The notes under the pieces: generated by a model
What the model saw: only the letters and a program-made list of their open reading frames with translations
Told to the model about the DNA's origin: nothing
The model's database searches: none
From: Phoronis australis
Lineage: Eukaryota > Animalia > Phoronida
DNA: 46,357 nucleotides
Direction of reading: 5' to 3'
Assembly: GCA_002633005.1 (NCBI GenBank)
Contig: NMRA01000444.1
Location: 332,130-378,486 of the forward strand
Made by a program: the position numbers and the translations under genes
Shown: positions 1 through 46,357 of the stretch, piece by piece
How positions within the stretch are numbered: position 1 is the first letter of the stretch
Layout of the letters: every line of letters begins with the position of its first letter

Positions 1-1827
1 CGCAACTTCCTTATAAGAACAGACCATCATTCCCTGAAGTGATTAAAGAATTTTAAAGAACCCGTCGACATGGTTGCCAGGTGGATAGCGGTTCTCGACA
101 CATATGACTACGAGATTAAGCACCGGAATGGTAATCACCACGGTAACGCTGATGGTTTGTCCCGGAAACCGTATCGCAGATACCAGCGATCTGATTGTGA
201 CCAATGTGCTGGTCAACGAGTTGTCGCCGCAGTGCGACGGGGAATACGTGTCACCAAGGAACGTGAAAACCCTGAGAGTGACGCCTGGCTGCCTACCTGG
301 AATAAAGAAGAGCTTCGTACTCTGCAACAGAACGATAAGGTCATAGGTCCAGTTGTGAAATTCATGTCTGAGTCCTCGGAGAAGCCTGAGCTTAAAGCTA
401 TATTGGGGCACTCCTGGGGTACCGGGCGTTTGTTTTCTGAGTGGAACCTTTTGCTCTTGCAGGATGGTGTTCTGTATCGGCGTTGGATCGATGCCCGTGG
501 CGGCGGTGATCGAATGGTGATTGTACTTCCACATCAATTACGGAGTCAGGTTCTCCAGCTGACGCATGACGCAAGGACAGCGGGACATCTTGGTCGCGAC
601 AAGACTATTAGGACCATCCGTTCTCGTTTCTTCTGGCCAGGGCTGCAGAGTGAAGTTTCCAGGTGGTGCAAGCGTTGCGAGATGTGCGCACGTCGCAAAC
701 CAGGTCCGGGCAGAGGTCGCGCACCACTTCAGCAGGGGCAAGCAGGCGCTCCATTCCAGCGCACTGCTTTGGACATACTTGGTCCTCTTCCAAAGTTGTA
801 CAATGACATGGAATACATCATGGTGGTCGGAGACTACTGTACCAAGTGGACGGAAGCTTATGCCTTACCAAACCACACGGCTCAGACAGTCGCAGACAAA
901 CTCGGGACAGAGTTTATCTCCAGATTTGGTGTACCAGCGTACATCCATTCTCATCAGGGTCGGGAGTTTGAAAGTAACTTGTTCTCTGAACTTTGTCAAT
1001 TGCTCGGAATGCAGAAGACTAGAACCACCCCATATCGTCCGCAATCCGATGGCATGGTGGAGCGGTTTAATCGCAAGGTCCAAGGGATGTTGGCCATGTT
1101 TGTAGACAAGCATTGGAGGGACTGGGACGACCATCTACCGTACGTCATGATGGCATATCGTTCTTCAGAGCATGACAGCACTGATTTCACACCATACAAG
1201 TTATTGTTCGGTCGGGAGATGTCGCTACATTTGGATGTTATAGCTGGTAACCCTCCTGATGGTGTTGTGTCAGAATGTGTCAGTGAATACAAAGAGTGGC
1301 TAAGTCAGACGCTGGAGGACGCCTGGAGCTTTGCTTGGGAGGCGTTGAATTCAAGTTTTCAGCGGCTGAAGAAGTACTACGATGCCCGAGAGAAATTTCG
1401 CAAATTTCGTGATGTGGACTGGGTCTTCCGATGGTACCCTCCAACTGCTAACCAGAAACTTGGTCTTGGGTGGGTGGGTCCCTACACGATAGTTAGACGA
1501 GTAAGTGATGTGCTGTATGAAGTTCAGATTTGAACTGATATGCCCAAAATTGTAGTCCATGTTGATCATTTGAAGCCATGGCATGGGCCTACTGGAGTTC
1601 ACGAGGGATGAGATGTCACTCCGGAGCCTGATCAGGGGGCGGAGGTGGTAAGCTCAGAAGAGGTCGACAGTGAAGTGTGTTCTGGCTCTTTGGACATTCT
1701 GAGTGAAGCTGAGAATGATGTTTCTTCGGGTACTGACTGCCGTGGCGCTGTCCACGCTGCAGCAAGTACACCAGTTGTTCGCAACTGCCGAGGCAGGTTG
1801 ATCAAGAAACCGGCCCGGTTTCTATAA
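1..1827 (+). pseudogene. pol: Gypsy pol (RNase H C-terminus + integrase), inactivated
   Basis: A single frame shows TDHHSLK*L, HGNADGLSR, HHCC (HDARTAGH...CKRCEMC), core (ALDILGP, IHSHQGREF, PQSDGMVERFNR), GPY, VVHVDHLKPW and C-terminal RGRLIKKPARFL. In-frame TGA stops lie at 40-42, 1531-1533 and 1609-1611. The second catalytic Asp reads His (952-954). Confidence 0.93.
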
Positions 1828-1855
1828 TGTTTTTTTATTTTGTTTCTTCTTGCAG

Positions 1856-2327
1856 AGACCTTCAGCCAGATCTTGCAGAGGTGGAGCAACTTGTGGGGAA
1901 GCCAGAGGAGGCCACCAGCCAATCTCGACCCGTATACAAGTGCGCCGAGTGTGACAGGACGTTCACCAAATTTTACACGCTGAAGCGGCACGAAAAGACT
2001 TGCTCACCGTTAATTAAACTTACCTGTTGTTCACATTGTAAGCGTAGGTTTTCAGCTAGGCACGCGTGCCGAAAACACCAACGCAAGACCGGCCACGACG
2101 GAACGACAGAAATACTGGTTCAGAACCGGAAACATGCAAAGGCTGTCGCTGCCGCAGAACGCCGGCGAGAGGTAGACGCCAGAAGGGACGTTCCCCAGCC
2201 ATTTCCTGAAGTTACGGTGGCGCGAGACGAGGCAGTGCGTTGGGACCGAGAAGGCCGGATGTATGTCTCCCCCAAACAGCACTGGTTCCGTGTCCCCGTC
2301 GAGCCATACCGCCGTTATATTAGCTAG
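1856..2327 (+). CDS. Retrotransposon-borne accessory protein with two zinc fingers (C2HC + C2H2); probably the second exon of a spliced subgenomic mRNA (unspliced ORF 1827-2327)
   Basis: YKCAECDRTFTKFYTLKRHEKTC and CSHCKRRFSARHACRKHQRKTGH (1941-2096). It is preceded by a long pyrimidine tract ending TTGCAG (AG 1854-1855) and has no internal stops. Confidence 0.75.
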
Positions 2328-2565
2328 CTAGTGTTTTTAGTTCGTTTGTATGTGTACAGGTGATGGCCGCACCTTAATTGTTTTCTTTTATTCATTTTTT
2401 GTATTAGTTTGATTTTTTTATTACGGGCAGTGTTACTGTGTAAGTTGCTCATGGTGTTTGGATAGTTTCTTTTTGTTGATTTTGATATCGATATGTTTAA
2501 GTGGTGTGAAGTTCACTCCTGTTTGTTTTATTTTTTTATTATCAGTCACGGGTGTGACATGATCT

Positions 2566-2578
2566 GAGGCAGGGGGAG
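2566..2578 (+). other. Polypurine tract
   Basis: GAGGCAGGGGGAG directly before the TGTAAC start of the LTR. Confidence 0.88.
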
Positions 2579-3177
2579 TGTAACAGGAGTGCCCTGGACA
2601 TGATTATGTAAGTGAGATATATGCGCCCTCTAGTGGTCAAGCTGTGTATTACGTATGGAATTTTCCTATGATGTTGAGTCCTTTGGACATGGCCAAATAT
2701 GGTCAGAAGCTAGGAGCTATGGGCCTTGCCCTTCAGATCGTGTCTGATTGGTTGAAATTGTGTACTTAAGCTTTGTCTCTGTCAGACACGAGGAGTCCAG
2801 TCGCAGAGTTCAAGAAGCAAACATTTACACCTTCACTCACACCAAATTGCAACTGTTTGTGCAGCTTTCGGGCTCCTCCCGAACTTGGTTGCATCTCACC
2901 TTTCGGATCTGAATAACCAAATTGCCCCGTTCTTGCACACACAACTATTAATCAAAGACTGGCGTGCCCGTGTATCAAAACTGTATAAATCACAACGCTG
3001 CGATACTAAATCATGGAACAACTGGATTGCTTGTAAGTGTGAAATATTGTAGTTATATATTCTCACAATAAACCTAGTATGTATTATTCACCAACTTTTA
3101 GTTTTCAATATCACCCTCAGTCCGCACCGGGCTCATAAAATCGGGGCGCCTTGGTCGTAGATACCGCCCCCGTTACA
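2579..3177 (+). repeat. 3' long terminal repeat (599 bp)
   Basis: Begins TGTAAC after the PPT and ends GTTACA (6-bp terminal inverted repeat). It contains ATTGG (CCAAT) ~2747, TATA-like TACTTAA ~2763 and AATAAA 3067-3072. The partner LTR is not in the window. Confidence 0.85.
3013..3032 (+). CDS. Putative LTR-encoded leader mini-exon (MEQLDC + 2 nt, phase-2 donor)
   Basis: aaatcATGG context, first ATG after the TATA-like box at ~2763, followed by GTAAGT at 3033-3038. Its phase matches the acceptor at 1855. Confidence 0.55.
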
Positions 3178-3205
3178 CACTAAAGACAATATGTATTTTG
3201 TGTTT

Positions 3206-3436
3206 AAAGCTGCTATATACCCACAATCCTTTACAAAGCTGGTATATACCCACAATCCTTCACAAAGTTGCTATATACCCACAATCCTTCATAAAGTTGC
3301 TGTATACCCACAATCCTTCACAAAGCTGCTATATACCCACAATTCCTGAGAAAGTTGCGATATACCCACAAGCCCTCACAAAGCTGCTATACACTAGCAC
3401 AAAGGTACTATATACCCACAATCCTTCACAAAACTA
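3206..3436. repeat. Minisatellite, ~29-bp unit, ~8 copies
   Basis: Unit aaagctgctatatacccacaatccttcac. Confidence 0.9.
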
Positions 3437-4156
3437 TATGTTTTGATTTAGACCATTTGTCACTACAAAGCTGGTCTCGACTTGTTTAAAACTTGAGTGA
3501 GAGGTGAGTTCTGCACTTGATAACAATTGGCAATTGTTCAAGAACATAAAGTCATAAAACAAGTCATTGTGACTAACTAACTTGTTGAGGATTTTCTCTA
3601 GCAATAACTAGCTGTTAGTTCTTTCAAGTACCGTAAATTGCTATGAGACTAATTTCATAATGGCAGGCGGCCAAAATCAAGTCAGTTTTCAAATTGATGC
3701 TCTCATTGTTGTGTGGTCATCATATTGACAGTCAAGTATGTGGCAGTGCCATGCATAGAGCCAACTTTTGAAAATTCTATGTTGGTAAGGAATCTATTTT
3801 TAGGCTTTTTAGTACTGTCGGTGGTATTAGTAATTTTCATTTAAGTTGCAGCTGCCATTTGATTCCAAGCTATAAACTTTATGTAGTTTTAATTTACTCA
3901 TTTTACTTGCCATTACTTTGAGTATGTGGCTTTATGAACATAGCCTGATCGATATGAAATGGTGCCCGGATGTGTGTCCCAGTTTTAAAACTCTGTTACA
4001 TGTTCCTAAAATTGTCTTACACCATAGAATGTGTCACTTTGTTGAGGATTTTCTGCTGGTGTATGATTGGGAAATTCCAATGAAAAACCTTAATATTGGT
4101 TTGGAGTAAAACTGTGTTGTTGGTTGTTAAATGCTAACATCTTGTTTACTTTTCAG

Positions 4157-4211
4157 GTTCATGTACTCTATAGCTCCGTTCTGGAAAGTCCCTTATGAAG
4201 ATCAAATTACG
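4157..4211 (+). CDS. TRMT2-like exon (FMYSIAPFWKVPYEDQIT)
   Basis: tttcag acceptor, gtaact donor; resembles TRMT2A TPLWxVPYxEQL. Confidence 0.82.
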
Positions 4212-7200
4212 GTAACTTTTAATCTAGTTAGTTTTCAGCCTCACCACAAAACAAAGTTACAACACCTTTTGAGAATTGTCACTACTTCCCCTTAACAGTA
4301 TTGCTGTGATCGTGACATACAACAGTTTTATTGATCTCTGAATTGTAAAGCCATTCTGGAGCATTTGCTAACTTTTGGTATGTTGCACATCTCTGAATTA
4401 AAGCATTTGTTATTACGTAAACTGCATTCCATCATTTAAGTTCTGCTCTGCTAAAAAACAAATACACAATTCCTTATTTACTAACATATTAGAGTGTGTC
4501 ACAGCATGTTAACATGTAAATCAGTCCACTTTCGTCTTCTCGTAACTTATTTACAGTTGAAGGTATTACTGAATAGGAACATAGAAAGTGTGTGTTAATC
4601 CATTCTCAAAAAGCCTGATAGAATGACTTGAATATTAAAATCTTCCAAGCACCAACGAGTAGCCCCTTCTGTAATACCAACTCGTTACCGTTTGCCTGAC
4701 AACCGTATTTCTCAACGGGTACTATTATCAACACGTGAATTCTATTGCCGTTTTGCCGAGACTTGCGAGGATACAATGCACTGAGACTAAAGGTTTTCAC
4801 TTTATTTGCCAAGTTTCATTTTTCGTGTATTTCATATGAGTTGTCGTGCCAGAGATTCCATTTTGGTGTACAATTGGCTTGTTTTCAGGTGTTGGCTGTC
4901 AATAGTCAGCTGTATTATTGGGAAGTTCTGTTTTGTTAAAAGCAAACAGTTATCTGCACAATTGCTTATATTCACAATAAAAGCTATCTCTTTCATGCAT
5001 ATGTTTTTGTGTTTCAGAAAAAACAGACAGCTGTTAGAGAGTATCTGAGGACCATCTGGATGGGTATTCGAGCTAAATTACCAAGCTCTCTTTCCTCCAC
5101 AAAGTAATTTTTATCTCCTTACAGTACAATGCATTACAGATGTATATTGGTTTGGAAGTTGTGCGTATATAAGCAACAAGATGCTTGCTTTTTTACTTTG
5201 GGGAACGCCACGTGTTTGATAACGTTACTTGTGTGATAACATTACACTTGTGTGATGATGTTACTCGTGTGATAACGTTACTTGAATGTATGATAACATT
5301 ACTTGTGTGATAACGTTACTCTTGTGATAATGTTACTTGTGTGATAACGTTACTTTTGTGATAATGTTACTTGTGTGATAACGTTACTTGTGTGTTAATG
5401 TTACTTTTGTGATAACTTTACTTGTGTGATAACGTTACTTGTGTGATAACGTTGCTTGTGTGATAACGTTGCTTGTGTGATAACGTTGCTTGAACTGCCC
5501 CAACATACCTTGGCAGCCAACTATCTGTATGAAGACTATCGTAGTGAAAATACAGCTAGGTATCACTGTGTGTTCAGTTGCCGACAGACCTCGTACTCAG
5601 TCCTTGTAGTTCTTCTCATCACTTTACTGTGTAAATTGTGTCAATATGTAGAGCTAAAGACCGGCAGGGGTGCATGCAAAATCTGGGAGTCAACCAACAC
5701 TGACCATGCCCGTTTAAGCCGTTTAAGTGAAAAAACAATCTAATACATGTCATTTTCTTGTGTAATCCTCTGCCTTTTGTAACAAACAAAAGGTATTTCG
5801 TCATTTTGAAACGAGTATACTTGTGACACATTCACGCACCATTTCCTAAAAGTAATGTGATAGGTTTAAGTGCTCTCAAGGAAGTGCTAGCTGAAAGCTA
5901 GTGAGGCAACACACATTGTAAACATTGTGTTAATAAGAGTGACAAAATGTGAGACATTTGGCTGTCAGAAGATGGCAATACTTTTAGGCATGTCTGCATT
6001 AACATAGTATGCCTTTGAAAAAGTTGTCCACTGGTTTTATGTAAAAAGAAACTAAAGCTGTTATTAACAATGAAAAATGAAAAATATATTGAAAAGACTT
6101 GCATTGATATAAGGTGATGGTGATCAATCTAATATAAATTTCTAATAGAATTTGTACTTTAATTTGGCATGCCTTTTCTTATGTGATCAAAGTTATTAAC
6201 CGGAATTAACTGTAAATCTTGTCTTTATTTCTAGGTTTTACTCAGAATTCTTTGCTTGTGATGTTGATGACATTATTGCATCGGTAAGATCTCGATCTAA
6301 TAGCAAAACTCCCCTTCTCAATGTCTATACTTATCAAATTGATGCTTAGTGTGTTGAATATAACAGTGAAGTGGGGCCGTGTTCTGTAATGTTGGTCACT
6401 TGTTAGACATTTGTGGTGAGAAATCATGGCTTATTCAACAAAAATAGTGAGTCTCTCACATAAGTCAAGAATGTGATCTATTCCAATCGGTTCACAGACA
6501 GCCATTTTGCTAGTACGTCCTAGGAGCACTAGTGAGGTATTGCCTTTTACTGGCGGCAGCTTGCGTACTCTCACAGGTGGCAGCTTGCGTACTCTCACTG
6601 AATGTGCAAGGAACATTAGGGAACACACTCGTGACCAGTTCCGTTACATTATGTCCTCTGCTTGATTTGTCATCTGTGTCATCTTAGGCTTGGCGGAGCC
6701 AGGGTAATTTGACTGCACAGTGGCTTAAAGTTTTGCTGATGATTGTTAATCGTGGATGTCGTTCACATAAAATAGACCTTTTGAATTTGATATGCAAAGC
6801 AATGAGAGCGGTTCTTTGTGAACCCTGCTCGTGTCACACAGCTGTCCCAGTTGGACTGTGTAAGTAAACATAGCTTGTGGTAGTGGCTGAGAAGATAACT
6901 GTTTTATTATCCCCTATGGGTTTTGAATTAGCAAGCCCAGAATAGTATGGTGACATTCAAGTTAGTTTGCATAGTGACGTGTTATCCCAATGCCTGTTCC
7001 GTTTTTACCAATGTTATCGTCATAACTGAATTTTTTGTTCATTTGCTTGTGCTATGTTGATTACATTTTGGAAATTATAACCTATTAACTCAATTGAAGA
7101 TTTCAAATTAGCTTTTTCTTCTGTTTGAAATAAAATGTTATATTTTCACATTTTTGTTATAGCCTTTCCAACAGTTCTATAGATGCGAGTGTGAATATGG

Positions 7201-10200
7201 TATTGGGCGTGGCGGAGAGGATGGAAAAAGTAAGGATTCTTCTTACGTTGTATTGATTTATTGGAATCATGACAACACAAAATATAAGTCATAATTAGAC
7301 AAAATATTGACTGTTACAGTACAGAAGTTAAGTTAAGCTTGTCAAGTCATAAAATGTCTTCAAAATTGAGTATAAGGAGCAATTGCATGTTCTTTTTAGA
7401 ATCTTGTGTTTTACGCAAACATTGTTAAGTCTAATCAACACGCCACCTGTGGGGCTGTGACCATATCACATGACCTAATGAATGTAAGTCTGAAAACATT
7501 TCTACCCCAAGCAGGACTCGATCCCATGACCTCCTGCTAACTGTGCAGACGCCCTGGTCCACTAAGCTATTGGGACCAGTGGACCACTGATCGACTACAG
7601 AAGTCTAATTACATAAAATCTTCTGTTTTGTTACAAATTACACAGTTTATGTCAATTATTGCAGTTGTACAGAAATGTTGGAACGCTAAACACTTTCAGT
7701 ATGCTTTGTACTTCCCAACAAAGAGAATGACCTTAACTCAAGGTTGTGGAGTCGAATCCGACTTTGGCTCCTCAACTTGGTTTTAACTATATATTAATAA
7801 AGCATAAAAATGGTTCCAGGTGAATAGTGCAGTGGGCCCACATGAGTGACCTCTGTACGTCTGGTACACGTTCTACCTGACTGCCTGCAATTATTTTTTT
7901 TTTACTTCAGAACGAGTTGTTGGTTTGCGACTGGGGGGAATGGATACACCAAAGCTCATCAGTCCGTCTAACGGAAACCTTGTAGACAAGGCCTTGCTGC
8001 CTGTTGTGGAGGTTTGTCTAGCAGTAGTCTGCTGTTGTTTTGTACATAGAGGTTAACTGGTGTTCATATATCATTCAGAACCATTTCTCAGTCGTACAAT
8101 TTCGGTATTGTTCTTTTCTTTGTTTTGTAATGATAAATTCTGGCGTTCTTTACTTTCGGGGGAAAATGAAGCAAGAAAAAGCTGCGTCTTGGATACGACT
8201 GCTTTATCTCATCCAGAACTGTAAACACTCAGCCGCCCAGAACACATTTGAAGTACAGTAGTAATTGACCTAACAATAGCTAGTGACTCCTATATTAGAA
8301 ACAGCAAGTTACAACAATCAGTGTGATCAACTACTAATAATAATTATTTATTGTTACATAATTATTTTTTATGTATCACATTATTAATAATTGATTAATT
8401 CTTTCAGTTTTATTCCGATTTATAATTAATCTTATTTATTGACAGTTAATAATATTGTAGCTGCAAGATTGCTAAATTTGTTCGTGACTCGAAAAAGCAA
8501 TATGCTGTTCTATTCTGTGAAAATGTGTTTGATTTTTTGTGATTAAGTAGTACCTTGAATAGAGATTGTTGTCATGAACAGATGTCACGAAGTAGAACGA
8601 TTGTGTTTCCACTATTCATATTAAGTCTGTCGTCTTTGAGTGAATGTGAAATAAACTCTAATGTCTTCTGTAGAGTTTTGAGCTGTTTCTGCAACATTCA
8701 ATATTCGATGTCTATGACTCGGACACAAAAGCTGGACACTGGTCTCAACTGCTGCTGAAGACCACCCGTCAAGGGGAGGTACTCGGGGTGATTTCGTTCT
8801 TGGCAAAACACCTGGAGGAGGTAGGACATTGAATGTTTCATTGTTGGAGCACAACTCCGCCTCACCTGAGTGATAGTCATTTCATTGGCCAGATCTACTG
8901 GTCAGTCATTTTTATTTTGGTTTAAAATGTTGAACCAACCTTAAGTTGTTGAATATTTCCAGATTATCCTCAATAATCTTTTTAAAGATAGCATGTGAAG
9001 TTGATATTGCATTGAAACTGCCAATGTGTGCATGATGACATCATGGAAATGACATCACTTGTGGTGTGTACAAGTGTGAGGAAGTTATGTTACAAACTAT
9101 GTAACTTTGGGTCATATAACCAAAAAAGAAGTGGACATTGTTACCAAGTTCAAGGACGGATTTTCTGTCCTCTGAATCTGATGTCAGATGTGCTGGCAGT
9201 TTGCCAGAGATCTGTAGAAAGGTTCAATAATGATGGATGGTGATTGATAACAGTTGGTTATCCCTATTTGTTCTGTCCAACAGAATGCTCTGCTGCTGTC
9301 AACGTNNNNNNNNNNNNNNNNNNNNNNNNNNNNNNNNNNNNNNNNNNNNNNNNNNNNNNNNNNNNNNNNNNNNNNNNNNNNNNNNNNNNNNNNNNNNNNN
9401 NNNNNNNNNNNNNNNNNNNNNNNNNNNNNNNNNNNNNNNNNNNNNNNNNNNNNNNNNNNNNNNNNNNNNNNNNNNNNNNNNNNNNNNNNNNNNNNNNNNN
9501 NNNNNNNNNNNNNNNNNNNNNNNNNNNNNNNNNNNNNNNNNNNNNNNNNNNNNNNNNNNNNNNNNNNNNNNNNNNNNNNNNNNNNNNNNNNNTTTTTTTT
9601 TACTTCAGAACGAGTTGTTGGTTTGCGACTGGGGGGAATGGATACACCAAAGCTCATCAGTCCGTCTAACGGAAACCTTGTAGACAAGGCCTTGCTGCCT
9701 GTTGTGGAGGTTTGTCTAGCAGTAGTCTGCTGTTGTTTTGTACATAGAGGTTAACTGGTGTTCATATATCATTCAGAACCATTTCTCAGTCGTACAATTT
9801 CGGTATTGTTCTTTTCTTTGTTTTGTAATGATAAATTCTGGCGTTCTTTACTTTCGGGGGAAAATGAAGCAAGAAAAAGCTGCGTCTTGGATATGACTGC
9901 TTTATCTCACTCCTCATCCAGAACTGTAAACACTCAGCCGCCCAGAACACATTTGAAGTACAGTAGTAATTGACCTAACAATAGCTAGTGACTCCTATTT
10001 TAGAAACAGCAAGTTACAACAATCAGTGTGATCAACTACTAATAATAATTATTTATTGTTACATAATTATTTTTTATGTATCACATTATTAATAATTGAT
10101 TAATTCTTTCAGTTTTATTCCGATTTATAATTAATCTTATTTATTGACTGTTAATAATATTGTAGCTGCAAGATTGCTAAATTTGTTCGTGACTCAAAAA

Positions 10201-13200
10201 AGCAATATGCAGTTCTATTCTGTGAAAATGTGTTTGATTTTTTGTGATTAAATAGTACCTTGAATAGAGATTGTTGTCATGAACAGATGTCACGAAGTAG
10301 AACGATTGTGTTTCCACTATTCATATTAAGTCTGTCGTCTTTGAGTGAACGTGAAATAAACTCTGTCTTCTGTAGAGTTTTGAGCTGTTTCTGCAACATT
10401 CATTATTCGATGTCTATGACTCGGACACAAAAGCTGGACACTGGTCTCAACTTCTGCTGAAGACCACCCGTCAAGGGGAGGTACTCGGGGTGATTACGTT
10501 CTTGGCTAAACACCTGGAGGAGGTAGGACATTGAATGTTTCATTGTTGGAGCACAGCTCCGCCTCACCTGAGTGATAGTCATTTCATTGGCCAGATCTAC
10601 TGGTCAGTCATTTTTATTTTGGTTTAAAATGTTAAACCAACCTTAAGTTGTTGAATATTTCCAGATTATCCTCAATAATCTTTTTAAAGATAGCATGTGA
10701 AGTTGCCATTGCATTGAAACCGCCAATATGTGCATGATGACATCATGGAAATGACATCACTTGTGGGGTGTACAAGTGTGAGGAAGTTATGTTACAAACT
10801 ATGTAACTTTGAGTCATCCAACCAAAACTAATAGACAAAGAAGTGGACATTGTTACCAAGTTCAAGGACGGATTTTCCGTCCTCTGAATCTGATGTTAGA
10901 TGTGCTGGCAGTTTGCCAGAGATCTGTAGAAAGGTTCAATAATGATGGATGGTGATTGATAACAGTTGGTTATCCCTATTTGTTCTGTCCAACAGAATGC
11001 TCTGCTGCTGTCAACGTGCCAGGTCAAAAATCTTGAAATGAGACTCATAAAGCTGGCTTGACCTTGGCTTGACCTAGTTTGGTTTTATTTGACAAGCATG
11101 GCTTTCAGTTATAACAAATTGCTCGTTCTTCTCAAGTGCACAAAGTATGATCTGAGCTGGGAACAAGTCAAGACCAGCTTTATAGTCATGAGGAATATGA
11201 AGAAGTGTCTTTTCTAATTGAAGCTCACAGCATTTAAATGACGGTTGTAGCCTTACTATAAGTGTTTTACACTGTTATCATTTAAATGTAGCCTTATTGT
11301 AAGTGTTTTACACTGTTATCATTTCAGAGCGATGTTGAGGTCGCCAAGAATTCCCTGATGAAACATTTCTCTCAAGGGAATGATGTAGGCTGTCCCAAGC
11401 TGTTATCTCTTTACTTTCAGTAAGTTTTGTTATTGTTAATGATGTTTGTGTGGCCTAGTGGGATAGGTGTTTGTTTCCTTTACTCAAGGTCGTCTGTTGG
11501 AGTCCGACTGAGGCACACTGCTAGACCACTGAGCCAGGTCTCTAGCTCCTCAGCTGGGATTTAACTGTATTAATAAAGCATAAAAATGGTTCCAGGTGAT
11601 CAGTGCAATGGACCCACCCTAGCGGTCTGCATAATGTGTACCAGAATGCCTGCAATTATTTTTATAGGATCGTAGTTGTAGGGACTGCAGCTGTGATAGC
11701 CAGGGGACACAATTTGATTACAGCCACTTGCTACAGGGGACACAACTTGATTACAGCCACTTGCTGTAGGGGACGTAACTTGATAACAGCCACTTGCAAT
11801 AATTTGTTCTTAGCCCATGCATGACTTCAGTGAGTGAATGTCTAGTGATTTAGATTCATGAGTAAGTAGCTAAGAAGGGTGCACTTAAATATGACGGATG
11901 GAAATTGGACTGAATGTGGCGCTACCTCACTGTTTACAGTGCCTAAACCAAAACATTGAATTATATGATTCTTTGTTTCATCGGTTTACTCCAACCTCTT
12001 TGCTAGTTTTTCTGTGGTTTTCGTTTAATGATTTCTCCACGTTGAACTGGTGAGTGACGAGTACACTTGTAGCTGTTGACAGTTGTATTTTTGGCAAATG
12101 ATTGTTACTACTGGATTTAAACTCATCTTCTAATTGTACTTGAAACAGTACTTTATATATGCCATCGTCTCATCAGTTAAGCTACTGATTTATCCACTAA
12201 TTATGAGAAAGTATTTGCAATGCCTTCAATAGTTACCATAACCACGATTGGTTGGAAGAATCTGGAAAATAGTTTTCTTCAGTCTGTAATTCAACACTTC
12301 AGTGATGGCAGCCATTTTATTGATAATACTTTATTTGTGTGTCTAGGCTTGTGGTCCCTGCGTGCTGTGTTGCAGGATTACTTGCAAACCACCTTTTACT
12401 AGCTTGGTTACGTGATCTTATGAGGTCTCCCTAAAGTTGTAAGAGACTAGTGTTAAGGAACACACCTCAGCTTGGTTGTTTGCCTAGCTGCCTAAATCCA
12501 TTACTGTGTTATGTCAAATGTACGACTTCTTTCATCTTTTTTATCCGAAACACGATATCACGTTTACCGTCTCACCCAATCTCTGGGGTGCAGGTTTCAG
12601 TTTGTCATGTAGGTGAAGTGTTGGAGATGTGCCCAGGCAACGGCTGTCATTTTACATTTCCAGCACGTTGAGGTCACAACTGGCTGTGTTTGTGTTTTCA
12701 GTGTCTCCAAAGGTGAGAAAGTGCCATCGTCCACCAGTCTGTTGTTCACTAGAGGTGAAGCTATAGAGAAGATATGCCAGACCTCCTTCAGGCTGTCCCG
12801 TGATGTGAGCCTCAGAGGTGGGTCGTATTGTGTCATCTTACCACCTTAGAGCGCGCATAAACACACCTGTCTGTAATAACTGTTGTAATAATACTTCAGT
12901 TTGGGACAAAATATGGCTTACAGTTGAAATTTCATTTTATCAAATTTCTCAACAAAAATAACTTTTCAGGAAAATTCACTTGGCTTTTGACTGGGTTTGT
13001 GTGTCGTATTAGTAAACAACATTTGGTAAAGTTTTGAGCATTTGCAACAATGTGGTAAGCTTCTTAACAATAGAAATATGGGAATTTTAGCTATTCTATT
13101 TGTTCCAAATTAAAGATTTTTCACTGTGTTAGGTTTAGAATGTTTGTTCTTCATTCTAGAGTGTTTTACAACAACTATGACTTTAGTAGTTTGCTAATGA

Positions 13201-16200
13201 GAGTGAAATGAAGATTAAATACCTTCAAGTACCGACTGTCTTGAAAGCTGAAGTCTGTCCTCGCATTGAGTTTCTTCATGTAGAGAAACTATGTGGGATT
13301 ATCCTGTTATTAATTTATTAAAAGTGAAATATTACAACGTTATTTTGATACCAAGGTTTTTGGATACCTCTTCAGTGTTGTCCATTGTCTATATAGCCTA
13401 GCTGCATTACATGAAGGTAATATATAGCCTAGCTATATTACATGAAGGTAATATATAACATAGCTGTATTACATGAAGGTAATATATAACATAGCTGTAT
13501 TACATGAAGGTAATATATAGCCTAGCTATATTACATGAAAGTAATATATAGCCTAGCTGTATTACATGGAAGTAATATATAGCCTAGCTATAGTACATGA
13601 AAGTAATATATAGCCTAGCTATATTACACGAAGGTAATATATAGCCTAGCTGTATTACATGAAAGTAATATATAGCCTAGCTATATTTCATGAAGGTAAT
13701 ATATAACCTAGCTGTATTACATGAAGGTAATATATATAGCCTAGCTGTATTACATGAAGATAATGTATAGCCTTGCTGTATTACATGAAGGTAATGTATA
13801 GCCTTGCTGTATTACATGAAGGTAATATATAACCTAGCTGTATTACATGAAGGTAATATATAACCTAGCTGCATTACATGAAGGTAATATATAGCCTAGC
13901 TGTATTACATGAAGGCAATATATAGCCTTGCTGTATTACACAAAGGTAATGTATAGCCTAGCTGTATTACATGAAGGTAATTAGCAATAGTAGTGATTTA
14001 CAACTTCCAAGCACATTTCAATTATGTGTGAAGCAAATGAGTAAATTAACCTGTCTAATGAAGCTTTTCGTTGTTGCCTTGTTTGTGTATAATGTAATTC
14101 ATGGTTTGCTGTGTTTATTTGACTTCAGCAAACCTGTCAGCTGCAGAATGTTTGTACAAGAAAATTGTTGAGTTGAGCAACTTGTCTTGCGATGACGCTG
14201 TAATTGACGTCTGCTGCGGGGCTGGGCTTACTGGACAGATCTTGGACTCTAAGCTGGTTAGTGTCGATAAGATTAACAGTTCACGTAGTGGTTGTTATGG
14301 CAGAATTTTTGTGCTGACCATGAAAAATGGAATATGCTTCAGGTTGTTTAAGACTGGCATTCAAAAATGACGACGTATTTCCTTGTAACACTTAGTCGTC
14401 AAATACTGTAAAAATGCCATTTCTTGTTGTATTGTGTTTTTTGTGTAATACAATTCAGGGAGTTCTCTCTACAACTCCTGGGGTCTGAGAAGTGACGCTA
14501 GATTTAAGTCTTACGCCTTATGTTCCACACAACTATTTTGGAAAAATAAATAAATTTTACTCCGTCACTAAGGTCATTACTGCTACTTACTGAGATAGTT
14601 TGTATATTAATTGCAAGGCTGTGATGTGCTGATAATAGCAAGGCTGTGATGTGCTGATAATAGCAAGGCTGTGATGTGCTGATAATAGCAAGGGTAAACC
14701 TTGATTCAATAATTGTCAAGAGGCAGCGGATGACCTAATTTTGGATTTAATTCCTAAGTCACTTTCCGTGACACAGTTCCCTGGTCATTATTGTTGAGTT
14801 CATCTTCTGCTAGAGAAAGTCCTCACGATGAGAACGCAGCGTCGGTCAGATGAAATGTAAGTCCAGTATTAGTTTTAATATTTTTTACTGATATTTATCA
14901 ACTGATTGTCTAATATTCACCAACTGGTTGAGTACATCTATTACTTCCTTGTTCCAGTCGTGTTCTAGTGTGATTGGCATTGACAGCTCCCCTAGTGCCA
15001 TTGAAGAGGCAAGATACAATGCACATTTAAACGGTAAGCTGAGCTATCTCTTTCATGTTCTTTTTCATCTTTATGCAATATCGATTGTTTATACAGTCCA
15101 ATTTGTCAATTCTGGTGCACATATTTGCTATAGAAAAAAAATCCCAACTGTGACTGTATCGCAACCAATGACACCAGAACTAGAACTGGTTGGCTTTAAT
15201 GATTGGAATTTTTCTTTAATTTTATGAGTCCCCTTCATTATCACTTTTACTTTAGTTTTAATGAAAAATATTAGTATTTCAGCAGATTTTGTTTGTGAGA
15301 TTTGTAAGCTTTAATTTTGTTTAATAACCTCAATATCTACAAGTCTTATTTCCGAGATGTCTTACACGCCTGTATATTCTTTGATACCTCTTCATCACAA
15401 GATATCTTACACACCTGTATATTCTTTGATTATACCTCCGCATTACAAAAACGATCTGAGTGATATATAATTTAAGTGGCGTAGCAGTTGGATTATTTTC
15501 ATTTTGTAACAGCACATTTTAGATTTTCAATGTAACTGAATAGGCTACAGTTAAAGTGACAAACCCGCGTTCCTTCGAGAAAACTAATTTTTAGTTGAGA
15601 CAAGTTACCACAATAAAACTGGTTCCTTCTTGTTTCTTACTCAAATGGGTTTTGGTCTTCCAAGAAACTGAAGCCTCATTATTGCAGTGAATCACTTGAT
15701 ATTCCCTGATAACTCATCTTATAGAGCCTTACTTCAATTATGAACTGTCAGTCCAGATATCTTACCTATTTTGACTACAGGATAATTTGAGATCAATTTT
15801 GCAAGGGTAAGTGGTCTTAATTAAATGTTGGTTGTGGTGACTAAAAGTGGGTTTATAGCCACTTTAAACCATCCTCTGTTGATTTCTGATCGATTGATGT
15901 CTGATTGATTGATTTCTAATCATGAATTAAAGAATGTCCTAGCACGCGTGATTGATTAAGTTTTGTGCTTATTTCTTCTGAGTGCCAGGCTGAGCACTGT
16001 ACTGTCTAATGTCTTGTCTCAGGTTTAGTGAACACTGAGTACGTTCACGGGAAAGTGGAGACATCTTTGAAAGGAGCTTTACAACGTCCCTGTGTGAATG
16101 GCAAGTCTGTAACTGTAGTCATTGACCCGACGAAAACTGGACTGGGTAAGGGCGGCTGTGAGCTATGATAGGCAACAATAGATAGAACATCTGTGAACTG

Positions 16201-19200
16201 TAGGACAATTAAAAGCATTGTCAATGATATCTGATTGTCATGTTAGATCTTTAGGTATGATAGTTGTGTTCAATGTATGACTACATTCTATCCTCGGGTG
16301 TAAGATATCATTGTATGATTGATGTAATGGAGTGATATTATACAGCATTAAGCAGGACTGTACTCTACTAAACGACAAATATCCACCGGAGACTTATATT
16401 TGCATTATAAAGGTGTTATAAGTTGCGATAGGCTGAACATCCCCACTTCATTTTGTGACTGACATGCATGTCAAGGTCATGATCAGGGCATATTCCATAA
16501 TGCCAGTCTCAAGAAACCTTGGCTTTTGGAATAGAAATAGTTTACTTATTAACAGTTTTCTGCCACAACTCAAAATTCCAGTGTAACCTACCAAATCACT
16601 TCTGTGGCAGCATTTTACAAGTGTATACTTGACTGATTGAAATTTTTCTCGTGAAACATTCGCATTTTACTAGCATGATCTAACTCAGTAGAAACTTACT
16701 CTTTGCACATCTCGAAGTCTGAGATGTTATCAAAAGGTTGTGGTTCAAGATGTGATGTTCTTCCTTGTATGTGGAATGTGACAAACCTCATTTTTGTCTC
16801 TCGTTGCAGACAACCGTTGCATCCTTAGATTGAGGAGGAAGAGAAGTGTTCGACGTGTTATCTACATCTGCACGATCCCTTGTGCACCTTGTGACAATTT
16901 TGTAAGGTAAAGGTCACCTTAGGTCATTGCAGCTAGAATAATGTCTCTTAGTATTGTTAAGATCCTTTAATGGCCATTGAAGCTTTTGAACAGGCTTTGA
17001 CAGCAACTGGATCTCTTGCCGTTTTGAAGCAAAATAATGCTGTGACCTTTGCCAACCCTCAAAACAATTAAAACTGAAAACTCAGGAAAAAGTTTGCTAA
17101 ATTGGAAAGCATTACTGACTCCTAGGAATCATCAGTATGTTCCACAGGTTAAGACCACCCACCTCAAACCAATGTACACACTTTGTGACTGAGGATATGT
17201 TTTAGTTGAGGATTCTCTCAGTGACAGTATTAATTATGAAAAAATAGGTTATCTAACCCATTTCAGGTGTAATCACTAGAAAGTGTTTTTTTAACAGAAA
17301 ATGCTATAAAATAGTAAGTTCTTTTAGTTGTGCTTTCTGTTAGAAATATTAACTGATATTGAATGCAAATTTTCACATGTTTTTTCTAGTGTCAGTTGTT
17401 TGGTTTTGTCTTAATATATATCTTTAAATGAAGGAAATTTTGTTATTTACAAGAGTGGCCACTCCAAGTATACAATGGTTTGGTCATTGTGACATCTGTG
17501 TGTTTGTTTATTTGTCAAGCTCAGTCACCATCACACTATGTTCAAGTCTGACTTTGTCTTGTCATCGTTTCTTTCAGCTTGGTGCTACCAAATGAAACTC
17601 CTCTTGACGGCAGCTCATTCAAGTTGGTACGAGTGGCAGCCGTGGATGTCTGCCCTAACACCAGTTATTGCCAGGCTGTGTTGCTGTTTGAGAAGAGCTC
17701 TGAAGATGGTTGGGAAGTGGGTGAGGTAAGTGAAGAAGAGTCTGAGGACGAACCTGAAGAGATAGAGACTGATGAAGGTGTTGAGGTGGTTGAAGCTACC
17801 AAGGAAGTGAGGCGTCAAGGTGAAGGTGATGCATCAAAAAAGAGTGAGGAGGATGTTGTGGTTATTGACTCTGTTAAACCAGATGTCATTGTAATTGAAA
17901 TCGACAGTGACAGTGACGATGAAGTGAAAATTGTAAGTAAACCTACGAAAGAGTCACTGCATAAGTTGGACTTGTCCAAAGTGAAAAGGGAAGAAGAAGC
18001 TGTGACTGAAGCCCCGGCTATCAAACTGGAGGAGGTTGATGTCAGTACTGAATCAATCGGAGTTGGCTCTGAAGGTGGTACTGCAGCAAATGTTGAAGAC
18101 ATGTCTCAGTGTAGTGTGAAGGAAGAGCCAGGATTGGGAGAACCTGTAGCAGTGTCCTCAGTGATAGTAAAGCAGGAGAAGGGAGACATTGAAGGAGACA
18201 GTCATGTGAAGTCTGGCAGCTTCTTGCAGGATGTTGATGTGAAACAAGAGATGGTTGAAGTGAAAGTTGAGGTGTTCCACGGAGGTTCTTGGGCTACTGG
18301 GAAAGAATCTCATGAAGATAGTGAAATGACTGAAGATGTCACTACTGGTGAAACTGAAGTAAACCCTGTGCACAGAACTGAAGAGTTGATGAATGATGAG
18401 ATGAACATATCTTCAGCAACTCCAAACAAGACTAAAGTGTGTGAAGACAAACAAGCTTTTGAAGTAGTAACTGGTTCTAGTATTTCATTGCCATCACCTC
18501 AATTTGGTGAAGAGAACCAACAGTCAACCGCTTCACCACCAATAGTCCAAGCTTTGGATGAAGTACATGGTGAGGATGAGCAAAATTCAGGGGAAGAGGT
18601 TCCACTTTCAGCTGATTCTGGTACTTCAGAACTACCGCCTCAGTACGTCCAGCAAGCTTGTGGAAAGAGTGAATATGGAACAGAGAAAGGGAACACATCA
18701 AGCCTTTCAGCAGCTTCCTCCCAAGTTGTAGAAGAAGTACAAGAGAAAGTTAAGCGTGCTGTGGAGACTGTGGCATCAGTAACAGTAGTTAATAATTGTT
18801 CTANTAGTTGAGGATTCTCTCAGTGACAGTATTAATTATGAAAAAATAGGTTATCTAACCCATTTCAGGTGTAATCACTAGAAAGTGTTTTTTTAACAGA
18901 AAATGCTATAAAATAGTAAGTTCTTTCAGTTGTGCTTTCTGTTAGAAATATTAACTGATATTGAATGCAAATTTTCACATGTTTTTTCTAGTGTCAGTTG
19001 TTTGGTTTTGTCTTAATATATATCTTTAAATGAAGGAAATTTTGTTATTTACGAGAGTGGCCACTCCAAGTATACAATGGTTTGGTCATTGTGACATCTG
19101 TGTGTTTGTTTATTTGTCAAGCTCAGTCACCATCACACTACGTTCAAGTCTGACTTTGTCTTGTCATCGTTTCTTACAGCTTGGTACTACCAAATGAAAC

Positions 19201-21715
19201 TCCTCTGGAAGGCAGCTCATTCAAGTTGGTGCGAGTGGCAGCCGTGGATGTCTGCCCTAACACCAGTTATTGCCAGGCTGTGTTGCTGTTTGAGAAGAGC
19301 TCTGAAGATGGTTGGGAAGTGGGTGAGGTAAGTGAAGAAGAGTCTGAGGAGGAACCTGAAGAGATAGAGACTGATGAAGGTGTTGAGGAGGTGGTTGAAG
19401 CTACCAAGGGAGCGAGACGTCAAGGTGAAGGTGATGCATCAGAAAAGAGCGAGGAGGATGTTGTGGTTGTTGAGTCAGTTAAACCAGATGTCATTGTAAT
19501 TGAAATCGACAGTGATAGTGACGATGAAGTGGAAATTGTAAGTAAACCTACGAAAGAGTCACTGCATAAGTTAGACTTGTCCAAAGTGAAAAGGGAAGAA
19601 GAAGCTGTGACTGAAGCCCCGGCTATCAAACGGGAGGAGGTTGATGTCAGTACTGAATCAATCAGAGTTGGCTCTGAAGGTGGTACTGCAGCAAAAGTTG
19701 AAGACATGTCTCAGTGTAGTGTGAAGGAAGAGCCAGGATTGGGAGAACCTGTAGCAGTGTCCTCAGTGATAGTAAAGCAGGAGAAGGGAAACATTGAAGG
19801 AGACAGTCATGTGAAGTCTGGCAGCTTCTTGCAGGATGTTGATGTGAGACAAGAGAGGGTTGAAGTGAAAGTTGAGGTGTTCCACGGAGGTTCTTGGGCT
19901 ACTGGGAAAGAATCTCATGAAGATAGTGAAATGACTGAAGATGTCACTACTGGTGAAACTGAAGTAAACCCTGTGCACAGAACTGAAGAGTTGATGAATG
20001 ATGATATGAACATATCTTCAGCAACTCCAAACAAGACTAAAGTGTGTGAAGACAAACAAGCTTTTGAAGTAGTAACTGGTTCTAGTATTTCATTGCCATC
20101 ACCTCAATTTGGTGAAGAGAACCAACAGTCAACCGCTTCACCACCAATAGTCCAAGCTTTGGATGAAGTACATGGTGAGGATGAGCAAAATTCAGGGGAA
20201 GAGGTTCCACTTTCAGCTGATTCTGGTACTTCAGAACTACCGCCTCAGTACGTCCAGCAAGCTTGTGGAAAGAGTGAATATGGAACAGAGAAAGGGAACA
20301 CATCAAGCCTTTCAGCAGCTTCCTCCCAAGTTGTAGAAGAAGTACAAGAGAAAGTTAAGCGTGCTGTGGAGACTGTGGCATCAGTAACAGTAGTTAATAA
20401 TTGTTCTACTGTGTCAACTGATCCTTCTGTAGAAGAGTGTATGGAACTTTCAGAGAAAGAAGACAAAGAGTCTTCAGACATTGCTACTGATAAACCAGTT
20501 TGTAAAAATGTTGAAGAAAATACTGGAGAGATGATAGACATGGCAAGGACAGAGCTCCATGATGCATGCATCACATTACCACCTGAAACTTCTAAGAAAC
20601 ATGCAACAGAGCCTAACAAGTTGGTTGATGAGGTAGTTGTTGCCCAAAATGAGAATGACTCTTCTCTAGAAAGTGCTGATGAGGCAAAAGAGTCCTCTGC
20701 GTCACTGGCCGCAGATAAAGGCAGTGTAGATGGCTCTGTGTTGGCAAGCCTCAGCAGTGCTGTTCCAAAAAGTCCACAACCATTTAATACAGCTGCTGCA
20801 GCTATTGAAGAAATATCACAAAAGAGGTTTGAAGATGAATGTACTCCAACAAAGCACCGAAGACTTGATGATGATTCTGCTTCACCGTTAGAAATGGAAA
20901 GAATGTCTTCTGGAGAACACTCATCTCCAACCAAAAGAGGAAGAGGCAGGGGTCGTGGCAGAGGTCGGGGGAGAGGTCGAGGGAAAGCTGTGAAAGTTCA
21001 GGAGACCAAGGAACATGATACAGAACTCAACAATGAGGTTGACGTAGCAGCTGTTTCCAGGAAACAAAATTACTCAGAATATAATGATGAGATAAAAGAG
21101 TCCTCTGCAGTACAGAAGACTGGTAAAAGTGACAAAGATGGCTCTGTGCTTGCAAGTCACAGCAGTACTATTCCGTTAAGCCTACAGGCGGTTACTGCTG
21201 CTGCTTGTTTGGAAGAAATGTCAGAAAAAAGTGTTGAAGGCAAAGGTACTCTCGCAAAGCGCCAAAAAATGGACGATTCTTCTTCACTTAGGGAATTGGA
21301 TGAGGAGGCAATGTATTCTGGTGAACACTCAACACCAACTAAACGAGGTAGAGGTAGAGGAAGAAGCAGGGGCCGTGGAAGTCGTGGGAGAGCTGTTAAA
21401 GTTGCGGAGACACTAACGCACGAAGCAGACACTGGCAAGTTGGTTTGTGAAAGTACAGCAGAAGATTTAGTTACTGATAAGCAAGCAAACAGCTCAGAAG
21501 ATATAGCACGCAGAACACGTGCTGGACAAAGTTCTTCTGGAGGTCATATCAAGAAAGACCAACAGTCTAGTGCAGCTCCCTCTGTTGAAGATAAAGATCT
21601 AGAAGAAGACAAAGAATTAGAAACATTGAGTTCCGTCGACTCAACTCTAGGGATGAGCCCTAGGGGAAGAGGACGAGGTAGAGGCCGGGGCAGGGGACGA
21701 AAGAGAAAACGTTGA
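4157..21715 (+). CDS. TRMT2-like: TRMT2/TrmA-family tRNA (uracil-5-)-methyltransferase-like gene, divergent (probable pseudoenzyme) with long acidic tail; 5' exons probably upstream of the window
   Basis: Exons 4157-4211, 5018-5103, 6235-6283, 7163-7229, 7911-8011 (dup 9609-9709), 8674-8820 (dup 10376-10522), 11328-11419, 12702-12817, 14129-14256, 14958-15033, 16023-16145, 16810-16906, 19180-21715 (partial dup from 17578). All are GT-AG and phase-consistent, giving ~1223 aa collinear with TRMT2A motifs (PFWKVPYEDQ, GHWSQLLLKTT, IDVCCGAG, VIGID, VDVCPNT). Confidence 0.88.
5018..5103 (+). CDS. TRMT2-like exon (KKQTAVREYLRTIW...)
   Basis: tttcag/gtaatt; phases 0-2 fit the neighbours. Confidence 0.75.
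5212..5492. repeat. Minisatellite, 17-bp unit, ~16 copies
   Basis: Unit ttgtgtgataacgttac, containing the palindrome taacgtta. Confidence 0.92.
6235..6283 (+). CDS. TRMT2-like exon (FYSEFFACDVDDIIAS)
   Basis: ttctag/gtaaga; phases 2-0. Confidence 0.75.
7163..7229 (+). CDS. TRMT2-like exon (PFQQFYRCECEYGIGRGGEDGK)
   Basis: Aligns to family PxxxxYRNKCEFxIG; ttatag/gtaagg. Confidence 0.82.
7430..7610 (-). mobile_element. tRNA-derived SINE-like repeat, family A
   Basis: The minus strand of 7505-7575 has A box TAGCTTAGTGG and B box GGATCGAGTCC. A related copy lies at ~35625-35790. Confidence 0.6.
7725..7903 (+). mobile_element. SINE-like interspersed repeat, family B
   Basis: B-box-like GTCGAATCC. 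It shares tattaataaagcataaaaatggttccaggtga and tgcctgcaattattttt with 11450-11666. Confidence 0.6.
7911..8011 (+). CDS. TRMT2-like exon (RVVGLRLGG...PVVE), copy 1
   Basis: cttcag/gtttgt; VGxRLG motif. Confidence 0.8.
8674..8820 (+). CDS. TRMT2-like exon (SFELFLQ...GHWSQLLLKTTRQGE...), copy 1
   Basis: ctgtag/gtagga; matches family GHWxQLxVRT. Confidence 0.85.
9593..11017 (+). repeat. Near-identical second copy of ~7895-9305 (exon copies 9609-9709 and 10376-10522); likely alternate haplotype
   Basis: Direct repeat separated only by the N-gap, with scattered SNPs and small indels. Confidence 0.9.
11328..11419 (+). CDS. TRMT2-like exon (SDVEVAKNSLMKHF...LSLYF)
   Basis: tttcag/gtaagt; SLYF motif. 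Confidence 0.82.
11450..11666 (+). mobile_element. SINE-like repeat, family B
   Basis: A-box-like TGGCCTAGTGG at the start; body shared with 7725-7903. Confidence 0.6.
11701..11797. repeat. 33-bp tandem repeat x3
   Basis: Unit caggggacacaacttgattacagccacttgcta. Confidence 0.85.
12702..12817 (+). CDS. TRMT2-like exon (...EKICQTSFRLSRDVSLR)
   Basis: tttcag/gtgggt; aligns to ExLxGLxFRISPxAFFQ. Confidence 0.8.
13390..13980. repeat. Minisatellite, ~31-bp unit, ~19 copies
   Basis: Unit tatatagcctagctgtattacatgaaggtaa. Confidence 0.93.
14129..14256 (+). CDS. TRMT2-like exon with SAM-binding motif I (NLSAAECLY...IDVCCGAG)
   Basis: cttcag/gttagt; matches NTxAAEVLY...LDVCCGTG. Confidence 0.9.
14613..14692. 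repeat. 25-bp tandem repeat x3
   Basis: Unit gcaaggctgtgatgtgctgataata. Confidence 0.85.
14958..15033 (+). CDS. TRMT2-like exon (SCSSVIGIDSSPSAIEEARYNAHLN)
   Basis: ttccag/gtaagc; methyltransferase VIGxD/E...A..NA motif. Confidence 0.9.
16023..16145 (+). CDS. TRMT2-like exon (LVNTEYVHGKVE...VVIDPTKTGL)
   Basis: tctcag/gtaagg; aligns to the DPPRAGL region. Confidence 0.85.
16810..16906 (+). CDS. TRMT2-like exon (NRCILRLRR...VIYICTIPCAPCDNFV)
   Basis: ttgcag/gtaaag; aligns to IRR...LLYVSCNP...NF. Confidence 0.85.
17203..18803 (+). repeat. First, truncated copy of 18805-20408 (intron end plus first ~410 codons of terminal exon, from 17578); likely alternate haplotype
   Basis: Near-identical direct repeat joined at the single N at 18804. 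Confidence 0.9.
19180..21715 (+). CDS. TRMT2-like terminal exon: end of methyltransferase fold plus ~800-aa acidic low-complexity tail with RG blocks
   Basis: 844-aa ORF after the ttacag acceptor. It starts with FKLVRVAAVDVCPNTSYCQAVLLFEK (family VDLFPxTxHxE..LFER). Confidence 0.9.
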
Positions 21716-22164
21716 AAGATCGTCTTAGCAACCAAAGCAGACTCTTGGATACTGTGAGTTGTGGTTGAGTTGCTGTGTTTTTACATTGTCTAAGTTTTGA
21801 TTATTCATGTTAAGGAAACTGTCTTGTGGTTGGCCATTGTGTGAACTATGACCCAAGTTACCTTCACACCATGAGTCACCAATATTGTAAGCATTTTGTA
21901 CAGCTAATGACACATTTTTAGCTTTTGAGAGAATAATGACAGTTGACCTTTTAATTCAGTTTTTTTTTTTTAAACATAAAAGTGTAGCAGCAGATATTTT
22001 GTAAGAGAAACGGCATTTTGTCGAGGAGCCATAGCCCTAGTGTGATTGTAAACCAACATTCCTTCTAAGAAATTAAGTTTTCATTTTTACCATTTGTCAC
22101 CTTTGTTTGACTTGTTTGTTGCTCAGATGAAAAGTGGTTGGTAGGCTTGGAAGGAACTGAACAT

Positions 22165-22419
22165 TCATGGGGCTCTCAGTGGAGACCATTCTTTGCACAT
22201 AAAATGACCCATCAGTTCACACTGATTTCCATGGGGGCTCTCAGTGGAGACCATTCTTTGCACATAAAATGACCCATCAGTTCAAACTGTTTTCCATGGG
22301 GGCTCTCAGTGGAGACCATTCTTTGCACATAAAATGACCCATCAGTTCAAACTGTTTTCCATGGGGGCTCTCAGTGGAGACCATTCTTTGCACATAAAAT
22401 GACCCATCAGTTCAAACTG
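22165..22419. repeat. 65-bp tandem repeat, >=4 copies running into N-gap
   Basis: Unit ttccatgggggctctcagtggagaccattctttgcacataaaatgacccatcagttcaaactgtt. Confidence 0.92.
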
Positions 22420-23038
22420 NNNNNNNNNNNNNNNNNNNNNNNNNNNNNNNNNNNNNNNNNNNNNNNNNNNNNNNNNNNNNNNNNNNNNNNNNNNNNNNNN
22501 NNNNNNNNNNNNNNNNNNNNNNNNNNNNNNNNNNNNNNNNNNNNNNNNNNNNNNNNNNNNNNNNNNNNNNNNNNNNNNNNNNNNNNNNNNNNNNNNNNNN
22601 NNNNNNNNNNNNNNNNNNNNNNNNNNNNNNNNNNNNNNNNNNNNNNNNNNNNNNNNNNNNNNNNNNNNNNNNNNNTGACTTCAGTTGGAGCTAATTTGGC
22701 AACAATTCAAGATCGGATGGGCATGGCAACGTTTTAATCCTCAAAGCACTTCGATAAAGAATTTGGCATTTGTGAAATCTTACTTTTTTGGGTGGAAAAC
22801 GCCCATACTCTCCTGCTATTCACTGAAATTTGTTTTGGTTCACATGCACTCTAATATCTGAATGTTCCTGTTGTTCCACGTAATGTACTCTTGTCCAAAA
22901 ACTACTTGGAAACATTCCTTTAATCAGCAAATTGGCATCTAGTAACAGGGACTGGAGGTGACGAGTTGTGCAGAAGTTACGAGTTGTGCAGAAGTGACTA
23001 GTGAGGCAACTTGTAGTGGCAACATGATGTCTTCCATT

Positions 23039-23989
23039 ACAAGAGCAACGCTGAGCGTTGAAATGCGCCCATGAATGCATCGCAAATGGTGTGCTTTTAG
23101 GGGTGTTTGTATCATTGAAATTGCCACAAGATGGCGCAAAATAAGTCAAATCTATCTGAAAACCAGAAAATGCCGTTTCTTTTAAAGAATTTCATTTACT
23201 AAATTTCATTAAAATTCGTCGAGGAACTTCAGAGAAACAGAGGAAAACGAAAAAAATGAAATTGACACTAGGGGGGCACTGTGTTCGTTGGATCCATCTA
23301 AAAGTCGTCGTCTTCTCTTGTTAACTTCATATAAATACACGTGCTAAATTTAATAAAGATCCTGCAGAGGGTTTAGGAGATACAGGCATGGGTGTAAAAA
23401 AACAAAACCGCCACTAAGAGGTGCCACAGTACTCGAAGTCATTGGAAAATCATCATCAACCGTCCCCTTCATAGAAAGAACATACATGCCAACTTACACA
23501 ATCCTCCTTAGAGTGGTTTGGTTGACAGAGGGACAGAAGTCGGAAAATCATTGTCAACTGTCTTCCTCATAATAAGAACACATGCCAATTTTCGCTGTGG
23601 TTTGGTTGTTAGAAGGGCGGATGCCAAAGAAAACGACTCGAAAACAGTAAAAATGGACACTAGATGGTGCAAAATGCCTCAAATCCATCTGAAAACGAGA
23701 GGATAGTGTCAACTCGTTAATAGATGCCTATGTGCCAAATTTCACAAAAATCGGTTGAGGACCTTTGAAGATACAGAGATCAAACGTAAAAAAACTAAAA
23801 TTGCCACTAGGGGGCACAGTGGTATTCGGGTCTGTCTGAAACTTGGCGGCCTCTGTAGTCAACCCCATAGGAACACACTTGCCAAATTTGAATAAGATCC
23901 TGCAGGGGGTTTAGGAGATACAGCCGCGGACGCCTAGACAGATATGACGGCAATATGCGCCCACATATAAATATGTGGGCGCATAAAAA
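23039..23989 (+). mobile_element. Non-autonomous Helentron/HINE(DINE-1)-like element with internal ~140-bp degenerate repeats
   Basis: It starts ACAAGAG + short inverted repeat caacgct/agcgttg + atgcgccca. Internal repeats contain ccaaattt...gat. It ends in a perfect hairpin tatgcgcccacata-taaa-tatgtgggcgcata (23954-23985) then AAAA. Confidence 0.65.
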
Positions 23990-25391
23990 TTACACCGCAT
24001 GTACCATCAACACCCATAACAGTTATAGAAAAGCCAAGTTGGTAGGTGTGCTGCAGTTTCAAGATGGTTTAGTATGATACCCCGACCTGAAGTTACCAGA
24101 AGTGAACCACTTGACATATCACCTCTGTGGATTTGCATAAACTAATTATCCCCATGGTGTTTATTCATGGTTACATAATGTGAAACGAAAAGTACAACCT
24201 TGTTCACATATTTAAGATGTATTTGTCAATTATTGCATACTAGGAATAATATAAAACATAAATACAAAATCACACAAGGAAATTTAGAGACAAATATACA
24301 CGGGGTATATCGATAAATGAAAAAAGCAACCAACACAAATAAACTACATAACAATATGTATTGACCTACTTGATTCTGACAGCTTTATTAGAAAATAGTG
24401 TTTCCCGTGACCATAGTAACTGATATGTTTCTTGATGGCCCCATTAAAAACAAGCGTTAACTTGAAATACATTTTGCTCAAGGGAGGTAAAATATGGAGA
24501 TGCTTAATTTATCGCGGCATTCATCTAATGTCAAATTGTTAAGCAAGCAAATTCACTGGGCAAATGTGATTAACATTTGGATGTGACTATACCTATATCT
24601 TTTCACATTTTTGAGTATTTAGTACAGGAAAATAAATAACACTTTTAATTACATTTTCGATATCCATAAGAAGACTACTGTTGTTGACGGACCACTAGTT
24701 ATATAACAATAAACTGACCGTATAGATGGCCCAGTGTATGTACACAGTAGAATGGCACAACATAAACAACTAACTGAAAATAGTATCCAGATGGTAAATG
24801 ATCTTTAATTTTGAATAGGCAAGGCAGGGTAACTTTCATACTTTTCAGTCTTCTAAAACATTTTCACGATAAGTGTTGTCAATGTTCAAAATGTATTATT
24901 TGATGACAACAAATGGGAATAAGACGTGCAAAACTAAGTAAATCGTTGATAAATATTTTACAATGAAACTTCACAAAATCTTTCCCACTTGTTTACCACA
25001 TTGTTTGATTAACAGAAGAAAGTTAACCAAAGTTAACCAAATACGGAGCAACTCATTCCAAATACATTTTATTCACAATATTGACAATATACTAGCAAGA
25101 TATTTGACTACATTTGCTGCAGACTATTGTCAATGAGTTAACCAACTGTCCTGTTCATTAATTCACTATGATAAGAATGATAAACAAATCTGACCCTTCT
25201 GCCAGAAAGGCAATAAAGGGTATTTTGTATTAACTCTCGGCAATTTTCTTAATTAGTGGGACATAATTATGAATAATGACCACGGTAAGTGGATGGCTCA
25301 TCATTCATGACATAGCTCAACAATATACACAGAGACTACATGATTGCACTTACACTAGATTGAAAGCATGGTCGACATCTGAAAAAACAGA

Positions 25392-25583
25392 CTATTTGAT
25401 CTCAAACAGTGTGACAAGCTGCTTGGCTGCCTTGGCGATATCGAATGCGCACTGGATAACCTCCTGAGTACGTGGACGTCGGTCAGCAGGGTCATGCAAC
25501 GGAGAGTGACACTTAGTCACAAGGTTGGCGGCGCCACTTGTTAGCTGTTCTAAGGCTTCTTGCACGCTGCGACTTGGAAGTTT
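25392..25583 (-). CDS. GIT: GIT last coding exon (paxillin-binding site)
   Basis: TQEVIQCAFDIAKAAKQLVTLFEIK*. Confidence 0.95.
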   Translation of the reverse strand, partial: KLPSRSVQEALEQLTSGAANLVTKCHSPLHDPADRRPRTQEVIQCAFDIAKAAKQLVTLFEIK

Positions 25584-28500
25584 CTAAACAAGAAACGGAA
25601 ACAAGACAATTGTCAAACAGGGTCACTTGTACTTTAAGACAATACATTCAGATAGATCAAATTTGACGTGTATAAGGCCAAGCACTTGAATGTATAACTT
25701 TATAGAGTGGGAATATCTAAAAGACTAAAAGCATACATGGAACATTATGGAATTACCCATAAAAATTTTAGAAGGATATTGAAAAAGCAATTAAAATTTT
25801 TAGTGAATATGTAGTGGAAACGAGGTTACAATTTACCTCCGGAAACAAGGAAGCCATGTCTGTGACTGCTGCATGTATCATGTCTGAACACGGCCCATAA
25901 CTGCAACATACGAAATGAGAGCAATGAGAAAATACAGAACTTAATACCCATCCCACAAATGGTTCACTCAATAGTGCTCGGGATGGGTCTGTAAATCTAC
26001 TGATTAGACTGTGAATAAGACTACACACTAAGACCACATTGTACTTACTATTCACTATTCACGCTGGGACAGTAGCAATTGGAAACGTAACACAGTCACT
26101 TAAAATTGTCCACAAAAGCCATTACCTAAAACTATTCAAAACATTCACAAAAAATGAAACTGCAGCAAACCATTTTAAATGCTTCCTGAACACTGTCATC
26201 TGCAGGAATCGTACCATATCCAGAAACTACTTCTGAAGAGAAATGTTTCAATCCACTACTTAAAAACCTCACATACATGAACGGATTACCAGCTGAACTT
26301 ACCTGTCGATTTTGTAAGCTCGAGCTGATTGCAATAGGTCTTGAATTTTGTGTGTGATGTTCTCCGTCTTTTTGACCACTTTTTCCTGACTGGGTAAATC
26401 ATCAGTACTCTCACGGTCAACAGCAGCAGTGGCTCCCTCTTCAGTCATGTCTGCCTGTGAGTCGGGGGTTAATGTAGTCCTAGAATAATGAGGTCACAAT
26501 TTATCAACAGCGTCCTTTTCACGATACCTGTTACTTAACCATTATAATTACCAAGTAATTGTCAAAACCCTGAAATTACTGCACTTAGAACTTTCAATAC
26601 AGTATTTAACACTTCAATTTTGACAATGAATAGAAAGTTATGAGAACGGTTTAGAAGCATTTCTCTTAATATATTATGTGTGCAGCCTTCAACCCACCTG
26701 TCAGATTCGCTGACATCCTGCAGTGCATTATTGTCATAGTCGGATGTGTCACTTTGCTGGTCTGGCAGTTTGGCCACTTTGTCAACCTGAAAAGGGAGGG
26801 AATACCATACAGTACGCATAGATTACAGTGGATATCAGAGGAAGAAGTTGAAAAGCACAAATTCATCATTTTCAGCCTGGGTAATAGTGTTCTGGTCCAT
26901 TTGTGACAAGAGCTTCCTAATAATTATATCAATAGTAGGACAGTGGTGTCGGGGAATAGGCGAATACTTACTACAATTTCCACAGGTCCATTGCAACAGA
27001 CTTAGTGCTTTAAATTAACTGCTCTTACTTATGAAGTCTGCTGGCCTGTTTGAGTAATTTTGCAAGATAGTGTTTTAATGTTTCAATATTCATAACAATT
27101 TTCACTGACAGAAATTGGTTTACTTCCGAACATTCTTTTCTATTGCTTTGGTAAGTGAAACAACGGCCAAAGTGGTGTTCTAGTATTTTATCGTCCATCC
27201 AACATTTCGGGCAACAGGATTCTGTTGCTCATCTTGTAGTGTTCTTATGTATCTGCAGGTTACAGTGACCTGTTATCACCCTGCATTACAAACTGCAGTT
27301 GGGGTCTGGTCAAACTCAAAAGCTTGGTGGCAAAATCAATATAAAAGAAATGCAATAAAACACTAATTATGGACGCTAATGTTATTACCTAACAAACCTG
27401 GGAAAAATAATGGGCACGAACCTTCGGTTCTAACGAAGCGGAAAATACTCTGTGATTGGGCTTACAACCTTTGATAAATGCACTTGTTGTCACTAAAAAG
27501 GGTATATATCAATGGAATAAAGAACTATAAGTGAAAAGGACGTTAAGAATACTTCATATAAATACATTGAGGTACATACAGCACTGTCAGGGAGTCTTTC
27601 CTCTTGAGAATGCATGCTATTAATCATCTCCTCTCTAAATGCTGGCTACAAAATAGAACAAAACATGCTACAATCTTTTGACAAATTAACCTGACAGGTA
27701 AAATTAAAGGTGAAGTATGGCAGGTTTAACATTCAAGTTAAATTACAATTTCAGAGCCATAGCCCGAGTATAGAACCCATTCTTCAGCCGAAAAGTATTC
27801 TAATGAAGCCATTCCACATACTACTGTTTTCGTATACGATTTTGCATTTGATTTTTTAACTCGAAGTCGTATGGGAACAGACAATTCTATGACAACACGT
27901 ATATAACTAAATCATTCGGCTTACATATATGTCATTCAACATTCATAGAGACTATGAATTTCATCACTTAACAAGACAGCATGATGCATAATATATCAGC
28001 TGTTACAACTGAACTGTATTTTAGATTTACCTAACTAGTCTAGTGACCTAGTTAAAGAGACATGTGTAATCAGCATGTAGTCTGCAGACATGTAATACAT
28101 GGTACATAACACTAGCCCCCAAGAATGTACACTTAGAAGCCAGTGTCGAGACCATGTAACATGAAATACTGGCTTACATTAAACAAGCAATACACTCCCA
28201 GCTCATATGCTGTGAAACAAAAATCAGCATCAAATATCAAATCATTATCTCGAAAAAACAGAGCACACACTATACGACATGAATAACAAAATGAACAACA
28301 TGTGACCACCAAAGCCTCCTACCATTGGCTGTGTCCATGGAGGTCTATCCTGGTCACGTTGTTCAAACATTGACTGTGGCCTGTTGCTGCTATTGCTGTT
28401 CTGTCTGCGAATAACACCCTCTGTTGGAGGTTGAGACATAGGGATTGTCTGCAGTGATTGGCCAGCCTGCATGGGCAATAAGGAGGTTGACCGTAACTTA

Positions 28501-31500
28501 CTATTCTCCTGAGACATATTGTCGATCTGAAATGAAATAGGAGCATGGAAAATAAGTTTTCAAATCGACCAATCAAAAGCTTGGTTAAGTTTGAATACAC
28601 GTACATGTCTCATGAAGAACGGTGAAATCTTGTGCAACGACAATTTTTCATAGATATTGGGAAAGATTCTATACTCAACACTTTATAAGATAACAAACGA
28701 GAAATCAAATACAAAAAGCAGCTTCGAGTCTCGCACACACTTCCCCTCAGCAACACAACAAACACGATGAACACCTGTGAACGGTTGGATGAAACAAATC
28801 CCAAGTAGGGACTTTACTAATTTCCCTAAATCTTAAATATTCTGTGCAAATGTAAACTTTTGTTATTTTTCAATCACTTTATCATCTGCTACTCATTTCT
28901 CTAAATTTTCTAAACGTCTGAAAACTGAGCCCCTTACTTCAACAAAAACAAATAGGGACAAAGTCCTTAAATTGAGCATGAAGAGGTCCCTGTGCAGAAT
29001 TAAGAATTCAATGTAGTTTAGTAGATGCAGCAATGAAGATAAAATATGAAAAGGACAATCAGTGTGTTTGCACAAGCTCCATAAATGCGCTGAAAGTTTA
29101 GAGAAGTACACAGTTGCGTCCCTAGTGGGACTGTTCCATGTAACCGGGCACTGGTTTTTAAATTAGAGACATATCATGATAGTGTCCCTATTTATTTTCA
29201 ATGATATTGACAATTTAATTTACAATTTACTCTCATTCTGCAACAAAAATTGAAAATATAACATAGCACTGAAAACTGGACACTCAATATTTGCACAAAT
29301 CCAAAAATACACTGAATATTTAAGGATCATTGTTGAGTCCCTACCTGGAACGTTTTCAAGCAACAGGCCATTGGTAACTGATATTCATGTTCAATAACAA
29401 ACTACAAGCGAGCAAAAATCTAAGACATGATGATATTAGTTTCCACTAGACATAGACCTTCAATAAAACAGCGTCCCTCCCAAAAACCAAAACAAGGAGG
29501 AGTGCGCTGTGATTACCACACTCCTTGTTTAGTTTCCAAGTGAAATGATAACATGAACAACTCACCCTGTTTTGTAGAATGACGATGTGCTGCTTGAGAT
29601 CTTTGTTAGTTTGCATTAACTGTTGAACTCTGGCTTCAGAGGCGACAAGAGACTTCTTCACGTCCAGATAGTCCTCCAAACTGATTGGTGGATTCTCATT
29701 CTGTTCTTCTTGCATACTCTTTTTTAAAATTAAAAATATTGAGTTAGGGTGAAAATTCTCTAGTTTGTGACGGTCTCTAAAATTTGGGACACTGAAACTG
29801 AAGTCAAAGTTGATATTTCTTGAGTTGGAGGACTACAGCACGGGTCACTTTGACCTTCATCATATTTCTCATATGTCGTATTTCTAACATGTCGTATTTC
29901 TAACATGTCGTATTCTATGTTTTTTAGAAACAGAGTCTGACAACAGACTTGGCAGTCCATAAATAGCCGCTGATGCAACATTTTCATAACTCCCTGCTGT
30001 GTGTAACATCACTGATCAAAGACAACAGATTCACTACTGATATTTTCTGATGAAATTCCCCGAGTAGGCACCACTTACTTCCTGTGCAAGCCTTAACTTC
30101 TGGGTTTTGTTTTCAAACCAGAAACTGGTTTTTATTTTACCATCTAGCAATATGAAAGAAAACATTTCGAAATTGAAAAGCCTCCCAATGTCTCCTTTTA
30201 GTAGATTTTTTTGTGTCTTGGGTAATTTTGACTCAATTAAAGATCAAACACCGCTAACCATAGTCTGCAGATGTACGTACTGGAAGTTAAATGGGTCGAC
30301 TCAGCAGGCGACCACAAGTGAATAAGGACGTTGCAGATCGTCCACAAAATCACAGATGTCGTGTATGGAGCATTGGTAGTCCATGTACTACAAGTCCATG
30401 TACTACAAGTCCATGTACTACAAGTCCATGTACTACAAGTCCATGTACTACAAGTCCATGTACTACAAGTCCATGTACTACAAGTCCATGTACTACAAGT
30501 CCATGTACTACAAGTCCATGTACTACAAGTCCATGTACTACAAGTCCATGTACTACAAGTCCATGTACTACAAGTCCATGTACTACAAGTCCATGTACTA
30601 CAAGTCCATGTACTACAAGTCCATGTACTACAAGTCCATGTACTACAAGTCCATGTACTACAAGTCCATGTACTACAAGTCCATGTACTACAAGTCCATG
30701 TACTACAAGTCCATGTACTACAAGTCCATGTACTACAAGTCCATGTACTACAAGTCCATGTACTACAAGTCCATGTACTACAAGTCCATGGTAAGAATAA
30801 TGTGAACAATCATTTATTAATGATCACAACTCTTGTCAATGAAGCCCAGATCTACAACTTGGCACAAGCTCCAACCTTGAGCAAAATTTTTCATTTTCAC
30901 TGTCCTGAACTGGAGAATTATTAGCACATATAAACTTGACAGGTACAAGGCAACTAAAAGCAGGAACAATTAGAATACTACACTGTCTTTTGAAGCACGG
31001 CAACGGCTGCTTACCTCTAGATTACGTAAATAGTAATCAATTTAAAAGAAAAAAGGTAATGTTGCAATTATTACTCAAATCAATCATTCAAAAAGTAAAT
31101 AGGTAAAGAACGTAAAAACAAAGATTAAGCACCAAACGTACAAAATATTAGTAAGACATAAAAGGTAGATCACGTATGTAAAGAATCATGCAGAAAGACA
31201 TCACGTGCCAAAAGGCCATGATGACGACGGTGATGATGACGACGGTGATGATGACGACGGTGATGATGACGACGGTGATGATGACGACGGTGATGATGAC
31301 GACGGTGATGATGACAGTGAATGTTGGTGAATGCCATGTTGTCTCCAAATTTTCACGTCTGGTTAATCCAATCTCAAAACCATACAAAAACTGGAAAGCC
31401 TTTTCCAAGCAAACAACACATCTTTGCCACATAGCAACAGTTTTTTGACAAACCAGGCAAATAAAGATGGACAATTCATACTCAAATACTTGTTTAAAGA

Positions 31501-34500
31501 ATGATACAAATCTTTAAAACATGAAACAGGGTGCCAAGCAGAGGACAGGAGAAGGGACATCTGTTGATGGGTTCTCACCTCAGTAAATGAAATCATAGAA
31601 CTGTGTGGAAATGATAGTCCAGAATATTTCTGCATTTGAAAAGAATGAAATAAACGAATTAAGGTAATAGCCGCCCCCACTTGATGGAAATCAAGTTAGT
31701 AATGAGACTAAACAGGTAAAAACTAAGGATATCTTCTTATATCATACGAGACAAAATAATATTAATGTATATAAATTTGATGAGCAAACTAAAATACCCA
31801 AGAAGAGGAAATGATCAATATTTAAAACAACACCATTCTCTATTTGATAAGTACAATGCGATAACAAATAACAAACCAACTTTGATGTAAATAAACCATT
31901 TGTTCATGAATAGACAAGACGACCCTTACAACTAAGACATCTTACCGTGTCGTGATTGACTTGTGGTTTCTCCGGAGCTTTATTTATAGAGTGATTACTA
32001 CACTCCTCCTCATTTAGTTCTCCCTTTGTACTCTGGATGTCGCTGATGCTACTGTAATCCTCGTCAGATGCCACTATGTCATAGAGAGGCTCATCGTCAC
32101 TCAGCTGACTGTAAGACATCTGTCGAGGTATGTAGGACAACTCTGACTTATCTGTGAAATAGAGAATAATGACAAAGACAATTGATTGATGACAGAGAAC
32201 ATGAACCTCTCAGACTATTCGTAGTAATCAGGGTCCTTGACAAGTGGATTTTGGTGCCAAATATTAGCCTCATTCCACTGTGATAAATATTCAAAAACTA
32301 CACAAAATTTGCCTTACCAGGCTCAAACAATGACTAAAAACCCCTCAAGGTTACAATCACTTCTGCATAATGTCAGTTTTCACCACACCAGGCATAGCAT
32401 TAGGGATGAGGGGTGGCCACGTAGGGGTGGGGACTGGGGGGGGGGGTGGCAACTNGTTGGAATGTGGAATTGGCATCTTAGAAGCATAGCCACCTTCCCC
32501 TAAGGTAAGCCAGGACCCGGTTGCTATACTACAGGTTCATTTAACTATTTGCCTTAAAAAAAGGTACAGTCATCTTAATTACACTAATATTACTAGTGAA
32601 GACCAAATGTATGGAAGTGTAGAGAGATGACCACCAAAAAACAAAATTTTACTAATTTTGACACTCCATGATGGGAAAAGTATCCCTTTTTCATGTCTTT
32701 TATGTTTATTCTATACCTCAGTTTTTATTGTTATTCTTTAATTTGTATTTTGTTCTGGTGGTATTATTTTTGTGTTGCACTGTACAATCTATGTTCAACA
32801 AATTAATCACATTCACTGGAACAAGCCATTTGATTTAATGTTGTATTAAAGAACTAGAACTCAATGCCTACAAAACTGCTACAAAAAACCTTAAGAAGTC
32901 ATTTAAAAATAATCAACAAACACTATCATTGAGCCTTACCTTTGTGAGGTGCTGGCTGGCCAGACATTCCCTGCTGCCTCCTTTTGGCATCACTAAGAAT
33001 ATCAATAACTAATGTGGCAAATTCTCGTGCGTTCACTCGTGCTAACTTTTGGCGTCCCTAAAATGAACAAAAAAACACTATTCACAGTGAATTCCCGAAA
33101 GCACCACACTTAATTTCGACTGAAAACATTCACCACACTTTTCTATTTGATTGTTGAGGTGTGAGAAAAACACGATACATATGACAAAAACAAGAACTTC
33201 TCTCATGAGGAACTGCCAACTAGTTAACATGCTCGGCAATGGTTTGATGCAACGTGCCCACATTTTGATGCCCATTATTTAGTGGGGAAAACTGGTTCTC
33301 AAAATTCGGGAACGTTATATCAGACCATTACCAACATGCTCTTGGCAGCTGTTGTATTGTAAAGTTTTGTTTTTCAAAATTCAACCACTACAAATATATT
33401 AGATGAAGTGACGGTAACACAAGTGCATCAACAGAGAGCCCCCGCTTCCTGAATAGTTAACACACAAACAAAACGACAAAATTGGAACGTCAGAAAGTGT
33501 TCCTCTAGAAAGACTTAGCATGTTCATTTGATGATCATGAACAACATTCGTTGGCAGTAATGACCTGTGATAGTCCTCCGCATACAGCAGCCACCAGTAT
33601 CAACTGGGATGTGTAAATCGCGTTAGTGATAAATTGGAAACGAGGTGGGGAACACCTTACCTGATTCCTAGTTGAGGTGAACTCAGGGTTTACTGGTAGG
33701 AAGGGCACAGTTTGGCGATCACTCACCAGGTTAGTCTGACTCTGAGACTGGAGCCAAACTGAAACAGAAGCAAATCCCTTGTTTTATATTTTGGTGCGGA
33801 TACACAGTGGGAGCACGAGGTCTGCCTGCCCCTGCTCAGGGGGTCTGCCTGCCCCTGCTCAGGGGGTCTGCCTGCCCCTGCTCAGCCGCCTTAATACTGA
33901 TGCAATGGAAGAATCTCAAGCACCTCCTTTGCTTCTCCAAAAACAGACACCTTAGATTAAACCCTGGATCTGCCCCAGTTCCCGCAAAAGGAAATTAGAT
34001 AATAAGCGTAACGGCAACACAACTTAACTGTTTCCACATCTACATTCAACAGTGGTTCTAACTACAAATATCATACCAATTGACATCTATGATCTTACAA
34101 ACTGGACTAATCAGACGGCAAAATTTTGCTCACCAACTTTTATTAACAGAACATGTAAAGAAAACCTAAAAAAGAAAGACTTTAGACCAAACAAATTCCT
34201 GCTTTATGTGTCAGTTAACAGTAACACGTGAAACAGGTAATTCCCATATTCCTGATACGTACATGAGTCATTCTCACGCCGGTCAACTTCATCGTACACA
34301 TCCATTGCAAGCTCTTCAAATAAATTATTTGGCAACTGGAAAAAAGGGAAATCACAAGGTGTATTATGCTTTAGTATTTTGAACAGAATTTTGCTTCCAA
34401 ACATGAATATAGCATAATGTCGAAAATAACGAGATAAGCAGCTTGTTTTTTTACATCAACAAAGAATATCTGTCATAAGAAGGAATATTAACCAAATGTA

Positions 34501-37500
34501 TTAAGGTACGACCCTAGAAAAATATCCAAATTTGGCGAATTTTGGAACATAATGTCTCAGAAAAGGCTGGTTGGATTCATAAGAAACTTTCAGATACTGT
34601 GCTGTTTGCACTGTTCTCTAAAACGCTGTTAGTATTTATTGTTCTTAAATGTTCCACTTTCACATGACTGGCTCTGAAATGTAGGCTTTTATGATTTTCA
34701 TGATCAAACTTAAAAGTTCCATAAAACGAGAACAAAATGATAATATAGAAAACTTTGACAGCCGAGGGTTTGTGAGACATCATCTTGAACATCCTCATCA
34801 AACGGAATTTTCTCATGTTGATGATACTGTTGTTTTGTTATGAAAATTTGTTTGGACCAAACTAATCGCAGACCAGTATAAAGTCAAAAATCAAGATTCT
34901 GCAGTATTTCTACTCTCAGAAAATATACTTTTACCTAGTTCAAATCACTACTTTTGTAAATTTGTCAATCAGGTCCAACATAACCTTAATACTATTTTAT
35001 TAGAGATCATAACATACAACCAATCTAAAAATTATGTTACATTTCAGCAAAGAATCTATCATTTTAGGTTTCAGTTTACCATGCATCACAGGTTATCCAT
35101 TGCGGTCACTATGCCACCATTAGATATAATCACATTCCAATTCACGACACAATACAAACTAAAAAACAATCTCCAGCTTACCGCTTGAAGTTTTCGTTTG
35201 GCAGCTTTTGCGAGCTCAGAAAGGTCAAGGCTACTGTCGGCCATCTCTGGGATGATGAAGTGCTGACCAGACCTGTGATCTGAAGCAGGGAACCAAGCAC
35301 TAGACTTGTCCACATTTGCCCATACAACAACGCTTGTTACATAATACTAACAACGAATAACCACATGAAAACAGAAATAAATGGAATTTTGTTTCTATCA
35401 CAGATTCTGCAGACATTTTAATCAAATAGCATACTTCTTGTAACATGGCACAAAAACAGAAAATGTTAGAAACACTGCATATCATAACTGCAGGTACAGT
35501 CAACTTTTCAATTAAAGAGGCATTTGCATGTTCCATTCTGTGTTCAGTTAAACTAGAAACTAGACAGTTATGTTAATAATGTTTTGGTATAAATCAGCGC
35601 ACCAACATCATATTAGTGAGACTTATTACTCTTTATGCACGCCCTCTGTTGGTCACATAGTGTGACCTATATATAGTTAAGTCTGAAATCATCTGTGAAC
35701 CAGAGACTTTCTGCTTACTGTGCAGATGCTCTAGTCCACTCAGCTATCGGGCCCACCAGTTGATCACCGAAATGTATAATTGTTAGTTATACAGACTTTA
35801 AACGAATAATTAGGGATAACATCTTGAAGTCAAGTGTGAACAGACTAGAAAACAAGTATCAGTGGCTCCACCTACCAGGCTTCCTGCCACACAGGAAGTA
35901 GGCAAGTCTGTCTGTTAGTTCATATTGACACTCCACTAGTCTATCGGCCAAGTCGTTGTGCCCTTCAGCTCTGTAAGTAACGCAATGAGACATTTAACCC
36001 ACATTTTCATTCAGTTGATAGAGTGTGAAACTGATTAACTGTTGTAAGCATTTCAGTATTGTACTATATAAAATTACTTTTAAAATGCCAGTAACAAAAA
36101 CACATTGCAGTGTGACAAATATCCTTCATAACAAAGACAAAATGTTTTTGAACATTGTACTCTGAGAGAAAGGTCAGTATAACACAATTACGACACCAAC
36201 ACTAAACTTTTTCATCTGAATCACTCACTTGTATCTCTTTAAACTACCATCTCACATCTCAACTATTACTACTGAGCATACCACTGCATTAGACGTAACA
36301 CTTCAGATAGTACATGCATCCACTAGCAGAATATATTTTCTAAATGCTATGAATATTCGGGGAGTACTAGTGACACCTACGCAAAAGAACTTCTTATTGC
36401 CTCAAATCTCAAATGTTAAAGTATCAGCCAAAAACTCACCTGGCATAATCCACAGGTGTTTTACCCATTCCGTCCATAGCACCAGGGTCAGCTCCATAGA
36501 TGACCAATAGTTCAGCCTGGGCAGTCTGACCGGCCTGAGCAGCCACGTGGATTGGGCAGTTGCTCTTCTCCTACAAATAACCATCAACGATGCATTTTCA
36601 ATTTGTCCAGATTTACACCATAATCAACTTTTAAGATGGACTTCTCCACATTTCTGCATTAAACCAACTGTTAATAAATTTGTAAAAATAGAACACGCAA
36701 CTTAATGTTAACAACATAGCATGTAATGAAACAAGTTTTAATGATGCACAACATGAAACCTTTTTTGAAAACAGTAAAAGTCTATCAAATGATTTGGTAT
36801 GCAAATTGCAGCAAAAATTCTTAGCAGGAATGTCTTGTAAGAAAATCAAACTCAACACAACAATAAAAATACATGTGAAACTACTTACAGGATGGACAAA
36901 ATTAGGATTAGCACCAAGCGACAATATTCGTAAACTAGTTTCCAGGTTTCCTGTCCTAACACTTGAATGGAGTTGCTGAAAAAGAATATTTTCTAATGTA
37001 AGGCAGATTAGCTTTAAAAAGCATATTATATGAAAGTTGTTCTTCTGTCAGTACATGTATACAATAGTAAAACTAATGTCAATTACAAAAACCTAACATT
37101 AAACTGGCATTAAGCATGCAAAAGATGAGATGTACTGCTCTTACAGACTCAAAACATACTACGGTCAATCAAGTGTTGAATCACAGTAAGTCCATGCATA
37201 ACATATATTACAATCAGTGGTCTAGTATGCCACTGTTAATTGGTCTGTCCACACTGTTTGATCATTGCTCATACCTCGTCTAGACTTCCACATTGGATAC
37301 ACGGAATACAGTCACAATTCTATCCATTTATTAAACATGAGGTATTCTGAGTAAAAACACAATTTCTATAGAAACGGCAAATGATAACATGAATTGTTGT
37401 ACGATTATTTAGTTACAAATGATAACATGGACTATTGTGTAATTACAAATCTACCAACGGCCAATGTTTTGTCATCCATTCTCTATATCGACTGCTTATA

Positions 37501-40500
37501 CCTTCATATTGACTGTTGCTATGGCAATGTGTTATTAATCCCTTTTAAAAACTTCAGTGTGAACTAAGAGATCTCATCGTGACTCGATCCTGGTCTATTA
37601 CTATTCACAAGTCACTACTCTATCACTGCACCACACCATGTCACCAAACTTGAAAGTCCTCAAGCCTTTTTATGCCATTTGGATTCTAATATGTTTGTTT
37701 ATAAATAAAAGTAAAACATAAACCACTTGGCGAATACAAACCTACACCAATATATCGCAGTTCCCATCACTATGATATTGCACAAAGGTGTTTTCAAAGG
37801 TGAAAATGTTCACTGACGTTCAACACACATTGTTTGCATGAACTTAAACATGTGTACACTGAGCATGCAGACATGCAGCTTGCCAATATATTGATTGTTG
37901 ATTGCTTTGCATCAAAAGCAACCACTGTATGATCATCACAAACATGATATCTTTCCAAAAATACAACTGCCTTTTCATTTATTGTCCATTCTGAGTAACT
38001 TCTGGAAGTTTATTTCAAAATCTCTCCACACATTTTAGGTAAAACAACAACCAGCTGACTGACTGAAAGAGTGATTGACATGCAATCTAAAGGCCTAACA
38101 TTGCCTCCTTCAATAATTACTAAACGGATATGACCACATAATATAACTGACTTTCACACCCAGTCAATATGTTGGTTTACAGACACCAAAAATGTATTAA
38201 TGACACATAATATAACTGACTTTCCCACCCAGTCAATATGTTGGTTTACAGACACCAAAAATGTATTAATGACACATAATATAACTGACTTTCACACCCA
38301 GTCAATATGTTGGTTTACAGTCAANCGGTCAATATGTTGGTTTACAGACCCCAAAAATGTATTAATGCCTCCTTCAATAATTACTAAACGGATATGACCA
38401 CATAATATAACTGACTCTCACACCCAGTCAATATGTTGGTTTACAGACCCCAAAAATGTATTAATGCCTCCTTCAATAATTACTAAACGGATATGACCAC
38501 ATAATATAACTGACTCTCACACCAGGTCAATATGTTGGTTTACAGACACCAAAAATGTATTAATGCCTCCTTCAATAATTACTAAACGGATATGACCACA
38601 TAATATAACTGACTCTCACACCAGGTCAATATGTTGTATTAATGACCTCATGTCCTCCTTATCCATTATCACATTTTTGGGATCTGAAAACCAAAATACT
38701 GACCCCAGTGAAAGTCAATAATTGTATAAAATCTATTGTACTTACCCTTCTTAAATCTATTATACTTACCCTACTTAAATCTTCTATAGTGCTGATGTCA
38801 TCACTGATGGTGAGTTTCTTAGAAAATGCCAGAAACTGGTATTTGGCTCTGATGAAGTCTGCTTTGGTGGGACTGGAAATAGGGAAGCACGGTTGAATAC
38901 AATTATACATAGTCATGATTTCTAGTGACACACACACACGCACGCACGCACGAACGCACGCACAAACACACACAGATGAATGAGCTATTCTTTAGTCAAA
39001 ACATGACACCCTCAGTGTTCTCAATGTTTCTTCATTATTCTAGCATAAAATAATGTAAAAAATCAAGATGGTGTTCATTTTCCAGGATCTTAGATAACCT
39101 TACGTTTTTTTAATTTTCAAGATAATTGGCTGACTGCAGAGCCATGTCACCAAGGTGCTGTATAACCTGGTTATTACTGAATCAAACAACTTACTGAACA
39201 GGATCCCTTGGGTTGGGTTTTTTCCTGCCTGTTCTGTTCTGTGATGGATCAAGTAATGAATGCTCCCATATGTTGTTTGCACCAAGACTGACTAGCTGGT
39301 GTACTGTCTATAAACACAAAGGGAAATATATAAACAATATAGACACATATTGAAACAAACGTACAGTGCATGGTACAAGGAAGGAGACTGTTTCTCCTTC
39401 ATGACATCTGATACCTTCACAACTAAACTGGTTGGCAACGAACTGTCACTGAATAACATCTTCTCTTTAAAAATAAAGCATTCCCAAAATATGGCAGAAC
39501 TCAACAACACAGGAACTTTGCAGTTAACTATCAAGTAAATAATAATTGCTTACAACCATAAACTTTTTGAACAACTTTGCTGGAATATATTTACTAAAAA
39601 GGCCTAAAGCATACATTGGGACAGTACGAACCACACAAATACTGTATAATCCAGAGATTATTACAAAGAGGCCTCAATTATACAGAGAAATTGTACAGAA
39701 GTTGTGCAACTGACATAACTATAAGCAGCCAAGGGAGATAATTCCACTTACTGACAATAATGTTGGACTCCATACCCCCTTCTTTAGTGACTTCACCTGT
39801 GAGATGTGTCGGCCGAGGCTTCGATGAACGCTACAGCATTCATCACAGATTAACACACCGCGGTTAATAGACGCCCACTTGGGATCTGTAAATGAAATTC
39901 TTAAGTTGTAAAATGTTAAATGTATTCAATTTACTCTTCACAATTGGGAAAACTTACAGGTATGATCGAAGATTTGACCCAAAACATTTATGTAAATTAA
40001 CAGTATTTAATATGCACTTCACAAGGTAGCCACTGCTGACTAAAAGCAACCAAAATTTCACTAGATCCTGCAAATTGCAAATGTGTTTTTAATTCAGAAA
40101 GAATTCTGAAGGTGCTAACATTAATACTGATAACAAATTTATTAGCATACACTTAACATTTTCCATTAATTAGCCACAAACATTCAATAGCTAGCTCTGC
40201 TGCAACACAATGTTAGAAAGAGCTACAGACGTCCATGAGATCCAGAACACAGATCTACTGTTACTAGTATTGACCATGTACAGATCTTCAGAAACTGACC
40301 ATGTACAAACATAGATCTACAGCTATTGACCAAGCGAAAGCCTGTACACTTAATTAGAGTTCAATTACAAAATTTGTTCAATAGAGCCTTTAATGGTGTG
40401 GGTCAATTTGGTGATGTTTGGACACAATGCCAAGCCATCATAATGGATGTGCGCAGGAATTTTAATAATGGGCACACAAGAAATGAAATCTGCTAAATGG

Positions 40501-43500
40501 AAAGGAATCTCATGAAAGTGATTCTTGAATTACCAGATAGCTAATAATATCTAGTCATATCACAAGAACATATAAAATGTTTGTTGCAGCTGTAAGCACA
40601 GCCAAAAGGAAGTAAGATAGTCCTGGAATAAATATCATTTCCTGGATGCAAAACACGTTCACCCTGAGAATGATGGTCAGTGCATTTCACCGAGTCTCAC
40701 AAATGAACTTGGATCAGAAAAATGTTTTTAAATATCAACTATGATATTTCCAAGAACATCAATACTAGACAAAATTACAATTTTTGATAACCAAGAGAAA
40801 ATTAAAACTTTGAGCACCAGGAAACAAATGAAATTGTAGAGATTACAGTATTTTGTATTGTCAAATGAATTTCAACCTAAAGCTCAGGCATGGATCAAGA
40901 ATTCAAGGGGAGTCAGACAATATAGACACAGGGGACACTTTATTCAGCCATTATAGCGGCATAAAAGTAGCAGAGCTGGAGCCCAAACATCACAGACAGC
41001 ATCTGAATCTGGAATTATTATGTTTTTCAAAATTGTGAGCTCAGTGAAACTCTACCCGCAAATGCAAAAATATGAAGTCAACATCAATATGCAAAATTAG
41101 AAGAGTGGCAGCACTCTAGAGGGTGACTAGAAGAGCCGTCACCCGCAAATCTCGATTAACTTGAAAATGGCTACTTAAAATATGAGAAATGGAACACCCA
41201 CTCCAGATAGCACTAAAGAGATCTATTCACATACTACCATAGAAAGATAGAAATGTCCACTACAGTGCCACCTTCAGGTCTGATTTCAACCACAGCACCA
41301 CATGGTGTGTATGAATTTCATTTCTATTGGATAAGAAATGCAACTTGTAGTGTAAACAAAGAAATGAAAGTGATCCAGAGAGCAACATTTAGCAAAAATG
41401 AATGATAAAACCATAATGTTGAAGGTTGACGAGAAAATATGCAAAATTTGATAAAAGATGACGGTGATGATGGTGACAGAAGACAACAAAAAAGATTAAG
41501 AAACATAGCCTTGTATAGTATAAGACAATCAAACAAAAGAGCAGTCATCAGAAAATCTGGAATAACTCGAGAATGGTAAATCAGAGTGAAAAACAGATTG
41601 CATGTGTCCGACAGGCATTGACAAAATGGATGGTATGTGTCCGATAGGAATTGACAAAATGGATGGTATGTGTCCGATAGGCATTGACAAAACGGGTGGT
41701 ATGTGCCTGACAGGCCTTGATAAAATGTATCCCTCACATGAAAATGAAACTATGGTTCCGTAAAGATGAATTTTGAAGAATTTAATAAAATGCAGCAACT
41801 CATGAGATAATGAGACATCGCATACTAGTAATGGGTGCAAATTTCAAGTCAATGAAATGAAAAATACGGCACATTTTTACTGTCATGCGAATGATCAATC
41901 TAGTACCCATGTTGCTTTTGAATGAAGACAGCCGCTACAGCCTGCCAACGTACCAGCATCAGAAATTAGTCATCAATAAATTTTGAATAACTGAAGAATG
42001 GGTGAATCATAACGAGAAACGGGTCTAAAACTTCATCTAATAGTAGCTTTTAACAAGGTCTATTTACATGCCAAGTTTCAGGAAGATGCGTCAAAGGATG
42101 GCCAATCTGATGCACAAAACTCTAACAGCAGTTGTCAGAAAATCTTGAATAATTTGAGGACGGTTAAGTCGTAGCACATAACAGATGGCATGTTCTAGAT
42201 ATCCCTTGAAAAGATATATCTAAACACCAAATTTCAGAAAGATATCTCAAAGAAAAACAGAGCTATGGCTCCACAAAGCAAACAATCAAAAAGGCCACCA
42301 CAGCGCCATCTCATCCAATTTCAACAAACTATACTTAGGCTTGGAGTTGTTGACAAAACACGTTCTGACAAAAATTATTGCAGAATAATATCCATACATG
42401 ACCAAAAATTAGCCTTGGAGCAATAAAAATTTGAGTTGAATTTGATACACTGAAATTGGCAAAAACATTTGAATCGATGGAATTTCGGGTACTTTACTGA
42501 AAGCAGTTTTACACCAGTAAATGATCCAATAATCTTCCTTGTTTGAGAATTACAGACACAAACTTAAATTTTCAGTTAACAAAACCTTTCACCCTATTGG
42601 CAGAGAGCCTTAACAAACATCAGTTGAAGGATTAAGGGAACTTTCCATTGTAATTGCTACTTTTACCATTTAATCTACTGTGCACTGATAGGTAATGTGA
42701 AATCTCACTATGTGGTAATACAATTTAAATCTCCTTTTGAACACTGATGTACAGAGGCTTATTTTACAACTAGTCACACCATGTTGCATCACTAAGAGCC
42801 CAATCAGACAGTTTACAGTTATCTGGGTTTTCCCACAACTCTCGTTATTGTAAGTCAGATAAACTCTGACAATCAAAGCATAGAAAAATCAATAACCTTC
42901 TCCAGAAGTAGACATACATACAGCATGCTACTTATGGATACTAAGAGTTCTTGATCAATTATGTTTAGATGCAGAAGCCAAGAAGTTACAAAATTGTACC
43001 AAGAAACCAGATTAACTAATTTTGAGTACCAGATACACTGGCTTAATTATTTTTACTGTTGATAATTTTGGAGCTTTAATGTTATTTGACTGGGAACAAA
43101 ACAACAAAATACTAGCAATTAAATTTCCCAAAAGGGTAGTTTGAAATTTGCTTCTGAGAAATGACAAACTGAACTGAAGTATTGCTCATTTTATGATGAT
43201 ATGTTTAGAAATGATTGTTCAATTAATCAACAAATAGCTATTAGTATACTCACTAAAGGCATTAGTGTACCCACTAAAGCTATTAGTAATTAACTATTGG
43301 GGTTATTCACTAGCATTAAATATGTGTACGCGCTATGCTGGGTATGACTGTAAAATGAATTATGACAAAAGAGAATAGAAAATCCATCTCATACATCAAT
43401 GGTAAGGAAATACTTCTTGGATTATTGACTATACTTTATAAACAATGAACTCATGTAAGGCATAAATAAAATTTAGTTTATCTCCCTCACATAATTGACC

Positions 43501-45473
43501 ACAAACACTTTTTACAATCTGGTAAAAGAAAATATTTTCCAGATCTATGTAAGAGCTAAAATATTTTTACATGAGCATACTTCAACAAAAAGTGGACAAA
43601 TAAAATATTACCTTCTGACCTACCCATCTCATTGGAGTAACATTAGGGCCTTAGACGATTCTGATTTAAATGTTCAATTCTGAGTCCAAAAATAAAGTTG
43701 GGAAACCATTGATAAACCAACAACATCTTAAGTAACTAAAACAATAAGAGCAACACCCCCTCAAGGATAAATAACAAACGTGTCATTTCAACTTGAAAAA
43801 TTGTTCTTTTAATAGTTCAATGACACCACCTAAGTTATCTGACATTAAACAAACTGAGTCACACTGCTGAACTTTGCAAATAATGAGGAGCTTGCTTATA
43901 AAAGGTCTGTGAACTTAAGTGCTAAGAAAGCCAAACACAAGTTGAAAACGAAGGACTTCCTACTGTTAAATCTTTATTGCTTTTAACATGTGTACTTTAC
44001 ACCTGATTGGTTGTACCTAAAGACACCAGATCACTTCAGACATTCAAATATCAAATACATGAACTTTCCAGTTCCATCGGATATCTAGTCTCCATGCCAT
44101 TAATGGACTCCAAAAGTCGTAATTACCATACTAAAATTTCTACACAAAAACAAATTAACTACGATATTTTGCGATGCAAGAAGTCTAGCATCAGGTACAT
44201 ACAAACTAGAATAACATTTTTATTATAAAAATGCTTTCAAAATTTGTCTCCAACTAAGCATTGAGCATCGTTGCTGCCATCAGCTCCATACAACACTAAT
44301 GAGATTTATATTTTAAAAATCAGCAAATGAAATTGTGACATCAAATTTACCCGAGGAGGGTATATTTAACATATACTTTTTGACAGGGATGATGCTGGAA
44401 AATTAGGATGATCACCCGTTTAGAGAAGACGCATCCATTTAGATGACACATTTAGACAGTGTACTTGCAATTTAGAGTGGAGTCAAAAAGGAACATCCAA
44501 CATTAAAAAGTCATGCTTTTGCAGAATTTTGTTCCAAAAAACACTCTATGTAGCCTGGTTAATGCCATAAACCGACTCCCCTAAGTAAGGGTCTGGCCGG
44601 TCTGGGAAGGAAATCTTTTTACATATTAAATCAGAAACAATGCAAGAAAAGATACCATGTTACAAGTATTAAAATAGGAACATTTTTCGCAACCAATGCT
44701 TTAAAAACAAAGACAATATTAATTAAAGGACAACCTGTAGATTTTTGTAGTTAGAATAGGATACTTTGGATCTCCCAAAATGAATGTTTTTGTTGAGAAT
44801 TAAATCTGGGAGTGAACCACTCCATTGATAATTTTGTTGGTAAAGGCTGTATGCACACAGGTTAAAGAGACTGATAACGGAATTGTAGTGAACTCGGGTA
44901 AAAAAACACAATAGTAGTTGAACATCAGAACAATGACTGGTAATATTTTGTTTATCACACTAGCTAATAGTAATCAGTAGATTTTCATTAAAATTTGAAT
45001 ATTTAGCATGCCAAATTTCCATTAGTCACATGCTATGAAACAAAAAAACAAAATAGGCTGTCACTGAATGGAAGGGTGAACTTGTTTGTATTAACAAAGT
45101 GATATGACTTTCCATCTTGGTTCTTTATGCTGTGCAAATGTAAACAGATTCACAAGATAGGGTGTACTCAAAAAGTTTGTAAGCAGTTTTGAAAATGACA
45201 GTGACGAATTATTGCGAGACTAAGGAGTAAATACAAATAAACAGGCTGTTTTACGGAGGTCATAAATAATAAACACGAAAAATCTGGCAAAATATTAAGA
45301 AATTGTGAAGAACCTGACAATTTGTTTTAGTGATACTTGATAAGTCGATGTTGATAACAAATGAATGTTGATGTTGACCACAAACATTGCCGTTTAAATA
45401 ACACGCGCATCATACCTGACGCCCCACAGTCAGCGCAGACTTCGCTGGTCTGACGTAGCTTTCCCCTGGACAT
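25392..45473 (-). CDS. GIT: ARF GTPase-activating protein GIT (GIT1/GIT2 family), complete CDS, ~730 aa
   Basis: 18 GT-AG, phase-consistent coding exons totalling 2193 nt. Domains: ArfGAP zinc finger (CADC...CDECCSVHRSLG), ankyrin repeats, Spa2-homology repeats (FEELAMDVYDEVDRRE; GRQKLAR), coiled coil and paxillin-binding domain (IQCAFDIAKAAKQLVT). Confidence 0.96.
25837..25900 (-). CDS. GIT: GIT exon (YGPCSDMIHAAVTDMASLFPE)
   Basis: Conserved motif; AG/GT boundaries. Confidence 0.93.
26303..26479 (-). CDS. GIT: GIT exon (...LPSQEKVVKKTENITHKIQDLL...)
   Basis: Start of the C-terminal domain; phases 2-2. Confidence 0.92.
26698..26786 (-). CDS. GIT: GIT exon (VDKVAKLP...SDYDN...)
   Basis: SDYDN motif; phases 0-2. 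Confidence 0.85.
28323..28526 (-). CDS. GIT: GIT exon (IDNMSQENSKLR...RPQSMFE...)
   Basis: End of coiled coil; RPxSM motif; phases 0-0. Confidence 0.88.
29566..29718 (-). CDS. GIT: GIT exon, coiled coil (ISLEDYLDVKKSLVASEARVQQLM)
   Basis: Conserved coiled-coil motif; gtgagt donor. Confidence 0.9.
30378..30790. repeat. Perfect 15-bp minisatellite, ~27.5 copies
   Basis: (agtccatgtactaca)n with no visible variant. Confidence 0.97.
31219..31320. repeat. 15-bp tandem repeat (atgacgacggtgatg) x~6.5
   Basis: Seen directly. Confidence 0.9.
31579..31629 (-). CDS. Candidate GIT cassette exon (KYSGLSFPHSSMISFTE)
   Basis: 51 nt, phases 0-0, pyrimidine-rich acceptor (...cattcttttcaaatgcag) and GAG|gtgaga donor. 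No homology support. Confidence 0.5.
31946..32151 (-). CDS. GIT: GIT exon (...SDDEPLYDIVASDEDY...)
   Basis: Conserved YDxVASDED motif; phases 1-0. Confidence 0.9.
32940..33057 (-). CDS. GIT: GIT exon, SHD repeat 2 (GRQKLARVNAREFATLVIDILSDAKRRQ)
   Basis: Conserved motif. Confidence 0.95.
33661..33758 (-). CDS. GIT: GIT exon (...VPFLPVNPEFTSTRNQ)
   Basis: Conserved motif. Confidence 0.95.
33819..33885. repeat. 22-bp GC-rich tandem repeat x3
   Basis: Unit ggggtctgcctgcccctgctca. Confidence 0.85.
34263..34335 (-). CDS. GIT: GIT exon, SHD repeat 1 (LPNNLFEELAMDVYDEVDRRENDS)
   Basis: Conserved motif. Confidence 0.95.
35182..35279 (-). CDS. GIT: GIT exon (DHRSGQHFIIPEMADSSLDLSELAKAAKRKLQA)
   Basis: Conserved motif. 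Confidence 0.95.
35625..35790 (-). mobile_element. tRNA-derived SINE-like repeat, family A (degraded)
   Basis: Shares aagtctgaaa...ctgtgcaga...gtccact.agctat.ggg with 7430-7610. Confidence 0.55.
35876..35970 (-). CDS. GIT: GIT exon (AEGHNDLADRLVECQYELTDRLAYFLCGRKP)
   Basis: Conserved motif. Confidence 0.95.
36440..36570 (-). CDS. GIT: GIT exon, ankyrin repeats (CPIHVAAQAGQ...YGADPGA...GKTPVDYA)
   Basis: Ankyrin consensus. Confidence 0.95.
36889..36975 (-). CDS. GIT: GIT exon, ankyrin repeat (QLHSSVRTGNLETSLRILSLGANPNFVHP)
   Basis: Conserved motif. Confidence 0.95.
37575..37638 (-). repeat. Degenerate tRNA-like SINE head
   Basis: The minus strand has A-box-like TGGTGCAGTG and B-box-like GGATCGAGTC at tRNA spacing; stems are imperfect. 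Confidence 0.3.
38101..38640. repeat. Composite tandem repeat (~70/~120-bp units) with N at 38325
   Basis: Recurrent cacataatataactgact.tcacacccagtcaatatgttggtttacagac.ccaaaaatgtattaatg. Confidence 0.9.
38770..38872 (-). CDS. GIT: GIT exon (PTKADFIRAKYQFLAF...)
   Basis: ArfGAP C-terminal FIRAKY motif. Confidence 0.95.
38927..38974. repeat. (CA)n/(GCAC)n microsatellite
   Basis: Seen directly. Confidence 0.9.
39195..39307 (-). CDS. GIT: GIT exon (GANNIWEHSLLDP)
   Basis: ArfGAP ANxIWE motif. Confidence 0.95.
39752..39885 (-). CDS. GIT: GIT exon (DPKWASINRGVLICDECCSVHRSLGRHISQVK)
   Basis: ArfGAP zinc finger and catalytic Arg present. Confidence 0.97.
41096..42615. mobile_element. Possible second HINE/Helentron-like non-autonomous element (boundaries uncertain)
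   Basis: Start has tagaagag and the inverted repeat gggtgac/gtcaccc. Internal units resemble ccaagtttcaggaagat and ccaaatttcagaaagat. Confidence 0.35.
41603..41715. repeat. 33-bp tandem repeat x~3.5
   Basis: Unit tgtgtccgataggcattgacaaaatggatggta. Confidence 0.85.
45416..45473 (-). CDS. GIT: GIT first coding exon (MSRGKLRQTSEVCADCGAS)
   Basis: EVCADC motif and gtatga donor. A likely acceptor at 45504-45505 implies an upstream non-coding exon. Confidence 0.93.
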
Positions 45474-46357
45474 GGGAAATGGGTACTGTGAGACCTTAAT
45501 CCACTGTAATTGCACCAAAATATCAGGTGAAAGAAACACCCTCTCTTTGAACAGGAAGCAAACCACAAAGACCACTGGGTGGCGCTGTAAGAAGATGACT
45601 AATTAAAAGTCGTAAATATACATTTTCCTCTATTTTATCTCAATTGATTCTGCTATTCAATACGATATAATTCACATAATGTATTACCAAATGAGTAGAA
45701 ACAAGTCTTAAAACTTTCGGTTAATGAATTTTGTTTTACGACTCGTGTAAAGTAGTCGTACACAAACAGCTTTTTGAAGGAAGGGGATTTGGGAAGCTGA
45801 CTTTGAGAAATGTCTGAGAAAACTTTATCTAAAGAGTACCCTTTGCATTGGTTGATTTGGCACAACGATTACAGAGAGCTGGATTCAACTCTTAAGAACG
45901 ACGCCGTAAGTTTAAATTTACTGTAGTTGTATTATCTGCTTTTAACATGTCGTCATGCCAAGTTTTCTTCACGCCTGAGCCGTCGAGGCTGAGCCTGAGG
46001 CCGTGAGTCGTGACTCTGAGTCACAACTTGTTGAGACGTGACTTTTGGAAATTGTTACATTATGAAATGTTCTATGACTTACTCTTCCAGTTTGGTTGCC
46101 ATGAATTTAAATAGTCATGAACGGGCGTAAGTTGGCAAGGCATGCTGAATGGTTTTTTAGGATTTTTTTTGGAAAAGTTGAGTGGGGTGCATTTACTCAT
46201 ACAATTGGGATTAACTCCCAAGAAGTTGCATTTATGCATTGGGTGGTGGCACATTATAATTAATCCTGTGCGCTGGAAGATTTTCTGTAAATTATTTTTA
46301 ACGCTAGCTACTGTCAATGACAAAGTTTGCGTAGTTACTATGTGTACCTTTTGAGTG

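Follow-up and report, generated by a model that had tools for sequence, protein, structure and literature searches.

The stretch of Phoronis australis DNA analysed here (46,357 nucleotides, hereafter the window) begins inside the pol gene of a Ty3/Gypsy LTR retrotransposon, the 5' part of which lies outside it. The assignment to Ty3/Gypsy follows from an integrase with HHCC, core and GPY/F modules and from a purine tract followed by a TG...CA LTR; a second copy of the element was not found within the window. Between the integrase and the LTR, in the env slot, the place of the retroviral envelope gene, lies an open reading frame that encodes two zinc fingers. The features of the element are:

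43..1827 (+): 3' part of pol (RNase H end; integrase HHCC, core and GPY/F module), from Pfam
1825..1829 (+): TAATG, in which the pol stop overlaps ATG 1827, from which the finger frame is open for 166 aa
1830..1855 (+): polypyrimidine tract and AG, predicted splice acceptor of phase 2, from its rank, relatives and read depth
1856..2327 (+): finger ORF, 156 codons from 1857, with an acidic start, a C2HC finger, a C2H2 finger, a basic helix and an unrelated tail
2565..2578 (approximate limits, +): polypurine tract, from sequence
2579..3177 (+): 3' LTR, 599 bp, TGTAAC...GTTACA, from sequence and loose read ends at both edges
2746..2801 (+): what we take to be a candidate upstream promoter, with a reverse CCAAT at 2746, TATA-like TACTTAAG at 2763 and initiator-like CCAGT at 2797
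2984..2990 (+): TATAAAT, presumably a rival TATA box, 29 nt before ATG 3013
3013..3038 (+): ATG, six codons and two bases, then GTAAGT (3033), candidate coding first exon
3067..3072 (+): AATAAA, 34 nt past the donor, likely poly(A) signal

Pfam matches in pol comprise Integrase_H2C2, rve and Integrase_p58_C. The pol of this copy is broken, with a premature stop at 1531-1533 and a frame shift in the integrase tail, which reaches the natural stop at 1825-1827 and ends in a basic R..GR..KP motif that is also present at the pol ends of relatives. Integrase homologs carry RT/RNase H domains alongside, and those with named sources come mostly from Mytilus and Pinctada, with others in Littorina, Priapulus and Araneus, a spread that indicates an invertebrate host. 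RNA reads from three runs (X2-X4) break at both edges of the LTR, with 17, 12 and 29 loose ends at 2579 in X2-X4 and 24 and 11 at 3177 in X2 and X3, which confirms that it is a repeated LTR. At 2868-2892 many reads step back by 25 nt and have additional letters inserted; most expressed copies of the LTR therefore bear a longer, duplicated form of this segment. At 3126-3178 an opposite-strand read pile in X2 and X3 covers only the 52-nt end of the LTR, with constant flanks on both sides, and probably represents a host transcript with an LTR fragment. Near the 5' end of the LTR, positions 2623-2636 closely match the CTCF consensus on the minus strand; a scan of the relatives' LTRs with the same pattern did not find it.

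The two fingers follow the patterns C-x2-C-x12-H-x3-C and C-x2-C-x12-H-x5-H described in an earlier note made from the sequence alone, and they lie in a frame that stays open from 1737 up to its stop codon at 2325-2327. Finger 1, which ends in Cys, matches Pfam zf-C2H2 at E 5.6e-4 and 20.7 bits against a curated cut-off of 25.2. The finger pair is basic, with 15 K/R in 55 residues, and a helix is predicted. A transmembrane segment was not found in the finger protein (maximum 19-residue hydropathy 0.40), and while ORF3 of an errantivirus encodes a membrane glycoprotein by definition, Pfam gives fingers only for the ORF of this element. Of the earlier proposal that the element makes a regulator instead of Env, the non-Env half is supported, and the regulator role would be a probable one. 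Sequence searches gave no close homolog of the protein: as a query, the finger ORF had 0 homologs at E <= 0.01 among 119 candidates, its pattern had 4 matches in viral contigs with 0 confirmed, comparison with proteins returned generic multi-finger proteins only among the best 150 of 834, and comparison with the Atlas returned generic finger clusters and no close homolog.

A single-sequence model of the window's finger protein is poor (mean pLDDT 57); the model of a relative, L006, built on a nine-row alignment, has 71 residues at a pLDDT of at least 90 and is confident over the fingers. The L006 finger pair superposes on the DNA-bound fingers of tramtrack and CTCF at 1.5-1.8 Å with E values of 0.015-0.05, which are not significant, and by sequence a profile of nine relatives matches CTCF, TFIIIA and Zif268. 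The modelled fold of the relative is thus compatible with DNA binding, and RNA binding may apply as well. A fold search of viral models gave no match at E <= 0.001.

Between the acceptor and the fingers the ORF has no in-frame ATG, the first after the acceptor being at 2259, past the fingers; translation must therefore start from an upstream exon or from ATG 1827, unless the start has been lost in this copy. The acceptor AG at 1854-1855 is of phase 2, as had been claimed, with one base after the AG and the first full codon at 1857. Its tract ranks 1st among the 209 AGs in 31-3200, with 21/24 pyrimidines, and the AG lies ~28 nt past the natural end of pol. ATG 1827, which is in frame, was absent from the earlier note, as were AATAAA 3067 and the ATG...GTAAGT pair at 2600/2608 discussed below; the TAATG would also match a branch point located ~28 nt upstream of the AG.

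Finger ORFs recur well beyond this copy. An integrase profile matched 203 stretches of metagenome contigs. Confirmation left 175, the 80 best of which were retained, and 45 of these counted as assessable because 900 nt or more followed the integrase core. An ORF of at least 80 aa with a finger motif was found in sense after the integrase in 25/45 assessable loci, of which 17 have two fingers and 8 have a single one, compared with 3/45 in antisense and 3/900 in shuffles. Among the 25, L066 is probably a chance call and L067 is degenerate; four shorter loci (L020, L040, L033 and L074) also carry a finger ORF. In an integrase tree (FastTree, midpoint-rooted, 83 pieces, rows below 200 aa dropped, labels by hand) the clade of the window (support 0.94) has the ORF in 13/16 assessable loci, the call being absent in L013, L017 and L002. 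Finger ORFs are also found on several other integrase branches, and some branches are without a third ORF. The integrases across this recurrence are only 35-59% identical, and the zinc ligands are invariant in relatives at a finger ORF identity of ~20-30%. The nearest loci mostly have fingers of a CPxxxC...HW type and not of the window's classical type, and when profiles of the two types are aligned the match is confined to the fingers (hhalign 93.6%, E 2e-7). With a profile built from the ORFs of nine relatives, 2 of 755 candidate proteins were recovered, both of them close copies of a single input sequence; the word filter of this search is weak for fast-evolving proteins.

Splice signals were scored in 25 hand-picked loci, namely the census loci minus L066 and L067, plus L020 and L040. 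In 15/25 of these, an in-frame Met is preceded within 30 nt by a YAG whose tract has 10 or more pyrimidines out of 14, where control ATGs at the same cut-off (85/2194 and 79/1006) give an expectation of 1.9-3.8; at a cut-off of 9 the count is 20/25. The acceptor motif, the conservation of which the earlier note wanted tested, thus recurs in most of these loci, and a Met precedes the first finger in 24/25 loci. An acceptor before an own Met gives the genes of the relatives the look of spliced ones in which the first exon does not code, which is at odds with the claim that the ATG sits in an upstream exon: in relatives it is in the 3' exon. Since both the finger ORF and the acceptor recur, a non-Env accessory gene that lies between integrase and purine tract, most likely made from a spliced RNA, is well supported.

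Other cargo was seen in the same position. In L041 (1085-2783) and L023 (7671-8175) a post-pol ORF begins with C-x2-C-x5-H-x3-C and has no classical fingers, that of L041 sitting directly behind a pyrimidine tract, AG and ATG, and L013, L017, L057 and L072 have other finger-less ORFs there; the post-pol slot seems to swap cargo between elements.

The earlier note placed the first coding exon of the finger gene in the LTR. All the parts that it named are present: ATG 3013 with A at -3 and G at +4, six codons and two bases, and GTAAGT at 3033 in phase 2, preceded by a long ATG-free run that extends from 2722 to 3012 (291 nt). ATG-free runs of this length occurred in 4/2000 shuffled LTRs. The first ATG of 2760-3177 was open into a phase-2 GTAAGT in 17/2000 dinucleotide shuffles and into GTRAG in 48/2000, and with any ATG of the interval allowed the counts were 57/2000 and 270/2000. 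The exon pattern thus has a chance of 1-3%, a figure that is suggestive only, as the pattern was picked after the fact. A further ATG...GTAAGT phase-2 pair at 2600/2608 is too near the LTR start for transcription from the element's promoter, so such pairs arise without exon use. The donor, which had been called perfect, is indeed GTAAGT but has a middling score by a weight matrix, with 93/300 shuffles as good, and RNA structure around it is not stabler than in shuffles (z 0.90). Donors are not clearly enriched in any of the LTRs of seven finger-bearing relatives, with LTR limits set by eye (16, 21, 183, 186, 203, 223 and 272 of 300 shuffles), contrary to the expectation that the site would be conserved. 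By eye, L036, L044 and L046 have AG/GT ~75-85 nt past a clear TATA box and the L009 LTR has GTAAGT; in L012 and L021 donor-like sites follow the PBS.

On unspliced RNA, ATG 3013 opens a seven-codon ORF with its stop inside the donor. The promoter composed of CCAAT 2746, TACTTAAG 2763 and CCAGT 2797 would place this ATG ~215 nt into the RNA. A transcription start set by TATAAA 2984 at or after the ATG was named in the earlier note as a refutation; the box, 29 nt upstream, could set a start at ~3013, and the objection holds only if the box is used.

Three raw RNA runs (563, 531 and 709 reads; 18-19% of each run) and one contig set were aligned to positions 1-3400; the runs X2-X4 were picked by species label, most of their reads are 95-99% alike to the window, and a minus-strand first mate was taken as sense. 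Sense depth rises at the acceptor bin from 1.3 to 16.5 in X4, from 3.0 to 10.0 in X3 and from 1.6 to 4.0 in X2. The junction predicted from the LTR exon, 3032 to 1856, is absent among the six joints listed in the three runs and the contig set. A listed joint from 756 to 1863 (2, 5 and 2 reads) has CAGC microhomology and occurs on both strands; considered as a splice, it offers no GT or GC..AG in any register, and it is a microhomology deletion. This deletion accounts for part of the depth step. The remainder could consist of reads with loose ends beyond those listed, and in that case a donor lying beyond the window would be favoured. The enrichment of the acceptor motif in relatives and the depth step suggest a spliced gene in the env slot, and no splice joint to the acceptor is among those listed; splicing to AG 1855 is what we infer.

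In X4 the sense depth drops from 148 to 44 to 10 across 2851-3192, which fits an RNA 3' end near AATAAA 3067 (about 3040-3090) and so puts donor 3033 inside the RNA. Much of the LTR depth is read-through across the LTR 5' edge, so that the start site is not readable from depth; two piles of read beginnings, at 3016 and 3041, may be 5' or 3' ends. Of the four read differences listed in the finger ORF, 3 are synonymous; in one contig 2 extra bases follow position 2315, close to the C-terminus of the finger protein. The 756/1863 deletion variant has most of the integrase removed and the finger ORF kept, and a second such variant, 2598/3012, has 413 nt of the LTR removed.

The closest precedent is Cer1, a Ty3/Gypsy element of C. 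elegans, which makes a spliced non-Env regulator, CERV, from a post-pol ORF (PMC10309623). CERV has 517 aa and five exons, with its N-terminal half from gag-frame exons and a putative C4 loop, and that account reports no homologs outside nematodes. Both are non-Env ORFs lying after pol and before the 3' LTR; the ORF of the window differs in encoding ~160 aa with tandem classical fingers and in its proposed start in the LTR. In foamy viruses the major splice donor lies in R, upstream of the poly(A) signal, in both LTRs (PMC3694450), a layout that would correspond to GTAAGT 3033 before AATAAA 3067; a coding LTR exon is proposed here only, the foamy virus passages containing none. The gene of the window thus resembles CERV in its place and in the way it is probably expressed, would have the LTR layout of foamy viruses, and is a member of neither system. 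In LTR retrotransposons of bdelloid rotifers the env position holds a third ORF that is stated to be typically expressed from spliced transcripts, and these ORF3s are described as exonucleases, lipases and membrane proteins, unlike the finger protein of the window (PMC5408684); the words 'zinc' and 'finger' are absent from the main text of that article. Errantivirus Env and mdg1-family sORF2 (PMC13486581, PMC13524379) are extra Ty3/Gypsy ORFs under selection that encode membrane fusion proteins, whereas the finger protein has no transmembrane segment. The UAAUG stop-start coupling of SART1 (PMC3894237) shares with the window an overlap of stop and ATG, but SART1 is a non-LTR element and conservation of the window's overlap was not seen among relatives. 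Term look-ups in PMC13524379, PMC6238403, PMC8556966, PMC8220671, PMC13486581, PMC5718144, PMC6431247, PMC5408684 and PMC2774666 returned no description of the architecture, nor did a targeted search of the open literature; Repbase, subscription journals and supplements may hold one. The earlier suggestion of novelty is accordingly narrowed: a spliced non-Env post-pol regulator (Cer1) and an LTR donor (foamy viruses) precede it, and no published account of the combined architecture was found.

The first coding exon inside the LTR has in its favour the ATG, the donor and the matching phases, and against it the missing joint, the rival TATAAA and the lack of donor enrichment in relatives; we tentatively regard it as the best single candidate for the start of the finger gene, at somewhat less than an even chance. 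A start codon and donor located 5' of the window, in early gag or the leader as in Cer1, are a possibility that we consider doubtful, in which case the LTR GTAAGT would be fortuitous or would recruit U1 to inhibit polyadenylation at the 5' LTR. The first three CERV exons are in the gag frame (PMC10309623), a donor 34 nt before AATAAA is the foamy layout (PMC3694450), the donor-like sites after the PBS in L012 and L021 have the appropriate position, and the listed joints leave a depth step in X4 that fits a donor outside the aligned stretch; this account, however, leaves unexplained a phase-matched ATG in strong context that ends the 291-nt ATG-free run. It is unlikely that the gene simply had its own ATG after the acceptor, as in relatives, and that a broken copy lost it, with no coding LTR exon required. 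The Met before the first finger in almost all scored loci, the broken pol and the many differences from the window common to all reads point in this direction, but the finger ORF itself is open and no indel lies near 1856 among the 12 of 27 listed, at a position where depth is low. Unspliced expression by termination-reinitiation at the TAATG is less likely still: ATG 1827 is in frame with 166 aa open and UAAUG is used by SART1 (PMC3894237), yet the first ten codons would consist of nothing but the pyrimidine tract and the TAAT fits a branch point. As a rule for the clade the stop-start overlap failed, being found in 1/17 relatives, and there together with an acceptor.

Two further alternatives concern the function of the protein. 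That it acts as a chromatin tether for integration, and not as a regulator of transcription or RNA, is a minority prospect in our estimate. In five loci (L021, L025, L030, L052 and L071) the finger ORF shares the reading frame of the integrase and takes the position of a chromodomain, but at the boundary all five retain a Met and an AG resembling an acceptor, so in-frame finger ORFs can be made separately. The ORF could also be an exon captured from a host zinc-finger gene, or have arisen by chance, with no role for the element. This reading would agree with the generic multi-finger proteins that alone match the window ORF; it is largely refuted by the same slot and orientation across distant integrases and by the invariant ligands, and we consider it very improbable.

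Taken together, these results suggest that the element carries a real accessory finger gene, probably spliced and probably regulating its own element, a reading that we favour with some confidence. In the lineage of the window the start codon would have moved from the 3' exon, its place in relatives, to ATG 3013 of the 5' LTR, with transcription from near 2800 and with donor 3033 in R, upstream of the poly(A) signal; we put this scheme forward tentatively, as one that falls a little short of even likelihood. On unspliced RNA, ATG 3013 would then act as a seven-codon upstream ORF. The finger pair may regulate transcription by binding to the LTR of the element, a proposal that is evenly balanced in our judgement, the alternatives being RNA binding, with export in the manner of CERV or Rev, or tethering of integrase to chromatin. 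More speculatively, and with considerable doubt, a large and apparently undescribed group of invertebrate Ty3/Gypsy elements may be 'complex' elements with a spliced two-finger regulator, the start having moved into the LTR in the window lineage, where ATG 3013 would also serve as a uORF braking gag and the donor would also guard the 5' poly(A) site.

Diagrams of animal Gypsy elements that lack env usually show gag-pol only, and complex retroviruses carry regulators of their own, such as Tat, Rev and Tas. Retention of a finger gene at the env position in many distant invertebrate lineages would mean that these elements, too, bring their own regulator, and it provides a concrete test of self-control by an element or of its evasion of host silencing. 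If the coding LTR exon is true, every solo LTR would be an ATG-plus-donor cassette able to splice into host genes.

Elsewhere in the window, a long acidic host-like ORF at 17203-21712 contains three GRGRGRG repeats (AT-hook-like or RG), its first 1.6 kb being tandemly duplicated at 94-99% identity; a convincing Pfam match to this ORF was not found. A ~1.7-kb direct duplication at 7895-11017 (98-100% identity) surrounds an N gap and may be an assembly artefact. Tandem arrays occur at 5204-5524 (17 nt), 13265-14074 (31 nt), 30288-30895 (15 nt) and 3176-3435 (29 nt), the last of which adjoins the LTR directly.

Follow-up and report, generated by a model that had tools for sequence, protein, structure and literature searches.

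The active-site roles of F188, Q190, D299, P300, R302, C324 and E358 are described for the E. coli m5U methyltransferase TrmA (PMC1904294, PMC2528175), and the Phe and Gln of motif X also contact the cofactor (PMC2528175). The C324A and E358Q derivatives of TrmA are inactive yet bind tRNA (PMC7641329), and the Q265A change lowers the activity of RumA 830-fold (PMC1904294). Human TRMT2A carrying K242A, F409A, Q411A, D510A and C538A together with changes in the RRM was nearly inactive with wild-type tRNA binding, and C538A alone only doubled the Km and left measurable activity in one assay (10.1101/2022.12.28.522094). Bovine TRMT2B, in which the cysteine has been replaced by Tyr, is predicted to be inactive (10.1101/797472). 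In Drosophila, Pcif1 is a catalytic-dead RNA methyltransferase with a role at chromatin (PMC10158991). A further function besides methylation has long been suspected for TrmA, Trm2 and TRMT2A, and dead multi-site mutants have been engineered to study it.

In this study we analysed a stretch of 46,357 nucleotides from Phoronis australis (contig NMRA01000444.1), referred to here as the window, which contains an intact and transcribed gene derived from TRMT2A. The initial annotation had placed it at 12702..19297, which was right as to the locus and not as to its extent, since the gene starts at 4157 or earlier and ends at 21715. Splice-site testing of the window gave 13 coding exons on the plus strand that form a single open frame of 1,223 codons (Table 1). 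All of its introns are GT-AG, with the 24 splice dinucleotides intact, and the catalytic motifs spread over these exons all fall within the one frame, including every motif that had been quoted before (YRCE, SRDVSLR, DVCCGAG, VIGID, DPTKTG, YICTIP and DVCPNTSYCQ). A search of the window for an exon encoding an RRM found none. The first acceptor lies at an ancestral coding intron position (L020), the context of the Met at 4161 is weak and an LTR element fills 1-3176, so that exons outside the window, beyond the LTR element, are possible.

The sequence around the gene can be described briefly. On the plus strand, 1-3176 is the 3′ part of an LTR retroelement with a purine tract, an integrase ORF at 43-1530 (Integrase_H2C2, rve) and an LTR-like segment (2579-3176) that begins with TG and ends with CA; the likely first exon of the TRMT2-like gene follows about 500 bases downstream. 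Between the integrase and the LTR is an ORF of 156 codons (1857-2324) with a C2H2 zinc-finger match below the cut-off and a splice-acceptor-like site 5′ of it. A multi-exon GIT1/2-type ArfGAP gene (25771-45602, minus strand), with matches to GIT_SHD, GIT_CC and, weakly, GIT1_C, stands tail to tail with the TRMT2-like gene. Intronic or intergenic minisatellites occur at 13390-13981, 22169-22419, 30378-30790 and 38130-38636, with periods of 31, 65, 15 and 69/99, respectively.

Table 1. Exons and other features of the TRMT2-like gene, in window positions
Feature	Position	Strand	Remarks
Candidate non-coding first exon (possible)	3650..3784	+	strong GTAAG donor after 3784; needed frame has a stop; start approximate
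Coding exon 1	4157..4211	+	first Met 4161-4163; PFWKVPYEDQ matches canonical TPLW..PYE.Q
Exon 2	5018..5103	+	splice model and alignment to canonical
Exon 3	6235..6283	+	donor matches an intron of canonical locus L020
Exon 4	7163..7229	+	YRNK reads YRCE (7178-7189): Asn to Cys71, Lys to Glu72
Exon 5	7911..8011	+	second allele copy 9609-9709; junction to exon 6 in 11 RNA reads
Exon 6	8674..8820	+	second allele copy 10376-10522; GHWSQL
Exon 7	11328..11419	+	junction from exon 6 in 3 reads
Exon 8	12702..12817	+	motif X, SRDVSLR ending 12816; FFQ reads SLR: Ser235 (TrmA F188), Arg237 (Q190)
Exon 9	14129..14256	+	motif I SAM loop DVCCGAG kept, from 14206
Exon 10	14958..15033	+	VIGID; acidic Asp289 kept, D at 14982
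Exon 11	16023..16145	+	motif IV DPTKTG from 16124; Asp340, Pro341 kept; Arg to Lys343
Exon 12 (97 nt)	16810..16906	+	motif VI YICTIP; Cys367 at 16869, Thr368 at 16872-16874
Last exon, first allele copy	17578..18803	+	cut at assembly N 18804; Gln of DVCPNTSYCQ at 17672-4
Last exon, complete allele copy	19180..21715	+	motif VIII Glu to Gln411 (19274-19276), then 805-residue acidic tail
Acid-flanked SIM-like stretches (aa 473-496); five PsiKxE sites (aa 515-611)	19460..19880	+	
Three RG-repeat blocks (aa 964, 1100, 1207) and C-terminal KRKR	20924..21712	+	shuffles

The assembly contains two overlaps, which were found by comparing the window with itself. At an assembly gap 7895-9305 matches 9593-11017 (97%), and 17203-18803 is 98% identical to 18805-20408, the two being joined at a one-N gap. 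DNA contigs from run X1, which is possibly the source sample of the assembly and so is not independent, had a depth of 47 across introns 10-12; where the last exon begins, they gave way to two contigs with depths of 21 and 30. This split in depth identifies the overlaps as two alleles of one gene, and the gene has a single last exon; on the self-comparison and the contig depth, its apparent doubling is not a tandem duplication. Through these allele overlaps the assembly shows exons 5-6 and the beginning of the last exon twice, each copy open, which would mislead automatic annotation.

The canonical proteins used for comparison came from a motif scan of metagenome contigs (20 of 64 parts scanned) that returned at least 119 loci, 33 of them with near-complete ORFs. 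The first 418 residues of the spliced model are colinear with eukaryotic TRMT2A, and a profile built from the 33 ORFs matches the model at 215.7 bits (E 7e-68). Its best match among the loci listed (L035, protein P0001) is a TRMT2A-type protein of 583 residues with a PF05958 match and a weak RRM_1 match, to which it aligns at 212.5 bits and 29.8% identity over 409 columns with every motif colinear, and E. coli RlmD is matched at E 1.3e-16. At these scores the TRMT2-like identity first proposed for the gene is not due to chance. A phylogeny, which had been suggested as a check, was made as a quick tree of 35 rows; it puts the protein inside the eukaryotic group with support 96 and leaves its placement among the animal-like rows unresolved. 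Its terminal branch has a length of 2.87 where the median is 0.89, which leaves such a tree open to long-branch effects, and given this long branch the constraint on the protein is much relaxed.

Pfam run on 11 single exons returned weak methyltransferase matches only, together with an EBNA2 match below the cut-off that arises from the RG repeat. An Atlas lookup gave a PF05958 lead for exon 6 (0.83) and nothing usable for the last exon. Bud23-type proteins were the best PDB sequence matches of the SAM-loop exon; after alignment of the complete model they were set aside, the resemblance being one common to motif I sequences in general. The motif pattern search matched 0 viral contigs. Two TRMT2-like metagenome loci (L010:2411-2671 and L070:1992-2252) have SPDSFF followed by a stop codon in place of the expected motif X Gln, possibly reflecting an alternative genetic code or a broken gene.

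The positions of the introns fix the register of the active site. Each of the five introns in the catalytic domain has a counterpart of the same position and phase in canonical loci (403/1, 444-445/0, 469/1, 510/1 and 542/2 on P0001); among the 12 loci examined the matching ones were L021, L047, L052, L068 and L110, and plant-like loci differ. The gene thus has the animal-type intron positions of the TRMT2A subfamily. The exon that carries motif VI is 97 nt long, with its Tyr codon 53 nt after the acceptor, and this geometry is identical in the window and in the three of three canonical loci that were checked. It follows from the shared introns and the exon geometry, without any gapped alignment, that FFQ|V corresponds to SLR|A, PPRAGL|H to PTKTGL|D and YVSC to YICT; for motif X (Ser235, Arg237) the anchor is a phase-1 intron common to both. 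Thr368 occupies the nucleophile site and Cys367 the Ser position, so the reading of a Thr at the nucleophile position with a Cys shifted by one was correct.

Within the TrmA active-site set, Asp and Pro of motif IV (D299, P300) are kept as Asp340 and Pro341, and the five other residues are replaced: Phe and Gln of motif X (F188, Q190) by Ser235 and Arg237, Arg of motif IV (R302) by Lys343, the Cys nucleophile of motif VI (C324) by Thr368 and the Glu base of motif VIII (E358) by Gln411, the last in both allele copies. The loss of motif IV described in the initial annotation accordingly holds for the Arg but not for the Asp. The glycine loop of motif I (G220) is kept as Gly268 and the acidic residue after strand 2 as Asp289. 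In the absence of the motif VI Cys, the motif VIII Glu and the motif X Gln, the Michael-addition cycle cannot run. Trapping of the product by a Glu-to-Gln change, which had also been raised, is moot here because no adduct forms without the Cys.

Conservation was scored on 24 non-redundant canonical proteins out of the 33 candidates from the at least 119 loci. These proteins have 35 invariant columns, 23 of which are kept in the TRMT2-like protein, or 17 of 26 once the nine columns of the search pattern are removed. The active-site columns were kept in 2 of 7 cases, compared with 15 of 19 for the other invariant columns (Fisher p=0.028), which shows that the active site has been hit hardest. 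When the criterion is relaxed to 90% conservation, the protein retains 39 of 71 columns, where the canonical rows retain 63-71. Of the 104 columns with a conserved hydrophobic residue, 89 are still hydrophobic, compared with 93-104 in those rows. Some conserved basic residues on the RNA side have been lost (Lys to Glu72, Arg/Lys to Ser143). Four of the 32 replaced conserved columns now hold Cys (71, 350, 367 and 404; p=0.025, post hoc), and further Cys residues occur at 371 and 374, in a total of 17 against a canonical range of 6-18. On the intron-fixed register and the active-site bias of the losses we agree with the earlier prediction that the protein is not an m5U enzyme, a prediction made less certain by the measurable activity that human C538A alone kept in one assay. 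Binding of SAM or RNA is plausible, but would have to persist despite the loss of two SAM-contacting residues of motif X and of the YRNK lysine.

Raw RNA reads carrying the same species label were placed on 13990-18800 and 9593-13385. Similar amounts read from three runs gave 58 (X5), 54 (X6) and 2 (X7) reads on 13990-18800, with first mates on the minus strand over exons, as expected of a plus-strand mRNA. Five of the eight junctions inside or at the edge of these stretches were supported by reads: 11 for exons 5-6, 3 for 6-7, 3 for 9-10 and 5 for 11-12, as well as 4 for exons 8-9, whose loose end (14127) is the SRDVSL-coding end of exon 8. Junctions 7-8, 10-11 and 12-13 had no listed support in the stretches examined at the threshold of 3 reads. 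Sense reads also cover introns 6 and 7 at exon-like depth in X5 and X6. Intron 7 (11420-12701) has a strong internal donor after 11861 and AATAAA at 11572, and read-through into it meets an immediate stop, so that a protein made from the retained form would break off ahead of the Rossmann domain; some of the product may therefore be truncated or spliced slowly. A short dispersed repeat at 11568-11617 and 7767-7841 draws many RNA reads that originate elsewhere in all three runs.

The effect of neutral change was simulated over 418 codons in 2000 runs, of which 2 were stop-free at 66% identity and 0 at 54%. Because the gene stands at about 30% from its nearest canonical relative and is open, neutral decay is excluded as an explanation. 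Expression, splicing and this simulation agree with the earlier view that the gene is not a plain pseudogene. Across those methyltransferase codons that were covered, the alleles differ by 5 silent and 3 conservative changes, with one further silent site in reads (binomial p 0.01-0.06, depending on assumptions); in the covered tail there are 5 silent and 14 replacement differences, a pN/pS of about 0.8 that looks near-neutral. The contrast between domain and tail is not significant (p ~0.1), and the pattern is suggestive only.

The main clue to function is the 805-residue tail, which was absent from the initial annotation. The last exon has 845 codons, and the 805 residues beyond motif VIII are rich in Glu and Ser. 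Three RG-repeat blocks are present, a count reached in 0 of 5000 shuffles, and two of them are preceded by S/T-P-T-K-R. Five PsiKxE SUMO-acceptor consensus sites (p=0.019 against shuffles) and the combination of SIM plus acid (p=0.045) are enriched at p values that are marginal and uncorrected, and plain SIM is not above chance (p=0.78). PsiKxE is a SUMO acceptor motif, SIM a SUMO-binding motif, RG repeats are associated with arginine methylation and KRKR-type motifs with nuclear import. The core of an AT-hook is Arg-Gly-Arg-Pro; the RG blocks lack the Pro, and Pfam AT_hook gave no match in the last exon.

The dead site and the tail are known from one species alone. Orthologue searches with the first 60 residues of the last exon, with the SAM-loop exon and with a stack of three exons returned 33, 13 and 393 candidates, respectively, none of which scored. 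When simulated, the three-exon search would see relatives at about 60% identity and mostly miss those at 40-50%, and since the presence of related animals in the protein collection was uncontrolled, these blank searches are weak evidence. The literature covered, which leaves out most subscription papers, did not describe any invertebrate TRMT2A that is dead and has a tail of this kind, and a review of seven-beta-strand methyltransferases (PMC11514484) added nothing.

Our results suggest that the TRMT2-like protein is probably a selected pseudoenzyme that serves as a non-catalytic nuclear RNA-binding adaptor. Judging from the shared introns, it may have arisen by duplication of TRMT2A at the DNA level or by degeneration in place. 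We lean towards a paralogue rather than a sole degenerate copy, since m5U54 is near-universal in cytosolic tRNA (10.1101/797472). The methyltransferase fold is predicted to be preserved without the m5U nucleophile, base and uracil-reading residues, and this dead fold could hold structured RNA and perhaps SAM. The acidic RG-repeat tail would then tether the protein, presumably in the nucleus, to chromatin or to SUMO-rich nuclear complexes through contacts that may depend on SUMO or on methyl-arginine. The RNA-binding part of this proposal is weakened by the loss of basic residues (Glu72, Ser143) and by the lack of an RRM in the window. A bolder version, which we put forward as a doubtful though not fanciful suggestion, is that the gene represents a lineage-wide, tissue-restricted offshoot of TRMT2A in which a SUMO-binding RG tail has taken the place of the RRM and the catalytic centre and which now works as a nuclear adaptor from RNA to chromatin, possibly with a cysteine-remodelled pocket.

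The alternative that survives best, although we regard it as unlikely, is a dead tRNA chaperone in which the fold, like TrmA C324A, still binds the tRNA elbow and refolds it, the tail being incidental. The folding of tRNA by TrmA is independent of catalysis (PMC7641329), an inactive Trm2 rescues one tRNA mutant (10.1101/797472), the human multi-site TRMT2A mutant retains its tRNA affinity (10.1101/2022.12.28.522094) and the tail here tolerates many replacements. However, the YRNK lysine has been reversed to Glu, the GxWR arginine is gone and no RRM was seen in the window, the reads are very uneven among runs (58, 54 and 2), unlike what would be seen for a housekeeping tRNA factor, and the 845-codon last exon has stayed open with RG blocks that are not random. 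Changed chemistry, either SAM-dependent methylation of another target without a cysteine adduct or new cysteines around the former uracil pocket acting as a metal or redox site, seems to us quite improbable. The SAM loop, Asp289 and Asp340 are all kept, Cys has been gained at 4 of 32 replaced conserved columns (p=0.025, post hoc) and further Cys lie at 371 and 374, but the total of 17 Cys is within the canonical range of 6-18, there is no recognisable new catalytic motif and the motif X Phe and Gln that contact the cofactor (PMC2528175) have been lost.

A weak m5U methyltransferase that uses Cys367 as its nucleophile is very unlikely. This idea draws on a Cys one residue before the site, on the retained Asp340 and on the residual activity of human C538A (10.1101/2022.12.28.522094), yet the exon length sets Cys367 at the Ser position and the base Glu and the uracil-reading Gln, Phe and Arg have all been lost together, when E358Q and C324A each inactivate TrmA (PMC7641329) and Q265A by itself costs RumA an 830-fold drop in activity (PMC1904294). 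A decaying pseudogene or assembly artefact, to which the very long branch, the two overlap duplications at gaps, the intronic sense reads and the three unlisted junctions might point, is hardly credible against 1,223 open codons, 24 intact splice dinucleotides, the outcome of the simulation, losses biased to the active site, two open alleles and spliced reads that carry SRDVSL.

On the bolder version above, the gene would be a form of the tRNA U54 enzyme in which separation of function has come about naturally. It carries nearly the same set of changes as the engineered mutants, is natural and expressed, and its frame has stayed open through a long divergence; as such it offers a direct test of the fold without catalysis, and the tail points to a new role in the nucleus. 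There is reason for caution as well, as invertebrate genes annotated as "TRMT2A-like" may not be enzymes.

Compared with animal TRMT2A, yeast Trm2 and E. coli TrmA and RlmD (COG2265, PF05958), the central and catalytic domains of the TRMT2-like protein are colinear, and it has in common with the TRMT2A family the SAM loop, the Asp-Pro of motif IV and five introns. In contrast to that family, the nucleophile, the base, the motif X Phe and Gln and the motif IV Arg are replaced, no RRM is present in the window, there is an 805-residue tail and the branch is about three times the median. Bovine TRMT2B is likewise a natural gene of the TRMT2 family without the catalytic cysteine; however, it is the mitochondrial paralogue and the paper names the Cys substitution, whereas here five active-site changes are combined with a nuclear-type tail. 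Four of the five methyltransferase-domain positions of the human "catalytic death mutant" are also changed here, as mapped by spacing on P0001, with the differences that the present gene is natural, that it keeps the motif IV Asp and that it has lost the base Glu as well. Drosophila Pcif1 offers a model of how such a protein could work, as a dead RNA methyltransferase with a non-enzymatic role in the nucleus, but it belongs to an unrelated methyltransferase family, is a sole orthologue, binds the Pol II CTD and has had its function tested.
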